A DNA stretch of 64,000 nucleotides. Source: Candidatus Amesbacteria bacterium. Lineage in GTDB: Bacteria > Patescibacteriota > Microgenomatia > CAZETR01 > Amesbacteraceae. The stretch covers positions 1,756 through 65,755 of the forward strand of contig CAVTQH010000003.1 of assembly GCA_963736875.1 (NCBI GenBank), in the 5' to 3' direction. Shown here in pieces: positions 1 to 64,000 of the stretch; the first letter of the stretch is position 1; every line of letters begins with the position of its first letter. Both the position numbers and the translations under genes were made by a program. The notes below the pieces were generated by a model. It was given only the letters and a program-made list of their open reading frames with translations. It did not search any database and was not told where the DNA came from.

Positions 1-59
1 CGGTGGTTGAATCCGTTTGCGCTATATCTCCCATACTTGAACCATCACAGGAAATGACA

Positions 60-1253
60 TTACCGACAAGTGATTGAGTGCCGGCGCACCAGGTAATACC
101 AATGTATTTGGTATTTGACGCTGTAAGTGCAATAGCAGGATTCATAGCCGATGCAAGCGGTGAATTTGCCGGTAAGAGGATTAGTTTCCCCAATATCGTA
201 GATGTTGTTTTGGGTGCTGTCTTCCCAGGCGAATATCTTTGATAAACGGAGAAAGTTCACCCTGCGGTGAGGAAGTATCTCCAGGCTGTTTGCTCCGGTT
301 CGATATTGGTGTTTTCCAAATCAACAATGTTACCGGTGGTTAAACAGGCGAAGGCATCATTGTCATAAGCATGTAAGCTAATGATATTTATGCCGTAATC
401 GCCAGGTTTAACATCGCCGAAGTTCCAGAAACGGTCTCCTTCTCCCAGATCTTTCAGATCCCAGAGAGTGCAGGTGCCACCAATAATCTGGTAGGTGCAG
501 TCGTATGGATGGACGCTGACATTATCCAGAAATACACCCAGGGAATTATTTGTACCACCGCCGATGAACTCTATCTTTGTTGTTGCATTGGTTGCAGTGA
601 AATCATAGGTGTGTTCTGTCCAAACAATGCTGCCTCCACCGGCAGACTGGTCCCTGTTGTTGGACCTGAACACCATCGATATTTACATAGAGAGTATTTT
701 CGGTACTAGCAGTGCTCGGGCGGGGTGAAAAGTAGTAGTGAAGTCTGTACTTTGCACCGGGAGTAGTGGCAATATCCTGGTAAATTTTTATCAGTGCCGG
801 CTCTCCGTTTAACGGATCGTTCGGGCCAAACCAATCGGAGTCAAGCTCTGCATATTGGTCGCCGTCTTGGGCAGGTCCCAGAACACCTTCATGGTATTCC
901 GCTAAGGCTGGTGTTGGCCGACTACGACCACCATAGGAGGTAGTACTTCCAACCCAATCAACAGTCCAAATAAGTCCGGCTGTGCCTGACGGGAATATTT
1001 GCCATTGAGCCGGATTTGTAACTTCGGGAATCTTCAAAACTGCCGTTTTGGATAAGGTTTACTCCGAGATTTTCCACACAGTCTTTAGTACACGGATTCC
1101 CGTCATACATGGCATACGTATGGTCGACTTTTAAATCTATTTTCCCTGCGGTAAATACATTATTGGTTGACGTTTCAGTGTCGCTGAAGTAGGCATTGGT
1201 GACATATAGTGCACCGCCGACTACAGCTCCAAGTGCGATGATGCTTAATAATA
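60..1253 (-). pseudogene. TasA/camelysin-like secreted protein, paralog E, split across at least 3 frames. It has a SipW-cognate-type signal peptide and a ~250-aa inserted beta-sandwich-like domain (NGSFE...DNVSV).
   Basis: Minus-strand translation from ~1253 gives ..KKILLSIIALGAVVGGALYVTNAYFSDTETSTNNVFTAGKIDL.., with no clean ATG. Continues in ORFs 603..1037 and 257..676, where DVKPGDYGINIISLHAYDND matches the paralog core motif. Frames differ. Confidence 0.5.
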
Positions 1254-1381
1254 TTTTTTTAATGTTTATTCACCCCCTTTCATCGTTTTCATACACAACC
1301 CTTAGTTCCGACATAACATCGGAACTCAGGGCTGTCCTCTATCCTTCGACTAGCTCAGGATAAGAGGAAAGCGAGAGCAGA

Positions 1382-2480
1382 TTAGTTTGGAAGGCAGAGA
1401 ACATGGAACACAATAGTGTTCCCGAGTCCATCTACCAAATCGTGCACGACATACCCTGTTTCCCCTAATGGGAATGTGTAATGGGGGTATACCGGGTAGT
1501 TAAATCCATCTACTGCGGGAGCGCTGGGTGCTGCCACTCCATTGCCTCCAACTGGATTAGTACTGGAGTCGATTCCGCCTCCAATAGCGGTTGTTCCTGC
1601 TGGACAAGACCATCCAGCCCAACCACCATCACCAAATCCTGCCTGAGTTCTATCAATCCTTATTGGTGGAACGCAAAGGAAGTTTGGATTATTACGTGAC
1701 TGCTCGATTCTGAAAGCCACATCAGCTGTTAAAGAATCAGTTTGGGTATCGTTACCCATACTGGCTCCATCACAGGAGATAGTGTGATCCACAATAGTCA
1801 TTGTTCCTGCACACCATTGAAGTCCGATACAAGTATTCGGATGTTCTGTTGATGTTGCTGGAAGTGGTAAACCATGGGTAGAATCAGCCAATGCGTAAGT
1901 CTTACCATTCAAAACGTCGCTAGCCGGACCTTTTTGGTTTGAGAATAACAGGACATCGTTTTCGTTGTACAAGTTATCACAATTGCCGTCAGCCCAAGCT
2001 GTAAATGTTAGGTTTTGAGCGAGCTTCTCCAACACTCTGGGTATTGTCAACTAGTGCTTCTGGTTCGGTCTGACCATTCTCAGCATTGACGAGATTGGTG
2101 ATATCAATACAAGCCCAGACGGGATTGTTATCGATATGCATACTGATGGTATTTTCACCATAATCGCCCGGTTTAATATCAGTTAAGTTAAAGAACTTTT
2201 CTGATACTAAGTTTCCTGCTGGCCAAGTACCGGTACATGCTGTTCCGATTAGACCGGGAAGGGGATTATTAACAAGTGTATTATCTTCATCAGCCCAAAA
2301 TCCGCCTATACAGACCATTCCATCATAATGTGCGGTAGAGTCGATGGTTAAGTCGACTGCGCCTGCCTGGAATTTATTACCTGTGGATGTTTCGGTGTCA
2401 GAGAAGAAAGCGTTGGTGGCTAAAAGAGCCACACCTCCAACTGCTCCGGTTACTAAAATTCCTAAAAGTATTTTTTTCAT
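1382..2480 (-). pseudogene. TasA/camelysin-like secreted protein, paralog D, with a SipW-cognate-type signal peptide and one apparent frameshift near 2000-2050.
   Basis: ORF 1989..2480 reads MKKILLGILVTGAVGGVALLATNAFFSDTETSTGNKFQAGAVDLTIDS... DIKPGDYGENTISMHIDNNPVWAC. ORF 1382..2050 continues (LTFTAWADGNCDN..YALADSTHGLPLP..TDSLTADVAF) and is homologous to the same regions of paralogs A and B. Confidence 0.55.
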
Positions 2481-2556
2481 TATTCTTATTCACCTCCTTT
2501 CAAAATGATTTCAAATTAATTAAATGTAATTTAAGGTAATTGATAAATCTTGACGG

Positions 2557-3599
2557 TCAGGTTACCGGAATTGTCTCCGTACCATCCCGTATTAATTGCG
2601 GGAGATGTTGTGAATCTCCGTCAAACATCAGGAATTTAATGGGATTTCCGGTACCAGTGTAGTTAAAGTTATAAATATGGGAGGCATTGTATGCACCCCA
2701 GTTTATAAATGCTCCGTCGACCTGCAAATCAAATTCGTTGGCACCCAGAAACCAAGGCGTGATATCGTATCCATCCATATGGGTAACCCATCCGTTTTTG
2801 GTGGTATATTCGGAGTCTGCCAAGTTAGACTGTTTGTCCACCACCCGGAAGCTTCCAAAAGATAATTTCCTCCCGAAGCCGGAGAAACGTTGGATAGAGT
2901 TTCGGTAAATTTATTAGAGGGAACAGTAACTGTATCGATCAGGGCATTGACGCATTTTTTGAGATTCGGATCCCAGATCCGGCCGGTGCCGGTGTCGGGG
3001 GAAGGGGATTGGGATTGTTTCTGACCTGGGTGGCATAGAAATCTTCGGTGAAAGTGAGATTATCACCCTGGGCCCAGTTGGTGACGGATGTGGCAAGATG
3101 GAAACTTTGGTACATTTTGATTTCAGTGACCCCCGGGATTTGACCTAAAGGAATCCAGCAGGAGACGGCGTCTGATAAGAGGATGTGGTCGTTAATATCA
3201 ATAATGGTTTGATTATTTGAAGTCAGATCGTATTCCATGTAATTTTGGATGTCTGATTTTTCCCCATTTTTTAATTCTTCTTCAATTTCCGGTTCGGTTT
3301 GGGTTCCTTGTGTCGGCCACCAATTCTTTTAAGATGCATCCAGACCCAGGCAGGATTATCGTCTATATTAAGGGTTTTTTCGACATTGTGATCGGATCGC
3401 CGGGTTTGAGGTCGGTGATGGTGACAAGAGCGGAGGGATTGTCACTTTGATTAATTTTTAAATCAAGCTTGCCGGCGGTGAAAGTATTACCTGAGGAAGT
3501 TTCGGTGTCGGAAAAGAAGGCGTTTGAGACAAGGAGAGTACTGGAGGCAACGACTCCGGTTACCAAAATGCTGGTAAGAACTTTTGGTAGAAACCGCAT
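2557..3599 (-). pseudogene. TasA/camelysin-like secreted protein, paralog C, fragmented over at least 3 frames.
   Basis: ORF 3363..3599 reads MRFLPKVLTSILVTGVVASSTLLVSNAFFSDTETSSGNTFTAGKLDLKI..DLKPGDP. Pieces at 2939..3238 and 2557..2844 on the same strand continue it. Confidence 0.45.
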
Positions 3600-3686
3600 G
3601 TTCTGTCCTGTAATTTTTGTACTAGTTGTAGTTTAGATTTGTTAAATTTTTAGTCAATTGGGACAAAGGGTATCACAGTATATAAA

Positions 3687-5895
3687 TTAGGGTGCAAGGC
3701 AACTGGGATTATTAGTGTTTATTTGTCCGGGAGTGCTGCAGCTTAAAATAAAATCGATAGTATTATTATTGGTGTCCTGGCCATCAGGGTAACGGGATAA
3801 TCCACTATCAAAAGCAATACCATCGTCGCCAGGGACAATAATCCCCATACCCTCAGTGTAACCGGAGGTGTCACCCTCATAACTAACGGTATCTATGAGG
3901 ACGGATTCAGAATATAACGTAACAGCATCGGGGCTGCCATTTTGAATCAAGGTAAGAATATTTAAATCGCAGTTGGGAACACTGGCTGAAGTGCCACAAA
4001 CGACAAAGTAATCGGAAGCGGCGAGGTTAATATCAGGGAGGTCTATAGTTTGGTAGGCGGAGGGAGGAAATACGGAACCATTAATTAGAAGGAGTCTATA
4101 TAAGCTAAGGTTTATGGAGTGGTCAGTGATATTTTTTAATTCAATAAATTCAGCATCATCTAGACCCGGTTGGTCGTAATCGATTTCGTTAATCACCAGG
4201 GGACTGTATCCCTCGGGTGTGGGGTCTCCGAGATCACATAGGCCATCACTATCGGAGTCCGGGCCGTCATTGCCCATGCTTGGGGTATAGGCCGGCCAAG
4301 GCGGAGTTGTCGGTGAAGAACTACTGGTGGGATTTTGGGAACAGTCGTCACAAGTGTCGGAATCAAAATCCTGGCATATCTGCGGATTCCACTGCGAAAC
4401 ATCATTAGGATCTATCGAGCCGTCGTTGTCATCGTCAGTGTCCAATACAATCAGCAAATGTGATCACCATCTGTATCCGGAAGATCCTTCGTCAGTCTGG
4501 CCATCGCCGTTATCATCTACGACCATTGCAGGTTTGCATCTCACGGCGGGTTACAATTCTCGTCGACGGTACCATCGCAATCGTTGTCTAGACCATCATC
4601 ACGAGTATTTCCGGAGCACCGGGATTAATTATGGGAGTCATCATCATCGCAATCTTGCCCATTTTCTATCCAGCCGGGAGTGGGATAACAGGCTTGAAAA
4701 GGTTTGAGTTCATATCCATATCCATCAGAGTCAAAATCGGGATACCAAGTCGGCATATCAATTGCGTTTTCATCAATTTCTCCGTCGCAGTCGTTGTCCA
4801 GACCGTCACAAACTTCAGGACCTGGAATACAGAGTGGTGTACAGACACTTGGTTGACCTGTACATCGATATCCCGGCTCGATAGTACAAGACCCGGAACA
4901 ACCATCACCGGGATTTGTATTGCCGTCGTCGCAGGTCTCATTTCCTTCAACCTGTCCGTCACCGCAGACAATACAGTCTTCATCAATTTGGCCGTCGTAA
5001 TCGTTGTCTTTACCGTCGCCGCAGACTTCGGTATATAGATCGGAGCATTTGAAAGTGTCCATGTGGCGGGACTGGACGGCGTTGAAGATGACGTCGCCAA
5101 CGAGACTGTCGGACTGAATAATGTTTGAAGTAGAGAGAGGTACTTTCCAGGAGACACCCAGACATGAGGTCTGATCTCCGGGGAGGGGACCGGTTTGAGT
5201 GGTGGAATCGGCAATGGCCCAGTATCCGCCCTGAGCCGGCTGGTCGGTGACCAAAACCTGTTCTACAGACTGACCTTCTACCCAATGGCATAATAAATGA
5301 TTCGGTTCTCCAGGCGGAGTAACAGTGTCGCAGATATTTTGGGGGACCGTACCGCAATCCGGATCCCAGTTGGGATCGTTGGTAACGCACTGTCCGGTGG
5401 TAGCTTGGGTATCCAGAATATTGTCACAGTCGGTGTCTTTCCAGACGGTAAAGAGAAGATTTTCTTTTAATTCTCCCTGACCGGGTCCGCAGTGTTGAAT
5501 CGATATCTGATTCCGGCTTTCACAGCCGTTATCGTCACTTGTCAAGTTGGCCACTTCGGCACACATCCAGGCGGGATTGTTAATGACATGCAGACTGATG
5601 GTGTCTTCACCGTAATCACCCGGTTTGACATCGGAAGATTAAAAAACAATTCTCCGGCCAAATCCTTCTGACCCCAGGTCCAGGAACAGGGTTCGGTGGT
5701 ATCTCCCCAGACACCGTTGGCACAAATTTTACCGTTGTAGTGGCAGGTGTTATCGACTCTGGAGATTAAATTTACCGGCGACGAATTTGTTGCCTGTCGA
5801 GACTTCGGTGTCTTTGAAATAGGCGACAGTGCCGCCGATAGTGAGGGCGATAACCGCACCGATCAGGCTGAATTTGAGAATTGTTTTTTTGGACA
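3687..5895 (-). pseudogene. Large TasA-like secreted protein, paralog B. Domains: signal peptide, TasA-like core, Cys-rich repeats (Myxococcus cysteine-rich repeat CGDGxxExxEx-CDDGNTxxGDGCSxxC; MopE-like CDGxDNDCDGxxDE) and a C-terminal lamin-tail domain. Multiple frameshifts.
   Basis: From 5895 the minus strand gives MSKKTILKFSLIGAVIALTIGGTVAYFKDTEVSTGNKFVAGKFNLQ. It continues in ORFs 5542..5859 and 4625..5566 (DVKPGDYGEDTISLHVINNPAWMCAE.., [42 protein letters not shown]), then 3687..4457 (NEIDYDQPGLDDAEFIELKN.. is lamin-tail-domain-like). Confidence 0.5.
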
Positions 5896-5909
5896 TGTTT
5901 ACTTATAAA

Positions 5910-7602
5910 TTAATTGCATGGCGGACAATAAAGGGCTCCGTTTACGCATTGATACCAGGGGCTCCAAAATGGACAACTTCTACACGAAGACCATTGTTCG
6001 GGAAATCTATCATCTACACCACTCCAACAATCGTCATCCATACCATTACATATTTCTGCAGCGTTTGGATGAACACTAGAATTGGAATCATTGCAATCAG
6101 TTTGCCCAAAAGGATAGATGTCATAAGAACCGCTGGGGCCGCATTTATTTATAAAGTCGTTAATAGCATAACCATCATTATCCTGGTCTTTGTAATAATT
6201 GTGCGTAGGGAATCCTTCGTCTGTTAATCCGTCGCAATCATTATCAATACTGTCACAGGTTTCTGTAGCACCAGGGTGAACAAGCGGGTTATTATCGTTA
6301 CAATCCGTGCTATTACTAACATAGCTAACGGGTGCAGCGCACGCCTGAGTAGTCAGAGACGATCTTCCGTAACCATCGCCGTCAATATCGCGGTAGTAAG
6401 TGTTTTTTACTCCTTCATCAACTGGCCGTCGCAATCGTTATCCAGGCCATCACAAATTTCCTCTGCCGGGATCGCCGGCGGTAGCGGAACAAATCGTTGG
6501 ACCGGAAGAATTTCGGGAATCACAGACATAGGTGCCGGAGGTGTGACATTGACCGACTGCCTACGGAACAAGCCTGGCCTTTATTGGTCCAGAGCGGACC
6601 TTCATCAACCTCTTTGTCGTAATCATTGTCCACACCGTCGCAGACTTCGGTGAAAAGATCGGTGCATTTGAAGTTGTCCATGTGGCGGGACTGGACTGCA
6701 GTAAATCTGATATCACCTTCGAAACTATCGGTTTGAATTATGTTGCTGGTTTCCAAGGGAACATTCCATGAGAATCCGTAACAGTTATTGGTGCCGCCGG
6801 GGAGGGGACCGGTTTGGGTGGTGGAATCGGCGATCGGCCAAAGAAGAGTATCAGCCGGTTGGTTGTTGACGACTACCTGTTCAGCCGGGGTACCGGGAGT
6901 TCCCGGGGTTCCGGGAGTCCAGTAACAGCCCGGTTCCGGTCTGTTACATTCTTCTTCCGTGTGAAAGTCGTCGCAGCTTACAGGCGGTCCATCACAGAAA
7001 TCTTCATTCCAATAGCAACCAAATATCTGACTTTCGGCTTCACAACTACCAGGATCAAGATAGTATGTGCAGGGATTAAAAAACTCACCCTCGCAATGGC
7101 CGTTAGTTCCGGGTACTCCCGGGGTCTCCGGGTCGAGGATGTTGTCACAGTCAGTATCTTTCCAGACAGTGAATTTGAGGTTGTTTTGCAGTTCACCTTG
7201 GCCAAGGCCGGGGGTGTCGCAACTGGTGGCAGGGTCATCGACCAGATTTTCCGGGAGTTCACAGCCGTTGTCATAGCTTTTGAGGTTATACAGTTCGGCA
7301 CAAACCCAGGCGGGATTGTTGTCGATTTTTAGAGTCAGGGTATTTTCACCGAAGTCTCCGGGTTTGACGTCATCGAAGTTGAAAAACAGTTCGTTGGATA
7401 AATCCTTGGGTGTCAGCCAATTACATTCGGTCACAATATCACCGTTGTAGGTGCATTGGCTGCCGACCTGGAGGTTGAATTTGCCGGCGACGAATTTGTT
7501 GCCTGCTGAGGTTTCTGTATCTTTGAAGTAGGAAACGGTGAAACCAATAACAGCAGCTACAGCTGCCCCGGCCAAAAGGATTTTGGGGAGTTTATGCTTC
7601 AT
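5910..7602 (-). pseudogene. TasA-like secreted protein, paralog A, with a SipW-cognate-type signal peptide and MopE-like Cys-rich repeats. Apparent frameshift(s) near 6440-6640.
   Basis: ORF 6520..7602 reads MKHKLPKILLAGAAVAAVIGFTVSYFKDTETSAGNKFVAGKFNLQ..DDVKPGDFGENTLTLKIDNNPAWVCAE..PGTPGTPGTP. Downstream ORF 5910..6434 carries repeated CNDxN..[21 protein letters not shown] motifs. Confidence 0.55.
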
Positions 7603-7710
7603 TAAAATTTCCGGGGGCAGAACGAAGGGCAGAAGAAACTGAACTTAAGCAGAAGTTTAAGCCCAAAAGGGGAAATGTCAAGAGAAGGGGATGATAGTAG
7701 ATGCACCTCG

Positions 7711-7783
7711 GCAGGCATAAATCCGTGCTCACGCGCAACTGTCGGAGCATGTGCCTGATTGCGCGCGGATTTATTATCCTGCC
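7711..7783. repeat. Imperfect long inverted repeat (hairpin) in the divergent intergenic region between TasA-like paralog A and fic.
   Basis: gcaggcataaatccg-tgctca-cgcgcaa (7711-7738) pairs with ttgcgcgcggatttat-tat-cctgc (7759-7783) around a ~20-nt loop. gcataaat recurs at 7790-7797. Confidence 0.4.
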
Positions 7784-7902
7784 TGCGTTGCATAAATATC
7801 CATACGCATTACCCCTGCATGCACACTATTAATATGTTGCGTCGAAAAACTGTCAGTCCTGTACCTTCAAGATTAATGCTTCCACCTGCTCACTGGAGGC
7901 TC

Positions 7903-7976
7903 AAATGTTAAACCATTGACATATTTTAAGACAAATGTTAAAGTTTTGCTTAAAGTTAACATATCGAGGCTAATAT
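7903..7976 (+). promoter_or_regulatory. Putative fic promoter/operator: three aTGTTAAa / GTTAAC-type repeats flanking a TTGACA -35-like hexamer, and a GAGG RBS 8 nt before the ATG.
   Basis: aaatgttaaa at 7903-7912, ttgaca at 7915-7920, aaatgttaaag at 7933-7943, taaagttaacat at 7951-7962, gagg at 7966-7969, ATG at 7977. Confidence 0.35.
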
Positions 7977-9116
7977 ATGCTTACCGATAAGGATATCCGA
8001 GAGCTTAAAAGGAGGGGAACACCCTCTTATTTACATCTGTTTCCGCCCGATACGCAAGGGTTATTCACTGATAAAGTTGTAGGACTGATTGGTGAGGCAA
8101 ACAGAGCTGTTGGTAACTTGAATAGTTATGCAAGAATAATTCCTAATCCTGATTTACTGATATGGCCGTTATTGTTAAAAGAGTCGTTGGCAAGTTCCAA
8201 AATTGAGGGGACTCAAGCATCAGTAAAGGATATATTGAGAAAGGATGTTAACCTCGGAACATCTGCTAGGGACATTGATGTCCGAGAAGTAATTAACTAT
8301 CGAGAAGCGACAAAGCTTGGTCTGAGTCTTTTGAATAAACTACCACTATCCGAGAGGTTAATTAAAGGAGTACATGGAAGATTGATGGCGGGAATGGTTC
8401 GTGGAGCGGAAAAAAGGACAGGGGATTATAGGCAAGGTCAAAATGCTATTGGAACTGAGGGAATTTTGGATGAAATCAAGTATCTTCCGCCTCCAGCTTT
8501 GGAAGTCCCGCAATTAATGCAAAATCTCTTCACATTTATCAACAATGATACTTTGGTTTACGATAAGTTAGTTCGCTGTGCGTTTATCCACTATGAGTTT
8601 GAAGCAGTTCACCCGTTTGCGGATGGTAATGGAAGGGTGGGAAGGCTGTTAATTACTCTCTACCTTCTTAAGGAAAGAGTTCTAAGGTACCCTTTAATAT
8701 ATCCGAGTGCTTATTTTTTGCATTACAAGGAAAGGTATGCAGATTGTTTGTTGAAAATTACAACTCAGGGGGACTGGACCGGTTGGTTGACATACTTCCT
8801 ACAGGGGATAGTGGAGCAGGCCGGAAGATCAGAAAGATTAATTGAAGAGATCGACTCAATTTATCAGGGTGCGAAAGAGGCGGTAAGACAGAATATGCAA
8901 AGCGTCCACGCTGAAAAATTAGTTGAGTTGGTTTTTAGGCGACCAATAGTGCTTGCTCCTGAAGTGTCCAGAGAGTTGATGGTGAATCATCAAACAGCAA
9001 TATCTCTGCTTAGAAGATTGTCCCAATTGGGTGTTTTGACTTTTAATCCAAAAACTAAGAAAAACATTCCCTTTATTAATTCAAAATTGATAGATTTACT
9101 GGAGAATGCGAGATAG
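7977..9116 (+). CDS. fic: Fic family protein (AMPylase/adenylyltransferase) with an N-terminal inhibitory motif.
   Basis: Canonical Fic motif HPFADGNGRVGRLL. Upstream (S/T)xxxE(G/N)-type inhibitory helix SSKIEGT. Intact 379-aa ORF. Confidence 0.85.
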   Translation: MLTDKDIRELKRRGTPSYLHLFPPDTQGLFTDKVVGLIGEANRAVGNLNSYARIIPNPDLLIWPLLLKESLASSKIEGTQASVKDILRKDVNLGTSARDIDVREVINYREATKLGLSLLNKLPLSERLIKGVHGRLMAGMVRGAEKRTGDYRQGQNAIGTEGILDEIKYLPPPALEVPQLMQNLFTFINNDTLVYDKLVRCAFIHYEFEAVHPFADGNGRVGRLLITLYLLKERVLRYPLIYPSAYFLHYKERYADCLLKITTQGDWTGWLTYFLQGIVEQAGRSERLIEEIDSIYQGAKEAVRQNMQSVHAEKLVELVFRRPIVLAPEVSRELMVNHQTAISLLRRLSQLGVLTFNPKTKKNIPFINSKLIDLLENAR

Positions 9117-9258
9117 CTTTTTTTTGGAGGTAGATTACAAGTAAATTGGTATTTGATATGTGGATGACTGCGCGCGTCGTATGAGACTCCTCCATCTGCT
9201 CGTCTTAGAGTAACAACATGCACGCTATTTATAAATCTGGCTGCTGTAAAATGTATTA

Positions 9259-10023
9259 ATGAATGTGTTGCAGGCGGTAATAATGGCGGCGGTGGAGGGG
9301 GTGACGGAGTTTTTGCCGATTTCTTCGACCGGGCACCTGATTCTGACGGCGAAGCTGTTGGCTATTGCACAGACTGATTTTGTCAAAAGTTTTGAGATTG
9401 TGATCCAGCTGGGGGCGATAACGGCCGTATTAATAATGTATGCCAGAAAGGTGCTGGCAAAATTGGCTTTGGTAAAACCGATATTGATTGCCTTTGTGCC
9501 GACGGCTTTGTGGGGACTTATGGCTTACAAATTTATAAAAGGATATTTGTTGGGAAATACAGCTGTAACTGTTTGGGCGCTTCTTCTGGGAGGAATTTTT
9601 ATGATTTGGTATGAGAGAAAAATGCGTAATAAAGAAGGTAAACTGAAGATTGAAGATCTGGACTGTAAAAAATCGCTTCAGATAGGATTATTTCAGGCGA
9701 TATCGATGGTTCCGGGGGTATCCAGGGCGATGGCGACGATTTTCGGAGGGATGGGAGCGGGACTGTCCCGGGCGGAAGCGACGCAGTTCTCGTTCCTTCT
9801 GGCAATTCCGACAATGGCGGCGGCAACGGGACTGGATCTTTTCAAATCGGGATGGTCGTTTACCACAGATGAATGGGGGATGTTATTTACGGGATTTATC
9901 GGAGCGTTTGTTTCGGCCTTCGTGGTGGTGAAGTGGCTGGTGGGGTATGTGCAGAAGCACGATTTTGTCGCCTTCGGAATATACAGAATTGTTTTAGCTC
10001 TGATATTTTTGTTGATTATTTAA
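9259..10023 (+). CDS. uppP: Undecaprenyl-diphosphatase (BacA/UppP).
   Basis: N-terminal EGVTEFLPISSTGHLIL motif, multi-TM 254-aa protein, C-terminal GxGxSRxxxT-like region. Confidence 0.8.
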   Translation: MNVLQAVIMAAVEGVTEFLPISSTGHLILTAKLLAIAQTDFVKSFEIVIQLGAITAVLIMYARKVLAKLALVKPILIAFVPTALWGLMAYKFIKGYLLGNTAVTVWALLLGGIFMIWYERKMRNKEGKLKIEDLDCKKSLQIGLFQAISMVPGVSRAMATIFGGMGAGLSRAEATQFSFLLAIPTMAAATGLDLFKSGWSFTTDEWGMLFTGFIGAFVSAFVVVKWLVGYVQKHDFVAFGIYRIVLALIFLLII

Positions 10024-10046
10024 TTACCTGACGTAATTAGGGATTA

Positions 10047-10132
10047 AGCCATTCGGCATTCGCAAATGCGTTTCTCGACTACCTGGTCGTTGCCTGGATC
10101 CAGCTGCGATACTATTTGCTGGAATGCCTGCA
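10047..10132. repeat. ~86-bp intergenic repeat, copy 1. Its direct-repeat partner is at 14628-14729.
   Basis: gccattcggcattcgcaaatgcgtttctcgactacctggtcg/ttgcctggatccagctgcgatactatttgctggaatgcctgca matches 14628-14729 almost exactly, apart from a 16-bp insertion in copy 2. Confidence 0.8.
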
Positions 10133-10188
10133 TGTCTTGTCAATCTGAATATTCATAAATACGCTCGCGCTTCGAGGTAAAAAGGGGA

Positions 10189-10827
10189 TTAGCCGGGGAA
10201 GAGGGGTGCGGGAGTGGGGGTAATTGTCGGGGGGCGGGTGGGAGTTGTATAAGTGTTGGTGGGACGGGGGGTGATGGTGGAAGTGGGAATCGGAGACGGA
10301 GCAGGCAGGACGATGACCAGAGACGATCCGGTAGCTTGTTTGCGGCAGTAAGTGGCAACGGCAAAAATATCTCCCTGACCGGGATTTTGGGCAATGAAAG
10401 TAGCCAGATTACCGCCCGGGATGAGGTTACCTATTGAGGTGGTGGAGCTCATGCCCCATTCATAAGTGACACCTTTCCAGATCGGACGGCCTTCTTTGTC
10501 ATAAGCCAAAGCGGAAAGACCAACCGGGGGACTACCTACAGTGGTTTGGACTTGTCCGGGATGAATGCGGACAGAGACGGGTTTGACCCGGCAGCCTAAA
10601 ATGGAAAAAGCGGCCTCGCCGGAAAGCGACTGGCGTAAAAGGACCGCACCGGTGGCTATGGGGAGGAAAGCAGCAAGGATAAGCAGGGGGAGAAGAAGTT
10701 TAAAGCGGCTTTTGTGATGTTGGGGAGGATGGGAAATAAAGTGGGGGACTTCGGTAGCCGGAGTCTCCTGAATAATCGGAGGGTTTGCCGGGGGAGAAAA
10801 ATCGACAGGAAGGGAATCTTCAGCCAT
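10189..10827 (-). CDS. Hypothetical membrane-anchored protein: N-terminal TM helix, a middle beta-rich (Ig-like?) region and a Pro/Thr-rich C-terminal tail.
   Basis: 212-aa ORF with LLLPLLILAAFLPIATGAVLL hydrophobic segment and ..PSPIPTSTITPRPTNTYTTPTRPPTITPTP tail. No recognisable catalytic motif. Confidence 0.4.
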   Translation of the reverse strand: MAEDSLPVDFSPPANPPIIQETPATEVPHFISHPPQHHKSRFKLLLPLLILAAFLPIATGAVLLRQSLSGEAAFSILGCRVKPVSVRIHPGQVQTTVGSPPVGLSALAYDKEGRPIWKGVTYEWGMSSTTSIGNLIPGGNLATFIAQNPGQGDIFAVATYCRKQATGSSLVIVLPAPSPIPTSTITPRPTNTYTTPTRPPTITPTPAPLFPG

Positions 10828-10851
10828 AAAAACAGTATATCATTCTTATTC

Positions 10852-11025
10852 TTATTTTCCGATGGCGTCCCGAAACATCTGACCGATGAAACGGACAATT
10901 CCGAAAATACCAAACATAATCATCTGAACCAGGCGGCCGACATAGAAAGGGGCGCGTTTGGCTATCGCTGTATAGATTTTTTCATACCAGCGGGGCTGGT
11001 ATTCGGGAGAACCATATACGGCCAT
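10852..11025 (-). CDS. Small (57-aa) predicted membrane protein. It is not in the ORF track because it is under 60 aa.
   Basis: Manual translation gives MAVYGSPEYQPRWYEKIYTAIAKRAPFYVGRLVQMIMFGIFGIVRFIGQMFRDAIGK*, with a hydrophobic helix. It lies in a gap between annotated genes, antisense to the spurious + ORF 10714..11040. Confidence 0.3.
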   Translation of the reverse strand: MAVYGSPEYQPRWYEKIYTAIAKRAPFYVGRLVQMIMFGIFGIVRFIGQMFRDAIGK

Positions 11026-11048
11026 GGATTGATTATATAATAGAAGGG

Positions 11049-11603
11049 ATGAGAAAAACTGTAATCTGGATGGGGTTGGGGATACTGGCGGCGGCGGGGG
11101 TGTTTCTGACTATTGCCGATTACCGACAGTGGAAACACGCGGAACTGGACCGATACGGGCAGGGACCGGGTGATCTGCAAAAACCGGCGATGAAACTTAC
11201 CGAGATGTATCAGAGTAAGATTCCGGGGATCAGACTCCGGCTTCCCCAAGGGTGGAAAGTAAAAGAAGAGGCGGGGATGATAGATGTGGCGGGGATGATG
11301 ACGGTGACGATTTCCGCGTCGAACGAAAACCTGACGGATCTGGTGAATAAGGAGATAGTCAAAATGATTGCCGCGGGGGTGAAACTGACCTGGGAAAGGG
11401 AGTATACCAATACGGAAAAAATGGATATGACGGTAATCACCTGGAGTGAAGAACTACCCGGAGGGACGGCTGTCAGGCATCAGAAAGTGATGGGGAAGAT
11501 GAGAGACCGGCTGATGGATATGGTGGTCAGCGTGCCGGAGGAGAAGTGGGGGGAATATGAGAAGACTTTTTGGGAAATATACAGAAATGTCGAGATGATT
11601 TAA
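11049..11603 (+). CDS. Hypothetical protein with an N-terminal TM anchor and a PsbP-like/DUF-type extracytoplasmic domain.
   Basis: MRKTVIWMGLGILAAAGVFLTIADY.. then a soluble domain. Weak resemblance (RLRLPQGWKVKEE) to the repeat units of the secreted protein at 20382-21957. Confidence 0.4.
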   Translation: MRKTVIWMGLGILAAAGVFLTIADYRQWKHAELDRYGQGPGDLQKPAMKLTEMYQSKIPGIRLRLPQGWKVKEEAGMIDVAGMMTVTISASNENLTDLVNKEIVKMIAAGVKLTWEREYTNTEKMDMTVITWSEELPGGTAVRHQKVMGKMRDRLMDMVVSVPEEKWGEYEKTFWEIYRNVEMI

Positions 11604-11658
11604 ATATAAGCAGTGCATTATCATTGCACTCATTAAAGGATGTGTTTAAACTGGAAGT

Positions 11659-12306
11659 GTGATAGTAGTTAACTTTAAAACTTACAAAGAGACGACGGGG
11701 TACAGGGCGGTTAATCTGGCCAGGATCTGCAAGCGGGTGATGGAGGATACCGGGATAAGAATTATTGCGGTACCGCAGATAGCGGATCTGAGAAATTGCG
11801 TGGAGACCGGAGCAGAGTGCTGGGTGCAGCATATAGACCCTGTGGAACAGGGGAAGAACACGGGGTGGACTACGGTAGAGGAAGTGGAAGAAGCGGGAGC
11901 TTTGGGAACGCTTCTGAACCACTCGGAACATAAACTTACTTGGGAGACTTTGACCAAAACCATGTCGCTTATTGCCGGAATGGCGTTTCAGGCGTGTATT
12001 TGTGCGGCGGATCCGGCTGAAGCGGTGAAAGCTTCCGAACTGAAACCCAACTATATTGCCTATGAGCCTCCGGAACTGGTGGGAAGCACCGACAAATCGG
12101 TATCTTCGGAAAAGCCGGAAATAATCGAAGAGGTGGTGAAGGCGGTAACTTATCCGGTCCTGGTGGGGGCGGGAATACACAGTATTGAGGATGTAAGGAC
12201 GGCAGTACGGCTTGGAGCCAAGGGAATATTAGTCGCGACGGATGTGGTGCTGGCGGAGGGGCAGGAGAAGGAATTGAGGATTCTTGCCGAAGGATTTAAA
12301 TCCTAA
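11659..12306 (+). CDS. tpiA: Triosephosphate isomerase, short archaeal/CPR type.
   Basis: 215-aa protein. NFKTYKE N-terminus, LLNHSEHKL (catalytic His/Glu region), YEPPELVGS and LVGAGI segments typical of archaeal-type TIM. Confidence 0.75.
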   Translation: MIVVNFKTYKETTGYRAVNLARICKRVMEDTGIRIIAVPQIADLRNCVETGAECWVQHIDPVEQGKNTGWTTVEEVEEAGALGTLLNHSEHKLTWETLTKTMSLIAGMAFQACICAADPAEAVKASELKPNYIAYEPPELVGSTDKSVSSEKPEIIEEVVKAVTYPVLVGAGIHSIEDVRTAVRLGAKGILVATDVVLAEGQEKELRILAEGFKS

Positions 12307-12346
12307 TCGTTTGGTTTTTTTGATATACTTAAGGCGGTATAAGAAA

Positions 12347-12808
12347 ATGATTTATATTGCCGCCGACCACCGGGGATTTGAGCTTAAGGCCAGAATAAAT
12401 GACTGGCTGAAGGGTCGCGGATATGAATTTGAGGATCTGGGGGCTTATGAATATAAACAGGAAGATGATTTTGTAGATTATGCGATTGACGTAGCCCAGC
12501 GGGTAGCTTTGGATCCGGATAAAAACCGGGGAATTCTAGTCTGTAAAAGCGGGGTGGGGATGAATATTGCGGCGGATAAAGTAAGGGGTATCAGGTGCGG
12601 GTTGGGTTTTGCTCCGGACCAGGTGCATTCTGCCAGAAAAGACGACAATATAAATGTACTGGCACTGGCTGCGGATAATACCGATGAGATTCAGGCCTGG
12701 GAATTGGTGGAGAAATTCCTGGAAACGGAGTTTGTGAAATCGGAGAATTATTTGCGAAGAATTGAGAAAATATCCCGGTATGAAAGGGAACTTGCCCACG
12801 GTAAGTGA
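12347..12808 (+). CDS. rpiB: Ribose-5-phosphate isomerase B (RpiB/LacAB family).
   Basis: MIYIAADHRGFELK.., GILVCKSGVGMNIAADKV.. are hallmark RpiB motifs. AAGGCGG RBS 10 nt upstream of ATG 12347. Confidence 0.85.
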   Translation: MIYIAADHRGFELKARINDWLKGRGYEFEDLGAYEYKQEDDFVDYAIDVAQRVALDPDKNRGILVCKSGVGMNIAADKVRGIRCGLGFAPDQVHSARKDDNINVLALAADNTDEIQAWELVEKFLETEFVKSENYLRRIEKISRYERELAHGK

Positions 12809-13709
12809 AGCTGACGTAGCCGAGAAACGGGTACTGGTACGGGTGGATCTGGATATGCCCAACGGGCACAATCCCAGAATAAGGGCGACGGAGGAAATAA
12901 TCAGCTGGCTTTTGGAGAAAAAAGCCGCGTCAATCAAGGCTATCGGACACAAGGGGGATTATCTGGTTATCCATGATCTGAGGCAAAAATTTCCCAGTGT
13001 GGAATGGAGTGACAGACTGCGGGATGACGCCAGGGAAAAGGAAAACAACACAAACTATGCCCAGGAACTGGCGGGGGACTGCGAGGTGTATATAAATGAA
13101 GCGTTTGCGGTATCACACCGGGTGCATACCTCGATAGTGGCACTGCCCAAAATTGTTAGAGAGAGGGGCGGGAAAGTGTTTACGGGATTTCGGTTTGCGA
13201 AAGAAATTGCCAGCCTGGACCAGGTATGGACCCACCCGGGATGGAAAGTACTGGTGATCGGGGGGGCAAAAGCTGCGGATAAAGCGGAGTTGGCAATAAA
13301 GCTGGCTCCCAGACTGGACCGGGTGTTGGTAGGGGGACTGCTGCCCCAGGTGATGGAGGGAGCAACGGCAAATATTTATCCGGGAATATTAAGAGATGAC
13401 GAAAAAGATCTGACGGATGAAACAATCGCCGATTTTTGTAAACAGATCAGCGCAGCACGGATAATAATTTTGTCCGGGCCGATGGGCAGGTTTGAAGAGC
13501 CGGGATCGGAAAAGGGGACAAAAGAGATATTTACGGCAATTGCCGGATCCCTGGCTTATAAAGTGGCCGGCGGGGGAAATACCGAAGACGCGCTGGCAAA
13601 ATTCGGCCTCATTGAAAAGTTTGACTGGCTTTCCGTCGGCGGGGCGGCAATGCTTGAATATTTGGCAACCGGAACCTTACCGGCTATACAGGCTATAAAC
13701 CCGGTATGA
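12780..13709 (+). CDS. pgk: Phosphoglycerate kinase, unusually short (~310 aa); copy 1 of a tandem pair.
   Basis: KRVLVRVDLDMPNG (PGK N-term RVDFNVP-like), AFAVSHRVHTS (hinge AHRAH-like), KVLVIGGAKAADK, KVAGGGNTEDAL, SVGGAAMLEYLATGTLPAIQAI (C-terminal PGK signature). Confidence 0.75.
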   Translation: MKGNLPTVSEADVAEKRVLVRVDLDMPNGHNPRIRATEEIISWLLEKKAASIKAIGHKGDYLVIHDLRQKFPSVEWSDRLRDDAREKENNTNYAQELAGDCEVYINEAFAVSHRVHTSIVALPKIVRERGGKVFTGFRFAKEIASLDQVWTHPGWKVLVIGGAKAADKAELAIKLAPRLDRVLVGGLLPQVMEGATANIYPGILRDDEKDLTDETIADFCKQISAARIIILSGPMGRFEEPGSEKGTKEIFTAIAGSLAYKVAGGGNTEDALAKFGLIEKFDWLSVGGAAMLEYLATGTLPAIQAINPV

Positions 13710-14768
13710 AAGGAAATTTGCCCGGTTTGGAGAATATTAATGTTGAGGGTAAAAAAGTATTGGTGGTGGGGGCTTTTGATGTGGACGATGCGGATAATCC
13801 CCGGGCGGATTCGATCAGGGCGGTAGTGGAGTATTTAAGGACCAGGCAGGCTTTGAAAATAAGAGTGATCGGGCATTGTGAAACCGATTTTGATTTGGCA
13901 GGTCTGTTAAGACAAGAATTTGCGGGAGTGGAGTTTGACAGCACGAGTGAGAAAAGACCCCCGGGAGAAAGAAAACAATGAGGAGTATGCAAGACAGCTG
14001 GCTTCCGATTTTGAGGTTTATGTGAATGAGGATTTTGCCACTTCACACCGGAAGTACACTTCGTTTGCGGCACTGCCGCAATTTATGAAAAGCCAGGGGA
14101 GGGAAGTGTGTTTGGGAATGAGATTTGAGAAGGAGCTGGAAATGTTATCGACCGTGTGGAACCATGAGGGCAGAAGAATATTGGTAATCGGAGGAGTAAA
14201 AATTGATGACAAACAGAAGTTTGCGGAGGACATGAAGGAGAAATTTGCGGTGGTTTTGAAAGGCGGATTGTTGCCGGGGGCAAGATTAAGACCGGACGGA
14301 ATGGATATTACCGATGAAGCTATTGATGAATATGTAAAAGAGATTCAGAAGGCGGAAGTGATATTGGCGGCGGGAGTGATGGGAAAGTATGAAGATGCCG
14401 ATTGTGCCAAAGGAACCAAAGCGATTTTGGAGGCAATTGCAGATAATCCCCATGCTTATAAAGTGGCCGGGGGCGGGGATATTGAAATGGCGATTTCGAC
14501 TTACAAATTGACGGAGAAATTTAACTGGATTTCTGTCGGCGGGGGAGCAATGCTTGAGTATCTGGCGCGGGAACTGCCGGGGTTGGAAGCGGTGTCGGGT
14601 AGGGTTGCGGATTTAACACGAAGTGTAGGCCGTTCGGAGTTCGCAAATGCGTTTCTCGACTACCTGGTCACCCCGCCTGGCGGCGGGTTGCCTGGATCCA
14701 GCTGCGATACTATTTGCTGTAACTCCTGCACGGCCGCTATGGTGCAAAGGTTTGATCGCCACTATTAA
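13706..14768 (+). pseudogene. pgk: Phosphoglycerate kinase, tandem paralog copy 2. Frameshifted near 13930-13980 and lacking a stop codon before the downstream repeat.
   Basis: ORF 13706..13981 (MKGNLPGLENINVEGKKVLVV..) and ORF 13920..14768 (..REKENNEEYARQLASDFEVYVNEDFATSHRKYTS..KVAGGGDIEMAI..SVGGGAMLEYLARELPGL) align residue-for-residue with copy 1. The junction needs a 1-2 nt indel. The reading frame runs through the 14628-14729 repeat with no PGK-like stop. Confidence 0.65.
14628..14729. repeat. ~100-bp repeat, copy 2 (direct repeat of 10047-10132), with a 16-bp internal insertion.
   Basis: gccgttcggagttcgcaaatgcgtttctcgactacctggtca[ccccgcctggcggcggg]ttgcctggatccagctgcgatactatttgctgtaactcctgca. 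Confidence 0.8.
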
Positions 14769-15829
14769 GGTGGCGCATTTGGATTGGAGGATTGGCAGGC
14801 TGGCTTTGCGGATCGGACTTTTGAAGCACCACAATGAGATGGAATTTGTGGCGATCAATACTTCCGGATCGATGGAAACGGATGGCTGGTGCCACCTACT
14901 AAATCAGGATACGACTTACAGGAAGTTTGAGATTGAAGTAAAAGCCGTGAATGTAAAAAAAGCCAAAGAAGCGACTGATGAGGATCCTTTAATCGGATAT
15001 CTGGAAGTTACCGAGTATGGGACTTAAAATTCCCGTGTTGGCCCAGAAAGATCCGGAAAAACTGCCGTGGAGCAAATACGGGGTGGAAGTGGTGATGGAA
15101 TGCACGGGGAAATTTACGGATGAAGCAGGGGCTTTGAAGCATGCCAAAGCAGGAGCTAAAAAAGTGATTATTTCAGCTCCGGCTAAGGGAGGAAATGTAG
15201 GAACATTTGTGATGGGAGTAAACGAAGTGGACGGGGGACACCAGGTGATTTCCAATGCCAGCTGTACCACGAACTGCATTACTCCGGTGGCGGCGGTAAT
15301 CCACAAAAAATTCGGGATAGTAAAAGCCATGATGACGACAGTTCATGCTTATACAGATGACCAGGTGGTGCAGGACGGATCACACAAGGATCTGCGGCGG
15401 GCAAGAGCCGCCGCCGCCAATATTGTGCCGACTTCCACGGGAGCCGCGATTGCCACGACCGAAGTGATACCGGAATTGAAATCGATGTTTGACGGGATTG
15501 CATTAAGAGTGCCGGTTTTGACCGGATCAATTACGGATTTTGTGTTTGTAACATCCCGTAAAGTTACCCGGGAGGAAGTGAACGAGGCATTAAAAGAGGC
15601 GACACAAAGCCCGATATACAGGGGTATTTTGGGGATGTCGGGAGTGGACGGGGTGCCGGAACATCTGGTTTCCTCCGATATTATCGGAAGTAACTACAGC
15701 GCTGTCGTAGACCCCGAATTTACCCAGGTAATTGACGGGGATCTGGTGAAAGTACTGGCCTGGTATGATAACGAATGGGGGTATACGAACCGGCTGGTGG
15801 AGCAGGCGATAAGATTTGGATTAGAATAA
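14752..15829 (+). CDS. gap: Glyceraldehyde-3-phosphate dehydrogenase, type I, with an apparent +1 frameshift near 15015-15025.
   Basis: N-part (ORF 14647..15027) reads KVAHLDWRIGRLALR..EFVAINTS..(GFGRIGR-like). C-part (ORF 15017..15829) has SNASCTTNCITPVAAVIHKKFGIVKAMMTTVHAYT, the catalytic Cys peptide. Start is a probable TTG/GTG near 14752-14770. Confidence 0.75.
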
Positions 15830-15833
15830 GGTG

Positions 15834-16422
15834 ATGGAAATAGTGCCGGCGATATTAACGGGTAACAAACGGGAATTGGAGGAGTGGCTCCAAAGACTTA
15901 AAGAGATTAGAAAATTTGAACGGGTGCAGATTGATTTTGTAGACGGGGAATATGCGAATAATTTAACGATCAGACCAGCGGATGTGGATCTGCTGCCGTA
16001 TTTACCGATGCTTTTTGATGCGCATCTGATGGTGACTGAAAAAAATATTTCCGTCTGGAGCGGGGAAGCTGTCAAAGTCGGATTTGACCGGGTAATTGCC
16101 CAGATGGAAAGTATATCAGATCCGGAAAATTTTAAAGGACTGGCAATGGATGTGCACTCTCCGACGGAAGCGATTGAACCATACCTGCCGAAACTTGAAG
16201 CGGTGATGGTGATGGCAGTGGAGCCGGGTTTTTCAGGTCAGGAATTTGATGAACCTGGCGATTGAACATTTGAAGAAACTGACAGAGTACAGGAAAAAAT
16301 ACGATCTGAAGTACAAAATATGTATTGACGGGGGAGTAGATGATATTCACCTGCCGTTTTTGGAAAAATGGGGGGCAGATGAGGTGGCGGTGGGAGTGAG
16401 GCGGGTGTTAGAATGGCTGTAA
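15834..16422 (+). CDS. rpe: Ribulose-phosphate 3-epimerase, with an apparent frameshift near 16255.
   Basis: ORF 15831..16265 reads IVPAILTGNK..HLMV..AVEPGFSGQEF. The next frame continues ..ICIDGGVDDIHLPFLEKWGADEVAVG (Rpe C-terminal IxVDGG motif). Confidence 0.7.
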
Positions 16423-17048
16423 TGCCCAACGGAAATATCGAAGAGAGACTGATCAGGACGGTAACTTGTTTAGGATTTGCGGACGCCCATTCCCAGGATA
16501 ATCTGTACCGGGAAGCATATGCCGTGGGTAAAGCCCTGGCCAGTGCCGGTTATATCATAGCCAACGGCGGCGGTCCGGGAGTGATGAAAGCGACGACTGA
16601 AGGGGCGAAATCGGCGGGAGGACATGTGGTGGGGGTGACATTTTATCCCAAAGACGTATCCAATTTTGAAGGCCGGGATAAGACAAACAGGATTGATGAG
16701 GAAATAAAAACGGAACATTATCTGGAAAGGACTCTGAAACTTCTGGAAGTGGGGCAGGCATATGTGATATTTAAAGGCGGTACCGGGACTATTTCGGAAT
16801 TCGGGATGGCCTGGGGACTGGCCCGGCTGTATTTCGGACACCATAAACCGCTGATTCTGTACGGCAAGTTTTGGGAAAACATCATGGCCGCTTTTATGTC
16901 CAACATGCGGATGCGGCCGGAGGAATTTCAGGTATACCGGGTGGTGGACAGTCCGGAAGAAGTAGTTAAATCACTGGAGCTGTTTGAAGTGATGCTTAGG
17001 CATAACCAGCATGCGGTCAGTCCGCAGGAAAAACCGTTCCAGCTATGA
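16413..17048 (+). CDS. LOG family protein (cytokinin riboside 5'-monophosphate phosphoribohydrolase-like; TIGR00730 Rossmann-fold nucleotide-binding).
   Basis: ANGGGPGVMKATTEGA and KGGTGTISE motifs (GGGxGxM..PGGxGTxxE). Confidence 0.7.
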   Translation: MAVMPNGNIEERLIRTVTCLGFADAHSQDNLYREAYAVGKALASAGYIIANGGGPGVMKATTEGAKSAGGHVVGVTFYPKDVSNFEGRDKTNRIDEEIKTEHYLERTLKLLEVGQAYVIFKGGTGTISEFGMAWGLARLYFGHHKPLILYGKFWENIMAAFMSNMRMRPEEFQVYRVVDSPEEVVKSLELFEVMLRHNQHAVSPQEKPFQL

Positions 17049-17900
17049 GCCTTAATGAAGAACAGATTCAAAAAATTGAGCTGAAAGCGGATGAGATCAG
17101 GAAAGACATTATTAAAATGCTTTTAGCAGCCGGATCCGGACATGCGGCCGGGGCATTGGGGATGGCGGATGTGTTTGCCACGCTTTATTTTTCGGGAATT
17201 CTGAACTGGGATCCGGATAATCCATGGAAAGAAGACCGGGACAGGGTAATACTTTCAAACGGGCATATTTGTCCGGTCTGGTATGCGACCTTTGGCTCAT
17301 ACAGGGGCATTTTCACACCAGGAGCTGGATACTTTGCGAAAATTGGGCAGTAAACTTCAGGGACACCCGCATTACAAAGACCTGCCGGGAATTGAAAACA
17401 GCGGCGGGCCTTTGGGTCAGGGAATATCACAGGCGGTGGGACAGGCGCTGGCGGCAAGAATAGATATGGCCAGATACAGAGTATATTGTCTGATGTCTGA
17501 TGCGGAGCTGCAGGAAGGACAGACATGGGAAGCGCTCCAGTTTGCCGGGAATAACCGGCTGCGCCATTTAACTGTTTTAATTGACAGAAATAATATTCAG
17601 ATTGACGGATATACGGAACAGGTAATGCCGGTGGAACCGGTTTTGAATAAACTGATGGCTTTTAACTGGTTTGTGCTGGAAGTGAACGGAAATCATGTCA
17701 GGGAAATTTATGAGGGACTGGAGCGGGCAAAAGCCATCAGGGAGCGGCCGACGGCAATTATTGCCCACACCATACCCGGTAAGGGAGTGGAATTTATGGA
17801 AGGAAATTATAAGTGGCACGGAATTCCGCCGAACAAAGAGCAGGCGGTTGAGGCTTTGAAACAATTGAGATCTTTATGGGGAAAAATAAGTATGGAGTGA
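17045..17900 (+). CDS. tkt: Transketolase N-terminal subunit (split transketolase). Apparent +1 frameshift at ~17292-17296 (an extra T in a T-run).
   Basis: ORF 17045..17353 has ..AGSGHAAGALGMADVFATLYF..ILSNGHICPVWYAT. ORF 17283..17900 continues ..LAHTGAFSHQELDTLRKLGSKLQGHPH..GPLGQGIS... Deleting one T from gacctttggctc restores WYATLAHTGAF. Confidence 0.8.
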
Positions 17901-17901
17901 A

Positions 17902-19410
17902 TCAGATCCGGGATTTGTAGTATTGGATGACATTATCGATGGAGAGAATTTTACCGGAACAGCCGGTTTTTAAAGTGTAGATGGTGTTGTAGTCATCGTT
18001 TTCAGAATTGGTGACAGTAGCCCACGGAGTATAGAAGCGGTGCAAGCCGCCCTGTTCCTGGTGGCGGGCGACATAAAAGACGGGGACGGAAGCGGTCAGG
18101 CAATCATATTCATCCAGAGGGATATCCACGACATGATCGTCCAGGTAACCTAATATGGTATCCGGGCGGCGGCGCAGGTAATTGAAAACAGCCTGTTCGG
18201 GATTGCCGGCGTTGGCGGCAACACAGACGTAAACCGGTGAATCCGGAAGGTGATTCTGCAGATATTTTACGGTTGCCATAGCCTGGTAGCCGGTGTCGCG
18301 GCCTTGAAAGTAGCCGATTATTTGGGAATGGCGGGTAACCAGGGAAATGAGGCGAAAATAGGCAGGGGGATGGATGATCAGAGAGATGGTGAGAACAAGT
18401 GAGGGAATAATCACCAGAGGGAGAAGTTTTATATGTCCGGAAAGCCAGCGGGCGCAAAAGATAAGAAGCGGCGGAAGGTAGGGAGCAAGATATCGGGGTG
18501 TGGGATTTCGAACCAGAAGAGTGGTAATAATTAAAGTCAGAATGGTCCATAATGCAACCACCGGTATTTTTTTGCGGCTGAATATTAAAACGGCAAAAAT
18601 TAAGGGATTAAAATACCAAAAAATAATTTCCATATGAGCCAACAGGTTTCTGATCCAGGTTAATACCGGGAATCCCAGAAGTTCTCTCACAGTAAAGGTA
18701 AAATCCGAGACGTTATGAATGGTTATCCAGAAGGTTTCCTGGAATAATACCGGGGACATAACCAATAAGATACAGGTAAGTGTGAGAAGGGTATGGGTGA
18801 GCAGGAGATAGCGGGTGCGGGAATTTTTCCAGGCATTGTAGAAGATAATCAGGAAGGCGGCGGGAATAAAAATCAATCCATTGGCTTTGACCAGGCAACC
18901 CAGTCCCAAAGTTATTCCCAGCCAAAGCGACCGGTATACTCCCGGTTTTTCCAGATACCGGCAGAGAAAATAACAGGACCAGACCCCTGCGGCCATAAGA
19001 GCACTTTCCATAAGTGCCTGGCGGTCAAAAAAGATAAAAATCGGAATCACAATATAAAGAAGGCAGGAAATGACTGCAGTCCGGAAATCAACCATGGATT
19101 TGGCTAAACGGTACAGGCCGAAAAAAGCCAGCCAGCCGGTCAGAACACCGACCAGACGTCCTGCTAAAAGGGGATCAGAAAACAGAAACTGGAATATACC
19201 AAAAAACCACATGATAAGGGGCATTTTGTAGAAGGACAAAGGGAAGAAAAACAGACCGGGAATGTTGACAGTGCGCCAGCCCCAGTCGATAAATGTCGAT
19301 TCATCAATGAAGACGGGCAGGAGAGTGAGATTCGGAAGCCGGGTGATAAAAAAAAGCAGGGAGAGAGAGACAAAGGGATGAAGGCGGACGAATTTTTTCA
19401 GAGTATGCAC
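17902..19410 (-). CDS. Family 39/83 glycosyltransferase (ArnT/PMT-like dolichyl- or undecaprenyl-phosphate-sugar:protein/lipid transferase), multi-TM.
   Basis: TM-rich ~500-aa protein: ..[54 protein letters not shown]... The ORF-track extension to 19728 covers low-complexity sequence antisense to tktC. The likely start is the GTG at 19410 ([13 protein letters not shown]..). Confidence 0.6.
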
Positions 19411-19429
19411 AGTGTTATTATATTTGATA

Positions 19430-20398
19430 ATGGATGAAAAGAATTTACTGGCGACCAGGGACGGGTGGGGGGATGCGCTGGTGGAATTGGGGAAGACGGA
19501 TAAACGGGTGGTGGTATTGACTGCCGATCTGAAAGAATCGACCAGAGTGGAAAGATTTGCCGGGGTTTTTCCCGAAAGGTTTGTGGAGTGCGGGGTGGCG
19601 GAGCAGAATATGATGGGGATTGCGGCGGGGCTTGGCGGCTTCCGGAAAAATCCCGTTTGTGTCCTCATATGCGGTATTTTCCCCGGGAAGAAACTGGGAT
19701 CAGTTACGGGTGTCGGTGTGTTATTCAAATTTACCGGTTGTTAGTCGGAGGGCATCATACCGGGGTGTCGGTGGGACCGGACGGGGCGACACACCAGGGG
19801 CTGGAAGATATTGCCATTACCCGGGTGCTGCCGAATATGACGGTGGTGGTACCGGCAGATTATGAAGCAGACGAGGAAAGCGGTGAAAGCGGCGGTTGAT
19901 GCGGGCGGACCGGTATATATCAGACTGACAAAGGAAAAGACGCCGGTCGATGACAAAAAAAGAAAGCAGGTTTGAAATCGGGAAAGCGGAAGTAGATTTG
20001 GGATATCGCAAGGTTCGGACAACCGCCGCAGGCGGCGATTATCGGGTGCGGACCGATTTTATATGAATGCCTCTTGGCAGCAAAAGAGCTGGAAAGCGAG
20101 GGGATAGGGGTAAAAGTGGTAAATAATCACACGGTAAAGCCAATGGATGAAGAAACAATTATCGGTAGTGGCCCGTGAATGCGGAGCAGTGGTGACGGCA
20201 GAGGATCATCAGATTGCGGGGGGAATGGGATCAGCTGTCGCCGAATTTCTGATTTCCAATTACCCGATTCCTATGGAATTTGTGGGGGTAAAGAACAGTT
20301 TCGGAGAATCGGGAACACCGGATGAACTGGCGGAAAAGTACGGATTGAAAGCCAAGGACATTGTCCTAGCAGTGAAGAAGGTTATGGGTAGGAAATAG
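19430..20398 (+). CDS. tkt: Transketolase C-terminal subunit, fragmented by at least 2 apparent frameshifts.
   Basis: [68 protein letters not shown] (ORF 19412..19744); ..[38 protein letters not shown] (ORF 19588..19899); C-term ..[37 protein letters not shown] (ORF 20147..20398). Confidence 0.75.
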
Positions 20399-21957
20399 TG
20401 TTTGCAGGGTGAATTAAATTAAGAGTAGAAAGGATAGATTTGGCTATTATGGCTGTTTGGCCTGCAGTGCCACCTTCGGAAACAGGCATTTCATCTACCC
20501 GGTGAATTCGGGTAGTGGAAAGTATACTTTTACTTGAAGGCTGCTGGCGGTAAAAAATGATTTTGTAATAACCCCAGGGGGGATCTCCAATAAAATTTCC
20601 TCCGATTTCATATTCATGCTTAACAAGCAGATCCTGGTAACCAACTTCATTCAGGATATCAATTATTCTTTGGTATTTAGTATTAATAAATTCATTTTCG
20701 GAAGTATTTTTAAAATTTATAACCAAAGCAAATTCGTCTTTTTCAAAATCCGGGTCGATTACTAATTTTGACTTCGTCAGTATTATCAGAGATATAGAAG
20801 TTTGGAGGATATCGGATTTCAAATCCAATATCGGAACTTTTATAAGTTTTCCATTTTGTGGTATCGGGTAAATAAGTTGAGAAGGGAGTAGGTGAAAGAG
20901 CGGGAAGAAATTTGAAGGTGGAGAGGATTTGATTGTAATTTTGATAAACTTCTGAATCCAAATACGGTATGTCGCTGGGCTGGACGGAAAAATCAAAGAT
21001 AAAGTTATCGGCTTTCAGATATGTTGCGACAGTAGTGTAATCGGCTGCCAACCACTGTTCTTGTCTTTCGACCCCAGGTATCGAACCGACAGTAACATTT
21101 TTTGAAGAAAGGATTTTTTTACTGGACTGGCCTTCCCAACCAGTTGTGTTTTTCTGATCCATATCTTTTAAATAGGAAGTGAGGGTTTGATTTTGGGCTT
21201 CGGTAGCGGCGCCCTGAAAAATACTGCCGTCGGGAGCTTTCAGAGTGATGAAATGCATGTCCTGAAAGTTGGAGGAGTGGGTAATCCATTCCCAATCAGC
21301 AGGGGCTTGGAGTTGGTATGTTTGAAGTTCGTCAGAGTAGGTTTTCCAGGAAGAAATTTCAGGGAGAAATTTGAAGGTGGAGAGGATTCGATAAAATTGT
21401 GCAGTTTCTTGAGAATTGAAATCCACCTCCGGATTGTCAAGAGTGATGCGGTAAAGAGAGGAATTAAGAAAAGTAAAAGCATGAATACCAACGTCCCTGC
21501 AGCAACCTCCGGTAACGAGGAGAAACTCCTGATTACCAATTTTTTTAAATTCTTGGCTATTATATTTCAGAACTTCCGGGTTGGCTCTGATTACCTTGTC
21601 GAGTTCTTCGAGGTTTTGCGGGCTTCCTATACTGTCGTAATCAGGCAGGATGCTTATTGTTCCTCTGTACATATTGTCACTGTTTGCTTCAGGCGGAGAA
21701 AAGGAAATAACCTTGGGATAGAATTTTTTGTCAACAGACCATCCGGAAGGATATGAGATTTGAAAGTTATTTTGGCTATCAGAGTAAGTGATCCAAGATA
21801 CAATAGCGGGTGCTTGAGGAGGAGGAGGGGTAACAGACGAGGGGGATGGACGTACAGGAATGAACAGAACAAAAATGGCGCTGGAAAGAAAAATGGTAAA
21901 AGATAGTAGAAGGATGAAGAATCCGGAGAGGCGGGGAGGATAGTATGATTCGTTCAT
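20382..21957 (-). CDS. Secreted/membrane-anchored hypothetical protein with three internal PsbP-like repeats (..YxxILSTFKFLPxxS..WKTYxxxxxgFEIRYP..). One apparent frameshift near 20760-20780.
   Basis: ORF 20743..21957 has an N-terminal hydrophobic anchor and repeated segments (FYRILSTFKFLPEISSWKTYSDE / YNQILSTFKFLPALSPTPFSTYLPDTTKWKTYKSSDIGFEIRYP). ORF 20382..20996 continues in another frame; the DEVKISNRP/DFEKDEF junction was verified. Confidence 0.55.
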
Positions 21958-21995
21958 ACCTTGAATTTATTGTACTACAGTGTAAGAATAGGGGG

Positions 21996-22253
21996 ATGGC
22001 AGTAAGAAAAGCAAAAGTGAAACCGGCAGCACCGGAGAAAATTGAAGAAAAGAAAGAAGAAAGCAAGAATTGCTGCTATGGGGGCAGGTGGGTGACTTTC
22101 GGATGGGTGCTGCTTTTACTCGGAGGACTTTCACATATGCTGCCGGAGCAGATGGCACCGATTATGAAGTGGTCTTTGTGGGGAATATCACTGCAGTTGG
22201 CAATAGGGGTGGTATCGGTGGTTTTGGCACTGAACTTTTTGCTGGAAGAATAG
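21996..22253 (+). CDS. Small Lys/Glu-rich membrane protein, a paralog of 43728..43979.
   Basis: MAVRKAKVKPAAPEKIEEKKEE.. then the TM segment WVTFGWVLLLLGGL. Its N-terminus is nearly identical in pattern to MAVKKSKTKPKTEKIEEK at 43728. Confidence 0.45.
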   Translation: MAVRKAKVKPAAPEKIEEKKEESKNCCYGGRWVTFGWVLLLLGGLSHMLPEQMAPIMKWSLWGISLQLAIGVVSVVLALNFLLEE

Positions 22254-22345
22254 AAATAGGCACCAGGGACTAGGCAATAGGCAATAGGGCTTTATAATAC
22301 TATTCTATGAATCAGGCGGAGGAATTTAGAAAGATTAGGGAGAAA

Positions 22346-23067
22346 ATGGGGTGGAAAGCGTTATTGAAGGATGTGGATGACACGAGTTATTGACTCCTCG
22401 GCGGACTTTGTGGGATCCGGCATTTATGTTTGTTGCCGAAAAATTATGCCCAGCGGGCAGGTGTAGAGCGAAACGGAAATATTTGAGAGCACTTTTGGAG
22501 GCAAATGATAGGATTTACCGGAATACCAGAAGCCGGGGTACATCCCAGCAAATATGCCAGAATGGCAAGAAGATCTAGCGGGACAAATATAAAATTGATG
22601 AGGATTGGTCAAAAGGAGTGATGAAAGAAGCGGTAGCAATGATTTATCTGGGGATACCACCGCTGATTCCGGAAGCCGTGGAGACAATGGGAATATGTGA
22701 ACAAGCGGGAATGAAAATCGGGCTGGTGACGCACTCGCCCAGAGGAAGAATCGACAGGATGGTAAAAGGGTGGGGACTCGATGGTAAAGTACCGGCATTT
22801 ACAGAGTCGACTTTGAAACGGAAAGGACCGGAAGTGTGGCTGCGGGCAGTAGCGGGGTTGGGAATTGTCAGAAGTGAGGCAGTAGCGGTGGATGATAATC
22901 TGGGAAGTATCAGAGCTGCGAGAGAAGCAGGGATAGAAACTCTGGTGTGGGTGAAACCGAAATGGGATGAATATGCGAAGGGTAATGTGCCGGAAGGAAT
23001 ACTAAAAATTGAGCATATCGGGCAGTTGGTTCGGAGCTTTGATTGCCAATTTCGGATGATATACTAG
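22346..23067 (+). pseudogene. HAD-superfamily hydrolase, fragmented by at least 2 frameshifts.
   Basis: Motif I ALLKDVDDT at 22346-22390 is followed by a stop. C-terminal half is in ORF 22618..23067 (..AVAVDDNLGSIRAAREAGIETLVWV, HAD motifs III/IV). Confidence 0.5.
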
Positions 23068-23071
23068 AATT

Positions 23072-23827
23072 ATGTTCGGAGTGGAAAAACTGATGCGGGG
23101 AGAGAGAGCGTTTTTACTGGCTTATGACCAGGGATTGGAACACGGGCCGACGGATTTTAATGATGAAAATGTGGATCCGCAATATATTTTTGACATTGCC
23201 GAGCAGTCGGGGGTATTTACCTGTATTGCGGTACAAAAAGGGATTGCGGAGAAATATTATCAGAAGGGGGTATATAAAACCCCGCTGGTGGTGAAACTTA
23301 ACGGGAAAACGGCTTATCACAAGGGAGAAGAGTTGTTTTCCCCCCAGAATTGCAGTGTGGAGGAAGCCATAAATCTGGGAGCTTCCGGGGTAGGGTACAC
23401 GATTTATGTCGGCAGTGAAAGGGAAAATGAAAGTGTAGCGGAGTTTTCCGGGATTCAGGAGGAAGCACACGCGAAAGGTCTGCCGTTAATACTGTGGGCA
23501 TATCCCCGGGGAAAACATATAGGGGAAGCGGAGCACAGCAAGGAAAATATTGCTTATGCGGCCAGGATAGCTCTGGAATTGGGAGCGGATATGGTAAAGC
23601 TGACCTATACCGGGGATACGGAATCGATGAGGTGGGTGGTGAAGTCGGCCGGAAAAGTGAAAGTGCTGGTGGTGGGGGGATCAAAAGCTGACGAGCAGAC
23701 AGTTCTTGATAAAACCCGGGAAATACTGGAGGCGGGAGCAGTGGGGTGGGCGATGGGAAGGAATATCTGGCAGTCTGATAAACCAAATGAAACCGCACAG
23801 AAGATTGCCGGAATTCTATATCAATAA
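23072..23827 (+). CDS. fbaB: Class I fructose-bisphosphate aldolase, archaeal/DhnA type.
   Basis: 251-aa TIM-barrel protein with LVVKLNGKTAY, GADMVKLTYTG (Schiff-base Lys region), VLVVGGSK. DhnA-family pattern. Confidence 0.7.
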   Translation: MFGVEKLMRGERAFLLAYDQGLEHGPTDFNDENVDPQYIFDIAEQSGVFTCIAVQKGIAEKYYQKGVYKTPLVVKLNGKTAYHKGEELFSPQNCSVEEAINLGASGVGYTIYVGSERENESVAEFSGIQEEAHAKGLPLILWAYPRGKHIGEAEHSKENIAYAARIALELGADMVKLTYTGDTESMRWVVKSAGKVKVLVVGGSKADEQTVLDKTREILEAGAVGWAMGRNIWQSDKPNETAQKIAGILYQ

Positions 23828-23839
23828 GGGAGAGAAATT

Positions 23840-24826
23840 ATGAAATATGATGTATTGAGTCTGGGGCCATTTCGGATGGACGCTTTTGTGGGTCTGGGAG
23901 AGGAAGATGTGGTGGAGGTGTGCTCCGTGGATAGGAAAAGATGCATGATTGAGCTCGGGTTTGGTGAAAAAATTGCTGTTAATTCCATGCATTTTGCCAT
24001 CGGAGGGAATGCCGGAAATAATGCGGTGGGACTTTCCCGCATGGGCCGGAAAACCGCCCTGATCGGATCAGTCGGAGACGGCTGGACGGACAAACAGGCA
24101 ATGGAGGAACTTAAACAGGAGGGAGTGGAAACAAAATATGTCGAAGTAAAAGCCGGGCAGCAGGGATTCGGGGTGGTAATCAATTACCAGGGAGAGAGGA
24201 CGATTTTGTCGTATTATTCACACAGCCTGTGCTGCTGGCCGGCAGACCCTGATTTACAGGCGGACTGGATATATCTGACTTCGATGGGTGAAGGATATGA
24301 GGAGTTTTATAAACAGGCCGTAGAATGGGCAAAATCACATGGTGCCCGAATTGCTTTTAATCCGGGAACCAGACAGCTTAAAGCCGGACTGGAACCTTTA
24401 AGGTATGCTTATGAAGCCTGCGAGGTTCTTTTTGTAAACAAGGAAGAAGCGGAAGAGTTGCTGGGGAAAGAGGCAGATACCGATGTAAAGGAACTTCTGG
24501 AAGGACTACGGGCTGTCGGTGCCAGGGTGGTGATAGTAACAGACGGACCGGAAGGGACTTATTCATATGACGGACAGAAGTACCTGCATATGCCGATTGT
24601 GCCGGCTACGGTGGTGGAAAGGACGGGGGCGGGGGATGCATTCGGATCCGGATTTCTGGCAGGATTTATTGCCGGCATGCCGGTGGAGGAGTGTCTGCGG
24701 CGGGGAACGGTAAACAGCGCCTCGGTACTGGAGTTTGTGGGTCCGCAGGCCGGCCTTCTGACCCCGGATAAAATGGATCAGTGGCTTTCAAAGACTAAAG
24801 AGGTGAAGCTGGTAGAATTGGAATAG
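23840..24826 (+). CDS. PfkB-family carbohydrate kinase (ribokinase/phosphofructokinase-B-like). May be the phosphofructokinase, given the adjacent aldolase.
   Basis: GGNAGNNAVGLSRMG (N-terminal GG motif) and TGAGDAFGSGFLAGF (PfkB signature 2). Confidence 0.75.
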   Translation: MKYDVLSLGPFRMDAFVGLGEEDVVEVCSVDRKRCMIELGFGEKIAVNSMHFAIGGNAGNNAVGLSRMGRKTALIGSVGDGWTDKQAMEELKQEGVETKYVEVKAGQQGFGVVINYQGERTILSYYSHSLCCWPADPDLQADWIYLTSMGEGYEEFYKQAVEWAKSHGARIAFNPGTRQLKAGLEPLRYAYEACEVLFVNKEEAEELLGKEADTDVKELLEGLRAVGARVVIVTDGPEGTYSYDGQKYLHMPIVPATVVERTGAGDAFGSGFLAGFIAGMPVEECLRRGTVNSASVLEFVGPQAGLLTPDKMDQWLSKTKEVKLVELE

Positions 24827-24857
24827 GTTTGGTAGACTGATGTTGAAATAAAAATCT

Positions 24858-27713
24858 ATGCTGCCCAAAGATTTAAATACTTTTCTGTCTCCCAAGTCCG
24901 TGGCCGTGGTCGGGGCTTCGAGATCTCCGGAAAAAGTCGGGGCGATAGTTTTGAAAAACATTATCGAGTCAAAATTTACCGGCAAGATTTATCCGATAAA
25001 TCCCGGTGCCCAGACTCTCTCTGACCTGCCCTGTTTTCCCGATGTAAAAAGTCTACCCGAAGCGGCGGATTTGGCGATTGTGGTTTTACCCGCACCTGCA
25101 GTTTCGGAAACTCTTTCGCAAATCGGAGAAAAAGGAATTAAAAACGTGGTGGTAATTTCGGCGGGGTTTAAGGAAATCGGAGCTGAGGGAGAAAAGCTGG
25201 AGAAAGAAATGGTGGCAACGGCGGGAAAATACGGACTGAATCTGTTAGGCCCCAACTGTCTGGGATTTGTAAATAACCTGGCACCTTTAAACGCTACTTT
25301 CGGGGAAGTCGTTAATCTGCCCGGGAATCTGCGGTTTATTTCCCAATCGGGAGCGATTGCCGCATCTTTGATGGATTGGTGCAAATCGACAGGTTTGGGA
25401 TTTGCCCAGTTTGTAACTTTGGGAAATAAAGCGGTATTAAACGAAAATGATTTTCTGGCAAATTTTCAGGTCAGCGGCCAGAATATGCCGATTGACCGGG
25501 CAGGTTTGTCCGGCTGTAATCCGATCGGTCTGTATCTGGAGTCGATTTCAAACGGACCGGAATTTTTGCGGATCACTTCCGAAATCGGCCGGACGGATCC
25601 GGTGTTTATTATCAAGCCGGGTAAAACGGCAGCGGCAGCCAAAGCAATGCAATCGCACACCGGGGCAATTGCCGGTGAGGATGATATTTTGGACGGGGCA
25701 CTGAAGGAAGCGGGAGTATTCCGCTGCCAGACGCTCGAAGATTTTTTTGATATGTCACGGGCTTTTGCCTGGGAGAATACCCCGGCAGGTCCGAAAATTG
25801 CGATAATTTCCAACGCCGGAGGACCGGCGGTAATCAGTGCTGATGCTGTCGGGGAAGCGGGTTTACAATTGTCGCAGTTTGATGACGGGATTAAAAATAA
25901 ATTGCTGCAGGTATTACCCCGGTCGGCCAGTATCCTGAATCCGGTGGATGTGCTGGGGGATGCGCTGGCTGACAGATATGTCCAGGCCGCGGAAATAATT
26001 TTGGAAACTAACCAGGCAGACAGTCTGCTGATAATTCTGACTCCCCAGGTAATGACGCAAGTCGAAAAAACCGCCCAGTTGATGGGCGATTTATCGCGTA
26101 AATATCAAAAACCGATTTTCTGCTCTTTTATCGGCGGACGGCTGGTATATGAGGGGGAACAGATATTAAACCAGAATAAAATTCCCTCATTTCGGTTTCC
26201 GGAGAGAGCGATTGCGGCAATCGGCGGAATGTGGCAGTGGCGGCAGAGGCAAACAAATCCTCCGGCTAAGTTCGAAGATAAGAGCAGTATAAGTCCAGAA
26301 AGTATTGAACAAATAAAGAGTGTGGTTAAGGCGGCGGTATCAAAAAGTCATTTCAGTCTGGATAACCTGGAAGCGGACCGGGTGGTTTCGGCACTGGGCC
26401 TTCCGACTCCGCCGACAAAAACAGCGACGACTTTGGAGGAAGCCAGAGAGTTTGCCTCACAGAGTGGTTGGCCGGTGGTACTGAAACTTTCCGCTCCGGG
26501 GCTTTTACATAAAGCCACAGTAGGCGGGGTGGTGACAAATATCTGGAATGAAGCTCAGCTGGAACTGGCCTGGGACCGGCTGGATCATATTGTACCCGGT
26601 TTGCCGCAGGATATCCGTAACGGAGTCGGATACCAGATTCAGAAAGATGTGCCGCGGGGAGTGGAAGTAATTGTGGGTTTAAAACACGATCCGACTTTCG
26701 GTCCGGTACTTTTATTCGGAGCCGGGGGGCAACTGGCTGAACTGGTAGCGGATAAAAATCTGAAGATATTACCCATTAATACTGATCAGGCAAAAGAGCT
26801 GGTGGCCAAATCAAAAGTCTTTAAGCTTTTACAAAGTAATCCCGGAGAGCCGGGGTATGCCATGACCCAACTGTATGAATTGATTGTCAAAATGACCCAC
26901 TTGGTAGCCTTAATTCCGGAGGCAACGGAAATTGAAATCAACCCGGTGATAGTAACCCACAACGATGTATGGGCGGTCGACACCAAAATACTTCTGGCCG
27001 GAGGGAAAGCACAACCGGCTGCTACGCATAAATTCCATACCGCCACACTGATTTCCAACACGGTTTTGGCTGCCAAGTTCCATTATCTGGAATTTGAATC
27101 GGAAGAACCGCTCAAATATCTGCCGGGACAATACATCAGCATCAAAGTGGCTCCGGACCGGATTAACAGCTATTCCATTGCCGGCAATGACGGGGAGAAC
27201 AAATTCCATTTACTGGTAGACAGCAGTCCCGGAGGACCGGGATCCAAGTTTTTTGAAAACCTTAAGTCAGGAGATAAAGTGGCATATCTCGGACCTTTCG
27301 GAATATTTACTTTGAAGCCCGATGACGGAGCCAAACGTCTGCTGTTTTTGGGGACCGGGACCGGATGCAGCCCTCTGCGGTCGATGCTGGAAGCGGCTTT
27401 GAAAAATCCCGATGTTAAAGTGCCGGTGGATTTTTATTTCGGTCTGAGAAATTCAAGTGACGTTTTTTGGCAGGATTATTTCAAGAAACTGACAGAGCAG
27501 CACCCGAATTTCCGGTTTGTGCTGTCGCTGTCCCGGCCTGATGAATCGTGGCACGGGCAGGTCGGGCACATTACCGAACTGGTGAAACAAATGCCTGATG
27601 CTTCCGATTACAGCGCTTACCTTTGCGGCAACCAGGCGATGATTGATGAGGCGACAAAAATCCTTCTGGAGCGAAATTGTCCCAAGACAAGGATTTATTC
27701 GGAGAAGTTTTAG
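24858..27713 (+). CDS. Acetyl-CoA synthetase (ADP-forming; fused alpha/beta, NDP-forming acyl-CoA synthetase) with a C-terminal ferredoxin-NADP reductase-like FAD/NAD(P)-binding domain (aa ~715-951).
   Basis: N-term SPKSVAVVGASRSPEKVGAIV..PINPG (CoA-binding). Middle ATP-grasp domain. C-terminal RINSYSIAG (RxYS), YLGPFG, LLFLGTGTGCSPLRSM (GTGxxP), YLCGNQAM. Single uninterrupted 951-aa ORF. Confidence 0.75.
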   Translation: MLPKDLNTFLSPKSVAVVGASRSPEKVGAIVLKNIIESKFTGKIYPINPGAQTLSDLPCFPDVKSLPEAADLAIVVLPAPAVSETLSQIGEKGIKNVVVISAGFKEIGAEGEKLEKEMVATAGKYGLNLLGPNCLGFVNNLAPLNATFGEVVNLPGNLRFISQSGAIAASLMDWCKSTGLGFAQFVTLGNKAVLNENDFLANFQVSGQNMPIDRAGLSGCNPIGLYLESISNGPEFLRITSEIGRTDPVFIIKPGKTAAAAKAMQSHTGAIAGEDDILDGALKEAGVFRCQTLEDFFDMSRAFAWENTPAGPKIAIISNAGGPAVISADAVGEAGLQLSQFDDGIKNKLLQVLPRSASILNPVDVLGDALADRYVQAAEIILETNQADSLLIILTPQVMTQVEKTAQLMGDLSRKYQKPIFCSFIGGRLVYEGEQILNQNKIPSFRFPERAIAAIGGMWQWRQRQTNPPAKFEDKSSISPESIEQIKSVVKAAVSKSHFSLDNLEADRVVSALGLPTPPTKTATTLEEAREFASQSGWPVVLKLSAPGLLHKATVGGVVTNIWNEAQLELAWDRLDHIVPGLPQDIRNGVGYQIQKDVPRGVEVIVGLKHDPTFGPVLLFGAGGQLAELVADKNLKILPINTDQAKELVAKSKVFKLLQSNPGEPGYAMTQLYELIVKMTHLVALIPEATEIEINPVIVTHNDVWAVDTKILLAGGKAQPAATHKFHTATLISNTVLAAKFHYLEFESEEPLKYLPGQYISIKVAPDRINSYSIAGNDGENKFHLLVDSSPGGPGSKFFENLKSGDKVAYLGPFGIFTLKPDDGAKRLLFLGTGTGCSPLRSMLEAALKNPDVKVPVDFYFGLRNSSDVFWQDYFKKLTEQHPNFRFVLSLSRPDESWHGQVGHITELVKQMPDASDYSAYLCGNQAMIDEATKILLERNCPKTRIYSEKF

Positions 27714-27720
27714 GGAGTGT

Positions 27721-29442
27721 ATGAATAATCTGCCATTAACAGTCAAAATCGGCGGACTGGCCGGGCAGGGGATCAAAGCCGCCGGATTAATGCTTTCCAA
27801 AATTGCCACCCGGTCCGGATATTTTATTCACACCTATACGGAGTTTCCGTCGGTAATCCGCGGCGGACATAATGTAATCCAGATCCGTATTGATAAAAGC
27901 GAAGTTTTGACCCCATCCAAAACCACAAACTTATTAATTGCTCTTAATCAGGAAACGGTTGACAGACATGCCGGCGGGCTGACTTCCGGCGGGGGAGTGA
28001 TTTTTGACGGGGATAAAAATATTAATACGGGAAAAGTTGCCGCCGGGGTGAATTTATTTGCCGTATCTCTTTCCCGACTGGCAGTTGAAGCCGGGGATCA
28101 GGAGCTTCTGGTGAACACGGTGGCAGTGGGAGCAGCAACAGCAATTTTGGGCGGTGATAAGGCAATATTGAAGGATCTGGTAACCCGGGAATTTGCTGAT
28201 AAAGGGGATGAAGTTATCCGGGCTAATCTGAAAGCGGCGGAGTCGGGATTTGATTTTGCCCGGGAAAAATTCGCGGATTTGGTAATGAAAATTTTGGAGC
28301 CGGTAAAAAAGGCAGAACCGAAAATGGTGGTAAACGGAACGGAAGCGGTAGGTCTCGGGGCAATTGCCGGGGGAATGCAGTTTGCCGCGATATATCCGAT
28401 GTCTCCGATATCAAATATTTTACAGGTACTGGCCCTTTATCAGGAGAAATACGGGTATATTTACAAGCAGCCTGAGGATGAGATTTCGGCGGTGAATATG
28501 GCAATCGGTGCTGCTTTTGCCGGAGCCAGATCGATGACGGCTACTTCCGGGGGAGGATTTTGTCTGATGACCGAAGGATTGGGGCTGGCGGCAATGACGG
28601 AGACCCCCCTGGTAATCGTGGAAGGAATGCGGCCGGGACCGGCAACGGGACTACCTACATGGACAGCCCAGGGGGATCTGCAGTTTGTGCTGCGGGCCCA
28701 TCAGGGGGATTTCCCGAGAATTGTGCTGGCGGCGGGAGATATAAAAGAAGCATTTTTACTGACAATGAAGGCTTTTAACCTGGCTGATAAATACCAGACC
28801 CCGGTAATAGTTCTCATTGATAAGAATATCTGCGATGACGACCAGAGCTATCCGGTTTTTGATATTTCGGATTACCGGTTGAACCGGGGGAAACTGACTT
28901 TGGATTTTAATCCCGGTTATGTCCGGTACGCGCCGGAAGCTGACGGAGTATCCTTCCGGACAACTCCGGGAACCGGGAATTTCTTTATTGCCAATTCGGA
29001 CGAGCATACCGACGAGGGATTTTCCACGGATGAAGAAATAAATGTGTCCCGGCAGCAGACAAAGCGAATGACCAAACTGGCAACCTGTGAAAGGGAGGAC
29101 ATGCCAAAACCTGACCTGTTTGGTCCACCGGAAGCAGACATAACAGTAGTTTCCTGGGGCAGCAATAAAGGCAGTATCCTGACGGCTTTAAAAGAATTTC
29201 CCGGGGTAAACTTTTTACATCTGACCTGGATGAGTCCGTTTCCCGCGGCAGCGGTAAAAGAAATTTTGGGTAAAGCCAAACATGTGATAGATGTGGAATG
29301 CAACCAGACGGGGCAGCTGGCCGGACTGATAACCGAAAAAACGGGATTGGAAATTTCCGACAGGTTTCTGAAAAGCAACGGAAGGCCGATATTTCCTGAA
29401 GAAATTGCCGAAAAACTTAAGGAGGTATTAAAAACATTATGA
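27721..29442 (+). CDS. 2-oxoacid:ferredoxin oxidoreductase, fused gamma-alpha subunit (KorA/PorGA-like).
   Basis: N-term gamma-like GGLAGQGIKAAG..IRGGHNV.., then alpha GTEAVGLGAIAGGMQFAAIYPMSPIS... ATG at 27721, after the stop of the upstream gene. Confidence 0.8.
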   Translation: MNNLPLTVKIGGLAGQGIKAAGLMLSKIATRSGYFIHTYTEFPSVIRGGHNVIQIRIDKSEVLTPSKTTNLLIALNQETVDRHAGGLTSGGGVIFDGDKNINTGKVAAGVNLFAVSLSRLAVEAGDQELLVNTVAVGAATAILGGDKAILKDLVTREFADKGDEVIRANLKAAESGFDFAREKFADLVMKILEPVKKAEPKMVVNGTEAVGLGAIAGGMQFAAIYPMSPISNILQVLALYQEKYGYIYKQPEDEISAVNMAIGAAFAGARSMTATSGGGFCLMTEGLGLAAMTETPLVIVEGMRPGPATGLPTWTAQGDLQFVLRAHQGDFPRIVLAAGDIKEAFLLTMKAFNLADKYQTPVIVLIDKNICDDDQSYPVFDISDYRLNRGKLTLDFNPGYVRYAPEADGVSFRTTPGTGNFFIANSDEHTDEGFSTDEEINVSRQQTKRMTKLATCEREDMPKPDLFGPPEADITVVSWGSNKGSILTALKEFPGVNFLHLTWMSPFPAAAVKEILGKAKHVIDVECNQTGQLAGLITEKTGLEISDRFLKSNGRPIFPEEIAEKLKEVLKTL

Positions 29443-30296
29443 CCAAACTAAATGATTTGACCACTCCCTGCTCTCCCAACTGGTGTCCGGGATGCGGCAA
29501 TCTGGCAATCTGGGGAGCGTTTAAAAACGCGGCTGTTAAGCAAGGCTGGGACAATTCCAACACCGCATTGGTTGCCGGCATCGGCTGCCACGGACATATT
29601 ATTAATTTTATCCGGCTGACTTCATTTGAAGGACTGCACGGCCGGGCGATACCCGTTGCCTCCGGAATCAAACTGGCTAATCACAAACTTAACGTGTTTG
29701 TTTTTACCGGCGACGGGGACTGTCTGGCTGAAGGCGGAAACCATTTCGTGCATGCCTGCCGGAGGAATATTAATCTGACGGTGTTTCTGCATGACAATGC
29801 AATTTATGGCCTGACAACGGGACAAACTTCGCCCACTTCCCCCCACGGGTATAAATCAAAATCGACTCCCGAGGGAAATATTGATTATCCGATAAATCCT
29901 TTGACTCTGGCAATTTCAGCCGGGGTAACATTCGTAGCCCGAGGGTATGCCGGGGATATTCCGGCGCTGACAGATTTAATGATAAAAGCTAATCAACATC
30001 AGGGATTTGCCGTTCTGGATATTCTTCAGCCGTGTGTGACTTTCAACAAGCAATATTCACATACTTTTTACCGCGATAATGTTTATCAATTGGATGCCGG
30101 CCACGACGTAAAAAATAAAGAAGCGGCTTTTGCTAAAGCTCTGGAGTGGGGAGAAAAGAAAATTCCCCTGGGGATTTTTTACCAGGTTGAACAGCCGACT
30201 TATGAATCACAGATCCTGCAGATTAAAGAGAAACCTTTGGTGGCAATTTCTCCTGAGCGAAAAGATCTGAAGGATCTGTTTGAGAAGTTTGTCTAG
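29439..30296 (+). CDS. 2-oxoacid:ferredoxin oxidoreductase, beta subunit (TPP-binding).
   Basis: WCPGCGNLAI.., GIGCHG.., GDGDCLAEGGNHF are TPP/Fe-S beta-subunit motifs. Start overlaps the alpha stop (ATGA). Confidence 0.8.
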   Translation: MTKLNDLTTPCSPNWCPGCGNLAIWGAFKNAAVKQGWDNSNTALVAGIGCHGHIINFIRLTSFEGLHGRAIPVASGIKLANHKLNVFVFTGDGDCLAEGGNHFVHACRRNINLTVFLHDNAIYGLTTGQTSPTSPHGYKSKSTPEGNIDYPINPLTLAISAGVTFVARGYAGDIPALTDLMIKANQHQGFAVLDILQPCVTFNKQYSHTFYRDNVYQLDAGHDVKNKEAAFAKALEWGEKKIPLGIFYQVEQPTYESQILQIKEKPLVAISPERKDLKDLFEKFV

Positions 30297-30918
30297 TAAC
30301 CGGTAAAGATTTCAAAATTAATATTTAGAGGAGAAGCTCCGTTTTTTTGCAGAAGTTTGACCATAGGGACAACGAATTGGGGAATACCAATAACGTAAAA
30401 TATATTATTAGCCGGGGGAGGCAAAGAGTTAATAAACGAAAGACGGGGATTATTTCCGGCCAGAAGGTCCAGCTCTTCCTGGAATAGTAAGGGCGGGGAG
30501 TAATTTAACAGGAATTGATAGAGTTGGGATTTTTCCCGGGCGTATTTGAGGATGCTCATAATCGGGGCAATACCCACATCGGAAGTAACGAATACCACGG
30601 GGTTATGGGGGTTGTCGGGCAACGTCATTTGGCCGTCTATATCATCGATATCCACAACAGACCCGATTGGCAGTTGAGCAAGCGATTTTTTAAAAGCACT
30701 CGGACCGGCATGAGTGACCATGGCAGCCAGAGATTGTTGGGTGGGAGTGTTGATAAAACCGAAATAACGGCTGTTCCCCCGGTTGTCGGTAAACGGGGGA
30801 TTGATCAAAGTTAAACGGAAGAATTGACCGGCCCGGAATTCCAAAGGTTGTTCACTGGTAAATTCCACGTATAGGTAATCCGGAGGAAGGGATTTTTTTA
30901 CAGTAATAATTGCTTTCA
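30293..30918 (-). CDS. FNR-like oxidoreductase (FAD/NAD(P)-binding two-domain protein; resembles a sulfhydrogenase-gamma / DHODH electron-transfer subunit lacking Fe-S cysteines).
   Basis: ..FRAGQFFRLTL..SRYFGFINTP.. (FAD-binding barrel), VVFVTSDVGIAPIMSIL (NAD-binding GxGxxP-like). No Cys cluster. Start taken at the internal MKAIITVKK. Confidence 0.55.
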
Positions 30919-30961
30919 TGGCCTCTTGTAATTTTATGTACTCTTCTTTACTATAAATGTA

Positions 30962-31234
30962 ATGGATGATACTAATCAAATCAAAACCATAGAGGATAAA
31001 GAAGTCCAGATCGGCAAGTATAAGATTAAGGTGGTGCGCAGTCTGTGCATCGGCGCGGCATCGTGCGTGGCCGTTTCACCTGCGGTTTTCCAGCTGGACG
31101 GCGAAAGTAAAGCGATCGTGCCGGAAGGAGCTGACGACGCCGCTGAAAATATAATACTTGCTGCCCAGTCCTGTCCCACCAAAGCGATTATTGTCACTGA
31201 TACGGAAACCGGACAGCAGGTTTGGCCGGCTTAA
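30962..31234 (+). CDS. Ferredoxin, single-cluster Pyrococcus type (Cx5C...CP).
   Basis: 90-aa protein with SLCIGAASCVAVSP and a distal SCPTKAI (Cys-Pro). Confidence 0.65.
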   Translation: MDDTNQIKTIEDKEVQIGKYKIKVVRSLCIGAASCVAVSPAVFQLDGESKAIVPEGADDAAENIILAAQSCPTKAIIVTDTETGQQVWPA

Positions 31235-31806
31235 CTTTTACTTCTCAACACTTCTTTTGTCCAATGGTTCAATGATGCTTCTTCCCCGGGAGTCAGTATT
31301 TTTACTGCTTTTCCCCAATGAACTGCCACAACATCTCCGTTTTTTAGACCGGGTAAAAAACCCGGCAAGTAAGCCGGCATTTCTTCCCTTTTTCCGTCTG
31401 CGGAATTTAGTACGGCTGTCAGTTTTTCTTCCATTATTTCCGTTACGTGACCCCATCTGATCATGCAGTCATTAGGATTTACCGGCTCATGCAGGACCTT
31501 GAATAAATGGAACGGTAAAAAATCCGGATTAAAGTTTTTTAAAGCTTCTCCTCCGAGCCAGTATGTCCTAACCACGTCTTCGGAAAACATTCCCCGGTGC
31601 ATTTCCCTGGCCAGAGTTCCCAGGTAGAGCATCATACCTTTATATCTTGATAATACCGTTACTATTCCGTCATATCTGCCTTCGACTACACAATTTTCCA
31701 GCTTATGCCTACCCTCCCGCTCAGAGGAGCAAGCGCCTGCTGACCAGGCGAATCTGGCAGCCAGTTGTAATCCCTCTTTGTCCATATTAATCTTCTCATC
31801 ATACAT
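31231..31806 (-). CDS. Hypothetical protein (191 aa), soluble, with no recognisable motif. Sits between the ferredoxin and hydrogenase genes.
   Basis: Intact ORF with protein-like composition. Its 3' end overlaps the ferredoxin stop and its 5' end overlaps the maturation-protease start. Confidence 0.4.
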   Translation of the reverse strand: MYDEKINMDKEGLQLAARFAWSAGACSSEREGRHKLENCVVEGRYDGIVTVLSRYKGMMLYLGTLAREMHRGMFSEDVVRTYWLGGEALKNFNPDFLPFHLFKVLHEPVNPNDCMIRWGHVTEIMEEKLTAVLNSADGKREEMPAYLPGFLPGLKNGDVVAVHWGKAVKILTPGEEASLNHWTKEVLRSKS

Positions 31807-32197
31807 GACGGTTTATGTTTTCGGGAATCAGGATTGTGATTTGGATAACCGGGTATATAAAACAATAAAGAAATGCCCCGGGATTGTCGATTTTATTCTG
31901 GTCAAACCCAATGAAGACCTGCCGTTTGTCGGGAAAAAACGGGCAGTCATTCTGGATACCATTCAGGGTATCGGAAAGGTGACATTATTTGACCAAACAA
32001 GCCTGGACAAGCTGATAGTCTCCCGCGGTACATCGGCTCATGATTATGACCTGGGATTCCAGCTAAAGTATTTAAAGAAATTGGGGAAAATAAATGAAGT
32101 GATGATCATCGGTATCCCGCAGGAAGGAAGAGTGGATTATTTGCGGATCCAGTCGATTTTGAGAAAGTTGGTAGCGCAGGACATGCAGGGGTCATAG
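31805..32197 (+). CDS. [NiFe]-hydrogenase maturation endopeptidase (HycI/HybD family).
   Basis: MTVYVFGNQDCDLDNRV..AVILDTIQ..SAHDYDLGFQL matches the HycI/HoxW pattern (GxGN..DDG..; D..H catalytic). ATG at 31805. Confidence 0.6.
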   Translation: MTVYVFGNQDCDLDNRVYKTIKKCPGIVDFILVKPNEDLPFVGKKRAVILDTIQGIGKVTLFDQTSLDKLIVSRGTSAHDYDLGFQLKYLKKLGKINEVMIIGIPQEGRVDYLRIQSILRKLVAQDMQGS

Positions 32198-33441
32198 CAG
32201 CGGATTATCTCTTCCGCGGCATGATGAAGCTGCCCTTCATCCTGATCCAGATGTTCGTTGAAATATTTTTTAAGATCGTTTTCGATGGTAATCTGGTTCT
32301 GGGATGTGGGGATAATAACTTCATAGTCAGAAACCATGCCCCGGTCGTTAACTTCGGCCATATGGTAAAGAATTCCCCGGGGAGCTTCGACTACTCCGAT
32401 ACCGTGACCTGCCTGTACCGGTTTTTTAACCGGTTTTTCTTCAGGATTTATTTTGACGGTGGTTAAGATATCGATGGCATCATCGACACAATGCAGGACT
32501 TCGATGGCCTGGGCAAGATTGTTGTGGTAAATATTGTGGGAAGGGAATATTTTCAGATACTCCTTGGCATCGGATCGGGTGCGCGGATGCAGCAGATCCT
32601 GATTAAAATTAATTCTGGCTAAAGATCCGACCAGATAATCTTCGTGGTTGCTTTTGATGGTGTAGCCTTCCGATTGGGAATAGGGGATGACTACTTTTTC
32701 CAAGAATTTGTCAAAGTCCTGCGAGGCAACTACCTGACCTGTGGAAATATGAATTTCCCCGTCTAAAAAGTCAAACCGTTTTTCGTTTCTTAAGTACATA
32801 TAATCCGAATTTCGTATCAAACTTTCTTTCCACCCGGCAAAAGTTTTTATTCCCCGCAGTACCTGGGGTCTAACGGCTTCCAGCCTGGAAATAAGTTCCG
32901 GAAACTTTGCCGGATCAGGATTTTTTAAAAGGCCGCCGACTGTCGGAAGCGGGGCGTGGATGGCGGCACCAATGACGGTATTACTGATATCGGTTCCCAG
33001 CTGTTTAATGTCAAAAGAGTCATGCAGAAGAATGTGGCCGGGGTCACCGGGATCATCCGGGATGTCAAGAATAGAATCGACTCTTAAAATATCAGGGAGG
33101 ACGAAAAAGTAGAGATGTAAAGCGTGATCCCTGATCATCAGGGCGTCATAAGCCAGGCGTCTTAATGTCTTTGTCTGCTCTGATACTTCAATACCCTGGG
33201 ACATTTCCAGAGCTTTTAAAGCGGCAAACATGTGGGCTACGGAGCAGGTACCGCAAATCCGGGAGAGAAAAGAGGGGACGGAAACGATGGGTTTACCCTT
33301 GACGGCATCGGTATAAAAACGCCGATAGTCCTGAATGATAAATTTGAGGTCTTTGACGGTGTCGTTTTCGATGACAACTTTCAGACCGGCCGAACCTTCA
33401 ATTTTTGTAATATTATCGATGGTAATTTCACCCTGGTGCAT
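32137..33441 (-). CDS. [NiFe]-hydrogenase large subunit (group 3-like).
   Basis: N-terminal RICGTCSVAH (RxCGxCxxxH) and C-terminal DPCMSCATN (DPCxxC motif), followed by a short extension FLKIDWIRK. 434 aa. Confidence 0.85.
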   Translation of the reverse strand: MHQGEITIDNITKIEGSAGLKVVIENDTVKDLKFIIQDYRRFYTDAVKGKPIVSVPSFLSRICGTCSVAHMFAALKALEMSQGIEVSEQTKTLRRLAYDALMIRDHALHLYFFVLPDILRVDSILDIPDDPGDPGHILLHDSFDIKQLGTDISNTVIGAAIHAPLPTVGGLLKNPDPAKFPELISRLEAVRPQVLRGIKTFAGWKESLIRNSDYMYLRNEKRFDFLDGEIHISTGQVVASQDFDKFLEKVVIPYSQSEGYTIKSNHEDYLVGSLARINFNQDLLHPRTRSDAKEYLKIFPSHNIYHNNLAQAIEVLHCVDDAIDILTTVKINPEEKPVKKPVQAGHGIGVVEAPRGILYHMAEVNDRGMVSDYEVIIPTSQNQITIENDLKKYFNEHLDQDEGQLHHAAEEIIRCYDPCMSCATNFLKIDWIRK

Positions 33442-33447
33442 GGTTGG

Positions 33448-33939
33448 TTATGGGTTACCAATATTAAATAATTTTAAATATTTATTCAGGATTTCGAGAA
33501 AAGCGGGGACATTCATGGGGCAGCCGCTTACCTCGTCATCTATTTTGATAACCTCGGACAGTTTCTGGACTTTCTTATTGTAATCAAAAGTGCTCATGTA
33601 ACAGCGGATTTTTTCCGTAATCATCTCGTCGGTGAAGGAATTTCTGGTGGCTGAAGGCAGTCCGGTACAGGCGCAGGCACCGATGGCGACCACATATTTG
33701 GCATTAGCCCGGATATTTTTTACTTCCCCGGCCTGTTTTTCGGAGGAAACGGCGCCTTCGATAAAAGCCACGTCCAAATCTTTGATTTCATTTTTGGTTT
33801 TTAGAGCCCTGAGATACCGGAATTCCACTATCTTTTTCCATTCATCCAAATGCTTGTTCAGAAGCTCGGTGAAGAGGATGGTACTGTCTTCGCAGCAGGT
33901 AAAAGAAAACCAGCCGACGATCAGTTTTTTGGGACTCAT
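33448..33939 (-). CDS. [NiFe]-hydrogenase small subunit (group 3 delta-like).
   Basis: KKLIVGWFSFTCCEDS (proximal-cluster Cys), ..AIGACACTG.., ..GCPMN. Start taken at MSPKKL. Confidence 0.75.
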   Translation of the reverse strand: MSPKKLIVGWFSFTCCEDSTILFTELLNKHLDEWKKIVEFRYLRALKTKNEIKDLDVAFIEGAVSSEKQAGEVKNIRANAKYVVAIGACACTGLPSATRNSFTDEMITEKIRCYMSTFDYNKKVQKLSEVIKIDDEVSGCPMNVPAFLEILNKYLKLFNIGNP

Positions 33940-33969
33940 TATAGTATTATAACCAATATTGAGATTTCT

Positions 33970-34686
33970 ATGATACAAGTAACCGACCTGCAAGTCACCG
34001 TAAAGAATAAAGAGATTCTTAAAAAGGTGAATTTAAACGTAAATAAGGGCGAGATAGCAGTAATTTTCGGTCCGAACGGCAGCGGTAAAACCACTTTGTT
34101 AAACGCCATTATGGGACTTGCCAAATACCGGGTAAAAAGCGGCCGGATTGAATTTAAGGATAAGTTGATAAACAGCTGGCCGATTGAAAGGAGAGCCAAA
34201 GCCGGCATTGGCCTTCTCTGGCAAAAGCCGCCGAAGGTAATCGGAGTAACGATGGCCGCGATCGTGAAAGCAATCGACGGGAAGAAACAAAACCTGAAAG
34301 CGGCAGAAGAAATGAAGACGGATAAGTTTTTAAACCGGGGAGTGAATGACGATCTGTCGGGGGGTGAGTTGAAAAGGTCGGAACTGGCCCAGCTTCTCGT
34401 TCAAGACCCCCAACTGCTTCTTCTGGATGAACCGGATTCAGGAGTGGATCCGGAAAACAGTAAATTAATTGCCGAAGCAGTTGAAAGCTGGAGAAAACGC
34501 GGAAAATCGATCCTTCTGGTTACCCACAGCGGGAATCTGCTGAAATACCTGTTGGCTAAAAGAGCGTATGTAATGCTGGACGGCCAAATCCGTTGCCAGG
34601 GAAAGCCGGGGGAAATGCTTAAAGCAATTACAAAATGCGGTTATGAAGGTTGTATTGATTGTATAAGGAGAAGAAAAAATGATTGA
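33970..34686 (+). CDS. sufC: Fe-S cluster assembly ATPase SufC.
   Basis: Walker A GPNGSGKTTL, LSGGELKRSELAQL signature, LLLLDEPDSGVD Walker B. Start at MIQVTDLQV (33970). Confidence 0.85.
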   Translation: MIQVTDLQVTVKNKEILKKVNLNVNKGEIAVIFGPNGSGKTTLLNAIMGLAKYRVKSGRIEFKDKLINSWPIERRAKAGIGLLWQKPPKVIGVTMAAIVKAIDGKKQNLKAAEEMKTDKFLNRGVNDDLSGGELKRSELAQLLVQDPQLLLLDEPDSGVDPENSKLIAEAVESWRKRGKSILLVTHSGNLLKYLLAKRAYVMLDGQIRCQGKPGEMLKAITKCGYEGCIDCIRRRKND

Positions 34687-35770
34687 CGAAATAAAAAATC
34701 TGGATGCAAATAAACTGAAGGCCGTGGGAATAGAGACGAATCCGGACAGGATTAACGGAACGGTGTTGATAAATAATAAAAACCCCTATTGTGATTTTTC
34801 CCGGCAGTCCGGGGTAACGGTTTTAAATATTAAACAGGCGCTGAAAAAATACGGGGGTTTAAAAGAATATTTCTGGAAGGCAGTAGATCCCCATAAGGAT
34901 GAATTTACAGAGGCTGCTTTTGACGATCTGCACGAAGGTTACTTTGTCCGGTCGGAGAAGGGGATCAAATCGGTCAAACCCGTGCAAACCTGTCTGTATA
35001 TCAGCAGGAACGGTTTCCGGCAGAATATTCACAACATTATTGTTGCGGAAGAAGGATCAACGCTGTCCGTAGTTACCGGATGTCTGACCGGCGGAAAAGT
35101 TAAAGGAGCCAGACATATAGGTGTAACCGAGATATATGTAAAAAAGAAGGCGAAAGTGGTTTTTACCATGGTGCATAACTGGGATGAATCGGCAATGGTC
35201 CGTCCGAGAACCGCTATCAAAGTTGAGGAGGGCGGCCGGTTTACGTCCAACTATATTTGTCTTAATCCTGTGGGTGATATCCAGATGAGCCCGGTGTGTG
35301 AGCTAAACGGGAATTTAAGCTGGGGCGATTTTAACAGTTATATTTATGCATATCCGGGAAGCCGTCTGGATATCGGCGGGAAATTAGTATTAAACGGGGA
35401 AGGCAGCCGCGGGGAGATAACTTACAGATCGGTAAATAACCAAGGTCTCATTTACAACCGGGGGACTCTGGTGGGAGCCGGCCGGGGAATAAAAGCGCAT
35501 ATGGATTGCCGGGGACTGATCATGAAACAGGGAGGGACGACTCTGGCCATTCCGGAACTGGAAGCCAGGACGGCGGATGTGGATATGACTCATGAAGCAT
35601 CAATCGGCCGGGTGGCCGAAGAACAGATTGAATATCTGAAATCCCGGGGGATGAATGAAGAAACGGCTTTGGAGCTGATTGTTAAGGGCTTTTTGGATAC
35701 CGGAAGTGCGAATATCCCGGAGTCGGTTTCAAAGCAGATTTCCCGGATTAAGATAAAAGGCGGGCATTAA
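34679..35770 (+). CDS. Fe-S cluster assembly protein SufB/SufD family.
   Basis: 363-aa protein with the beta-helix core typical of SufBD (..NYICLNPVGDI..GRGEITYRSVNNQG..). Start overlaps the sufC stop. Confidence 0.7.
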   Translation: MIDEIKNLDANKLKAVGIETNPDRINGTVLINNKNPYCDFSRQSGVTVLNIKQALKKYGGLKEYFWKAVDPHKDEFTEAAFDDLHEGYFVRSEKGIKSVKPVQTCLYISRNGFRQNIHNIIVAEEGSTLSVVTGCLTGGKVKGARHIGVTEIYVKKKAKVVFTMVHNWDESAMVRPRTAIKVEEGGRFTSNYICLNPVGDIQMSPVCELNGNLSWGDFNSYIYAYPGSRLDIGGKLVLNGEGSRGEITYRSVNNQGLIYNRGTLVGAGRGIKAHMDCRGLIMKQGGTTLAIPELEARTADVDMTHEASIGRVAEEQIEYLKSRGMNEETALELIVKGFLDTGSANIPESVSKQISRIKIKGGH

Positions 35771-35960
35771 TTTCCCTGATCATTTTGGCAATTTCACGAT
35801 CAGTCATACCGTGAATTTGGGCTCCTGTTTCAACCGTTTCGTATGCCCGCATGAAACAGCCGGCACACGACAGTCCGTATTCGGTAAGAAGTTCAATTGC
35901 CTGCGGGCATTTTTCGGCGACAAGTCCCAAATTGGAATTTTTGGTCAGTTTGTATGACAA
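35748..35960 (-). CDS. DUF1858-domain small protein (hybrid-cluster-protein-associated redox disulfide type).
   Basis: 70-aa protein with ..YGLSCAGCFMRAYETVE.. Confidence 0.55.
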   Translation of the reverse strand: MSYKLTKNSNLGLVAEKCPQAIELLTEYGLSCAGCFMRAYETVETGAQIHGMTDREIAKMIREINARLLS

Positions 35961-36027
35961 TGCCGTTCAGTTTACCTATTTTAGACCTTTAACTCAAGCC
36001 GACCGGCAGCCGCGGTATAATTTGGAG

Positions 36028-36999
36028 ATGGAGTCAAGGCAGGTTAAATGGAAATCAGGAGAGAAACGGCTTCCGGGCGGGGCCAGGAAACTGTTGGCCG
36101 GGGTTTTCTTACTGACCGGTCTGGTAAGCCTTCTAATGTGGTGGAGGGGTAAACTGATTCATCAGGGAGTAAACATGCCGGTGAAATTCGGGGAAATTAC
36201 TTATGTGGCGGAACCCACCAAAGCAGTCACGGTAAACAGTAATATTAAAAAAGAAGAAATGCTGGTGAGTCAGCTGAAAAAAATGGCGGCGACGATGTCG
36301 GGGCAATATGCGGTGTACGTCTATCATCCGGATGACGGGACCGGATACGGATTCGGGCAGGATGAAAAAATGCCGGCGGCATCAATTATGAAATTACCCG
36401 TACTGATTACCGTGAATAATTTGGTCAAAAGCGGGGAGATGAAATTGGATGATGTGTATACTCTGGAGGAAGCCGACAGAAACCCGGGGTCCGGGCCGCT
36501 CCAATATAAACTGGCAGGGACAAAATACACGATTGAGGAGCTTTTAGGTTACCTGGGGAAAAACTCCGATAACACAGCCTGGGTGATGTTTAACCGGCGG
36601 CTGGGAATGAAAACGATGGAGGCAGAAGTGACAAAGCTGGGGATGACAAACAGCTCATATAAAGATATAACGGTGACGGCGAAAGACACGGCCAAAATGT
36701 GGAAATACATCTATAAAGAAACCGGACTTTATGAATATCTAAAAGACAGCATCTATGAGGACCGAATACCAAAAGGGGTGCCTGAGGCGGCGGAGGTAAT
36801 TCATAAAGTCGGGACGGACACCGGAGTGTGGGCGGATTCGGGAATAGTCAAATGCCGAATCGGGAATAATGAATGCAAAAATAAACCGTTTGTGCTGGTG
36901 ATTTTGAACAACGGGGTTAAAAGGGATGAAGCTGCGGGTTTGGTGCCGGAAATTACCAGACTGATTTGGAATTTTGAAAGCGGTATGATCAAAACATGA
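36028..36999 (+). CDS. Class A beta-lactamase-fold serine hydrolase (penicillin-binding / beta-lactamase-like), membrane-anchored.
   Basis: N-terminal TM anchor, AASIMKLP (SxxK), GKNSDNTA (SDN) and HKVGTDTG (KTG-like) motifs. Start at MESRQ (36028) avoids overlap with the minus-strand gene. Confidence 0.6.
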   Translation: MESRQVKWKSGEKRLPGGARKLLAGVFLLTGLVSLLMWWRGKLIHQGVNMPVKFGEITYVAEPTKAVTVNSNIKKEEMLVSQLKKMAATMSGQYAVYVYHPDDGTGYGFGQDEKMPAASIMKLPVLITVNNLVKSGEMKLDDVYTLEEADRNPGSGPLQYKLAGTKYTIEELLGYLGKNSDNTAWVMFNRRLGMKTMEAEVTKLGMTNSSYKDITVTAKDTAKMWKYIYKETGLYEYLKDSIYEDRIPKGVPEAAEVIHKVGTDTGVWADSGIVKCRIGNNECKNKPFVLVILNNGVKRDEAAGLVPEITRLIWNFESGMIKT

Positions 37000-38279
37000 A
37001 GATTGCACATTTTACCGACGCCTTTCCGCCCAATGTAAACGGGGTGGCGGTGGTGGTTGAAGTTTTTGCCAGAAAACTGTCCCAGGGGCATCAGGTGGAA
37101 GTGTATGCTCCGGCTTATACGGGAAGAGGCGGTGTGGAAAAAATCGGGAATCTGACAATCCGCAGGTACCGGTCGGTAGCCCTACCGACTTATAAAGATT
37201 TTCGGCTGGCGATGCCCAGTGTGACCGGTGTGGCTGAAAGTTTTGAAGCTTTTGATCCGGATGTGGTGCACTTTCATACACCCGGACCTTTGGGAATGCT
37301 GGGAATACTTTTATCCAAGTCCCGGAAGAAACCTCTGGTGGGTACGTATCACACCCTGCTTTCGGAAACATTGATTTATGCCTCGCCCAAAAAACTTCTG
37401 GAGAAATATTTACCGGCAATTGACAAGGCCGCCTCGGGTCTCGGGGTGGATCTGAAACTGTTGGGGAACGGGGAAAATAAAAACGGCGGGGAGCAAACAC
37501 TGCCGCAAAAGATGGTATGGGGGCTGGCTAACAGGATATACGGGTATGCGGATGTTACGCTATGCCCGTCCCAGGCGATTAAAAGAGAAGTATTAGCCCG
37601 CGGGATGAAAGGGAGAGTGGGAGTGCTTTCAAACGGGATAGAACTTCCCAAGTTCCCGGCAAAAACAGAGTATAAAAACCGGCAGCGGATATTACATGCG
37701 GGACGGCTGGGATTTGAAAAGAACATCGGAGTGGTGATAAAAGCCTTTGCCCGGGTAGGGCAAAAATTCCCGGATGCCAGGCTGACGATTGCCGGGGACG
37801 GGCCGGCAAGAACGGAACTGGAAAAAGTTGCCGGAGATCTGGTAGTTGAGGATAAAGTGCATTTTTTGGGCATGGTGAAGCGGGAAAAGCTGGCGGAGAT
37901 TTACCGGGAGCATGACATGTTTGTTACGGCGTCTGCCATGGAGACCCAGGGCCTGGTGGTATTGGAGGCGATGGCCTCAGGATTACCGGTGGTGGCGGTG
38001 AATAAATATGCACTGCCCGACCTGGTAAAAAACCGGCGGAACGGATTTTTGGTCGGAGTGGGTGATGACAGGGGAATGGCCGGGACAATTATGAAATTAA
38101 TCAGTGACGGGGTACTGGCGGAAAAAATGGGGAGAGAGGCCAGAAGAATGACCGCAGAACATGATCTGGATATAACAATTAAAAAACTGGAAGAAATTTA
38201 TAAACGGCTGCCGGTATGTAAGGAAGGGGGATGGTGGCAAAGAATGAAATCCCGGCTGGGCTTCAGCGGATGGGTTTAA
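36996..38279 (+). CDS. Family 4 glycosyltransferase (GT4).
   Basis: MKIAHFTDAFPPNVNGVA.. N-terminus and a C-terminal E..E GT4 donor-binding region (..LEAMASGLPVVA..). Confidence 0.75.
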   Translation: MKIAHFTDAFPPNVNGVAVVVEVFARKLSQGHQVEVYAPAYTGRGGVEKIGNLTIRRYRSVALPTYKDFRLAMPSVTGVAESFEAFDPDVVHFHTPGPLGMLGILLSKSRKKPLVGTYHTLLSETLIYASPKKLLEKYLPAIDKAASGLGVDLKLLGNGENKNGGEQTLPQKMVWGLANRIYGYADVTLCPSQAIKREVLARGMKGRVGVLSNGIELPKFPAKTEYKNRQRILHAGRLGFEKNIGVVIKAFARVGQKFPDARLTIAGDGPARTELEKVAGDLVVEDKVHFLGMVKREKLAEIYREHDMFVTASAMETQGLVVLEAMASGLPVVAVNKYALPDLVKNRRNGFLVGVGDDRGMAGTIMKLISDGVLAEKMGREARRMTAEHDLDITIKKLEEIYKRLPVCKEGGWWQRMKSRLGFSGWV

Positions 38280-38964
38280 AATCGGAGCTGGCAGTTCCGG
38301 TCAGTTTGTAACGGATATTGTTGAAGAAATGGTGGATAAAGAAACTTAATTTTTGAGCTTTCAGCCTGCGGTTGGAGGTGTATACCAGGATTCCGGGATG
38401 ATAGACGATTTTTCCCTGGGATCTGATGCGGTAGCCGACGTCGATATCTTCGGCAGTAGGCAGCCGGGGATTATAACCTCCGATTTTTTCATAAGCGGTC
38501 CGGCGAACAGCGAAGTTCATGCCGGGTGTCTGGTCATTTTTGAAGAGCCGATTTAACCGGTTATAGAAATCACCCAGCCGGCTTAATGTTACTGACAACC
38601 AGTCTTTTTCCATAAAGTAAGTGGGCCCATAAGCACAAACCACCTCAGGGTCTTTGAAGCATTCGGCGATAGATTCCAGCCAGCGCGTGTCGGGAGCGGA
38701 ATCAGCGTCAGTCGAGGCGATGATATCGCCGCGTGCGGCCGCAAAACCTTCCTTTCTGGCCTGCGAAATTCCCGGCAGTTTCTGGGTAATTACCCGCCAG
38801 CCGGCTTCCCGGCAGAGTTTGGGAGTGGAATCCGTGCTTTTATCAATGGCGATAATTTCAAAATCCTTAAAGACCTGGTTTTTTAAAGATTCAATGCAGG
38901 GACGGATATATTTTTCCTCATTGAAAGTAGGTACAACGACGGATATTAAAGGTTTTGAATTCAT
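38263..38964 (-). CDS. Family 2 glycosyltransferase (GT2; dolichyl/polyprenyl-phosphate sugar synthase-like).
   Basis: ISVVVPTFNEEKYI and ..IIASTDADS.. (DxD) motifs. Confidence 0.75.
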   Translation of the reverse strand: MNSKPLISVVVPTFNEEKYIRPCIESLKNQVFKDFEIIAIDKSTDSTPKLCREAGWRVITQKLPGISQARKEGFAAARGDIIASTDADSAPDTRWLESIAECFKDPEVVCAYGPTYFMEKDWLSVTLSRLGDFYNRLNRLFKNDQTPGMNFAVRRTAYEKIGGYNPRLPTAEDIDVGYRIRSQGKIVYHPGILVYTSNRRLKAQKLSFFIHHFFNNIRYKLTGTASSDFKPIR

Positions 38965-39063
38965 AGAAGAGGTCTTCCGGAAATCTTAACAGCAATAATT
39001 ATAGTGACTAAAAGTGAAAGAAATACAATCAGAATTAAAGTGTTTTTAAAGTTGGGATTTTTT

Positions 39064-41232
39064 TTATCTGACGGTCCAGGCACCATCTAAAATTTTACCA
39101 CGGAGGTCCCATTTGTCCTTATTGGGTTTTTCCTTTTGGTTTTCGGCCGGCGCGGATACCGATGCGGGCGGTGCAGCGGGCAGCGGTGTGGGCCGGAGGG
39201 ATACTTCAGAACAAACGGCTTTGGGTTGGGTTCCGGGGAGGAAATATTCGGTTTTACCGGGGCATGCCTGGCAAGCCAGCTCACCCGTTACCGGACAGAC
39301 AGCGATTTTTAAAATGTCTTCCGGCGGGGAAAATCCCGGGGAGGGGAATTTTTTCAAAAGCACGTCGGTCGTTCGGCGCCAGATGGGGGATGCACCGGTA
39401 ACCCCCGAGGCTACGTAACTCATGGGGGAATTGTCATTGTTGCCGACCCAAACGGCAACCAGGAAATCCGGAGTGTAACCGATTGTCCAGTTATCCCTGA
39501 GATTATTGGTGGTACCGGTTTTGACGGCTACAACAGTGCCGGGAATATAAAGCTGTGACCTTGATCCGAATGTAGGGGTGCGGGCAATGTTGTCTGAAAG
39601 AATGTCGGAAATTATAAAAGCAATTTTGGGATCGATGACCGGTTCGGGAACGGGGGAATTTTTTTCAAGTACGCGGCCGGAGCTGTCCCGGACTTCAATA
39701 ATGGGATTCAAGCCGACTTTGTTTCCGGAGTTGGCAAAAACACCGAAGGCTGTTGCCATATCGGTCATTCTGACTTCCCCCCCGCCCAAAGTTAAAGAGA
39801 GACCGAAGCGGGAAGGATCTTCCCAGGTGGTAATACCAAAAAGCCGGCCCAGACTTACCAGGTTGGCTACACCGTTGGCGGATAACAGTTTGACAGCCGG
39901 GATGTTGTAAGAAGCAGCCAGGGCAGTTCTTAAAGTGATCCGCCCGTGGTAACGATTATCATAATTTACCGGGGAATACGGAGCCTGACCGGGGATCTGA
40001 TATGTTACCGGTGAATCATCAATAAAACCTGCGGCTGTGAAGCCTTTTTGAAAAGCCAGGGTGTAGTTTAAAGGCTTGATAGCAGATCCCGGCTGACGGG
40101 AACTTAAAACGACGTTAACGTTGCCGTCATGAGCCAGATCAAAATAATCCTTTGATCCGACCATTGCCAATATTTCACCGGAGGACGGAGCAGTGACTAA
40201 GACCGCACCGTTTGAAATATTTAAGCGGGAAACTTTGGTAATTTCTTCGGCGACAATTTTTTCTGCTTCTGTCTGGATGTTTAAATCAAGTGAAGTAATG
40301 ACATCCAGGCCTCCCTGTTCGACCAGTTCGTGGCCGTATTTTTTGGCCAAAAGATCTTTGACATACATCACAAAGTGGGGAGCCCGGATATCCGTGGCCG
40401 GAGGCCGGACTGTAAGATTGACGGCGGCGGTGGTTTCGGCCTGATCCCAGGTGATAAAACCCGCTGAAACCATTTGGCGCAAAACTTCTTTCTGCCGTTC
40501 TTTGGCCAGTTCCGGATGGGTACCGAAAGGGGAATAGGTGGTGGGAGAAGCCGGAAGTCCGGCCAGAAGAGACGCTTCGGCCAGTGTCAAATTTTTAGCC
40601 GGTTTGCCGAAGTATGTTTGGGCGGCTTCTTCCAGACCGTATGTGGCTCCGCCGAAACCGACCCGGTTTAAGTACATTTCCAGGATCTGATCTTTGGAAT
40701 AGATGACTTCAACTGCAACCGAGAGAACCAGTTCCCGAAGTTTTCGTTTGAAAGTGCGTTCGGGAGAAAGGAGGGAAGTTTTGACCAGCTGCTGGGTAAT
40801 GGTAGAACCGCCCTGAAGTGACGTGGCATTTTTTAAGTTGGAAAAGAAAGCCCGGGAGATGGCCTGAACAGAAAAACCCCGATGAGAGTAAAAATCTTTG
40901 TCTTCGACGGCAATTACAGCCTGCCGGACATATGGAGGAAGATCTGAAAGCTTGACCAGGGTCCGGTTTTGGCTTTGGTAAATCTTGTAAAGTTCCGTGC
41001 CGTTTCTGTCGCGGATATGAGTGGTTAAATCCACCGGTACGGTGGACAGTGAAGAGGGGGAGGGGAGATCTTTTAAAACAAAAACGTAAAAAGAAATAAA
41101 TGAGACAAAAATACCGGAAAAAACCGCGATATAAGTAAAGCGGGAAGGACGGAACCGGATTCTGAATGATTGGACACCGGAAACTACCGGATATATCGCC
41201 TTTAAAAATCGTTTGAGAGCGGAGGGTTGCAT
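39064..41232 (-). CDS. Class A penicillin-binding protein (bifunctional transglycosylase/transpeptidase, PBP1A family).
   Basis: GT51 motifs AVIAVEDKDFYSHRGF, TITQQLVK. Transpeptidase SxxK (PGSAIKPL) and KTGTTNN. N-terminal TM. Confidence 0.85.
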   Translation of the reverse strand: MQPSALKRFLKAIYPVVSGVQSFRIRFRPSRFTYIAVFSGIFVSFISFYVFVLKDLPSPSSLSTVPVDLTTHIRDRNGTELYKIYQSQNRTLVKLSDLPPYVRQAVIAVEDKDFYSHRGFSVQAISRAFFSNLKNATSLQGGSTITQQLVKTSLLSPERTFKRKLRELVLSVAVEVIYSKDQILEMYLNRVGFGGATYGLEEAAQTYFGKPAKNLTLAEASLLAGLPASPTTYSPFGTHPELAKERQKEVLRQMVSAGFITWDQAETTAAVNLTVRPPATDIRAPHFVMYVKDLLAKKYGHELVEQGGLDVITSLDLNIQTEAEKIVAEEITKVSRLNISNGAVLVTAPSSGEILAMVGSKDYFDLAHDGNVNVVLSSRQPGSAIKPLNYTLAFQKGFTAAGFIDDSPVTYQIPGQAPYSPVNYDNRYHGRITLRTALAASYNIPAVKLLSANGVANLVSLGRLFGITTWEDPSRFGLSLTLGGGEVRMTDMATAFGVFANSGNKVGLNPIIEVRDSSGRVLEKNSPVPEPVIDPKIAFIISDILSDNIARTPTFGSRSQLYIPGTVVAVKTGTTNNLRDNWTIGYTPDFLVAVWVGNNDNSPMSYVASGVTGASPIWRRTTDVLLKKFPSPGFSPPEDILKIAVCPVTGELACQACPGKTEYFLPGTQPKAVCSEVSLRPTPLPAAPPASVSAPAENQKEKPNKDKWDLRGKILDGAWTVR

Positions 41233-41302
41233 ATGAAAAACAGAAACTTCCGGCAGGCAGGTGGATTATAAGAAGGGCGGGGGGAAGATACAATCGCCGG
41301 AT

Positions 41303-43687
41303 TTAAAACCCGGCGCGGCCGGTTTGGTCGAGGCGGATAATATCAGCTTCGCCGTAACCTCCCGGACAGTCAAGACACAACATAGTACCCAGGGGATCGG
41401 TGATTACGGAATGGTTTTGGATTTCGATCTGATCGGGATTTTCGGCCAGTTGTTTGGCTGTAGCCGGGGCCTGAGTGGGGCGGAAAACGGGGATATCCCG
41501 CCGGGAACCGGTATCAACCGGGGGAATGGTACCGGAAATGAAATACTCATAGCGGGGGGAGCAGTCCGGCGGGGGTGAGTCGGGGGCTTTGAGGCCCGAC
41601 AGGCTGCAGACCAAAGCTCCCTGGATGCCGGCAGGCTGGAGAGGCCAATGCTGGGGTAATTTTTTGAGGGCATAAGTGATAATTTTATTCCAGATGGGAG
41701 AAGCTCCGGTGACACCGGAAGCCACCCGGCTCATCGGGGTATTGTCGTTGTTTCCCACCCAGACGGCTGTCAGAAGATCGGGATTGTAGCCGATGGTCCA
41801 GTTGTCCCGCTTGTCGTTGGTGGTTCCGGTTTTAACCGAGACTTCCGGGTGACCGGAAACGTTTAAATATGAGGAGGAACCGAAAGTGGCGGAACGGGCG
41901 CCGTTGTCATAAAGAATATGGGAGATAAGAAAGGCGGTTTCGGGGGAAATCACCCGGATGTTGGCGGGGGATGAGACGGTGAAATATAGATTGTTGTTAA
42001 TGAAATAAGAATACTGCGGCAGGTCCGCAATTTTTTCAACGGGGATTTCTTTGGCATCGACTGACTCCAGAGTTTTACCAAACCGGTCTTCGACTTTGAG
42101 AATCGGATTTAAGTCGACGCGGCGTCCCTGGTTACCCAGGACGGCATAGGCGGTGGACAGGTCAAGCATGGTAACTTCGCCGCCGCCCAGGGTTAAAGAC
42201 GGACCGTATTGGGTGGGATCGGCCCAGGTAGTGATTCCGAAAGCTGAAGAGGAGGCGATAAAGTCGACCAGACCATTGAGAACGAGAGTTTTGACTGCCG
42301 GGATATTGAATGAATTTCCCAGAGCGAAACGGACCTGGGTGGGGCCGTGAAACTGGTTGTCGTAGTTGTCCGGGCAGTAGTCTTTTTGTTTGGATTGGGC
42401 AAAACAGGTGGGTTTGTCGGCCAGGACAGTGGAAGGAGTAATCAGGCGGTGTTCGATTGCCAGGGCGTAATTGACGGGTTTGATGCTGGATCCCGGCTGA
42501 CGGGGGCGTAAAACCACATTAACATTGCCGTCATGCTCCAGGTCGAAGTAGTCCCGGGAACCGACCATGGCCAGAATTTCCCCGGTCTGGGGGCGGGTGA
42601 CCAGGGCGGCGCCGTTTCCGACATTTTCTTTCTGCAGTTTGGCGGTTTCGGAAGCAACCGTATCCTGGGCAAAATTTTGCAGGTCCAAGTCCAGAGTGGT
42701 CGTGACTGTCAGACCTTCCTGTTCCACAGTGGTCAGACCGTATTTGCGGATTAACAGATCTTTGACCCAGAGAGAAAAATGGGGAGCCTGGAACGAGGGG
42801 GGAGGAGCATACAAAAGGGGTTGGGCGGAAGCTGAAGCATATTCATCTTCGGAAATAAATTTTCCTTCCAACATCTGGTCGAGGACAAATTTCTGCCTGT
42901 CACTAGCCAGCTCAGGATGGGATCCCAAAGGAGAGTAATAGCTGGGGGCGGCGGTTAAACCTGCCAAAAGAGCCGATTCGCCTACCGACAGCTGCCTGGC
43001 TGATTTGCCAAAGTATGTAAGAGCAGCCGATTCCAGACCGTATGCCGTACCGCCGTAGGGAACCTGGTTTAAGTACATTTCCAGTATCTGATCCTTGGTG
43101 TAGAGAATTTCCACCACCGCACTCAGAGTAAATTCCCGGACTTTGCGGCGAATGGTGCGGTCATCGCTTAAGAGGGCTTTTTTGACCAGCTGCTGGGTGA
43201 TGGTGGAACCGCCCTGGAGACGACCGCGGAAAAAAGTATTGATTAATGCCCGGAACATTCCCCTTAATGAAAAACCGCCGTGCTTGTAGAAATCCTTGTC
43301 CTCGGCGGCTAAAGTGGCCTGCCAGACATAGCGGGGAAGGGAGGAAAGCCGGATGGGAGTACGCCGTTCGTCGGCGTAGATTTCATAAATCAGCCGGCCC
43401 TGCCGGTCCAAAAGTTTGGTGGAAACCGGAGCCGGGTGGGAGGTAAGATTGGTGGGATTGGGGAGGTCCCAGAAAAAATAAATATTAGTAATGATAAAAA
43501 GTAATAATAATGGCAGAAAAAATGCAATCCGGTGAGATTTGACATACTCAATAAACCGGTTTTTGGGAATTTTTCGAAAGGGGATTTTTTCCCTGACGGC
43601 AAGGAAATATTTGTGCAGGGATTTGAATAATAATCGGAACTTATTTTGGCGGCGGATCTTATTTTTGAAAACCGGTTTTAGGGGCAT
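41303..43687 (-). CDS. Class A penicillin-binding protein (second PBP1A-family paralog).
   Basis: ATLAAEDKDFYKHGGFS, GGSTITQQL, PGSSIKPV, KTGTTNDKRDNW. Start taken at MPLKPVFKN (43687) to avoid the upstream + gene. Confidence 0.85.
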   Translation of the reverse strand: MPLKPVFKNKIRRQNKFRLLFKSLHKYFLAVREKIPFRKIPKNRFIEYVKSHRIAFFLPLLLLFIITNIYFFWDLPNPTNLTSHPAPVSTKLLDRQGRLIYEIYADERRTPIRLSSLPRYVWQATLAAEDKDFYKHGGFSLRGMFRALINTFFRGRLQGGSTITQQLVKKALLSDDRTIRRKVREFTLSAVVEILYTKDQILEMYLNQVPYGGTAYGLESAALTYFGKSARQLSVGESALLAGLTAAPSYYSPLGSHPELASDRQKFVLDQMLEGKFISEDEYASASAQPLLYAPPPSFQAPHFSLWVKDLLIRKYGLTTVEQEGLTVTTTLDLDLQNFAQDTVASETAKLQKENVGNGAALVTRPQTGEILAMVGSRDYFDLEHDGNVNVVLRPRQPGSSIKPVNYALAIEHRLITPSTVLADKPTCFAQSKQKDYCPDNYDNQFHGPTQVRFALGNSFNIPAVKTLVLNGLVDFIASSSAFGITTWADPTQYGPSLTLGGGEVTMLDLSTAYAVLGNQGRRVDLNPILKVEDRFGKTLESVDAKEIPVEKIADLPQYSYFINNNLYFTVSSPANIRVISPETAFLISHILYDNGARSATFGSSSYLNVSGHPEVSVKTGTTNDKRDNWTIGYNPDLLTAVWVGNNDNTPMSRVASGVTGASPIWNKIITYALKKLPQHWPLQPAGIQGALVCSLSGLKAPDSPPPDCSPRYEYFISGTIPPVDTGSRRDIPVFRPTQAPATAKQLAENPDQIEIQNHSVITDPLGTMLCLDCPGGYGEADIIRLDQTGRAGF

Positions 43688-43727
43688 GGGTTGAATTATA
43701 CCCGCAAAGGCGGTATATTTATAAGGC

Positions 43728-43979
43728 ATGGCAGTTAAAAAATCCAAGACCAAGCCCAAGACAGAGAAGATTGAGGAAAAACCGGCAGCAGCTGAAGTCA
43801 AGACGGAAATGAAGCTGCCCAAATGGCGGATGGAGGGAGAAACCGAAGAAGGGTCACTGGACCCCCAGGAAGAAAAAATTCTGGACTGGATACTGAAAGC
43901 GGTGGTGGCGTTTATCCTCGGGTGGCTGGCCTTGTCAATCCTGATGGTTATCGGCGGCTACTTCGGGATCTGGAAGTAA
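43728..43979 (+). CDS. Small Lys/Glu-rich membrane protein, a paralog of 21996..22253.
   Basis: MAVKKSKTKPKTEKIEEKPAAAE.. then the C-terminal TM segment AVVAFILGWLALSILMVIGGYFGIW. Confidence 0.45.
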   Translation: MAVKKSKTKPKTEKIEEKPAAAEVKTEMKLPKWRMEGETEEGSLDPQEEKILDWILKAVVAFILGWLALSILMVIGGYFGIWK

Positions 43980-43994
43980 TGGTACAATTTACGG

Positions 43995-44492
43995 ATGAAG
44001 GATTTTGAGAATACCAACTGGTGGAAATATCTGGATCAGAAGATGCGGGAGCTGGTAACCCAAAGTTACGCTTTACTGGAAATGGAGGAGGGAAGAGGTG
44101 AGGAAAATAAGTTTCATGACTATTCTTTTGTGGTGTTTCCCGCGGCCAAAGCTTACGAAGGATTTTTGAAAAAAGTGTTTCTGGATATGAAACTGATTAC
44201 TCCCCAGCAGTATTACAGTGACCACTTCCGGATCGGGAGGGCACTGTCGCCGACTCTGCCTAAAAGGTACCGGTCGGGGTGGGTTTTCGGAAGACTGATT
44301 GAGAATTGCCGGGGGGATACACTGCCCCTTGCAATGTGGGAGGTGTGGAAAAAAGGCAGAAACAGAACGTTTCATTACTTCCCGCAACATGAAGGATTAA
44401 TAACACTTCCGGAAGCGAGGGAACTTTTGTCTGAAATTACCCGGATGATGGAACAGGTGCTTTCGGGATGCAGGGTAAGTGATACAGTCTGA
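43995..44492 (+). CDS. Hypothetical protein; possible HEPN-like (Rx4H) nuclease-fold domain.
   Basis: 165-aa helical-looking protein with GRNRTFHYFP (R-x4-H) near the C-terminus. No other recognisable motif. Confidence 0.3.
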   Translation: MKDFENTNWWKYLDQKMRELVTQSYALLEMEEGRGEENKFHDYSFVVFPAAKAYEGFLKKVFLDMKLITPQQYYSDHFRIGRALSPTLPKRYRSGWVFGRLIENCRGDTLPLAMWEVWKKGRNRTFHYFPQHEGLITLPEARELLSEITRMMEQVLSGCRVSDTV

Positions 44493-44504
44493 TAGGGTCG
44501 AGGT

Positions 44505-45233
44505 TTGATTCACTTGCGTTGGTATGGCATACTTAAGGATCCAATGGTAAGCGGAACTGTGGCCAGTCAGAATGACGGGGGTAAGTTGTTCGAAACCCGC
44601 GGAAATGCCCCGTTTAGTTGGAAGAAACTGGCAGGCGGACTTCTGGCCAGTTCGGCAGCGGTAATCTTCGGTGTGGCGGTACTTTTGATGTCACTTTTGG
44701 CGGTGTCCAATCCGGTGGCGGTGCATCCGAGCACGGAGTCAGCGACTTTGTCAGCAGAAATGAATGCTACATCGGCCAGTTTAGTCAGAATAGAGTATTA
44801 TCTGCCGTACCCGGGACTTTTACCCGACAGCCCGCTTTATAAAATAAAAGCACTGCGGGACAGAGTCAAACTTTGGCTGACCTGGAACGAGGAGGATAAA
44901 GCCAGAAGGGAACTGTTATATGCTGACAAACGGATAAACGCTGCCATGTTTCTGGTTGAGGGGGGCAAGAACGGTCTGGGGGTGACAACAGCCACCAAGG
45001 CGGAAAAATATCTGGAGAGTGCGGTGAGCAGGGCAATAAGGCAGGCTCAGTCCGGCCGTGATGTAAAAAATCTACTGACGGATCTTTCCAAGGCATGTGC
45101 AAAACATCTGGAAGTACTCCGGGGATTGACGGAGAAAGTCGGGGCGGAAGAGCAGAAAGCATTAACACTGGTGTTTTCAACAACCAGGATGTCAGCGGAA
45201 AGAGTAGCCCAAACATTGACGGAAGTAAAATAA
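44505..45233 (+). CDS. DUF5667-like protein (N-terminal TM anchor plus conserved LPYPGxLPDSPLYKIK motif; common in CPR).
   Basis: ..YLPYPGLLPDSPLYKIKALRDRVKLWLT.. Confidence 0.45.
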   Translation: MIHLRWYGILKDPMVSGTVASQNDGGKLFETRGNAPFSWKKLAGGLLASSAAVIFGVAVLLMSLLAVSNPVAVHPSTESATLSAEMNATSASLVRIEYYLPYPGLLPDSPLYKIKALRDRVKLWLTWNEEDKARRELLYADKRINAAMFLVEGGKNGLGVTTATKAEKYLESAVSRAIRQAQSGRDVKNLLTDLSKACAKHLEVLRGLTEKVGAEEQKALTLVFSTTRMSAERVAQTLTEVK

Positions 45234-45344
45234 CCGATTGAAGCTGGTGACAGCTTTTGATACAGAAGTTGTTAGTTGACCATATTTATTTAGTGTTTTA
45301 ACGTGGCTGGTACCACTAGTTCTAGTGGTAAATGTTTTTTCAAG

Positions 45345-45794
45345 ATGAAATGTCCTTTTTGCGCCCATATTGACACTTTTGTTCTGGAGTCCAGGGTGTC
45401 CGATGACGGCCAATCACTGCGGCGCCGGCGGGAATGTTCCAGCTGTCAGAAACGGTTTACCACTTTTGAAAGAGTTGAAGGTCCGACGATATTTGTGATT
45501 AAAAGGGACGGGAGCCGGCAGCCCTTTGACCGGGAGAAGATTGTTAAAGGCATTGTCCGGTCATTTGATAAAAGACCGGTATCAATCGACCAGGTAACCC
45601 AGGTGGCGGATGAGGTGGAAAGGGAGGTCAGACGGAAGGAAGTGTCTGAAATATCTTCCAAAACTATCGGCAGAATGGTGCTTAAACGGCTGAAAAGCAT
45701 AGACAAAGTGGCATGGCTGCGGTTTGCCAGTGTTTATCTGGAACTGTCGGATGTAACGGAGTTTGAAAAGTTATTGGAAAAAGTAACTGCCTGA
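45345..45794 (+). CDS. nrdR: Transcriptional repressor NrdR.
   Basis: MKCPFCAH..DTFVLESR..RRRECSSCQKRFTTFERVE (zinc ribbon plus ATP-cone). Confidence 0.9.
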   Translation: MKCPFCAHIDTFVLESRVSDDGQSLRRRRECSSCQKRFTTFERVEGPTIFVIKRDGSRQPFDREKIVKGIVRSFDKRPVSIDQVTQVADEVEREVRRKEVSEISSKTIGRMVLKRLKSIDKVAWLRFASVYLELSDVTEFEKLLEKVTA

Positions 45795-45797
45795 AAT

Positions 45798-48242
45798 ATG
45801 CCTGAACTGAGACTTGTTAAAAGAGGAAGACCACCCCTTACCGGGAAAAGGACGGAAAAAGGGAGCGGGATAACGGGACGGAGGCCTGAGAGCGGAGTGC
45901 CGGAGGATATCAGTGCTTCCATGTGGTCGGAACAAGCTATCCGGATACTTAAAGAAAGATATTTTATTAAGGATGATAACGGGCAAGTGACGGAAACGGT
46001 GGAACAGATGTGCTGGAGGGTGGCGTGGGAAATCACCCAGGCTGAAACCAGGTTCGGTATGAAGAGAAAGGAAATGCTGGCTCTGGCCCGGGAATTTTAC
46101 AGGATTTTGATTAATCGCTGGTATTTACCGAATTCCCCGACACTGATGAATGCGGGAAAGAAAAACGGGATGCAGTATAACGGGTGCTATGTCATACCGG
46201 TTGATGATAATCTGGAGAGTATTTTTGACGGGGTGAAGTGGCAGGGACTTATTCACCAAAGCGGCGGGGGGACGGGATTTTCTTTTTCCAGACTAAGACC
46301 TAAAGGATCCCGGGTGAGAACCACAATGGGAGTGGCTTCAGGGCCGGTGTCTTTTATGCGGGTGTATAACGAAGCTACCCAGCAGATCAAACAGGGGGGT
46401 ACAAGAAGGGGTGCGAATATGGGAGTTTTAAGAGTAGACCATCCGGATATATTGGAGTTTATTCATTGCAAGGAAGACGGGGGAATAACCAATTTCAATA
46501 TTTCAGTGTCGGTTACCGATAAATTTATGAAGGCGCTTTCTGCAGGAGAGGATTATGAATTGACGGATCCGCACAGCGGCAAGGTAACCGGAAAATTGTC
46601 GGCTGCGTATGTCTGGAATGAAATTGCGCAGGGGGCCTGGAAAACCGGGGATCCGGGACTGATTTTTATTGACAGAATTAATAATTCGGCAGCTAACCCG
46701 ATCAGACTGGACGGCTGGAAAATTGAGACCACAAATCCCTGCGGGGAACAGCCGCTTTATCCGTTTGACGCCTGCAACCTGGGAAGTATCTTTTTAGGGT
46801 ACATGATAAAGGACTCCGGAAACGGGAAGAAAGAAATGGATTGGGAAAAACTGAGGAAAGTGACCAGGCTGGCGGTGCGGTTTATGGATAACGTGATTGA
46901 GATGAATCCCGTACCCCTGCCCCAGATTGCCGAGACGGTAAGAAAAATCAGACGGCTGGGACTGGGAGTGGGAGGGTGGGCTGACGCTTTGGTGGAGCTG
47001 GGGATTCCCTATGACAGTGAGAAAGCCCTGGAACTGGGGGAGGAAGTGATGCGGTTTATAAATTATGAAGGGCATAGGGAAAGCGAAAGACTGGCTTTGG
47101 TAAGAGGGGTGTTTCCGATGTGGAAGGACAGTATTTACAAAAACGGTAAGAAGATCAGGAACAGTACCATAACCACAATTGCTCCCACCGGATCAATCGG
47201 AATACTGGCTGACAGTTCCGGCGGAATTGAACCGCTTTTTGCCGTGGCCTATCAGCATGTGGTTAAGGCCGAGAACCGGATTATGAATTTTATCAATCCC
47301 AGGTTTGAGAAAGTGGCCAGGGAAAGAGGATTTTATACAGAGGAGCTGATGAAGCAGGTGGCGGAGCACGGGACGGTAAGACAGATAGAAAACATTCCCG
47401 AGGATGTCAGACGGGTCTTCGGGACGGCACATGAGATTTCTCCGCAGTGGCACGTAAAAATGCAGGCGGTTTTCCAGAAAAATACCGATAACGCGGTGAG
47501 CAAGACCATAAATTTCGGACATGATGCGGCGGCGGAGGATGTCAAGAAAGCATATACGCTGGCCTGGGAAACAGGATGCCGGGGGATTACCGTTTTCCGT
47601 GACGGGAGTAAGGGAGAGCAGGTATTAAACCTGGGGATGAAAGACGCGACACCCGGTCCACAGCAGGCTGTTTCTAAAAGTGAGGAACAGGTGGTCAAAC
47701 CCAGACCGGTGCGGGTGGAAGGAGCAACCTACAGGATTGAAACCCCGCTGGGGCGGGCATTTATAACCGTAAACCACGATGAAGACGGGAACCCGTTTGA
47801 AGTATTCGTGATTATCGGCAAAGCCGGATCGGAGGTGGCGGCAATGGCAGAAGCTCTGGGCCGTCTGATTTCCACCACTCTGAGGTTTGGGAACCATTTA
47901 CCATCCAAAGATAAAGCCAAGGAAATAATGGAGCAGTTGATGGGAATCGGGGGAAGCAGATCGGTGGGATTCGGTCAGCAAAAGGTGAGGAGTCTGCCCG
48001 ACGCGGTGGCTAAGGCCATCGGAATGCACTTCGGGTTGATCGGATTTAAACAAAGCCAGTCCGATCAGGTAAACCCGGTGAAGCCGGCAGTGCAGGAGAC
48101 TTTTATTTCGGAAGGAAACGGGCATACCCAGGTGCCGTTGTTTCAGAAAAAGGCGGATTTATGTCCAAAGTGCGGCGAAGCGGCGCTGGTGTTTGAAGAA
48201 GGCTGCAAAAAATGCTACGGATGCGGGTATTCGGAGTGTTAG
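45798..48242 (+). CDS. nrdJ: Adenosylcobalamin-dependent ribonucleoside reductase (class II, NrdJ), with a C-terminal Zn-ribbon.
   Basis: 814-aa protein: ..NPCGEQPLYPFDACNLGS.. (active-site Cys loop), C-terminal CPKCGEAALVFEEGCKKCYGCG. Confidence 0.85.
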   Translation: MPELRLVKRGRPPLTGKRTEKGSGITGRRPESGVPEDISASMWSEQAIRILKERYFIKDDNGQVTETVEQMCWRVAWEITQAETRFGMKRKEMLALAREFYRILINRWYLPNSPTLMNAGKKNGMQYNGCYVIPVDDNLESIFDGVKWQGLIHQSGGGTGFSFSRLRPKGSRVRTTMGVASGPVSFMRVYNEATQQIKQGGTRRGANMGVLRVDHPDILEFIHCKEDGGITNFNISVSVTDKFMKALSAGEDYELTDPHSGKVTGKLSAAYVWNEIAQGAWKTGDPGLIFIDRINNSAANPIRLDGWKIETTNPCGEQPLYPFDACNLGSIFLGYMIKDSGNGKKEMDWEKLRKVTRLAVRFMDNVIEMNPVPLPQIAETVRKIRRLGLGVGGWADALVELGIPYDSEKALELGEEVMRFINYEGHRESERLALVRGVFPMWKDSIYKNGKKIRNSTITTIAPTGSIGILADSSGGIEPLFAVAYQHVVKAENRIMNFINPRFEKVARERGFYTEELMKQVAEHGTVRQIENIPEDVRRVFGTAHEISPQWHVKMQAVFQKNTDNAVSKTINFGHDAAAEDVKKAYTLAWETGCRGITVFRDGSKGEQVLNLGMKDATPGPQQAVSKSEEQVVKPRPVRVEGATYRIETPLGRAFITVNHDEDGNPFEVFVIIGKAGSEVAAMAEALGRLISTTLRFGNHLPSKDKAKEIMEQLMGIGGSRSVGFGQQKVRSLPDAVAKAIGMHFGLIGFKQSQSDQVNPVKPAVQETFISEGNGHTQVPLFQKKADLCPKCGEAALVFEEGCKKCYGCGYSEC

Positions 48243-48742
48243 GAAATGGGAGGCGGACTGTTGGGTGAGCGGCGAAGGTAAATGAGGGTGTGGGAAAGAA
48301 TTCCGGGGCCCAAAAATTCTTCTGAGGAGAGTTTGGAGTGAGATAGGTAGTTTTGGAAAGCCAGGGTATAACCTTCATCCGGGAAGGGATAATGGGCATG
48401 ATCATTAGCGTCAATCCAAAAAGCCTGATTTTTTTGGGACTCCGGGACGGTACCCTGGGCGAGACAAAGGTAGGTGATTCTGACTACCTGGACGGAGCGG
48501 TTGATGAGATCCAAATAAGTGGTGACGTTTAAAGGCACAGAAATGGTTGTGATAGTCAGTCCGGTTTCGGCCTGAACTTTTTCAACCAGACTATCCCTTA
48601 AACTTTGTCCGAATTTGAGATGACCGCCGGGAAAATCCCAAAGAGCCTGGCCATCCTGGCTTAAAGGGTGTTTGGTAACCAGACATTGCCATTTGGAATT
48701 ACTGATAAAAGCTTTCTGAACAATGGTAATGGTGTCGTTCAT
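48239..48742 (-). CDS. NUDIX hydrolase.
   Basis: Nudix box GGHLKFGQSLRDSLVEKVQAETGL (Gx5Ex7REUxEExGU). Confidence 0.8.
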   Translation of the reverse strand: MNDTITIVQKAFISNSKWQCLVTKHPLSQDGQALWDFPGGHLKFGQSLRDSLVEKVQAETGLTITTISVPLNVTTYLDLINRSVQVVRITYLCLAQGTVPESQKNQAFWIDANDHAHYPFPDEGYTLAFQNYLSHSKLSSEEFLGPGILSHTLIYLRRSPNSPPPIS

Positions 48743-48788
48743 AATATCAGTTTATACAATTTGGCAACGCCGCGCCAGTGGTGCGATA

Positions 48789-49325
48789 ATGCTTGCTGTG
48801 AGAAAGATCTATACCAAAGCAGGGGACGGGGGGATTACGGAGATTTTGGGGAAAAAGGTCAGGAAAGATGATAATTTGATTGAGGTATTGGGAAGCCTGG
48901 ATGAACTGAACAGCTGGATAGGATTCGTAAGGACCCACTCGCCGCTTCGCGGGCAAATTCAGAATGAGTTGAAAAATATTCAGAACAATTTGCTTTTAAT
49001 CAGTTCGGGACTGGCAGGAAGCGGGAAAGGGCTGAATCCTGATGAAACCGGAAAACTGGAGAGATTGATCGATAAACTGTCCAAGGATTTGCCGCCTCTG
49101 ACAAGCTTTATTTATCCGGCGGGGGAAATGCATATTGCCAGGGCGGTAGCCAGAAGAGCAGAGAGAGAGATGGTAAGAATTTTCAATTTTCAATTTTCAA
49201 TTTTCAATAAAAGGGATAAATCTTTAATCTTGAAGTATATGAACAGGCTGTCTGATGCACTGTTTGTAATGGCCAGGTGGGTGAACCGGAAGAAGGGAAT
49301 CGGGGAAGAAGTGTGGAAGGGGTAG
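48789..49325 (+). CDS. ATP:cob(I)alamin adenosyltransferase, PduO type.
   Basis: IYTKAGDGGITEILGKKVRKDD..LDELNSWIG (PduO N-terminal signature). Contains a (ttttcaa)x4 microsatellite at ~49183-49210, encoding FNFQFSIFNK. Confidence 0.75.
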   Translation: MLAVRKIYTKAGDGGITEILGKKVRKDDNLIEVLGSLDELNSWIGFVRTHSPLRGQIQNELKNIQNNLLLISSGLAGSGKGLNPDETGKLERLIDKLSKDLPPLTSFIYPAGEMHIARAVARRAEREMVRIFNFQFSIFNKRDKSLILKYMNRLSDALFVMARWVNRKKGIGEEVWKG

Positions 49326-49351
49326 TGAGTAACTGGTAGTATAAATATGGT

Positions 49352-49939
49352 ATGGATGATAACCAAAATCAGTCCCAGGGCACCTTACCGGTAGATGATC
49401 CCAAAGTCCAGGCGGCAATTGCCGATTTGGCAAATATTACCGCCAAACCGACCGAGTCGATGGCGGATGTGGTGGAGGAATTTGAGGAGAAACAAAATGA
49501 TTTTCAGGCGGCGTACTCGGCCGGAGGTAAGTTTGCCAGAGATCTGGAAGAAATTGCCAAGGGTTACGGGAGAAAGGGCGGAGTGGAAATGGAGCCCTCA
49601 CCGATAAAAGTTTCCGAAGGCAGGAAGGTAGAAGTGATGGAGGAGATCCCGACCAGTCCGGAGGTGGAAAAGGGGCTGGAACAGGAAGGGTTCATTGAAA
49701 AAGTAGAAAAGGAGACGGCAGTATCACCGATTATTGTAGATGATTATACAAAGGAGGTACTTTTGAAACCTACCTCCGGTCAAAGTCCGAAAGTTATATT
49801 ACCACTGACGGAGGAACAAGTGGAAAGGGGATTGCATGAGAAAGTGTGGGAAAGTGTCCGGTGGCTGGCGGAGTGGTGTGTGAGGCAAATCAGGATGCTC
49901 TCCGGAAGGGCGGAGTATAAAAATCCGGTCACGAAATAG
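49352..49939 (+). CDS. Hypothetical acidic protein.
   Basis: 195-aa Glu/Asp-rich ORF with no motifs recognised. Confidence 0.35.
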   Translation: MDDNQNQSQGTLPVDDPKVQAAIADLANITAKPTESMADVVEEFEEKQNDFQAAYSAGGKFARDLEEIAKGYGRKGGVEMEPSPIKVSEGRKVEVMEEIPTSPEVEKGLEQEGFIEKVEKETAVSPIIVDDYTKEVLLKPTSGQSPKVILPLTEEQVERGLHEKVWESVRWLAEWCVRQIRMLSGRAEYKNPVTK

Positions 49940-49983
49940 GCAAACGATAGTCACAGGGCAGTCATTCGTTGTAAGATGAAAGT

Positions 49984-52335
49984 ATGATTAACGGGGTGGA
50001 TCCGGTGGCGGTAATGTGGGAGGTGGCGGTGATAGCGCTTTTAATTCTTTCGCCGTTTTTTTTACTGGGAGGACTGTTTTATTTCTGGATTCTGTGGTAC
50101 CGACATAAAGACCGGGAGGAGCATAGCTTACGGATGGTGTGTTTGCAGGTGGCCGTACCCCGGGATAACGAAATAAAGATTGATGCCATGGAGCAGATTT
50201 TTGGTAGTCTGTATTCCATAAAAAAAGGTAAAAAAGGTCCATTCGGCCTGCTGACATTTTTACAGGTGCAGCCGCATGTGAGTTTTGAGATGGTAGCCAG
50301 GAAGGAAGATATCAGATTTTATATTGTGGTTCCGGAAAAACTGCGGGATTTGGTGGAAAAGTCAATTCACGGCGGATTCCCCGGGGCGGAAATTCTGATG
50401 GTGGACGAACCGACGATTTTTTCCGAGGAGGGAAAAGTGGAATTTTCCTGGATGGTCCTTAGAAATGCCGAATACAATCCGATCCAGACATATAAAAATC
50501 TGGCGACGGATCCGATGGCCGGTCTGACTTCGGCACTGGCAAAAATGAACGAAGACGAGGGGGCGCATATCCAGATTTTGATATCACCGGCTGATAACAA
50601 ATGGAAGGGAAAAGGCAGGGCGTGGATCGGCAGGACGAAGAAGAATGAAGCCAATCCGGAAAAAGCCAGCTACAAAGTGGATCCGAAAGTGATGGAAGCG
50701 GTGGAAAGTAAAGTATCCAAGTCCGGATTTTGGGCCACAATCAGGGTGGTGGTGTCATCTAAAGACAAGGATATGGCAAAAATGCACCTTCAAAACATCA
50801 AAGCTGCATTTGAACAGTACAGCGGGGATTTGAACGGTTTTAAAGGAAAGAAAGTCAGACTGAAAGCCCTGTTTATGCAGGATTTTATTTACCGGTACCA
50901 GCCGGTAATCCGGTGGGGTGACTGGACGATACTTAATTCAGAAGAATTGGCTACCATTTACCATTTTCCCAATAAGACGGTGGAAACCCCGCATATTCAT
51001 TGGCTGTCGGCCAAAAGAGCCCCGGCACCGCAGGGAATTGCCACATCGGGACTGTATATCGGCAAATCGGTATTTAGAGGGATAACCCGGCCGGTATATA
51101 TATCCGATGTGGACAGGGAGAGACATATGTATATTATCGGAAGGACCGGAACCGGCAAGACGGAAATGATGAAAACAATGATATTGCAGGATCTGCGCGC
51201 CGGTAAGGGGCTGTGTGTGATTGACCCGCATGATCTGGCGGAGGATTTACTCGGATATATACCTCCGGAAAGGGCGGAAGATGTGATATTTTTTGATCCT
51301 TCCGATGAAGAATGGCCGATGGGATTAAACCTTTTGGAAACCCGCACCGAAGGCGAGCGGCACATGGCGACCAATGCGGTGATCGGCATGATGTACAAAC
51401 TGTATGATCCGCATAAGACGGGGATTATCGGCCCCCGGTTTGAGCATGCAATCAGAAACGCCATGCTGACGGTAATGGATGCGATTGACGGCGGAACATT
51501 TATTGAAGTAGTGCAGGCTTTACAGCGGCCGGAGTTTGTGCAGGAAATGCTTCCCCGGGTGAAAGATCCGCTGGTGCGAAGATACTGGACGGACCAGATT
51601 GCCCAGACATCGGATTTTCATAAATCAGAGGTGCTGGATTATATTGTGTCCAAGTTCGGGCGGTTTGTGACCAATAAAACGATCAGAAATATTATCGGGC
51701 AGAATGTCAGCGCTTTTGATTTCCGGAAAGTAATGGATGAGGGAAAGATTCTGATTATTAATCTGGCCAAGGGAAAATTGGGGGAAGAGAACAGCAACTT
51801 TTTGGGACTGGTACTGGTTCCCCGACTGGTGGCGGCCGCTATGAGCCGGGCGGATATTCCGGAGGCACAGAGAAGGCCGTTTTATCTGTATGTGGATGAG
51901 TTCCAGAATTTTGCCACTCCGGATTTTGCCACTATCTTGTCCGAAGCGAGGAAATACAAACTGAATCTGATAGTGGCCAACCAGTTTACTTCGCAAATGG
52001 AGGATGAAGTGAAAAATGCGGTATTCGGGAACGTGGGAACTCTGATTTCCTTCAGAACCGGGGTGGCTGATGCCAATTTCCTGCAGCATGAATTTACGCC
52101 GACTTTTAACGAAGCGGATCTGTTAAATATCGAAAGATTCCATGTGTATATCAAAACAATTGTAAATAATGAGCCGGTAGTACCGTTTTCGATGGATGTA
52201 ACGAAGGACCTGGCAACTGAAAGAGCCATGCGCAACCAGAAACTGGCGGATGCGATTAAACAATTGTCGCGCTTAAAGTACGGACGGGATGTGCGTCTGA
52301 TTGAACACGAGATTTCCGACAGGGCGAAACTGTAG
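49984..52335 (+). CDS. Membrane-anchored P-loop ATPase of the TraD/TrwB/VirD4 coupling-protein (DUF87 / type-IV secretion DNA-binding) type.
   Basis: Two N-terminal TM helices; Walker A YIIGRTGTGKTEM; Walker B FYLYVDEFQNF; ..IVANQ.. sensor-like. 783 aa. Confidence 0.55.
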   Translation: MINGVDPVAVMWEVAVIALLILSPFFLLGGLFYFWILWYRHKDREEHSLRMVCLQVAVPRDNEIKIDAMEQIFGSLYSIKKGKKGPFGLLTFLQVQPHVSFEMVARKEDIRFYIVVPEKLRDLVEKSIHGGFPGAEILMVDEPTIFSEEGKVEFSWMVLRNAEYNPIQTYKNLATDPMAGLTSALAKMNEDEGAHIQILISPADNKWKGKGRAWIGRTKKNEANPEKASYKVDPKVMEAVESKVSKSGFWATIRVVVSSKDKDMAKMHLQNIKAAFEQYSGDLNGFKGKKVRLKALFMQDFIYRYQPVIRWGDWTILNSEELATIYHFPNKTVETPHIHWLSAKRAPAPQGIATSGLYIGKSVFRGITRPVYISDVDRERHMYIIGRTGTGKTEMMKTMILQDLRAGKGLCVIDPHDLAEDLLGYIPPERAEDVIFFDPSDEEWPMGLNLLETRTEGERHMATNAVIGMMYKLYDPHKTGIIGPRFEHAIRNAMLTVMDAIDGGTFIEVVQALQRPEFVQEMLPRVKDPLVRRYWTDQIAQTSDFHKSEVLDYIVSKFGRFVTNKTIRNIIGQNVSAFDFRKVMDEGKILIINLAKGKLGEENSNFLGLVLVPRLVAAAMSRADIPEAQRRPFYLYVDEFQNFATPDFATILSEARKYKLNLIVANQFTSQMEDEVKNAVFGNVGTLISFRTGVADANFLQHEFTPTFNEADLLNIERFHVYIKTIVNNEPVVPFSMDVTKDLATERAMRNQKLADAIKQLSRLKYGRDVRLIEHEISDRAKL

Positions 52336-52439
52336 TAGGTAATGGTAAAAATTGGAGATTGGATAAATCGTTTAATGGCGGGACACAAATATATCTGAAC
52401 ATTTGAAATCGTTTTCTGTAAATATTATACTGGGGTTCA

Positions 52440-53117
52440 GTGTATAGAGCAGAAGATCGAAGAAAAGCAGTAGAACTCAGATTAAAGGGATTGAGTTATT
52501 CACAAATTAAAGAACAGATTAATGTTAAAAATGGAACTCTTAGTTACTGGTTAGTTAATTATCCTTTAACTTTGGAACAAAAAAATAAGCTATATAAGAG
52601 GAGGGATGTTTGGGTAGAAAAATTCAGAGAGACAATGAGGAAGAAAAGAGAAATAAAGTTGATCAAGATATTAAATCAGGAAAAGAAAAAGTTGGGAGGA
52701 ATTACTAAAAGAGATATTTTGTTGTTGGGAGCAGGATTATATTGGGGTGAGGGGCGTAAGGAAGGTAGTGCTGCGAGTATAAGCAATAACGACCCAAGCG
52801 TAATAAATTATTTTTTATTCTGGATTGAGAAATGTTTTAGATTAAAACGAAAAGATCATAAAATTCGAATTTATTTGCATTTATATAGTGATATGGATAT
52901 TGAGGGTGAAATTGGTTATTGGGCTCAAATTTTAAACGTGGACAGAGATCAATTTGCTAGACCTTATATTAAAATTTCGAAAAGATCAGAGATTGATCAA
53001 AAAGGTTTTGGACATGGTACGTGCCATGTCCAGATCGCTGATGTTAAAATCAAAGAGCAGGTTTTAGCAATAATTAAGCTCATTTCAAAATTAAATGGAT
53101 CCGTCGTTCACCGGTAG
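52440..53117 (+). CDS. LAGLIDADG-like homing endonuclease with an N-terminal helix-turn-helix. Low GC; 3' end overlaps the tRNA by 21 nt.
   Basis: DILLLGAGLYWGEGRKEGSAASI aligns to the LAGLIDADG consensus (LAGfxDGDGS). N-terminal RLKGLSYSQIKEQINVKNGTLSYWL is HTH-like. Composition is visibly AT-rich relative to its neighbours. Confidence 0.55.
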   Translation: MYRAEDRRKAVELRLKGLSYSQIKEQINVKNGTLSYWLVNYPLTLEQKNKLYKRRDVWVEKFRETMRKKREIKLIKILNQEKKKLGGITKRDILLLGAGLYWGEGRKEGSAASISNNDPSVINYFLFWIEKCFRLKRKDHKIRIYLHLYSDMDIEGEIGYWAQILNVDRDQFARPYIKISKRSEIDQKGFGHGTCHVQIADVKIKEQVLAIIKLISKLNGSVVHR

Positions 53118-53167
53118 GACCCGAATCTTATAAATTCGTGAACTTGGTTCGACTCCAAGCGGATCCA
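53097..53167 (+). tRNA. tRNA with anticodon UAU (isoleucine, AUA-decoding). Perfect cloverleaf; CCA not encoded.
   Basis: Acceptor ggatccg/cggatcc (7/7 bp). D-arm gttc-accggta-ggac. Anticodon arm cgaat-cTTATAa-attcg (5/5 bp, U33, anticodon TAT). Variable loop tgaa. T-arm cttgg-ttcgact-ccaag. Discriminator A. Confidence 0.85.
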
Positions 53168-53174
53168 CAAATAT

Positions 53175-53438
53175 CTACTTTGGTTTGTGGTTGTCGATCC
53201 AATCATTAAGATACTCCAGAAAAAGCGCATTATCCACACCGAGTGAATCAGTTATATTGTTGATTGTTTTCAACTTGTCTTTATCAAGCGGTTTATCCAA
53301 ACTTTCGAGAAAAGCTAATGCAGGACCCAAGGCCTGGCCTGCCTGCAAACATTGGGGAAAATAAGGGTGCAGAACACAATCGGGATTTTGACAACCATGT
53401 TCATCGATGGGGCACAACGTTTCGCGGGAATCGGCCAT
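53175..53438 (-). CDS. Small Cys-containing protein (possible Zn-binding), translationally coupled downstream of the recombinase gene.
   Basis: 87-aa ORF with CPIDEHGCQNPDCVLHPYFPQC. Its start overlaps the recombinase stop. Confidence 0.35.
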   Translation of the reverse strand: MADSRETLCPIDEHGCQNPDCVLHPYFPQCLQAGQALGPALAFLESLDKPLDKDKLKTINNITDSLGVDNALFLEYLNDWIDNHKPK

Positions 53439-54313
53439 TAAAGTTCGACCAGACGGGTAGCAGTGAGTTCTTCCTTGATCTGTAAAAATTCGAGGTATTT
53501 TTGGGTGGAGCTTAAGCGTTTGTGGCCGACGTGCTTATGAATGATTTCGGGCTGGACGCCGTTTCTTAACTGGTGGGCAATAAAGGTGTGGCGAAGATCG
53601 TTGACTTTGACGTTTTTTAGCCCGGCTTTTTTGAAGTAGCGGTCGATGCTGGTGCGGATGTTTCTGATTAAAAGCGGCCGGCCGGTTTTAGTAACAAATA
53701 AGTGGTCGTTTTCCACTTTTGGCCTCATAGCCAGGTAGTTGGTGACGGCGACGGAAGCGGATCGCGGAAGCGGGATATTCCGGGCGGGATTATTTTCTAT
53801 GGAGCGGATCTGAAGCTCATTTTTTTTGACATCTTCGACCCGGAGATTGGCCAGCTCGGAAATTCGCATCCCGGTTTGCAGAAGGAGTTCGATGACGGTC
53901 CCGATACGGATATCCAGACGGACGGCGTCACGCAGGGCTTTGTACTCGTCCGAGGATAATATCCGGGGAGGCTTGATATCGTATTTGGGGTGGGGGAGAG
54001 ACTGGGCGGGATTGACGGTGATCATACTTTCCTGGTGCAGGTATCTGAAAAAGGTCTTTAAAGAGTTGATTTTACGGCTGATGCTTTTGGCGGTGTAGTT
54101 CTGGGAGGAAAGATGGCTGAGATAATCCTGGAGATGCTCAGGCAGGATAGTGGTTGCCTGGGTGATCCGGCGCCCAAGCATATGGTCTTTGAGCTGGCCC
54201 AGATCAGAACCGTAAGCAATCCGGGTGGCAGAAGACCGGCTCTGAGTTTCCAAATACTTGAGAAACTTTTCCAAGGCAGATTCGAAACTGACCGGATCTG
54301 GTAAGCTATTCAT
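53438..54313 (-). CDS. Tyrosine site-specific recombinase (XerC/XerD-like integrase).
   Basis: N-terminal SAM-like domain (..RIAYGSDLGQLKDHM..). Catalytic region ..GMRISEL..(R), ..LRHTFIAHQL.., HKHVGHKRLSSTQKY (HxxR..Y). Confidence 0.85.
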   Translation of the reverse strand: MNSLPDPVSFESALEKFLKYLETQSRSSATRIAYGSDLGQLKDHMLGRRITQATTILPEHLQDYLSHLSSQNYTAKSISRKINSLKTFFRYLHQESMITVNPAQSLPHPKYDIKPPRILSSDEYKALRDAVRLDIRIGTVIELLLQTGMRISELANLRVEDVKKNELQIRSIENNPARNIPLPRSASVAVTNYLAMRPKVENDHLFVTKTGRPLLIRNIRTSIDRYFKKAGLKNVKVNDLRHTFIAHQLRNGVQPEIIHKHVGHKRLSSTQKYLEFLQIKEELTATRLVEL

Positions 54314-54369
54314 ACTACAGGTCGTATTTTACCCCCAGAATTCTACAATGTAAAATAGGAGATTGCAAG

Positions 54370-54720
54370 ATGAGAAAGAAATGGCAAAGCTGGGTGATTC
54401 TGATTCTGGGTCTGGTGATGATATTCCGGGTGGGAGGGAACGTGGTACGGCTGTGGAAAGCGGGAGGGTGGGTGGAGGAAGCGGAGCGGGACGTGAAAAA
54501 GGCAGAGGAGGAGAATCTGAGGCTAAAAGAACAGCTGGCCGAAGTACAAACCCCTCAGTTTTTGGAGCGGGAAGCCAGGGAAAAACTGGGCTACGGCAGG
54601 CCCGGGGAGATAGTAATTGTGCTGCCGGAGCAGGGCAGTACTCAAAGCTCTGTACCCAGTACTCTGGAAGACCAGGCTCCAAATTGGGTGAGGTGGCGGA
54701 AGGCGTATTTAGGGTTTTGA
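54370..54720 (+). CDS. Septum formation initiator (FtsB/DivIC-like).
   Basis: N-terminal TM, then a coiled coil ..AEEENLRLKEQLAEVQTPQFLEREAREKLGYGRPGE. Confidence 0.6.
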   Translation: MRKKWQSWVILILGLVMIFRVGGNVVRLWKAGGWVEEAERDVKKAEEENLRLKEQLAEVQTPQFLEREAREKLGYGRPGEIVIVLPEQGSTQSSVPSTLEDQAPNWVRWRKAYLGF

Positions 54721-54896
54721 GGGTTTTTCAGCCTCTTCCAGCACCTGTCTGATAAAGTTTACTTCCAGATCCGTAGCTAAAACCGCTTTTAGGGCTAAGG
54801 CCAGGATCTCCCTAATCCGGACGGGTGGCTGGAGTTTTTTTCTGCGGTAATCTTCGGAAACCTTATTGTAGGCAGTTTCAAGGTTATTTATCACAG

Positions 54897-54968
54897 TGGC
54901 TGGGGCGGGAGTCGGACCCGCAACCGTCGTCTTATGAAGGCGCTGCTCTGCCATTGAGCTACCCAGCC
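54897..54968 (-). tRNA. tRNA-like element with CAU anticodon (Met/Ile2-like). It is probably degenerate, with two anticodon-stem mismatches and an atypical T-loop (TCCGACT).
   Basis: Minus-strand RNA GGCTGGG-TA-GCTC-AATGGCA-GAGC-A-GCGCC-TTCATAA-GACGA-CGGTT-GCGGG-TCCGACT-CCCGC-CCCAGCC-A. Acceptor 7/7, D 4/4, T 5/5, anticodon stem only 3/5. Confidence 0.4.
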
Positions 54969-54999
54969 TGGACCGTATGAAGCTAATTTTAGCACGCAA

Positions 55000-55506
55000 T
55001 CAGGAAGGTTTTTTAAAGTGACGGGGGAGATTGAGCAGGCCATAGGATATCAAGGCACCGGCTGTACCGGCGAGGGCATCACCCACAAATTCCGGATTAT
55101 TCTCAACCAAAGCTTCGAAGTATACGTTAATGCTGACGGCAGCATAAAGAGCCAGTTGGGAAGCTTTTTTGGTCTCAATGTGACCGAATTTATTAAACAG
55201 TTCAAATACCGCCAGAGTCAGGAACAGGGAGGGAGGAACGTTTCCCCAGTGGTTTTCAATCAGAGGGCTGACACGGTCGAAAATATGAGGATTCCGGTTG
55301 TTGATAGAGTCAATCAAACTAGTAAAGATAACGGCGGTAACGGTTGTTGCTTCCGGAAGTGGCGGAATAAGTTTTTTGATTAATCCCTTTTTTTCCATAT
55401 TTTCAATATTTCTCTTTGCCGTGAAGTTGGTGACCTTCCCACTTCGGGGAGTCAGTCTCGTCATTGTGAAAAAGCCGGTCTCTTTCAATGCTTTCCCGTA
55501 GTTCAC
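55000..55506 (-). CDS. VanZ-like family membrane protein (weak).
   Basis: Multi-TM small protein with a C-terminal ..VGDALAGTAGALISYGL.. (D-x3-N/G-x-G VanZ-like). The start may be the internal MEKKGL. Confidence 0.35.
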   Translation of the reverse strand: MNYGKALKETGFFTMTRLTPRSGKVTNFTAKRNIENMEKKGLIKKLIPPLPEATTVTAVIFTSLIDSINNRNPHIFDRVSPLIENHWGNVPPSLFLTLAVFELFNKFGHIETKKASQLALYAAVSINVYFEALVENNPEFVGDALAGTAGALISYGLLNLPRHFKKPS

Positions 55507-55632
55507 TGATCAGATTTTTAGAAACATGCTTTTTTTCCAATCCCATTGCCCGTGAAATTTTCAGCCGGGCGAATGTGGCCATATTGGGACAGATGGGGAG
55601 AGGTCTGGTTTTAAACATGTCCACGGATTGTA

Positions 55633-55881
55633 TCAGATGGACTTTAATTTAAGAATACGAATTTTCTTTTGCCGGGGCCAGCTTTTGATTTGAGCCTCGC
55701 GTCTGAGGGCAGAAGATTTATCAGGGTGTTTTTCAAGGTAAATAATTCTGACCGGTTTGTGGCTGCGGGTATAGGCTCCGCCTCTGCCGCTTTTGTGGTC
55801 AAGAAATCTTTTTTGGGGATCGGCGGAAATGCCGGTATAGAAACTGCCGTCGGAGCAGAGGAGGAGATAGACATGCCACAT
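55633..55881 (-). CDS. GIY-YIG nuclease-superfamily protein (UPF0213/YhbQ-like).
   Basis: MWHVYLLLCSDGSFYTGISADPQKRFLDHKSG..; verified minus-strand ATG at 55881. Confidence 0.75.
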   Translation of the reverse strand: MWHVYLLLCSDGSFYTGISADPQKRFLDHKSGRGGAYTRSHKPVRIIYLEKHPDKSSALRREAQIKSWPRQKKIRILKLKSI

Positions 55882-55916
55882 CGGGATAAGTATAGCCAAA
55901 AAAAATGACCCGCGAG

Positions 55917-56203
55917 GGTCATTTTGTTTTGGTTGCGGGGCCGGGAATCGCACCCGGTCTGGAAGATTATGCACTTGTTAATCTCGTGTTACCGCGAGTG
56001 TCGGACTATATCATTCCCCTCTACTGAAGTAGGGGATTTGGCGTGTAGTCTCTACGGACTCTCTGGTTTCCCAGGTTGCCTCGGTATTGTCCTATACCGT
56101 GTAGTATAGGATGTCCACCGATATAGCCAAATTTTCATTCCCACATTACTGTGAGACGGGCCCACTTCTACTAGCCTTCCGTGCGGCTTTACACTACCCC
56201 GCA
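55917..56203 (-). ncRNA. Candidate structured RNA with a tRNA-like 3' terminus (T-arm + acceptor + encoded CCA); possible tmRNA (ssrA).
   Basis: Minus-strand 3' end ..CUUCCAGAC-CGGG?-UGCGAUU-CCCGG-CCCCGCA-A-CCA has the same architecture as a tmRNA 3' end. The 5'-proximal GCGGGG can pair with CCCCGC, and GGAAGG (5' side) can pair with CUUCC (3' side) as a P2-like helix. It sits in a ~380-nt protein-free gap with many hairpins. Confidence 0.35.
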
Positions 56204-56283
56204 TATGTTCTAAAAGAACTCTCTGATTATACCACAGATTTGAAGCTAAATTAGGCGAGCCTGGACATATATTCGTTTAATTA

Positions 56284-58662
56284 TCAGAGCAGGGGATACC
56301 CGGATAGGAAAAGCATTTCCCCGGCCACGATCGAATCAGTCCACCAGATATAGCCGGGATCGCTGCGGTTGTTCTGGTCAAATGTGGGTATGTTAATAGG
56401 ATTGGATTTGACGTAGTTTGAAACCAGGCCGTTAAAGAGAATAAAGCGCTTATTAATATAATCAGAAAAACTGAAAGGCAGTGTGGTCCGGGTGGAAAAA
56501 TAAATTATAACCGGTTCACCGCTTTGATACGGAGTATTGGTAACACCGGTCCAGTCACCAAGGGGAGAATTTATATATTGGTAAGCATTGGGATCTATAT
56601 ATCTGACCCAGGTCTTGAATGAGTCGGTAATATGGTGGGTGAATTCAGCCGGAACAGCCTGGTTGATTGCCTGATAGCTAATGCCACCACGGATAAGCTC
56701 GAACATTACGCCCGACTGATATGAAGGGTTTAATTGATTATGGTTATCAAAACGAAAATCGTTGTATGCGGTGGAGGTTTTGGTTTCACATAAGCCGGGA
56801 TCGCCGGAAACGGTAATTGAGTGGTAGGCATAACACTTAGCCAAATCAGCTAATATACTGCGGTTGGATACATCGGGAAAATAATTCGTGGTTTCTGCCA
56901 AAACCAGAGCATGCCAACCGTTTTCTTCACCTTTGGTGTCCGATGTTTTGCCGGTATCCGGCATCCGGGTAATCAAAAGATTGTCGAAAATGCTGGTTCC
57001 GGTCAAACCCCAGGTGCTGACTATCTGGATCATATTGGAATTTAACTGGGTGGAGTTAACACCGATATATTGTCCGTCAATATATCCTGAAACACCGATT
57101 TTTTCGGAAGCCAGACCACAGCAGTTGCTGCTTAAGGATAGGGAAAATTTATGCCATCCCGCAGACCTTCTGATTGCGGTAGGCTGCATATTACCGACCG
57201 AATTGATGCGGAAAAGGTAATAGTCTTTTGAAATTGAGGTGTTGACTCCGATTCCGGTATTTTGAGCATTTGCATTGGAGGCAAGAAGAAACATAACCCC
57301 TTTTTTCAAACTCATATCATCATAAAACCAGATGGTGGCTTTGAGACTGGGTGCCGAATCGTATACAGGCAGCATCTTTTTGATGCTGACCAAATTATTT
57401 CCGGTTCCGTCAGGATAATTGATTACCAGTCCGGGTGACCCGTTTTGGCCCTTTCCGGGAGTGATTACGGCAGTATTAATATTTACCGGCGTACTGGAAT
57501 TGATCCAGCCGGATAGCGGAGATGTATTGAAATCATCCCTGGCTAAAATATAAGTTTGGATTTGGGAAAAGAGGATGTTTTTAGCTTTTTGGATTGTTGA
57601 TGCATCCAGATCCGGTTTGAGTAGATTCAGAGCACCTGAAAGCTGAGCCAGGTATGCTCCCCGGGCCCAATATTTTCCGTCACTATCCGTATTCCAATTA
57701 CCGCGGTTTAGAGCATCGGAAAAAAGAGATTTAGCCCGGTTAACGGCCGTTAAATTATTTACCCGTTTACCGTATGCATAAAACGCGGTAGAAGTGTTTA
57801 AGAGAGCCCGAAGATCATTAGCATGAGTCCGGGTGCCCAATTGGGAATATATCGGGGAAAAATCGGTATTTCCGTAGATGTTATAGAAGGTTTGCAGAAC
57901 GCGAAATATGTTATTAGTTGCGGACAAACTGTCCATTTGAATTACAGACGCCTCGTCGAATAATGACTTCCCATACAAACCCCAGGTGGCAATATACGAC
58001 ACCAGGTTGAATTGTTTTTGGGTTGTGTTAACCATTAAAGTCCGGTCAGCCCTGTAAATGAAGGTATTGTCGATTTTTGCGTATGTGCCTTTATCCGTGA
58101 CTATCAGCTCGAGAATATGCCAGCCCAAGGTCCGGGGAATACCGGAGTCCAGCATCTGATCGTAAGTGTTTAACCGAAAAAGATATTTTGTAGGTGAAAT
58201 GTTTGTATTTATGACCAGGGCAGTATTTTGACTTTGATTGTTTTGGTTAGTTATCAGGAAAGACACTCCTTTGGTTGCGGACATATCATCATAAAATGCG
58301 GTTTTAACAACCATATTGGTTACAGGACCGGAAGAAATAGTTCTGTCTGCCCGCAGAAACTGGTTATTGCTATAGTCCTTATAGTCAAACTGCAGACTTC
58401 CGGAACCTTTATAAGCATTAGGGGATATGGTGATTTTGTTGGTAGTGTTATTTTGATTCAGTGTCCAATTGGACAAGACAGACGGTGTATCGAAGTGTTC
58501 ATCAAGTAACACCGGTTGAACAGGAATGGGAGCGGGCGGGATGGTATATGCAGAAGAAGTGACTCTGGAATACATGCCCTTCTGTACGATGTAGGCAGTA
58601 GTTAATGCAGATAGTAAAAGGAAAACGAAAACCGGGAGTTTGGTGATTAACGCTTTTTTCAT
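56284..58662 (-). CDS. Large secreted hypothetical protein (792 aa) with a signal peptide and two tandem ~130-aa lectin/LamG-like beta-sandwich repeats.
   Basis: N-terminal MKKALITKLPVFVFLLLSALTTAYI. Internal duplication (..FYDDMSATKGVSFLITNQNN..YIATWGLYGKSLFDEASV.. vs ..FYDDMSLKKGVMFLLASNAN..IVSTWGLTGTSIFDNLLI..). Confidence 0.5.
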   Translation of the reverse strand: MKKALITKLPVFVFLLLSALTTAYIVQKGMYSRVTSSAYTIPPAPIPVQPVLLDEHFDTPSVLSNWTLNQNNTTNKITISPNAYKGSGSLQFDYKDYSNNQFLRADRTISSGPVTNMVVKTAFYDDMSATKGVSFLITNQNNQSQNTALVINTNISPTKYLFRLNTYDQMLDSGIPRTLGWHILELIVTDKGTYAKIDNTFIYRADRTLMVNTTQKQFNLVSYIATWGLYGKSLFDEASVIQMDSLSATNNIFRVLQTFYNIYGNTDFSPIYSQLGTRTHANDLRALLNTSTAFYAYGKRVNNLTAVNRAKSLFSDALNRGNWNTDSDGKYWARGAYLAQLSGALNLLKPDLDASTIQKAKNILFSQIQTYILARDDFNTSPLSGWINSSTPVNINTAVITPGKGQNGSPGLVINYPDGTGNNLVSIKKMLPVYDSAPSLKATIWFYDDMSLKKGVMFLLASNANAQNTGIGVNTSISKDYYLFRINSVGNMQPTAIRRSAGWHKFSLSLSSNCCGLASEKIGVSGYIDGQYIGVNSTQLNSNMIQIVSTWGLTGTSIFDNLLITRMPDTGKTSDTKGEENGWHALVLAETTNYFPDVSNRSILADLAKCYAYHSITVSGDPGLCETKTSTAYNDFRFDNHNQLNPSYQSGVMFELIRGGISYQAINQAVPAEFTHHITDSFKTWVRYIDPNAYQYINSPLGDWTGVTNTPYQSGEPVIIYFSTRTTLPFSFSDYINKRFILFNGLVSNYVKSNPINIPTFDQNNRSDPGYIWWTDSIVAGEMLFLSGYPLL

Positions 58663-58741
58663 TCTGGCTATTACATATTCATGCTATATCAAGCACCCGG
58701 AATATTCAATTTTGTTCAATCACAAGTGATACACTTTAAGA

Positions 58742-59356
58742 GTGAAGAAGAGTGGGGTAAAGCCAAAGAGCCTGACGGCTGAGTATTTGCGAAAAGTCGG
58801 GGTTAAGGAAGTGCTGATTCCTGGGTTGCTTTTAGCCGGAGTACTGGGTTGGCGGGGATGGGAAACAATGAAAACTAATTATTATTCAAACCCGCGGATT
58901 TTTCCGGCAACCGGGGTGGTGAGAACAATCTTTGACGGCGATACATTTGAACTCCAAAACGGGGTAAGGGTGAGGATGATCGGAATAAATGCCCCAGACC
59001 GGGGACAGAAAATGTATGATGAAGCAGCCGGAAAATTAGGCGGTTTGGTTGAAAACAGAAGAGTCTGGCTGGAATATGACCGGTATCAGGATGATAAAAA
59101 CGGCCGGGTATTGGCCTGGGTCTGGGTGCAATGTGAAGGGGAACCAAAATTTACCCCTGCGGATTACATGCATCTGACTTACAACCGGTCCAGAGAAGGA
59201 CTGACAGAAAATCCAGCCGGGTGCATAAAAGGTAAATTGGTACAGGAGGAATTGGTTCGAGCGGGCTTGGCCACAGGGGAAGCATACAAAGACCGGGGTG
59301 AACTAAAATACGAAGAGAGGATCAGAAAGTCAGATCTATTTGCGGGCGGAAAATGA
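58742..59356 (+). CDS. Thermonuclease / staphylococcal-nuclease-like (SNase) family protein, membrane-anchored.
   Basis: ..IFDGDTFELQNGVRVRMIGINAPD.. and ..GRVLAWVWV.. are SNase fold motifs. N-terminal TM. Confidence 0.7.
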   Translation: MKKSGVKPKSLTAEYLRKVGVKEVLIPGLLLAGVLGWRGWETMKTNYYSNPRIFPATGVVRTIFDGDTFELQNGVRVRMIGINAPDRGQKMYDEAAGKLGGLVENRRVWLEYDRYQDDKNGRVLAWVWVQCEGEPKFTPADYMHLTYNRSREGLTENPAGCIKGKLVQEELVRAGLATGEAYKDRGELKYEERIRKSDLFAGGK

Positions 59357-60121
59357 CTTTACGAGGTAAGTAACCAGAAAGAAACCGATGCCGGTGAGAA
59401 CAACAATAGGACCGGGGGAAATACGGCAGAGATCGGCTATTAAAAGACCGAAAACGGCTGAGGCAACCCCGAAAAAGGTTGACCAGAAATAGTAACTTTT
59501 CAAACCCCGGCTGATGTTTTTTGCCGAAGCTGCGGGAATGATCACCAAAGCACCCATCAGAAGGGTACCGACAAATTTGACGCCTATAGCAACGACTGTT
59601 CCAACTAAAAGCAGATATATGAGATTTGTTGACGAGACCGAAGTTTTAAGAGATTGGGCCAGTTCTTCGGAGATGGTGGACAGAACGAGCTTTTTGGAAA
59701 TTGTGGCGGTAACCAGGATGACGACAAGAGACAGGCAAATAGCAGCAATCGATTCAATAACGGAAAGAGTACGGATATTACCGAAAAGAGCTTCCAAAAG
59801 CTCGGGCTCGGGGGTAACCAGAATACCGATAGCCAGGCTGGCGGTGAAAAAGATACCGACCAAGGCTTCTGGGTAGAGAGTCGAAGTTTTTTGGAAATAC
59901 CAAATTCCGATGACGGCAATCACCAGGGCGATAAATGCACCCAGTATGGGAGAGGAGTTTAAAGCCAAAGCAATGGCCATGCCGGGAAGAGCTACGTGGG
60001 AGAGAGCATCACCGACCAAAGACATGCGTTTGATGACCATGAAGGAACCCAGGTATCCGGCGGCTGCCCCGACAAAAGCCCCGGTAAGAAAAAGAATCAG
60101 TAATGGTAAAGAATCGATCAT
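59336..60121 (-). CDS. Metal ABC transporter permease (ABC-3 family, ZnuB/MntB-like).
   Basis: 8-TM-type 261-aa protein with ..MSLVGDALSHVALPGMA.. Confidence 0.75.
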   Translation of the reverse strand: MIDSLPLLILFLTGAFVGAAAGYLGSFMVIKRMSLVGDALSHVALPGMAIALALNSSPILGAFIALVIAVIGIWYFQKTSTLYPEALVGIFFTASLAIGILVTPEPELLEALFGNIRTLSVIESIAAICLSLVVILVTATISKKLVLSTISEELAQSLKTSVSSTNLIYLLLVGTVVAIGVKFVGTLLMGALVIIPAASAKNISRGLKSYYFWSTFFGVASAVFGLLIADLCRISPGPIVVLTGIGFFLVTYLVKSFSARK

Positions 60122-60816
60122 ACCAGGTGCTGATGATGGTAAATACTGGTGTGTTCACCGAAAAGCCTAGACAGGGCATCCTGGGTGAGAGCCTGGTGGG
60201 GAGGGCCGTAACACAGCCCTTCTTTGTTTAAACATAAAACGTTGGTGGCATAACGGTAAACAACCTGAAGTTCGTGGGAGATGAGAATGAGAGTCAGACC
60301 TTCCTGGTCCTGAAGTTTTTTTAGCAGACTGTAAATAGATTCTTCGGCCGAGAGATCCACACCCGTGGTAGGTTCATCAAAAAGCAGAATATCAGGATGG
60401 CCTGCCAAAGCCCAGGCGATTAAGACCCGCTGCAGCTGGCCGCCGGAGAGGATCCCCAGTTTGCTGTTTAAAATTTCGTGGGGGTCGGTGAAACCGACAG
60501 CGGTTAACACCCGGTGAGTTTCCTCAGGATGCACGTTTTTGAGTGTAAAAAATTCGGCGGCGGTTAAAGGCAGGTCGGATTCGATATAAAGCCTTTGGGG
60601 AACATAACCAATGCTGATTTGGGGAGCCCACCGGATTTTACCGGTGTAGGAAATCAGGCCAAGGAGAGTTCTGAAAAGCACTGTTTTTCCGGCACCATTG
60701 GGACCGATGATAGCCAGAGTTTCGCCTTTTTGGACATTAAAATCGAGGTTATCGATAACCAGATTTCCGTTGAGCTCGACTTTGAGACGGGAAACTTGGA
60801 GTAGAGGCGCAGCCAT
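60118..60816 (-). CDS. Metal ABC transporter ATP-binding protein (ZnuC/MntA-like).
   Basis: Walker A GPNGAGKTVL, LSGGQLQRVLIAWAL signature, ILLFDEPTTGVD Walker B. Overlaps the permease start. Confidence 0.8.
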   Translation of the reverse strand: MAAPLLQVSRLKVELNGNLVIDNLDFNVQKGETLAIIGPNGAGKTVLFRTLLGLISYTGKIRWAPQISIGYVPQRLYIESDLPLTAAEFFTLKNVHPEETHRVLTAVGFTDPHEILNSKLGILSGGQLQRVLIAWALAGHPDILLFDEPTTGVDLSAEESIYSLLKKLQDQEGLTLILISHELQVVYRYATNVLCLNKEGLCYGPPHQALTQDALSRLFGEHTSIYHHQHLV

Positions 60817-60895
60817 ACGAATTATTATAGGTGATACAAGACCTTTTTGTGTACCTCACTGGTTAGAAGTATAATTTCAGTGAAGGATTTGATAT

Positions 60896-62332
60896 ATGAA
60901 TGACGAAAAAGTAAAAAAATACAGCGAAGAACTGGACCGGTTGCGGATTGAACATCAGGTGTTCGAGCACCCGTATTTGACAGAAGCAGATAAAGTGCAG
61001 GAATACCTGGGGGATAATTTGTCCGGCAGCTGCCCGACCCTGATTTTTAAAGCAGGTGATAAGTTTGTCGCCTTGATAAAAAGAGGCGAGATAAAAATAA
61101 ATTCAGGGAAACTTAAAAAGGTTTTAGGAGTAAACAATTTGAGAATGGCCAATAAAGAAGAATTTGAAAGTTTAACCGGAGTTCCGGTCGGAGCAGCGAG
61201 AGTTTTTAATCCGGGAATACCCACATATCTAGACAAAAGTATATTCGGAAAAGACTACTTAAACGGTGGTACGGGGAGTTTTTTGGTAACTTTTAAATAT
61301 AAAACCGGAGATTTGAGGAAGATCCCCGGGGTTACCGAAGTTGAAGTGACTGAAGGGGGAAGGAAGAGAATTTTTGCCGGGATGAGACCAACCGGCCGGC
61401 TGCATCTGGGTAATTACCTGGGAGGAGCCAAGGGAATGCTGGAACTGCAGAGTAACCCGGAATATGAAACCACTTTTATGGTAGTGGATTTGCATGGGAT
61501 AACCACTCCCTATGATAAGGACAAATTTCAGGAAAGTATTAAGAATGTGATGCAGGATTATCTGGCAATCGGATTGGATCCGGAAAAGTCCGTATTAACG
61601 GTGCAGTCGAAAGTCCCGGAACATCTGGAGCTGGCATATTTGCTGTCCACGGTAACGACCATTGCCAAAATGTCACATCTGCCGACTTACAAGGAAAAAG
61701 TGAAACAATATCCGGAATACAATACCATGGCGCTTTTAAACTATCCGGTGCTGATGGCGGCGGATATTATGATTTATAAAGCAGAGCTGGTGCCGGTAGG
61801 GATTGATCAGGAACCACATCTGGAAATAACCCGGGAGATTGTGCGAAGAATGAACCATGATTTCGGAACGGATTTTCCGGAACCTGTTAGGTTTGCCACC
61901 AAGGGGGAATATGTACCGGCATTGACCGGCGACGGGAAGATGAGTAAGTCGGTGGAAGGAAGTTATATTTCTTTAACTGATGATCTGCAGACTATTATGG
62001 GCAAAATTGCCAGAATGCCGACGGATGCCGGTGGTCCGGGGGATGTACCAAAAGAAGGACCGGTAGCAAATATATTTAAGTATATTGAGCTATTCCGGTC
62101 CAACAGACTGGAATATTATGCCGGGCTTTATGAACAGGGGAAGTTGCGGTATGCGGAGGTGAAGGAAGATTTGTCCCGGGCAATTTTTGATGAATTAAAA
62201 CCGATACAGGAAAGGAGAGAAAAAATCTCCGGGGAGTATGTAGAAAAAGTGATAAAGGAGGGGGCGGAGAAAGCCAGAGTGAAAGCCCAGGCTACTTTGA
62301 AGGAAGTTAAAGCGAAGATGGGACTGATATGA
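60896..62332 (+). CDS. trpS: Tryptophan--tRNA ligase with an N-terminal YbaK/ProX-like (aminoacyl-tRNA deacylase fold) domain of ~160 aa.
   Basis: Residues ~15-160 read HQVFEHPYLTEAD..TLIFKAGDKFVALIKRGEIKINSGKLKKVLGV..LTGVPVGAARVF..YLNGGTGSF (YbaK/ProX pattern). Then class I TrpRS: GMRPTGRLHLGNYLGG and KMSKS. 478 aa, versus ~330 aa for a typical TrpRS. Confidence 0.75.
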   Translation: MNDEKVKKYSEELDRLRIEHQVFEHPYLTEADKVQEYLGDNLSGSCPTLIFKAGDKFVALIKRGEIKINSGKLKKVLGVNNLRMANKEEFESLTGVPVGAARVFNPGIPTYLDKSIFGKDYLNGGTGSFLVTFKYKTGDLRKIPGVTEVEVTEGGRKRIFAGMRPTGRLHLGNYLGGAKGMLELQSNPEYETTFMVVDLHGITTPYDKDKFQESIKNVMQDYLAIGLDPEKSVLTVQSKVPEHLELAYLLSTVTTIAKMSHLPTYKEKVKQYPEYNTMALLNYPVLMAADIMIYKAELVPVGIDQEPHLEITREIVRRMNHDFGTDFPEPVRFATKGEYVPALTGDGKMSKSVEGSYISLTDDLQTIMGKIARMPTDAGGPGDVPKEGPVANIFKYIELFRSNRLEYYAGLYEQGKLRYAEVKEDLSRAIFDELKPIQERREKISGEYVEKVIKEGAEKARVKAQATLKEVKAKMGLI

Positions 62333-62652
62333 TTACAATTGAAGATTTTGCCAAAATAGAAGTTAAGGTAGGATTGGTGACAGAGGCCTCGGATGTGGAA
62401 AACAGCAATAAACTCATCAGACTGACGGTGGAAGTAGGGGAAGAAAAACTGAGAACAATTTTTACCGGTGTGAGGACTTACGGTTATACTCCTGATGATT
62501 TTTTGAATAAAAAGTTCCTGTTTGTGATAAATCTGGAACCGAAGAAAATCATGGGTGAGGAGTCGCAGGGAATGATACTGGCTGTCGATTCCGACTCCAA
62601 GCCGGTCTTTGTTTCGGCTGAAGGGCTTCCCGTAGGCGCGAAGGTGAGGTAG
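62329..62652 (+). CDS. tRNA-binding protein, CsaA/Trbp111 (EMAP/MetG C-terminal-domain-like).
   Basis: MITIEDFAKIEVKVGLV..IRLTVEVGEEKLRTIFTGVRT.. (OB-fold tRNA-binding domain). Start overlaps the trpS stop. Confidence 0.7.
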   Translation: MITIEDFAKIEVKVGLVTEASDVENSNKLIRLTVEVGEEKLRTIFTGVRTYGYTPDDFLNKKFLFVINLEPKKIMGEESQGMILAVDSDSKPVFVSAEGLPVGAKVR

Positions 62653-62744
62653 AATAGCCCGGTCATGGCGAAATATAGTTTGAGTGGGAAAAAAGATGAG
62701 AAGAAAAACGGGGGGATCAGAAAAAGACTGCCGATAAAGGGAGT

Positions 62745-64000
62745 GGTGGTACAGATGCGGTTTGATTTCCAGAAACTTTTATGGCTTATGGTAGTGGTGC
62801 TGATGGTAATGTCTTTGGTTGAGCTGTGGAACAGCGGGGAGAAAGCCAGTATGGAAGTGCCTTTGTCTCAGGCTCTGGAGGACATCAAATCGGGAAAGAT
62901 AAATAAGGTGGAGGTATACAGCGATAAACTGTCGCTTTTTTACGTTGATAAGAAAGATGAGATATTTTCTTCCAGAAAAGAACCGACTGAAAGCTTTACC
63001 CAAATATTATCCGATTCCAAAATTGAACCGACGGCAGTCAATTATGAAATTAAAGACCAAACTTTGGGGCAATTGGTAGCAGCAGTTCTCCCCAGCATTA
63101 TCGGGACAGGTGTAGTACTTTTGGTAATTCTTTATATGTTCCGGCAAGCCCGGGGACAGCAGGATTCGATTTTTTCCTTCGGCCAGTCCAAAGCAAAACT
63201 TTTTGATAAAGGCAAACAGGCAGTGACATTTAAGGACGTGGCGGGTGTGGATGAAGCCAAGAAGGAACTGGAAGAAGTGGTAGACTTTTTGAAAAATCCG
63301 GGGAAATATAAAGCCCTCGGAGCCAGAACTCCGAAAGGGGTACTTTTAGTGGGGCTTTCTGGAGTGGGAAAGACGCTTTTGGCCCGGGCGGTGGCGGGGG
63401 AGGCGGGAGTGCCTTTTTTCTCCATGGCAGGATCGGAGTTTATGGAAATGCTGGTCGGAGTGGGATCTGCCCGGGTAAGAGATTTGTTTGCAACTGCCAA
63501 AAGAGCCGCGCCGTCAATAATTTTTATTGATGAAATTGACGCCATCGGCCGGCAAAGAGGGTTCGGGATTATGGGCGGACACGATGAGCGCGAGCAAACT
63601 CTGAATCAGATACTGGTTGAGATGGACGGATTTACCCAGAACGATAATGTGGTGGTACTGGCGGCTACCAACAGGGGAGATCTTCTGGATCCGGCGCTTT
63701 TACGACCCGGCCGGTTTGACCGGAGAGTGGTTGTGGATATGCCGGACATCGAAGGCCGGAAAGCGATTTTGTTAATTTATGCCAAGAACAAGCCGATTTC
63801 CAAGGATGTAAATTGGGAAGCAGTGGCCAGGAGGACGGTGGGCTTTTCCGGAGCGGATCTGGAAAATATGATGAACGAAGCGGCTATCCAGGTAGCCAGG
63901 GGAGGCAGAAAGGAACTGGATATGAAAGATATTGAAGAAGCGGCAACCAAAGTAAAACTGGGACCGCAGAAAAAACGGATACAAAGCGAGGAAGACCGGA
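62745..64000 (+). CDS. ftsH: ATP-dependent zinc metalloprotease FtsH, 5'-partial (runs off the window end).
   Basis: Manual translation from ATG 62745: N-terminal TM, then AAA+ motifs [39 protein letters not shown], ..[21 protein letters not shown]. No stop before 64000. Confidence 0.85.

Follow-up and report, generated by a model that had tools for sequence, protein, structure and literature searches.

What is to be made of a run of five related genes for secreted proteins when the reading frame of every one of them is broken? The genes stand at the left end of the window, by which is meant the whole stretch of 64,000 nucleotides of a Candidatus Amesbacteria contig that was analysed. Are they decaying, are they switched between forms, or is it the sequence as deposited that is at fault? 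Taking the account as a whole, we consider it quite probable that this CPR bacterium has an operon-like array of five genes for secreted, TasA-like jelly-roll proteins of the fibre or adhesin type, and that the frameshifts are errors of assembly.

The array and the family of its genes

The sequence-only reading had five consecutive genes on one strand, beginning at position 60. All five are present, consecutive and on the minus strand (Table 1); the beginning is at position 1 and not 60, because the left edge of the window cuts through gene E, and the array occupies 1-7602. Upstream of it, the divergent intergenic region has 16 sigma-70-like sites, no more than shuffled sequence (mean 14.2), the best of which, as a consensus match alone, is TTGACA-16-TAAACT on the minus strand at 7681->7654, approximately 50 nt upstream of gene A.

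That the proteins would start with signal peptides of the SipW-cognate type was borne out for all five N-termini, which score 23.9 (A), 37.6 (B), 24.6 (C), 29.2 (D) and 35.7 bits (E) against TIGR04088 (cognate_SipW), where the cut-off is 19 bits. Of the shared core also proposed, (V/I)KPGD..GE.T.S....NNP.W.C, the copies in A, B, D and E stand, but in C it is degenerate. After correction of the frames, genes B to E additionally reach the gathering score of PF12389 (Peptidase_M73), 22.5 bits, with 24.1, 35.1, 23.9 and 24.4 bits respectively, though only over profile positions ~6-66 of 196 and, for gene C, confined to the N-terminus; gene A had no match to that profile at E<=0.01. None of the five is a TasA ortholog, since the best score against the TasA equivalog NF046066, for which the cut-off is 450 bits, is the 18.7 bits of gene C. 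The fold is nevertheless the TasA-type jelly-roll, and TasA is the best structural match. In the AF2 model of gene A (pLDDT 83.4, pTM 0.71) residues 23-43 of the monomer are unstructured, at pLDDT 50-70, a hint from modelling that they may be a free donor strand. Membership of the SipW-cognate, TasA-like family is supported by the signal-peptide model, the fold and the genomic context of relatives.

The additions to the core had also been read correctly, the MopE and TIGR02232 repeats, the lamin-tail domain of gene B, the PGTPGTPGTP linker of gene A and the ~250-aa insert of gene E all being found again by profile searches or in the sequence. PF11617 (MopE) scores 107.6 bits in gene A and 42.1 in gene B, and the latter also matches TIGR02232 (56.5 bits), DUF4215 and the lamin-tail profile PF00932 (46-48 bits). 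The insert of gene E scores 26.3 bits against DUF642, under the cut-off of 27, and the gene 28.6 bits against TIGR04362, below the cut-off of 120. It is these variable adhesin-type modules that make a secreted fibre or adhesin system, as was suggested from the sequence, the best reading of function.

Table 1. Features of the array and of the region upstream of it, with lengths after frame correction and the positions of the frameshifts
Feature	Coordinates	Strand	Corrected length	Parts	Frameshifts
Gene A	5910..7602	-	~563 aa	TasA-like: SipW-type signal peptide; jelly-roll core with Cys-rich insert and PGTPGTPGTP linker; three MopE-type Cys/Asp repeats	3: +1 near 6558, +1 near 6464, -1 near 6421
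Gene B	3687..5896	-	~734 aa	TasA-like: signal peptide; core; TIGR02232/DUF4215 Cys repeat; MopE repeats; Asp-rich Ca-binding-like linker; C-terminal lamin-tail domain	~11: 5761+, 5634-, 5521-, 5492+, 4630+, 4603-, five +1 between ~4548 and ~4447
Gene C	2557..3599	-	~348 aa	Most divergent paralog: signal peptide; degenerate core; beta-rich C-terminal domain	4, all -1: near 3395, 3310, 2977, 2846
Gene D	1382..2480	-	365 aa	TasA-like: conserved Gly/Trp/Cys-rich C-terminal domain	1: +1 near 2024
Gene E	1..1263	-	>=419 aa	3' end cut off by window edge: signal peptide; ~250-aa DUF642 / choice-of-anchor-C-like beta-sandwich insert; core	5, all +1: near 1032, 650, 283, 240, ~170
Intergenic region	7603..7976	.		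Divergent, between gene A and Fic-domain gene	

Origin of the frameshifts

Every paralog is frameshifted, as had been noticed, and to a greater extent than was implied, from once in gene D to 11 times in gene B. The 24 events are 16 insertions of 1 nt and 8 deletions, and 24 corrections yield five open reading frames of the lengths in Table 1 with zero in-frame stops in ~2,430 codons. Each frame segment is still homologous to intact relatives, with the pattern of conserved Cys residues and motifs kept in even the short ones, and the shift in gene D was placed at 2024 by five of six aligned homologs. A codon-usage Viterbi frameshift caller, run over the whole window, merged adjacent genes and called spurious shifts, and was left out of the counts because it was too noisy.

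One initial thought was of decay or phase variation particular to the array, as large genes near by (for PBPs, NrdJ and ACD) are intact. They are indeed uninterrupted, but the implied contrast is misleading, because the frame is also broken in five or more further genes, at 13.9-20.4 kb, among them those for GAPDH, RPE, the N and C subunits of transketolase and a PGK paralog. The N-terminus of GAPDH is in another frame; RPE, the transketolase N subunit and the PGK paralog are split open reading frames; and the transketolase C subunit has at least six frame switches, its reconstruction aligning at residues 3-322 to PDB 6yaj (E 3e-87). Compared with L081, a syntenic short-read contig in which they are intact (86.6% identity over 5.6 kb), the window has one base too many at each of nine breaks, which fall in four of these genes. 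Single-base indels of the same kind occur outside the array as well, and the claim of array-specific decay or phase variation is not supported. The errors are patchy: open reading frames cover 56% of the array and 91% of the rest of the window.

Might the array nevertheless be a cassette of genuine pseudogenes, a surface-fibre locus on its way out in this lineage? A cell can often do without its surface proteins, none of the five copies is whole and some are broken many times, and the density of indels in the array, ~3.2 per kb, is about twice the ~1.5 per kb of the 13.9-20.4 kb patch. In addition, the start codon position of gene E, 7 nt 3' of GGGGGTG, has ATT in place of the expected ATG, which is a substitution and not an indel. 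However, decay of this sort is hard to square with the zero stops and with conserved motifs persisting in every short segment, or with 1-nt insertions of the same kind in GAPDH, RPE and both transketolase subunits, all of which the syntenic relative has unbroken. Insertions exceed deletions two to one, the opposite of the deletion bias reportedly seen in bacterial pseudogenes. Nonsense mutations, an excess of deletions and restriction to dispensable genes, by which bacterial pseudogenes are known, are not what was found, and we regard inactivation as unlikely.

Surface adhesins are classic phase-variable loci and a set of paralogs with variable tips would suit antigenic or host-range switching, so it is natural to ask about frameshifts that regulate, either by slippage in repeats or by programmed ribosomal or transcriptional frameshifting that selects among fibre subunits. 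Phase-variable loci have their shifts in simple repeats or homopolymers. Tandem Repeats Finder found no repeat in 1-8000, the contexts of the indel sites are mixed and mostly non-homopolymeric, and no k-mer, GATC included, was significantly enriched round them after correction for multiple testing. With up to 11 shifts in a gene, some only 10-30 nt apart, there is no known mechanism that would read through, and lesions of identical type in housekeeping genes have no place in such a scheme, to which we give next to no probability.

Was the sequence then put together wrongly, the frameshifts being false joins where fewer or more paralogs were collapsed or made into chimeras? Arrays of paralogs and repeats of Cys-rich modules are difficult for assemblers, and an independent Logan contig from the same run, ERR12040022 (L080, reached through the Fic gene), which equals the clean stretch 7757-10078 without a gap, stops 155 nt before gene A. 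Yet the copies are too unlike in DNA, at most 79% identical over ~110 nt, with 91% reached in just one stretch of 44 nt, and on that ground collapse was rejected. Moreover, the lesions are 1-nt indels and not junctions, single-copy genes have them also, and the corrected genes are colinear from end to end with intact homologs of matching architecture; gene B, for which the 11 corrections give a stop-free path, has the architecture of the intact homologs P0051 and P0026. Collapse is very improbable. Of the suspicion of assembly trouble in a paralogous region, error in assembly or consensus is upheld and the tie to paralogy is not, given the low identity of the paralogs and the single-copy housekeeping genes that were hit.

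What is left is that the assembly as deposited almost certainly carries single-base indel errors, patchy across the contig, which account for the frameshifts without biological inactivation, a judgement of our analysis which for the array itself relies on the analogous lesions in housekeeping genes and the absence of stops. Homology searches with the reconstructed transketolase C subunit and the corrected gene D turned up no unbroken, nearly identical copy that came from this sample, and of the exact-protein look-ups (gene A, LOG, PGK1, ACD, PMT and the Fic gene) just that with the Fic gene led to an independent assembly, the Logan contig already mentioned. The look-ups and searches met the array proteins as frameshifted fragments only.

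The signal peptidase and the loci of relatives

In Bacillus the gene for the dedicated signal peptidase is in the tasA operon. That there is no SipW-type peptidase in the window is true, a search for the signal peptidase I motif [SGTA][GSTDNE]SM.P, which covers SGSMxP, having found none in any frame of the whole window. Position would account for this, since in relatives sipW is directly downstream of the last paralog, and the equivalent place here is past window position 1; most likely, by this analogy, the gene lies just beyond the left edge. Among 79 related CPR loci that were compared, 69 have two to four tandem copies, the core is uninterrupted in 175 of 186 copies, and in 53 the last paralog is followed within 1.5 kb by an SGSMxP open reading frame. 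Five such frames tested against TIGR02228 (cut-off 51.85 bits) scored 115-131 bits. In relatives the gene after that for the peptidase encodes a protein whose N-terminus is of the Peptidase_M73 (SipW) type and which has a lamin-tail domain, and the modules on homologs include VWA, LTD, laminin-G, lectin-like, TSP3 and ice-binding. Among cultured relatives, Ca. Microsyncoccus archaeolyticus has a homolog.

These Patescibacteria arrays of TIGR04088 genes with sipW have in common with the present one the signal-peptide model, the conserved core and the tandem order on one strand, and their additions are likewise modular (Cys-rich, LTD, lectin-like). They differ in having, in the 79 loci, two to four copies, against five here before any sipW, and in having the LTD in a separate gene after sipW, where here it is fused to the second paralog; and it is here that all copies carry indels in the assembly.

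Possible fibres and hosts, and what the array may mean

How would such proteins act? Each would be exported by Sec, and a dedicated signal peptidase I of archaeal type would then cleave its SipW-dependent-type signal peptide. The N-terminal segment so freed, FSDTETSxGNxFxAGxxDL, could serve as a donor strand by which subunits are joined outside the cell to make a fibre, in the manner of Bacillus TasA. As their inserted or C-terminal binding modules differ (MopE/Cys-rich, lamin-tail, DUF642-like), the paralogs may be alternative or minor subunits that make adhesion of the fibre specific, plausibly so that an episymbiont can attach to its host.

The tapA-sipW-tasA operon of B. subtilis (TasA fibre, PDB 8AUR) shares the SipW-type signal peptide and the jelly-roll fold, and its dedicated archaeal-type signal peptidase and second secreted partner protein have their like in relatives of the array. 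Motifs F.AG..DL and (L/V)KPGD are common to the array proteins and TasA. However, by the NF046066 score this is not orthology. The Pfam similarity covers only the first ~50-60 positions, and unlike the B. subtilis system the array has large Cys-rich inserts, C-terminal adhesin-type domains and, with its relatives, two to five paralogs. The likeness of genes B to E to CalY/camelysin of B. cereus (PF12389) is one of signal peptide and first strand only, and nothing points to protease activity; gene D has 2065 database relatives at E<=1e-20, to one of which NCBI gives the name 'CalY family protein'. Far less similar than TasA are the bundling pilin AbpA of archaea (PDB 7UEG) and other donor-strand filaments, CanX cannulae and Saci_0406 threads. 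Archaeal systems of this kind are without a dedicated signal peptidase, and homologs of PF12389 do occur in Patescibacteria (PMC9245690). Beyond that remark, the literature library searched had no study devoted to this family in CPR bacteria.

The chief value of the finding is one of caution: the frameshifts of these five paralogs should not be taken for decay or phase variation, because patchy single-base indel errors of the MAG explain them best, and the public gene calls from the contig (for example fragments of 360, 309 and 222 aa) are truncated artefacts. The best database matches of the array proteins are 54-68% identical, against 86% for the transketolase C subunit, a difference that would fit rapid diversification driven by selection on host range. 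More tentatively, there may be a widespread and conserved Patescibacteria operon in which two to five TasA-like paralogs go with a dedicated peptidase of SipW type and with surface proteins that have lamin-tail or Ig-like domains, one that could build donor-strand fibres with exchangeable Cys-rich, lectin-like, VWA or LTD adhesive tips for host attachment, and of which the five-copy array might be an expanded version. The TasA-like family with its conserved sipW partner is very large and common in ultrasmall CPR bacteria, and is a plausible candidate for the means by which these episymbionts attach to their hosts.

The array and its modules

Six-frame reading bears out the arrangement first described from the sequence alone, namely five consecutive genes, A to E, on the minus strand with gaps of only 14–118 nt between them. 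Their N-termini all match the model for SipW-dependent-type signal peptides, TIGR04088 (NCBIfam; 23.9–37.6 bits, cut-off 19), and the domains then called by eye stand in profile searches: MopE-type repeats, PF11617, in gene A (107.6 bits, three stretches once corrected) and gene B too; in the latter also the myxo-type Cys repeat TIGR02232, accompanied by DUF4215, and a C-terminal lamin-tail domain; and in gene E a ~250-aa insert like DUF642 / choice-of-anchor C, with a score slightly below the cut-off.

How close is the relationship to TasA? At the sequence level the tie to Peptidase_M73/TasA is thin. After frame correction genes B–E reach the gathering score of PF12389, with the match limited to the first ~50–60 profile positions; gene A has no PF12389 match at E≤0.01, and the TasA equivalog model gave 18.7 bits vs a cut-off of 450. 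The original family assignment, ‘TasA-like’, is supported by signal peptide, fold and operon context; the genes are not TasA orthologs, and the PF12389 match is partial.

The best match in a promoter scan, TTGACA-16-TAAACT, lies ~50 nt upstream of gene A, in a scan whose overall number of sites was not above that of shuffled sequence. Where its paralogs have ATG, gene E has ATT, 7 nt past the ribosome-binding-like GGGGGTG, and this is either a rare start codon or a substitution error. Divergent from the array is the gene for a Fic-domain protein, with precomputed Pfam hits to Fic_N, Fic and a SoFic-like C-terminal domain.

Window features and the frameshifts located in them
Feature	Position	Strand	Detail
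Gene E	1–1263	−	5 frameshifts, all +1; cut by window edge
ATT of gene E	1261–1263	−	
Gene D	1382–2480	−	1 frameshift, +1
Gene C	2557–3599	−	4 frameshifts, all −1
Gene B	3687–5896	−	about 11 frameshifts; seven events at 4447–4630; compensating pair 5521/5492 within seemingly open ORF
Gene A	5910–7602	−	3 frameshifts, two +1, one −1
Fic-domain protein	7977–9116	+	
Tandem short PGK-like genes	12762–14768	+	
Housekeeping frameshifts	13706–20398	+	probably to ~20750 (−); PGK-like paralog ~13950; GAPDH 15012; ribulose-phosphate epimerase 16249; transketolase N subunit 17290, C subunit six sites, 19632–20163
Garbled GAPDH extreme N-terminus	14760–14790		
Extra bases vs L081			15012, 16249, 17290, 19632, 19741, 19865, 19948, 19995, 20163
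Transketolase N and C genes	17045–20398		
Transketolase C gene	19440–20398		
ORFs 20743–21957 and 20382–20996	near 20745		likely joined by +1 shift
951-aa ORF	24858–27713	+	
tRNA-Ile, anticodon TAT	53097–53168	+	
tRNA, anticodon CAT	54896–54968	−	

Frameshifts within and beyond the array

The array frameshifts are truly present in the sequence as deposited, and truncated fragments of 360, 309 and 222 aa are already in public protein collections (source contig 193,912 bp). The counts come from frameshift-aware alignment to intact homologs together with junction inspection. With 24 corrections the five genes are open throughout, with zero in-frame stops, and family motifs are still recognisable in each short frame segment. 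Is this the ‘decay or phase variation’ that the sequence-only reading had considered? Decay of bacterial pseudogenes is expected to involve nonsense mutations and a deletion bias, but no nonsense mutations were seen after correction and insertions of one base account for 16 of the 24 events; decay ought also to spare central glycolytic and pentose-phosphate genes, and these are hit. Phase variation, or programmed frameshifting, requires slippery sites, but the frameshift sites have no simple repeats and no significantly enriched sequence context, and 11 shifts in one gene are beyond it. Neither explanation is supported. A collapsed assembly of paralogs is argued against by their low DNA identity, at most 79% over ~110 nt, with a single 44-nt stretch at 91%.

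The affected stretches are 1–7.6 kb and about 13.9–20.4 kb (probably to 20.75 kb). In the latter the transketolase C-subunit gene is in seven frame segments, from which a protein of 325 aa can be rebuilt that has 86% full-length identity to intact proteins of relatives and whose residues 3–322 align to 6yaj, a split-transketolase C chain (E 3e-87). The N-terminal ~80 aa of GAPDH are in another frame than the remainder, its extreme N-terminus being garbled as well; frame breaks likewise divide ribulose-phosphate epimerase, the transketolase N subunit and a second PGK-like paralog. A related organism's syntenic short-read contig (L081; 8.4 kb, ENA ERZ27266656), with 86.6% nucleotide identity over 5.6 kb, has the same gene order and all its genes are intact; at all nine sites comparable with it the window has one extra base, and these sites coincide with the frame breaks of GAPDH, the epimerase and both transketolase subunits.

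As housekeeping genes are broken too, frameshifting is not confined to the array. The pattern is of random single-base insertions in kilobase-scale clusters with coding sequence otherwise conserved, and the indels fit the kind of residual noise left in a long-read or gap-filled consensus. The stretch holding the array is an error-prone part of a MAG, and there is strong ground for inferring that the array's own frameshifts are very probably artefactual.

In the clean stretches, 7.7–13.7 kb and about 22.6–53 kb, ORFs are long (as much as 951 aa) and closely spaced. A Logan contig (run ERR12040022) matches window 7757–10078 at 99.96% identity with one mismatch and no gap; it stops 155 nt short of gene A and points the way to the source sample's raw data. 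Judged by eye, the 951-aa ORF resembles an ADP-forming acetyl-CoA synthetase carrying a fused C-terminal ferredoxin-reductase-like (FAD/NAD-binding) module, and 2-oxoacid:ferredoxin oxidoreductase-like subunits follow it. Further on, a tRNA-Ile with anticodon TAT, uncommon in bacteria where AUA is usually decoded by a lysidine-modified CAT tRNA, has a CAT-anticodon tRNA nearby. The transketolase genes flank an opposite-strand gene for a PMT-family (GT39-like) membrane glycosyltransferase, an odd arrangement conserved in L081 (3632–6984). Of the two PGK-like genes L081 has only the first, with an unrelated ORF of 150 aa after it, so the frameshifted second copy may have arisen by a lineage-specific duplication.

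An operon widespread in CPR bacteria

A database search at E≤1e-3 gave 129 relatives of gene A, from Patescibacteria/CPR for every source name given. They are intact proteins (the best 54 span 327–625 aa), many with adhesin-type modules: VWA, LTD, laminin-G, lectin-like, TSP3, Notch-LNR and ice-binding. Gene D belongs to a subfamily of 2065 members (E≤1e-20), among them one that NCBI calls ‘CalY family protein’. When 79 related genomic loci were fetched and searched with an HMM built on the N-terminal core, 69 had 2–4 tandem same-strand copies, and the core lay within a single uninterrupted ORF in 175 of 186 copies; in many loci a ~50-residue insertion in the second or third paralog interrupts the HMM match. 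An ORF with an SGSMxP motif follows the last copy within 1.5 kb in 53 of the 79, and all five such ORFs tested match TIGR02228, archaeal-type signal peptidase I (115–131 bits, cut-off 51.85), and the SipW model (110–126 bits). After the peptidase gene there usually comes one for a large protein that combines a Peptidase_M73-type (SipW-type) N-terminus with a lamin-tail domain, sometimes joined by an FN3-/Ig-like protein (e.g., locus L069, 9929–15594); in a complete Campbellbacteria genome the order is TasA-like, TasA-like, sipW, LTD protein, FN3-like protein.

This conserved context makes the window array an enlarged form of a common CPR operon, a five-copy case of an already known, widely annotated kind. 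The signal peptidase I motif [SGTA][GSTDNE]SM.P is absent throughout the window, as had been claimed for SipW; since the region downstream of gene E lies off the left edge, the array's sipW would be expected just past coordinate 1.

The array proteins would be exported by Sec, cut by the cognate SipW-type peptidase at the conserved (T/S)xA|(Y/F)F site, and polymerised via donor-strand complementation, the model taken from TasA fibres, with the paralogs supplying differing binding modules (Cys/Asp-rich metal-/Ca-binding repeats, lamin-tail, DUF642-like lectin fold). The literature searched yielded no experimental study of the CPR operon; its sole mention was a remark that Patescibacteria have PF12389 homologs (PMC9245690). 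What interest remains lies not with this locus but with the uncharacterised TasA-like/SipW fibre operon of CPR bacteria in general, whose proposed fibres, in episymbiotic members, would plausibly be host-attachment or matrix structures.

What the first reader, a model, noticed from the sequence alone, without database searches (positions are those of the whole stretch)
10047..14729. ~86-bp near-identical direct repeats bracket a 4.5-kb block (two hypothetical genes, tpiA, rpiB and a tandem pgk pair); copy 2 carries a 16-bp palindromic insertion
The sequences at 10047-10132 and 14628-14729 are near-identical: ...ttcgcaaatgcgtttctcgactacctggtc...ttgcctggatccagctgcgatactatttgctg...cctgca. Copy 1 is intergenic, downstream of uppP and of the minus-strand gene ending at 10189. 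Copy 2 lies in the read-through tail of the second pgk copy, which has no PGK-like stop before it. The repeat contains a ccagc-N13-gctgg stem. Possible explanations are a translocated or duplicated segment flanked by recombination sites, a conserved terminator or attenuator element, or a small ncRNA present in two copies. Copy 2 has an inserted roughly palindromic ccccgcctggcggcggg.
Basis: seen in the sequence. Interest (0 to 1): 0.6.

Follow-up and report, generated by a model that had tools for sequence, protein, structure and literature searches.

The report
Small mobile hairpin repeat family
The two repeats are real, but they are copies of a 94-115-base hairpin-forming repeat (a third, diverged copy lies 2.3 kb upstream) that entered separate gaps between genes of an uncultivated Microgenomates-type bacterium. 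They are not the ends of a moved 4.5-kb block, and this is a new example of a familiar kind of small mobile DNA.

Summary
Copy c1 (10046-10139) and copy c2 (14627-14737) share an identical 63-nt core. All 12 substitutions lie in the outer 31 nt, and c2 has 17 extra bases at the tip.

The whole element is one long imperfect hairpin. A covariance model found a third, diverged copy, c4 (7701-7794, same strand). A DNA scan found a fourth copy, c3, in an unrelated metagenome contig. Across the four copies, 16 base pairs change on both sides and stay paired.

The 17-nt "insertion" is an apical stem-loop. c3 has a homologous one, so c1 most likely lost it.

Close relatives (82-91% nt identity) keep the same gene order from uppP to gap but lack the element at all three sites. 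The 4.5-kb block is therefore ancestral, not translocated, and the copies are independent gains. c4 sits at the edge of an inserted fic gene, and c2 replaces a small ORF.

There is no Rfam match, no U-tract, no attC boxes, and no transposase in the window.

Best reading (0.55): a MITE/REPIN-like non-autonomous palindromic element, new as a family but of a known kind. The main rival is a structured RNA element.

The pgk2 "read-through tail" is a consequence of the insertion, in a stretch that also carries many single-base insertions.

The parts
10046..10139 (+). Copy c1 of the hairpin repeat (94 nt, no apical stem). It lies in the convergent spacer between uppP (stop at 10023) and the minus-strand hyp212 gene (stop at 10189).
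   Evidence: 101 bits; 109 bits. The spacer is 165 nt here against 46 nt in relative L024, and the genes overlap in L025. The 5' part is reproduced in the independent assembly L023.
14627..14737 (+). Copy c2 of the hairpin repeat (111 nt). It lies between the PGK-homologous end of pgk2 (about 14594) and the gap start (GTG at 14770).
   Evidence: -48 kcal/mol; 129 bits. The closest relative, L021 (91% nt), has an 86-codon ORF here and no element.
14670..14686 (+). The 17 nt that c2 has and c1 lacks (ACCCCGCCTGGCGGCGG). They form the apical stem-loop of the element (CCCGCC / loop UGGC / GGCGGG).
   Evidence: c3 in L001 has a homologous 21-22-nt apical stem (CCTGCCTG/CAGGCAGG) with a compensatory C-G to U-A change.
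7701..7794 (+). Copy c4, a diverged member of the same family (94 nt). It keeps the basal motif U-CGGC...GCC-U-G-C and the AAAU/AUUU stem, but its interior differs. It lies between two divergently transcribed genes, 16 nt inside the left edge of the fic insertion.
   Evidence: 34 bits, E = 5e-6 with a model built without it; 63 bits; -45 kcal/mol, z = -3.7. Homology to L024 ends at 7684. Promoter-like sites at 7681-7654 (-) and 7916-7944 (+).
10059..10121 (+). The 63-nt core. It is identical in c1 and c2 (where it is split by the apical stem: 14640-14669 plus 14687-14719) and differs by 1 nt in c3. It contains the palindromes CTGGATCCAG and CAGCTG.
7685..9237 (+). A segment present here but replaced by 129 unrelated nt in relative L024. 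It holds c4 at its left edge, a promoter-like site and the fic gene (7977-9116).
   Evidence: (Fic_N, Fic, SoFic-like_C).
14591..14744 (+). A segment with no counterpart in L021. It holds 36 nt, c2, and about 7 nt, and it replaces the relative's orf86. It removed the last codons and the stop of pgk2.
14595..14768 (+). The non-PGK read-through tail of the pgk2 reading frame, which runs across c2. It is a by-product of the insertion, not a coding feature.
   Evidence: The Pfam PGK match ends at residue 216 of 282. The alignment to P0068 ends at residue 225. Both other frames have stops at 14600 and 14614. pgk2 also carries a window-specific 1-nt insertion at 13946.

Best explanation
The repeats belong to a small family of non-coding, 94-115-nt imperfect palindromes. 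These behave as non-autonomous mobile DNA of the MITE / REPIN / ERIC / Correia kind.

Shown:
- There are at least four copies: three in this window, all on the same strand within 7 kb, and one in an unrelated metagenome contig.
- Each folds into one long hairpin.
- Differences between copies are overwhelmingly compensatory.
- A basal motif (U-CGGC ... GCC-U-G-C, with unpaired bases on fixed sides) is shared by all four copies.
- A 63-nt core is shared by three copies.
- An apical stem-loop is optional.
- All three window copies are missing from the orthologous positions of the nearest available relatives, which otherwise keep the gene order.

Inferred:
- Copies are made from a folded single-stranded intermediate. 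An enzyme encoded elsewhere in the genome recognises that intermediate, as for REP/REPIN with RAYT or for IS200/IS605 ends.
- Under this model, selection for the ability to be copied keeps the core sequence and the pairing constant while the stem sequences drift.
- After insertion the element is passive DNA. Where it is co-transcribed (c1, c2, c3) it would add a stable RNA hairpin to the message, and it can truncate or extend neighbouring reading frames, as at pgk2.
For: 1. The repeat is real and non-random.
2. The hairpin shows covariation: 96.5% of pair cells are standard pairs, against 28-40% when the partners are slid. Sixteen pairs change on both sides, and 0 of 500 shuffles reach this. 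With only c1-c3, 7 pairs already change on both sides.
3. A diverged copy, c4, was found by a model that did not contain it. It is a full-length match with E = 5e-6.
4. Copy c3 has completely unrelated flanks.
5. Relatives show empty sites. c1 is absent in L024 and L025. c2 is absent in L021, L003 and L022. c4 is absent in L024.
6. The copies sit in intergenic contexts of every kind: divergent (c4), convergent (c1) and tandem (c2, c3).
7. c1 is closer to c3, from another sample, than to c2, which lies 4.5 kb away. So c1 and c2 are not a local duplication.
8. The independent Logan contig L023 stops at 10078 and starts at 7757. These are exactly the points where a 31-mer stops or starts containing a copy-specific outer-stem base (G10048, G7787). 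This is as expected if the sample holds further copies or alleles with the same core but other outer stems. The k=31 value is from my own knowledge of Logan.
9. [quoted passage not shown]
Against: - No transposase, RAYT or reverse transcriptase is found in the 64-kb window.
- No target-site duplication or clean junction could be resolved, because the relatives are too diverged in the spacers.
- Only four copies are known.
- Exact-word scans with three of its words (18-20 nt) found no copy in 185,579 species genomes and only one in 241 million metagenome records. The family is therefore rare or narrowly distributed.
- In c1-c3 the most conserved part is the interior rather than the ends. This is the reverse of the REPIN layout.
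- All known copies are co-oriented with the flanking plus-strand genes, and wobble pairs occur only when the plus strand is read (9 G.U cells, 0 A.C cells). This would also fit an RNA-level function.
Confidence: 0.55

Rival explanations
1. A structured RNA element read from the plus strand. It would be either a cis-acting 3'-UTR or intercistronic hairpin (a stabiliser or a processing site for a double-strand-specific RNase) or a small RNA gene. Its 63-nt core would be a protein-binding or catalytic module. Its spread would be by recombination or horizontal transfer rather than by transposition.
For: Covariation is strong. The core is invariant while the stems drift (P = 3e-7). All four copies point the same way as the neighbouring plus-strand genes. 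c1, c2 and c3 lie 22-75 nt downstream of a plus-strand coding region. G.U pairs appear only on the plus-strand reading. A variable apical stem is typical of functional RNAs.
Against: There is no Rfam match, even at E up to 10, around c1. No conserved promoter lies upstream and no U-tract lies downstream. c4 lies between two divergent promoter-like sites and is probably not transcribed. All three copies are absent from the orthologous sites of relatives whose flanking genes are conserved, so the neighbouring genes do not need it. The interior helices have no covariation support, because the core does not vary.
Confidence: 0.2
2. A folded-DNA recombination site that marks the edges of exchangeable gene segments. 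It would be analogous in principle to integron attC sites, which are hairpins with extrahelical bases and a variable terminal structure, and it would be used by a site-specific recombinase encoded elsewhere.
For: In the 13 kb that could be compared with relatives, three of the four differences in gene content have a copy at or within 36 nt of the breakpoint. These are c4 at the edge of the fic insertion, c1, and c2 replacing orf86. The hairpin has unpaired bases on fixed sides and an optional apical stem. All copies share one orientation.
Against: There are no R''/R' boxes (RYYYAAC / GTTRRRY) at the ends. No integrase lies next to the copies; the only tyrosine recombinase is Xer-sized (291 aa) and 39 kb away. 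c1 brought no gene with it, and c2 replaced a gene with nothing. The fourth difference, the missing 640-aa gene at 11600-11655, has no copy.
Confidence: 0.08
3. One reading: two direct repeats left by translocation, duplication or integration of the 4.5-kb block between them.
For: Two direct repeats bracket 4.5 kb.
Against: The block and its neighbours are in the same order in relatives without the repeats. A third copy lies outside the block. c1 resembles c3, from another sample, more than it resembles c2. The outer stems of c1 and c2 differ at 12 positions, which is unlike att-type duplications.
Confidence: 0.03
4. An assembly artefact: a mis-join or a collapsed repeat that created one of the copies.
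For: The stretch from 13946 to 20163 carries many window-specific single-base insertions, so local sequence quality is questionable. c2 itself is not covered by an independent assembly.
Against: c1 and c4 are reproduced in context by Logan contig L023 at 99.96% identity. A near-identical copy exists in an unrelated JGI contig. Both flanks of c2 are homologous to one contiguous relative contig, L021.
Confidence: 0.02

Closest known systems
REPINs (REP doublets forming hairpins) mobilised by RAYT / TnpA-REP
   Same: Both are about 100 nt, non-coding and extragenic, and form a long imperfect hairpin. Both have conserved blocks plus a less conserved region that keeps its pairing through compensatory changes (PMC3116915). 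REP recognition depends on a folded single strand with conserved bulges (PMC8266576). Here too the unpaired bases are on fixed sides.
   Different: REPs are 20-50-nt palindromes preceded by a conserved GTAG. Here GTAG precedes only 2 of 4 copies. The most conserved part of c1-c3 is the interior, not the two ends. No RAYT is in the window, and the copy number is unknown and apparently low. The host is a Microgenomates-type CPR bacterium, whereas the REPIN examples are from Pseudomonas, E. coli and Nostoc.
Correia repeat-enclosed elements (Neisseria) and ERIC/IRU elements (enterobacteria)
   Same: All are small palindromic intergenic repeats with an inverted repeat and a conserved core. They are co-transcribed with neighbouring genes. 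Size variants arise from internal insertions or deletions. Related genomes differ in presence or absence. CREE RNA hairpins bind RNase III and are either cut or protected by it (PMC2649163 abstract). The ERIC properties are from my own knowledge.
   Different: No sequence similarity was found. No TA duplication or IHF site is evident. No promoter creation was shown. Those families have tens to hundreds of copies per genome.
Generic MITEs, and the Rickettsia palindromic elements that insert into coding regions
   Same: All are short, non-coding and palindromic, and are polymorphic between relatives. Insertion at the 3' end of pgk2 rewrote the C-terminus of the reading frame, as the Rickettsia elements do (my own knowledge).
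   Different: No target-site duplication and no parent insertion sequence have been identified.
Integron attC sites
   Same: Both are imperfect palindromes of 57-141 nt that act as folded single strands with extrahelical bases and a variable terminal structure (my own knowledge). Both sit at the edges of variable gene content.
   Different: The defining R''/R' boxes are absent. There is no IntI, no attI and no cassette array.

Membership tests
MITE (miniature inverted-repeat transposable element, generic) | Short and non-coding | tested here: met
   The copies are 94-115 nt. No reading frame is conserved: the minus-strand MQAFQQ... frame is broken by the 17-nt piece in c2 and is unrelated in c4.
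MITE (miniature inverted-repeat transposable element, generic) | Terminal inverted repeats | tested here: met
   The whole element is an imperfect palindrome, and the outer 7 + 7 bp pair in all four copies. However, the terminal sequences differ between copies, which is unusual.
MITE (miniature inverted-repeat transposable element, generic) | Target-site duplication flanking each copy | tested here: inconclusive
   No shared direct repeat is seen at the four pairs of flanks. Alignment to the empty sites is ambiguous because the spacers have diverged.
MITE (miniature inverted-repeat transposable element, generic) | Presence/absence differences at orthologous sites in related genomes | tested here: met
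   c1 is absent in L024 and L025. c2 is absent in L021, L003 and L022. c4 is absent in L024.
MITE (miniature inverted-repeat transposable element, generic) | Many dispersed copies, and a parent element with the same ends | not testable with these tools
   Only 64 kb of a 193,912-bp contig is available, and the rest could not be fetched. There are three copies in the window and none in the other 57 kb. No transposase is in the window.
REP / REPIN with RAYT | A palindrome preceded by a conserved GTAG tetranucleotide | tested here: not met
   GTAG lies directly 5' of c2 and c4 but not of c1 (TTAA) or c3 (GGTG). The definition is from PMC8266576.
REP / REPIN with RAYT | Two inverted REPs with conserved ends and a variable, still pairing spacer | tested here: inconclusive
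   The hairpin and the compensatory changes are present. A basal motif is conserved in all four copies. In c1-c3, however, the interior is the invariant part.
REP / REPIN with RAYT | A RAYT (Y1 HUH transposase) gene in the genome | not testable with these tools
   None is in the window.
Integron attC | R'' (RYYYAAC) and R' (GTTRRRY) boxes at the two ends | tested here: not met
   The ends of the four copies were read directly and no such boxes are present on either strand.
Integron attC | An adjacent intI, attI and an array of cassettes | tested here: not met
   The only tyrosine recombinase (53438-54313, 291 aa, Xer-like domains) is 39 kb away. The genes between the copies are a conserved sugar-phosphate operon.
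Intrinsic (rho-independent) terminator | A G+C-rich stem followed directly by a run of U | tested here: not met
   No T-run follows any copy. The scan reports no terminator-like site at the whole-element stems, only a sub-stem inside c4.
Any described RNA family (Rfam 15) | A covariance-model match | tested here: not met
   Only two tRNAs pass gathering scores in the whole window. Around c1 there are only noise hits at E of about 0.1 to unrelated families.
Diversity-generating retroelement TR/VR pair | Differences restricted to adenines of the template repeat, with a reverse transcriptase nearby | tested here: not met
   The 12 differences involve all four bases and are paired across the hairpin. 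No reverse transcriptase is in the window.

The most novel reading that the evidence does not exclude
The element is not ordinary selfish DNA. It would be a folded-DNA site used for exchanging gene segments in CPR genomes, a functional analogue of attC without its sequence boxes. Alternatively, it would be a mobile hairpin whose outer stem is rebuilt at each insertion, which would explain constant cores with ever-different but always complementary ends. Either way it would be a driver of the gene-content differences seen at 3 of the 4 breakpoints in this region.
Probability: 0.1. Interest if true: 0.7.

Novelty: new member of a known kind. Interest (0 to 1): 0.35.

Why it matters
My one literature search pairing CPR with MITEs found nothing relevant. 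A hairpin repeat sits at three of four gene-content differences between close relatives. It may therefore offer a handle on how these small genomes gain and lose genes. It also gives annotators a reason for odd reading-frame tails such as the one on pgk2. The pattern of an invariant core with drifting but always paired outer stems is a clean, testable case of selection acting on a folded nucleic acid. If the responsible enzyme were found, it would identify a single-strand transposition or recombination system in this lineage.

Tried and rejected
- Rfam gave nothing, either at gathering thresholds on the whole window or at permissive thresholds around c1.
- tRNA/tmRNA scanning found only two ordinary tRNAs, far away.
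- Small-protein reading: five of six frames are open across the core, but no frame is kept across copies.
- A six-frame peptide trick against 5.8 billion proteins, meant to catch mis-called ORFs over other copies, found nothing.
- Exact-word scans:
  - Two genome-contig scans gave only chance 18-21-mers.
  - The metagenome scan gave one true hit, L001.
  - Four viral scans gave one chance hit and nothing else.
  - Plasmid and phage BLAST gave nothing.
- A second covariance model that includes c4 found no further copies in the window or in 34 kb of relatives' contigs.
- A search for other long hairpins in the window found no second family.
- Target-site duplications and exact junctions could not be resolved.
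- The idea that the outer stem is copied from the target (L024 has GGTTGC..CAT near the c4 site) remains unsupported.
- Fetching more of the source genome failed for five of the seven window proteins looked up; the other two, UppP and Fic, returned only the 2.3-kb contig L023.
- Rejected readings: DGR, attC, terminator, att-flanked island and mis-assembly (see the membership tests and the rival explanations).

Full report
**1. The observation**

The two sequences are there. The repeat finder gives two co-linear blocks with offsets of 4581 and 4598 nt. The 30-mer at 10059 and the 33-mer at 10089 each recur exactly once, at 14640 and 14687, with zero matches in shuffles. A short-word BLAST finds no other close copy in the window.

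With flanks, copy c1 is 10046-10139 (94 nt) and copy c2 is 14627-14737 (111 nt). c2 has 17 extra bases (ACCCCGCCTGGCGGCGG, 14670-14686) between the two blocks. Apart from these, the copies differ at 12 of 94 positions. All 12 lie outside the 63-nt core (P = 3e-7).

Pfam confirms the surrounding genes:
- UppP/BacA (9259-10023)
- two proteins without a family match (10189-10827 minus strand, 11049-11603)
- TIM and RpiB
- a 315-aa PGK
- a second PGK split by a frameshift
- a GAPDH that is also split

**2. Anatomy**

The whole element, not just the ccagc-N13-gctgg piece, folds into one long imperfect hairpin on either strand. The differences between c1 and c2 are paired across it: GGCAU/AUGCC against GGAGU/ACUCC, and AGCCAU/AUGUCU against GGCCGU/ACGGCC.

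A 20-mer scan of JGI metagenomes found one more copy, c3 (L001 642-756), on a 1-kb contig whose flanks are unrelated to the window. c3 has the same core with one change, a U.G pair becoming C-G. Its outer stem is different again (GACCAU/AUGGUC). At the position of c2's 17 nt it has a 21-22-nt apical stem. That stem is homologous to c2's and differs by a compensatory C-G to U-A change. The "insertion in copy 2" is therefore an apical stem-loop of the element that c1 lacks, most likely through loss.

A covariance model built from c1-c3 then found a full-length match at 7701-7794 on the same strand (34 bits, E = 5e-6). This copy, c4, is 94 nt long like c1 and folds at -45 kcal/mol (z = -3.7). It shares with the others:
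- the basal motif (an unpaired U, then CGGC, opposite GCC-U-G-C with the U and the C bulged)
- the AAAU/AUUU stem
- traces of the interior (UGCCUG.AU)

Most of its stem sequences differ. On the four sequences, 96.5% of pair cells are standard pairs, against 28-40% when the 3' partners are slid. Sixteen pairs change on both sides, and no shuffle reaches this.

Two caveats apply. The alignment was fitted to the model. The interior helices of c1-c3 do not vary, so they are unsupported by covariation.

A second model that includes c4 finds nothing else in the window or in the relatives' contigs.

**3. What it is not**

- There is no Rfam family.
- No reading frame is conserved.
- No U-run follows any copy, and no conserved promoter precedes one.
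- There are no attC end boxes.
- The differences are not adenine-specific.
- The window holds no reverse transcriptase, transposase or RAYT.
- The only recombinase is a 291-aa Xer-like protein at 53438-54313, 39 kb away.

**4. Context in relatives**

The window comes from a Microgenomates/Amesbacteria-like CPR bacterium. Its own PGK and UppP appear in the protein collection from a 193,912-bp NCBI/ENA contig.

Contigs from a relative at 82-88% nt identity (L002-L007 and L024, which overlap one another) give this order:
- X (minus strand) | uppP | hyp212 (minus strand) | hyp184 | a 640-aa gene (minus strand) | TIM | RpiB | PGK1 | orf150 | orf77 (minus strand) | GAPDH | RPE ...

The 4.5-kb block is therefore in its ancestral place.

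In that relative:
- The uppP-hyp212 spacer is 46 nt, against 165 nt here. In L025 the two genes overlap. So c1 is absent.
- Homology stops at 7684 and resumes at 9238. Window 7685-9237, with c4 sixteen bases inside its left edge followed by fic, replaces 129 unrelated bases.

The closest relative is L021 (91% nt). It has the end of pgk1, then pgk2, an 86-codon ORF, and gap. The window has c2 in place of that ORF.

All three copies are therefore gains, or replacements, that occurred after these lineages split. Three of the four gene-content differences in the comparable 13 kb have a copy at the breakpoint. The fourth, the missing 640-aa gene at about 11600-11655, does not.

**5. Independent support, and a hint of more copies**

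Logan contig L023, from run ERR12040022, equals window 7757-10078 at 99.96% identity. This confirms the 3' part of c4, fic, uppP and the 5' part of c1.

The contig ends at 10078 and begins at 7757. These are exactly the positions at which a 31-base word stops or starts containing a copy-specific outer-stem base (G10048 on one side, G7787 just after the conserved GCCUGC on the other). In a k=31 assembly graph (the k value is from my own knowledge of Logan), this is what further copies or alleles would produce, if they had the same core but a different outer stem. This is an inference, not a count.

**6. Mechanism**

The best-supported reading is a non-autonomous palindromic mobile element. This reading accounts for the following:
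- the presence/absence pattern
- the occurrence in divergent, convergent and tandem spacers
- the copy in an unrelated contig
- the fact that c1 is nearer to c3 than to its neighbour c2
- the optional apical stem
- the compensatory evolution, which is described for REPINs (PMC3116915)

If only copies with an intact core and a paired stem can be copied, then an invariant core with drifting stems follows without any benefit to the host.

Recognition as a folded single strand by a Y1-type enzyme is inferred by analogy (PMC8266576). It is not shown here.

The shared orientation of the three window copies, on the strand with positive GC skew throughout, is compatible with strand-biased single-strand transposition. 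It is equally compatible with selection for co-orientation with transcription.

**7. The main rival**

The main rival is an RNA-level element. The evidence for it:
- co-orientation with the flanking genes in 4 of 4 copies
- positions 22-75 nt downstream of coding regions for c1-c3
- wobble pairs only on the plus-strand reading (9 G.U cells against 0 A.C cells)
- the extreme conservation of the core

The evidence against it:
- c4 lies between promoter-like sites that point away from it: 7681-7654 on the minus strand and 7916-7944 on the plus strand
- all copies are dispensable in relatives
- there are no transcription signals

A co-transcribed copy would still form a stable hairpin in the message. 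For Correia elements such hairpins bind RNase III and are either cut or protected by it (PMC2649163). An effect on neighbouring genes is therefore plausible but untested.

**8. The pgk2 tail**

Homology to the relative's pgk2 ends at 14590-14594. The relative's protein stops 8 codons after LPG. Here the frame runs on to 14768 across c2. The event that brought c2 removed the native stop.

pgk2 also has a window-specific one-base insertion at 13946, and gap has one at 15012. Nine more follow up to 20163. None is seen in coding sequence between 7432 and 13683. Either this stretch is poorly polished or it is decaying, and the tail should not be read as a coding feature.

**9. Verdict**

The bracketed-block interpretation is rejected. 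The element is a new family of a known kind, a small palindromic mobile repeat. It is rare in public data, and its enzyme and copy number are unknown. Interest is moderate at 0.35. The most novel reading still open is a recombination-site or stem-regenerating element, at about 10%.

Noticed in passing
window 13946-20163: The window carries about eleven single-base insertions relative to relatives L002 and L021. They fall at 13946, 15012, 16249, 17290, 19632, 19741, 19865, 19948, 19995 and 20163, among others, mostly outside homopolymers. They frameshift pgk2, gap, rpe, the transketolase N-part and other genes. None is seen in coding sequence between 7432 and 13683. This points to local assembly or polishing errors, or to a decaying operon.
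   Followed up: partly
window 12762-13709 and 13706-14594; L021 1-1113: The two adjacent pgk genes are different lineages. PGK1 is about 45% identical to P0068, which is 90% identical to PGK2. PGK2 itself is 79% identical to P0047. The tandem pair also exists in relative L021, whereas the L003 lineage has only PGK1. PGKs of about 300 aa are the norm in this group.
   Followed up: partly
window 14764-14800: The start of gap is degenerate compared with L021 and L022. ATG GTA AAA GTG GCA has become ATT AAG GTG GCG. The NAD-binding motif INGFGRIGR reads HLDWRIGR, one residue shorter. Together with the frameshift at 15012, this suggests a damaged gene or poor sequence next to c2.
   Followed up: partly
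window 7685-9237: The fic gene (Fic_N, Fic and SoFic-like C-terminal HTH domains) with its promoter-like site is an insertion relative to L024, which has 129 unrelated bases between the same flanking genes.
   Followed up: partly
window 11600-11658; L005 2-1921, L024 2985-3186: Relatives carry a 640-aa minus-strand gene between hyp184 and TIM that is missing here. No repeat copy lies at this junction, only a small terminator-like hairpin (11612-11630).
   Followed up: partly
L023 ends (window 7757 and 10078): The independent short-read contig breaks inside c4 and inside c1, exactly where a 31-mer loses or gains a copy-specific outer-stem base. This hints at further copies or alleles with the same core in that sample.
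   Followed up: partly
window 49984-54968: A TraG/VirD4-like coupling protein (49984-52335) is followed by tRNA-Ile (53097-53168). Next come a 291-aa Xer-like tyrosine recombinase (53438-54313, minus strand) and tRNA-Met (54896-54968). This may be the edge of an integrated element.
   Followed up: no
window 24858-27713: A 951-aa reading frame joins ADP-forming acyl-CoA synthetase domains (CoA_binding, Succ_CoA_lig, ATP-grasp_5) to ferredoxin-reductase-type FAD and NAD domains. It lies directly upstream of pyruvate:ferredoxin oxidoreductase genes.
   Followed up: no
L022 239-732: In a more distant relative, a PhdYeFM/ParE toxin-antitoxin pair sits directly upstream of rpiB-pgk-gap, and pgk and gap are only 5 nt apart. 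The pgk-gap junction is thus a recurrently variable spot in this lineage.
   Followed up: no

What the first reader, a model, noticed from the sequence alone, without database searches (positions are those of the whole stretch)
24858..27713. ADP-forming acetyl-CoA synthetase fused in-frame to a C-terminal FNR-like FAD/NAD(P)H oxidoreductase domain
This is a single 951-aa ORF. Residues 1-~700 are a fused alpha/beta NDP-forming acyl-CoA synthetase (CoA-binding N-terminus, ATP-grasp). Residues ~715-951 carry a complete ferredoxin-NADP reductase-family module (RINSYSIAG, YLGPFG, LFLGTGTGCSPLRS, YLCGN). I do not know of an ACD with a covalently attached flavin reductase. It could couple substrate-level phosphorylation to NAD(P)H/ferredoxin redox balance, next to the 2-oxoacid:ferredoxin oxidoreductase, ferredoxin and hydrogenase genes. 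Given the indel-prone assembly, a missed stop between two genes must be excluded.
Basis: partly seen in the sequence, partly recalled or inferred. Interest (0 to 1): 0.65.

Follow-up and report, generated by a model that had tools for sequence, protein, structure and literature searches.

The report
ATP-forming acyl-CoA synthetase fused to flavin reductase
A real, conserved gene of tiny uncultured (CPR) bacteria joins the enzyme that makes ATP from acetyl-CoA to a flavin/NAD(P)H reductase; it sits directly in front of the enzyme whose two products (acyl-CoA and reduced ferredoxin) the two halves would consume, and nobody seems to have described the fusion.

Summary
The 951-aa ORF at 24858-27713 is real. 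It has exactly the stated architecture: a complete five-subdomain ADP-forming acyl-CoA synthetase (ACD), a short linker, and a two-domain FNR-family flavin/NAD(P)H reductase. It is not a missed stop. All 120 listed homolog clusters match at 55-73% identity, nearly all with the full architecture. 58 GTDB species genomes of Microgenomates and WWE3, including one closed chromosome, carry the same fusion.

Both ACD phospho-histidines and all FNR catalytic motifs are conserved in 36 of 36 homologs. The gene is operon-coupled to a two-subunit 2-oxoacid:ferredoxin oxidoreductase (OFOR), and usually to a three-Cys ferredoxin and a stripped-down group-3b-like [NiFe] hydrogenase. In related genomes where the FNR is a separate gene, it stays directly upstream of OFOR.

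Best reading, inferred and not assayed: a bifunctional enzyme that handles both OFOR products. The ACD half turns acyl-CoA into acid plus ATP. The FNR half links the ferredoxin pool to NAD(P)(H).

I found no published description of the fusion; databases call it "acetate--CoA ligase family protein". I class it as a new variant of known kinds, of moderate interest.

The parts
24858..27713 (+). ACD-FNR fusion gene, 951 aa, TAG stop at 27711-27713
   Evidence: ORF; domains; full-length homologs; coordinates checked.
24894..25274 (+). CoA-binding subdomain 1 (residues 13-139)
   Evidence: Pfam CoA_binding_2 1.2e-23 and CoA_binding 1.8e-14.
25320..25766 (+). Subdomain 2 (Succ_CoA_lig, residues 155-303), holding the swinging-loop phospho-histidine H267 (codon 25656-25658, motif SHTGA)
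   Evidence: Pfam 1.8e-38. H267 is invariant in 36 of 36 sequences. It aligns to H256 of Nmar_0206/8wzu (mechanism in PMC11494057). The loop has pLDDT below 50 in the model, as expected for a mobile loop.
25800..26246 (+). Ligase-CoA subdomain 5 (residues 315-463)
   Evidence: Pfam Ligase_CoA_2 9.9e-10.
26340..26993 (+). ATP-grasp subdomains 3/4 (residues 495-712), holding the second catalytic histidine H551 (codon 26508-26510, motif LLHK)
   Evidence: Pfam ATP-grasp_5 6.5e-55. H551 is invariant in 36 of 36. It aligns to H535 of 8wzu.
26994..27044 (+). Inter-module linker (residues 713-729): variable sequence, nearly constant length, no Met
   Evidence: Mean column entropy 2.08 against 0.9-1.4 in the domains, and only 0-3 residue indels. 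Residues 717-723 have pLDDT below 50.
27045..27308 (+). FNR-family flavin-binding beta-barrel (residues 730-817) with R768/N770, Y772-S773 and G793-x-G795-S796
   Evidence: Pfam FAD_binding_6 6.3e-09. Invariant residues. Alignments to GcoB, NqrF and MmoC.
27345..27653 (+). NAD(P)H-binding Rossmann domain (residues 830-932) with G834-T-G836-x-x-P839, acidic D868 and C923-G924-x-x-x-M928
   Evidence: Pfam NAD_binding_1 1.1e-19.
27702..27710 (+). C-terminal E949-K950-F951 (catalytic Glu plus a terminal aromatic residue)
   Evidence: E949 is present in 36 of 36; position 951 is F in 32, Y in 2 and L in 2. GcoB and MmoC end in the identical EKF.
27721..29442 (+). 2-oxoacid:ferredoxin oxidoreductase alpha(-gamma) subunit. 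Its Shine-Dalgarno sequence GGGAG overlaps the fusion's stop codon.
   Evidence: Pfam POR and POR_N. TIGR03710 scores 601 bits against a cut-off of 483. Junction DNA. The start lies within 250 nt of the fusion stop in 48 of 52 loci.
29439..30296 (+). OFOR beta (TPP/Fe-S) subunit
   Evidence: Pfam TPP_enzyme_C and PFO_beta_C; TIGR02177 scores 317 bits against a cut-off of 262.
30293..30979 (-). Second, divergent FNR-like gene (FNR2) with degenerate cofactor motifs; present in only some related loci
   Evidence: No Pfam hit; weak NCBIfam hits to LuxG and Fre; 25% identity to the fused FNR; homologs in L004, L008, L010, L015 and L020.
30962..31234 (+). Single-cluster ferredoxin with a three-Cys motif CxxAxxC...CP; presumed one-electron partner
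   Evidence: Pfam Fer4_13 and Fer4_15. The motif is conserved in all 20 cleanly extracted homologs. A ferredoxin lies downstream of 40 of 43 fusion loci.
31231..31806 (-). DUF6390 protein, a conserved cluster member of unknown role
   Evidence: Pfam; synteny; single-frame alignment.
31778..32197 (+). HycI-like putative hydrogenase maturation protease
   Evidence: 56% identical to the L005 gene that carries a weak PF01750 (HycI) hit; synteny.
32137..33441 (-). [NiFe] hydrogenase large subunit, group-3b-like
   Evidence: Pfam NiFeSe_Hases; best NCBIfam match is HydA; best PDB matches are sulfhydrogenase I alpha, 9nez and 5yxy, 2.7e-53.
33448..33993 (-). Short hydrogenase small (delta-like) subunit
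   Evidence: Pfam Oxidored_q6. It matches HydD profile positions 1-154 of 261 only.

Best explanation
Shown: one polypeptide carries a complete ADP-forming acyl-CoA synthetase and a complete FNR-family flavin/NAD(P)H reductase. Both have intact catalytic residues. The gene is conserved in Microgenomates and WWE3 bacteria and is translationally coupled to a two-subunit 2-oxoacid:ferredoxin oxidoreductase (OFOR), followed by a small ferredoxin.

Inferred: the protein is bifunctional and services both products of OFOR. OFOR converts a 2-oxoacid (probably pyruvate) and CoA into acyl-CoA, CO2 and reduced ferredoxin. The ACD half then converts acyl-CoA, ADP and Pi into the acid, CoA and ATP through the two phospho-histidines. 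The FNR half exchanges electrons between the ferredoxin pool and NAD(P)+/NAD(P)H through its flavin. Sequence leans towards NADH. The FNR half would thus act as a redox valve beside the ferredoxin-linked hydrogenase.

The net reaction would be: 2-oxoacid + ADP + Pi + NAD(P)+ -> acid + CO2 + ATP + NAD(P)H. The fusion fixes a 1:1 stoichiometry and may tether both activities near OFOR. The direction of electron flow, the pyridine nucleotide, the flavin and the acyl-CoA range are not established.
For: Architecture.

ACD competence: H267 and H551 are invariant in 36 of 36 sequences. They align to H256 and H535 of the characterised Nmar_0206 enzyme (mechanism in PMC11494057). The SHTG loop is present as in active ACDs and unlike PatZ. 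The match to 8wzu is 413 bits.

FNR competence: Y772, S773, G793, G795, S796, G834, G836, G924, M928 and E949 are present in 36 of 36 sequences; C923 in 35 of 36; the terminal residue is F in 32, Y in 2 and L in 2. The flavin-binding Arg is always present, either at Y-4 (29 sequences) or at Y-2 (7 sequences), never both or neither, which is a compensatory swap implying selection for flavin binding. The module is as conserved as the ACD domains. The motifs align with the FAD enzymes GcoB, NqrF and MmoC, including the C-terminal EKF of GcoB and MmoC.

Context: OFOR alpha starts within 250 nt of the fusion stop in 48 of 52 fusion loci, and within 21 nt in 45. A ferredoxin follows in 40 of 43 loci and a hydrogenase in 27 of 35. 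In the window, the stop codon overlaps the OFOR Shine-Dalgarno sequence.

Rosetta-stone evidence: where the FNR is a separate gene (L052, L064, L066, L067, L070, L074), it remains directly upstream of OFOR alpha, while the ACD is 1.7-3 kb away or absent. Four of these unfused forms branch just outside the fused clade.

Physiology: genome papers on these lineages already posit PFOR, then ACD for ATP, with ferredoxin re-oxidised by an Fd:NADP reductase, as separate functions (PMC7143001; PMC3812714).
Against: No biochemical data exist for any member.

The closest characterised FNR relatives (GcoB, MmoC, BenC, NqrF) run in the direction NADH -> flavin -> Fe-S and carry their own [2Fe-2S] domain, which is absent here.

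The partner ferredoxin is a three-Cys, probably [3Fe-4S], type whose potential is unknown, so the direction of flow is open.

The canonical RxYS Arg is displaced in the window protein.

The acetate-specific NCBIfam model is below its cut-off, so the acyl substrate is uncertain.

An always-acidic D/E868 aligns with D/E in NADH enzymes. That weakens the attractive 'NADPH supply' rationale.

The single-chain model cannot show whether the FNR docks on the ACD, OFOR or ferredoxin.
Confidence: 0.55

Rival explanations
1. The fused FNR is chiefly the missing NAD(P)H-binding (gamma-like) module of the stripped-down group-3b-like hydrogenase in the same cluster, with the small ferredoxin acting as the wire. 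Electrons would run NAD(P)H <-> FNR <-> ferredoxin <-> hydrogenase. The ACD fusion would only secure co-expression.
For: The hydrogenase large subunit is closest to the NADPH-dependent sulfhydrogenase I alpha subunit. Its small subunit matches only HydD profile positions 1-154 of 261. No beta or gamma genes are in the cluster. The hydrogenase is present near 27 of 35 fusion loci.
Against: Eight of 35 fusion loci with at least 8.5 kb of downstream sequence have no hydrogenase there, yet keep the FNR-OFOR arrangement. When unfused, the FNR stays beside OFOR, while the hydrogenase lies 5-8 kb away on the other strand. Similarity to the HydG model is weak, 44 bits against a cut-off of 395. This rival is not exclusive of the main explanation, because both act through ferredoxin.
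Confidence: 0.15
2. One module is regulatory and not catalytic. Either the FNR-like part senses the NAD(P)H/NAD(P)+ ratio and gates ATP-forming flux, or, as in Pat/PatZ, the ACD-like body only senses acyl-CoA.
For: PatZ is a precedent for an ACD-like body joined to another C-terminal domain, and it is the top structural match. The linker is short and of fixed length, which would suit inter-domain communication.
Against: Both modules keep every catalytic residue in 36 of 36 sequences. The SHTG phospho-His loop that PatZ has lost is intact here. The Arg swap argues for maintained flavin binding. A sensing role added on top of catalysis is not excluded.
Confidence: 0.1
3. The system runs in reverse, for acetate assimilation. 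The ACD half makes acetyl-CoA from acetate, ATP and CoA. The FNR half reduces ferredoxin with NAD(P)H. OFOR then acts as a pyruvate synthase.
For: All three enzyme types are reversible in principle. The fusion would then supply both OFOR substrates. The closest characterised ACD relative, Nmar_0206, works in the CoA-ester-forming direction. The closest FNR relatives work from NADH towards Fe-S.
Against: From general thermodynamics, NAD(P)H -> ferredoxin -> reductive carboxylation is strongly uphill without bifurcation or an ion gradient. These lineages are described as fermenters that lack respiratory chains and carbon fixation. The genes immediately upstream are sugar-catabolic, a DeoC aldolase and a PfkB kinase.
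Confidence: 0.07
4. The FNR module is a Fre/LuxG-like NAD(P)H:free-flavin (or quinone, or O2-detoxifying) reductase with no mechanistic link to OFOR or ferredoxin.
For: It is Fre-sized, and Fre (1qfj) superposes at TM 0.87 and rmsd 2.3 A. There are NCBIfam hits to Fre (6e-22) and LuxG (7.8e-20). More distant standalone relatives sit in unrelated contexts.
Against: The linkage to OFOR and ferredoxin is strict, whether the FNR is fused or not. Hits to FAD-holding reductases are stronger: MmoC 1.4e-33, BenC 3.1e-32, GcoB 8.7e-27. The C-terminal EKF is that of GcoB and MmoC.
Confidence: 0.08
5. An assembly or annotation artefact: two adjacent genes were joined by a lost stop codon or a frameshift.
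Against: All 120 listed homolog clusters match at 55-73% identity, 117 of them over at least 99% of the query, from JGI, ENA, NCBI and Logan assemblies. 58 species genomes carry the fusion, including closed CP006914. The alignment through the junction is continuous.
Confidence: 0.01

Closest known systems
[quoted passage not shown] Korarchaeum ACD1 (4xyl series), Pyrococcus PH0766/PH1788
   Same: Same five subdomains in the single-chain order 1-2-5-4/3. Both catalytic histidines and the SHTG swinging loop are present. The match to 8wzu is 413 bits, with TM 0.89 when normalised to the target.
   Different: None of these has any domain after the ATP-grasp. Here about 240 extra residues form an FNR-type reductase. 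The substrate is not assigned: the acetate model TIGR02717 scores below its cut-off.
Protein lysine acetyltransferase Pat/PatZ (PDB 9isq, 9it0)
   Same: The only solved proteins with an ACD-like body followed by a different C-terminal catalytic domain; they are the top Foldseek hits.
   Different: PatZ lacks the SHTG phospho-His loop and carries a GNAT domain, not an FNR module. Its ACD-like part is regarded as regulatory, whereas here the catalytic residues are intact.
Three-domain NADH:Fe-S reductases of oxygenase and P450 systems (GcoB 5ogx, MmoC 1tvc, BenC 1krh) and NqrF
   Same: They are the best sequence matches of the FNR module (8.7e-27 to 6.4e-17). All motifs align, and GcoB and MmoC share the identical C-terminal EKF.
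   Different: They carry a [2Fe-2S] ferredoxin domain, and the fusion has none: no Fe-S Cys motif was found. The canonical RxYS Arg is displaced by two residues in most fusion proteins.
NAD(P)H:flavin reductase Fre (1qfj) and LuxG
   Same: The same minimal two-domain size of about 230 aa. The structural match is TM 0.87 and rmsd 2.3 A.
   Different: Sequence identity is only 21%. Fre uses free flavin as a substrate (general knowledge). Nothing here indicates that, and the genomic context points to ferredoxin.
Pyruvate:NADP+ oxidoreductase (PNO) of Euglena and Cryptosporidium (from my own knowledge, not tested here)
   Same: The same functional logic: electrons from a pyruvate:ferredoxin-type oxidoreductase are channelled to a pyridine nucleotide by a covalently attached flavoprotein.
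   Different: In PNO the flavoprotein is a P450-reductase-like FMN+FAD module fused to PFOR itself. Here a plain FNR module is fused to the ACD, OFOR is a separate two-subunit enzyme, and no FMN domain is present.
Group 3b [NiFe] sulfhydrogenase gamma subunit (HydG)
   Same: It is an FNR-family NAD(P)H-binding module serving a hydrogenase of the type found in this cluster.
   Different: The match is only 44 bits against a cut-off of 395. The fused module has no Fe-S site, is not adjacent to the hydrogenase genes and lies on the opposite strand.

Membership tests
[quoted passage not shown] | Five subdomains (two CoA-binding, one ligase-CoA, ATP-grasp with lid) on one or two chains | tested here: met
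   Pfam CoA_binding_2, Succ_CoA_lig, Ligase_CoA_2 and ATP-grasp_5 are all above their cut-offs. The protein aligns full length to 8wzu. Foldseek gives TM 0.88-0.89 to 8wzu.
[quoted passage not shown] | Phospho-histidine on the swinging loop (H256 in Nmar_0206) | tested here: met
   H267 in SHTGA is invariant in 36 of 36 sequences. It aligns to the SHTG motif of 8wzu, 2csu, 4xyl and 9y43. Its role is described in PMC11494057.
[quoted passage not shown] | Second catalytic histidine in the ATP-grasp part (H535 in Nmar_0206) | tested here: met
   H551 in LLHK is invariant in 36 of 36 sequences. It aligns to H535 by residue count in the alignment. Its role is described.
Acetate--CoA ligase (ADP-forming), EC 6.2.1.13 specifically | Score above the curated equivalog cut-off, or demonstrated acetyl-CoA activity | tested here: not met
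   TIGR02717 scores 474.6 bits against a cut-off of 567.15. The 4-hydroxybutyrate, 3-hydroxypropionate and Archaeoglobus acetate models are all far below their cut-offs. Activity cannot be tested with these tools. I therefore file the protein under the superfamily only.
FNR-family flavoprotein reductases (FAD_binding_6 + NAD_binding_1) | Two-domain fold: a six-stranded beta-barrel plus a Rossmann-type domain | tested here: met
   Both Pfam domains are above their cut-offs. The AF2 model has pLDDT of about 85-94 over 730-950 with the expected strand and helix order. Foldseek matches to Fre, cytochrome b5 reductase, NqrF and GcoB.
FNR-family flavoprotein reductases (FAD_binding_6 + NAD_binding_1) | R-x-Y-(S/T) flavin-binding motif | tested here: inconclusive
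   Y772 and S773 are invariant. In the window protein and 28 others the position at Y-2 is Asn, and the Arg sits at Y-4. Seven sequences have the canonical Arg at Y-2 and no Arg at Y-4. The strict either/or pattern suggests the function is retained, but flavin binding itself is untested.
FNR-family flavoprotein reductases (FAD_binding_6 + NAD_binding_1) | GxxS/T, GxGxxP and CGxxxM motifs, and a C-terminal Glu plus aromatic residue | tested here: met
   G793-x-G795-S796, G834-T-G836-x-x-P839, C923-G924-x-x-x-M928 and E949-K-F951 are all invariant or nearly so. They align to GcoB, NqrF and MmoC.
FNR-family flavoprotein reductases (FAD_binding_6 + NAD_binding_1) | Bound flavin and NAD(P)H-dependent electron transfer | not testable with these tools
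   This needs purified protein. The sequence lean towards NADH (acidic D/E868 in 36 of 36, aligned to D/E in NADH enzymes) is only a lead.
Three-domain oxygenase or P450 reductases (BenC/MmoC/GcoB class) | A plant-type [2Fe-2S] ferredoxin domain fused to the FNR module | tested here: not met
   There is no Fer2 domain. No conserved Cys cluster occurs in residues 716-951. NCBIfam matches cover only the FNR part of these models and lie far below their cut-offs.
Pat/PatZ protein acetyltransferases | An ACD-like body lacking the catalytic His loop, plus a C-terminal GNAT domain | tested here: not met
   The His loop is present here and deleted in 9isq. The C-terminal domain is FNR, not GNAT.
Pyruvate:NADP+ oxidoreductase (PNO) | PFOR and an FMN+FAD P450-reductase-like module on one chain | tested here: not met
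   OFOR alpha and beta are separate genes. The flavoprotein is on the ACD chain and has no flavodoxin-like FMN domain. The resemblance is functional only.
Group 3b hydrogenase gamma subunit (HydG) | Equivalog-level similarity, Fe-S binding Cys residues, and a gene within the hydrogenase operon | tested here: not met
   NF006220 scores 44.3 bits against a cut-off of 395. There is no Cys motif. The gene is separated from the hydrogenase genes and on the opposite strand.

The most novel reading that the evidence does not exclude
ACD-FNR, the two-subunit OFOR and the three-Cys ferredoxin form a physical soluble complex, a 'pyruvate-to-acetate metabolon'. In it, acyl-CoA and electrons are both handed on within one assembly. 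The redox state of the FNR flavin, or NAD(P)H occupancy, allosterically gates the 30-angstrom swing of the phospho-histidine loop. ATP formation by substrate-level phosphorylation would then be directly coupled to the cell's NAD(P)H/ferredoxin balance. That would be a previously unknown mode of control for the main ATP-yielding step, beyond glycolysis, of a large part of the Candidate Phyla Radiation.
Probability: 0.2. Interest if true: 0.75.

Novelty: new variant of a known kind. Interest (0 to 1): 0.55.

Why it matters
Microgenomates and WWE3 are abundant, uncultured, genome-reduced bacteria. In published reconstructions their only ATP sources are glycolysis and the step from acetyl-CoA to acetate. 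Those reconstructions treat 'ACD' and 'ferredoxin:NAD(P) reductase' as separate boxes.

This analysis shows that in at least 58 species they are one polypeptide, welded to the OFOR operon. That yields a concrete, testable model of how these organisms balance ferredoxin, NAD(P)H and H2 without a respiratory chain. It also corrects a systematic under-annotation: databases name the protein 'acetate--CoA ligase family protein' or 'acetyltransferase'.

The fusion supplies Rosetta-stone evidence for an ACD-FNR-OFOR functional unit. It adds a new domain partner to the ACD superfamily beside the GNAT domain of Pat. Finally, it offers a compact module (2-oxoacid -> acid + ATP + NAD(P)H) of possible use in metabolic engineering.

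Tried and rejected
**Artefact hypothesis (missed stop or frameshift).** Rejected on comparative grounds.

**'Indel-prone assembly'.** The one suspicious short gene in the cluster, DUF6390 (191 aa against about 240 aa in relatives), aligns in a single frame, so no frameshift was seen there.

**Foldseek against AFDB.** I wanted to see whether UniProt or AFDB annotates the architecture, but the library was unavailable.

**Promoter and terminator scan of 22-34.5 kb.** Counts were near shuffle expectation and told me nothing.

**Literature.** Eight searches for any description of an ACD-FNR fusion found none. Two further queries failed on syntax. The library lacks most subscription-journal papers, so absence is not proof.

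**Context of distant standalone FNR homologs (30-38% identity; Dojkabacteria and others).** Their context is unrelated (DUF2797, TGT), so they do not inform function.

**Ferredoxin extraction script.** It failed for about half the loci. The motif statement rests on the window plus the 20 clean sequences.

**The second FNR-like gene (FNR2) as a duplicate of the fused module.** It is only 25% identical and has degenerate motifs, so it is not a recent paralog.

**HydG-like identity of the fused module.** Rejected: 44 bits against a cut-off of 395.

**NAD(P)H specificity.** I have only a weak lean towards NADH from an aligned acidic residue. I do not claim it.

**NJ tree.** It has no support values and should be read as a sketch only.

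Full report
**1. Observation**

The window holds one uninterrupted ORF at 24858..27713 on the + strand. It starts with ATG, encodes 951 aa and ends ...SEKF-TAG.

Pfam places six domains in order, all above their curated cut-offs:
- CoA_binding_2 at 13-139
- Succ_CoA_lig at 155-303
- Ligase_CoA_2 at 315-463
- ATP-grasp_5 at 495-712
- FAD_binding_6 at 730-817
- NAD_binding_1 at 830-932

The junction DNA shows no stop, frame change or long homopolymer.

**2. Not an artefact**

A search of 5.8 billion protein clusters listed the 120 best hits. All match at 55-73% identity and 117 cover at least 99% of the query. They are 848-990 aa long, nearly all carry the same full Pfam domain set, and they come from JGI, ENA, NCBI and Logan assemblies.

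I also scanned one genome per GTDB species with a junction-spanning alignment (A2). It found 58 species in which the ATP-grasp end and the FNR module are contiguous in one frame. These include the closed chromosome of candidate division WWE3 RAAC2 (CP006914, locus L029). Record titles name Woese-, Ames-, Levy-, Davies- and Collierbacteria and WWE3. Several automated TPA labels (Gammaproteobacteria, Saccharibacteria) look unreliable, and I did not verify them.

Across 36 aligned members the linker (residues 713-729) varies in sequence but differs in length by only 0-3 residues. The FNR module is as conserved as the ACD domains, with mean column entropy 1.2-1.4 against 0.9-1.3.

**3. The ACD half looks catalytically competent**

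[quoted passage not shown] After it come PH0766, PatZ and the Korarchaeum ACD1.

The paper on 8wzu describes the mechanism: phosphate passes from ATP to H535 in the ATP-grasp, then to H256 on a swinging loop (PMC11494057). By residue counting in the alignment, these two histidines correspond to H551 (LLHK) and H267 (SHTGA) here. Both are invariant in 36 of 36 fusion proteins.

A focused alignment shows SHTG conserved in four active ACDs, while the motif is deleted in PatZ. The AF2 model has mean pLDDT 85 and pTM 0.67. It is confident in all domains and drops below 50 only at 256-271 (the mobile His loop), at 356-368 and at 717-723 in the linker.

Substrate specificity is not settled. The acetate-specific equivalog TIGR02717 scores 474.6 bits against a cut-off of 567.

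**4. The FNR half also looks competent**

NCBIfam and PDB searches match the full length of the module to FAD/NADH reductases: MmoC at 1.4e-33, BenC at 3.1e-32, GcoB (5ogx) at 8.7e-27, then NqrF and cytochrome b5 reductase. The fold superposes on the minimal two-domain reductase Fre at TM 0.87 and rmsd 2.3 A.

Family motifs are invariant or nearly so:
- Y772-S773
- G793-x-G795-S796
- G834-T-G836-x-x-P839
- C923-G924-x-x-x-M928
- E949-K-F951

The C-terminal EKF is identical in GcoB and MmoC.

One departure is notable. The canonical Arg of RxYS, at Y-2, is Asn in the window protein. Arg then sits at Y-4. Across the 36 sequences the two states are strictly exclusive: R768 with N770 in 29 sequences, and A/V768 with R770 in 7. 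This compensatory pattern argues for maintained flavin binding.

The module has no Fe-S domain and no conserved Cys cluster, so it needs an external one-electron partner. Position 868 is always acidic (31 D, 5 E). It aligns with D or E in the NADH enzymes GcoB, NqrF and MmoC. I treat this as a weak lean towards NADH only.

**5. Genomic context**

In the window, the fusion's TAG stop overlaps a GGGAG Shine-Dalgarno sequence, and the next ATG is at 27721. The genes that follow are:
- a two-subunit 2-oxoacid:ferredoxin oxidoreductase: alpha at 27721-29442 (TIGR03710, 601 bits, above its cut-off) and beta at 29439-30296;
- a divergent FNR-like gene on the minus strand;
- a 90-aa ferredoxin;
- DUF6390, a HycI-like gene, and a [NiFe] hydrogenase large and small subunit.

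The hydrogenase is closest to the group 3b sulfhydrogenase I. Its small subunit matches only the first 154 of 261 HydD profile positions, and no beta or gamma subunits are encoded nearby.

The ferredoxin has three Cys in a CxxAxxC...CP motif. The motif is conserved in the 20 homologs I could extract cleanly. From general knowledge of CxxXxxC...CP ferredoxins, this suggests a [3Fe-4S]-type single-cluster carrier.

**6. Conservation of the context**

Among the GTDB species loci:
- OFOR alpha starts within 250 nt of the fusion stop in 48 of 52 loci, and within 21 nt in 45 of them.
- A ferredoxin homolog follows in 40 of 43 loci.
- The hydrogenase follows in 27 of 35 loci.

The same order is seen on metagenome contigs.

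Most informative are genomes where the FNR is a separate gene of about 230 aa. In L064, L066 and L074 an unfused ACD lies 1.7-3 kb upstream. In L074 the ACD is 724 aa with its own stop, and an NDH-2-like flavoprotein and a flavodoxin lie in between. In L052, L067 and L070 no ACD is seen within 4-9 kb. In every one of these cases the FNR gene is still directly upstream of OFOR alpha.

An exhaustive HMMER search with the FNR module alone shows its nearest relatives are a few fused clusters plus many standalone proteins of about 230 aa. A rough NJ tree places L064, L066, L070 and L074 just outside the fused clade, and L052 and L067 inside it (no support values). The simplest history is that an FNR-OFOR-ferredoxin unit existed first, that the ACD was fused to it once, and that it separated again in rare cases. 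More distant standalone relatives (30-38% identity) sit in unrelated contexts.

**7. Mechanism**

*Shown:* two intact catalytic modules on one chain, conserved and operon-coupled to OFOR and ferredoxin.

*Inferred:* OFOR oxidises a 2-oxoacid to acyl-CoA plus reduced ferredoxin. The ACD half harvests the thioester as ATP through H551 and H267. The FNR half connects the ferredoxin pool to NAD(P)+/NAD(P)H through its flavin. It would act as a valve alongside the ferredoxin-dependent hydrogenase.

Published genome reconstructions of Microgenomates Ch65 and WWE3 RAAC2 already invoke PFOR, ACD and a ferredoxin:NADP reductase or 'ferredoxin oxidoreductase-like protein'. They treat these as separate functions and do not mention a fusion (PMC7143001; PMC3812714).

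The direction of electron flow, the nucleotide, the flavin and the acyl range are open. I put 0.55 on this reading.

The rivals are:
- The FNR is mainly the missing gamma-like module of the trimmed 3b hydrogenase (0.15; not exclusive of the main reading).
- One module has a sensing or regulatory role (0.10).
- The system runs in reverse as a pyruvate synthase (0.07).
- The FNR is a Fre-like free-flavin reductase unrelated to OFOR (0.08).
- The fusion is an artefact (0.01).

**8. Comparison with known systems**

The protein is a member of the ACD superfamily and of the FNR family; the membership table gives the individual tests. It is not a member of four related groups:
- Pat/PatZ: the His loop is present here, and there is no GNAT domain.
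- The three-domain BenC/MmoC/GcoB class: there is no [2Fe-2S] domain.
- Pyruvate:NADP+ oxidoreductase (PNO): the flavoprotein is not on the OFOR chain, and there is no FMN domain.
- HydG: 44 bits against a cut-off of 395.

Functionally, the nearest analogy is PNO, in which a flavoprotein covalently tied into a pyruvate:ferredoxin-type pathway sends electrons to a pyridine nucleotide. That comparison rests on my own knowledge and was not tested here. No solved structure covers both modules.

**9. Novelty and score**

Eight literature searches found no description of this architecture. Sources label the protein 'acetate--CoA ligase family protein', 'acetyltransferase' or 'hypothetical'. The sequences are public and both modules are textbook folds, so this is a new variant of known kinds and not a new category.

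It would interest specialists in anaerobic energy metabolism and CPR biology. It revises the central ATP-yielding node of a large group of organisms and gives a directly testable model. Interest: 0.55.

The most novel reading not excluded is a physical OFOR-ferredoxin-ACD-FNR metabolon in which redox state gates the phospho-His loop. I give it probability 0.2, with interest 0.75 if true.

Noticed in passing
window 1-64000: The + strand has G 28.3% against C 19.0%. GC skew is positive in every 2-kb bin, whatever the gene orientation. A whole-chromosome G/C strand disparity of this kind has been reported for Microgenomates of order UBA1400 (Ch65, Collierbacteria, Beckwithbacteria) and tentatively ascribed to unidirectional replication (PMC7143001).
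   Followed up: partly
window 30293-30979 (-): A second FNR-like gene (228 aa) lies between OFOR beta and the ferredoxin. It is only 25% identical to the fused module and has no Pfam hit. Its motifs are degenerate: SRYFGF in place of SYSIAG, and VTSDVGIAP in place of LGTGTGCSP. Homologs occur in only some related loci (L004, L008, L010, L015, L020). It may have lost its cofactors.
   Followed up: partly
window 32137-33993 (-): A group-3b-like [NiFe] hydrogenase reduced to a large subunit plus a short small subunit. The small subunit matches only HydD profile positions 1-154 of 261. No beta or gamma subunits are in the cluster. The arrangement is conserved in at least 27 species. Its electron partner is unknown; the neighbouring ferredoxin is the obvious candidate.
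   Followed up: partly
window 30962-31234 (+): The cluster ferredoxin has only three Cys, in a CxxAxxC...CP motif. Ala is conserved at the position of the usual second Cys in all 20 cleanly extracted homologs. This suggests a [3Fe-4S]-type carrier working with a two-subunit OFOR.
   Followed up: partly
window 31778-32197 (+) and 32137-33441 (-): The HycI-like gene and the hydrogenase large-subunit gene converge, and their 3' ends overlap by about 60 nt. The same overlap appears in related loci, for example L001, L004 and L005.
   Followed up: no
window 31231-31806 (-): A DUF6390 protein is a near-constant member of the cluster, between the ferredoxin and the hydrogenase. The window copy is shorter than its relatives (191 aa against about 240 aa) but aligns in one frame. 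Its function is unknown.
   Followed up: partly
window 60896-62332 (+): A 478-aa protein combines an N-terminal aminoacyl-tRNA editing domain (tRNA_edit, YbaK-like; 1.4e-15) with a class Ib Trp/Tyr-type tRNA synthetase core (8.1e-59). This is an unusual pairing that deserves its own look.
   Followed up: no
window 53097-53168 (+): A tRNA-Ile with anticodon UAU. From general knowledge, most bacteria instead read AUA with a lysidine-modified CAU tRNA.
   Followed up: no
window 12284-13709 (+): Phosphoglycerate kinase similarity lies in a 315-aa ORF (12762-13709) that overlaps an upstream 174-aa ORF (12284-12808). This may be a split or frameshifted PGK, or an alternative start.
   Followed up: no
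window 56284-58662 (-) and 6520-7602 (-): Two large ORFs (792 aa and 360 aa) have no Pfam match at E <= 1e-5.
   Followed up: no
window 39064-43822 (-): Two tandem class A penicillin-binding proteins (transglycosylase plus transpeptidase; 722 and 839 aa).
   Followed up: no
L074 4461-7269: In a genome with unfused ACD and FNR, the intervening 3 kb encodes a 430-aa protein that by its sequence looks like an NDH-2-type pyridine-nucleotide-disulfide oxidoreductase (no domain scan run), a membrane protein and a 157-aa flavodoxin-like protein. These are further redox genes in the same neighbourhood.
   Followed up: no
window 23072-24826 (+): A DeoC/LacD-family aldolase and a PfkB-family sugar kinase lie immediately upstream of the fusion. 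A PfkB homolog also precedes the unfused ACD in L074. This hints at a link between sugar or nucleoside catabolism and this module.
   Followed up: no
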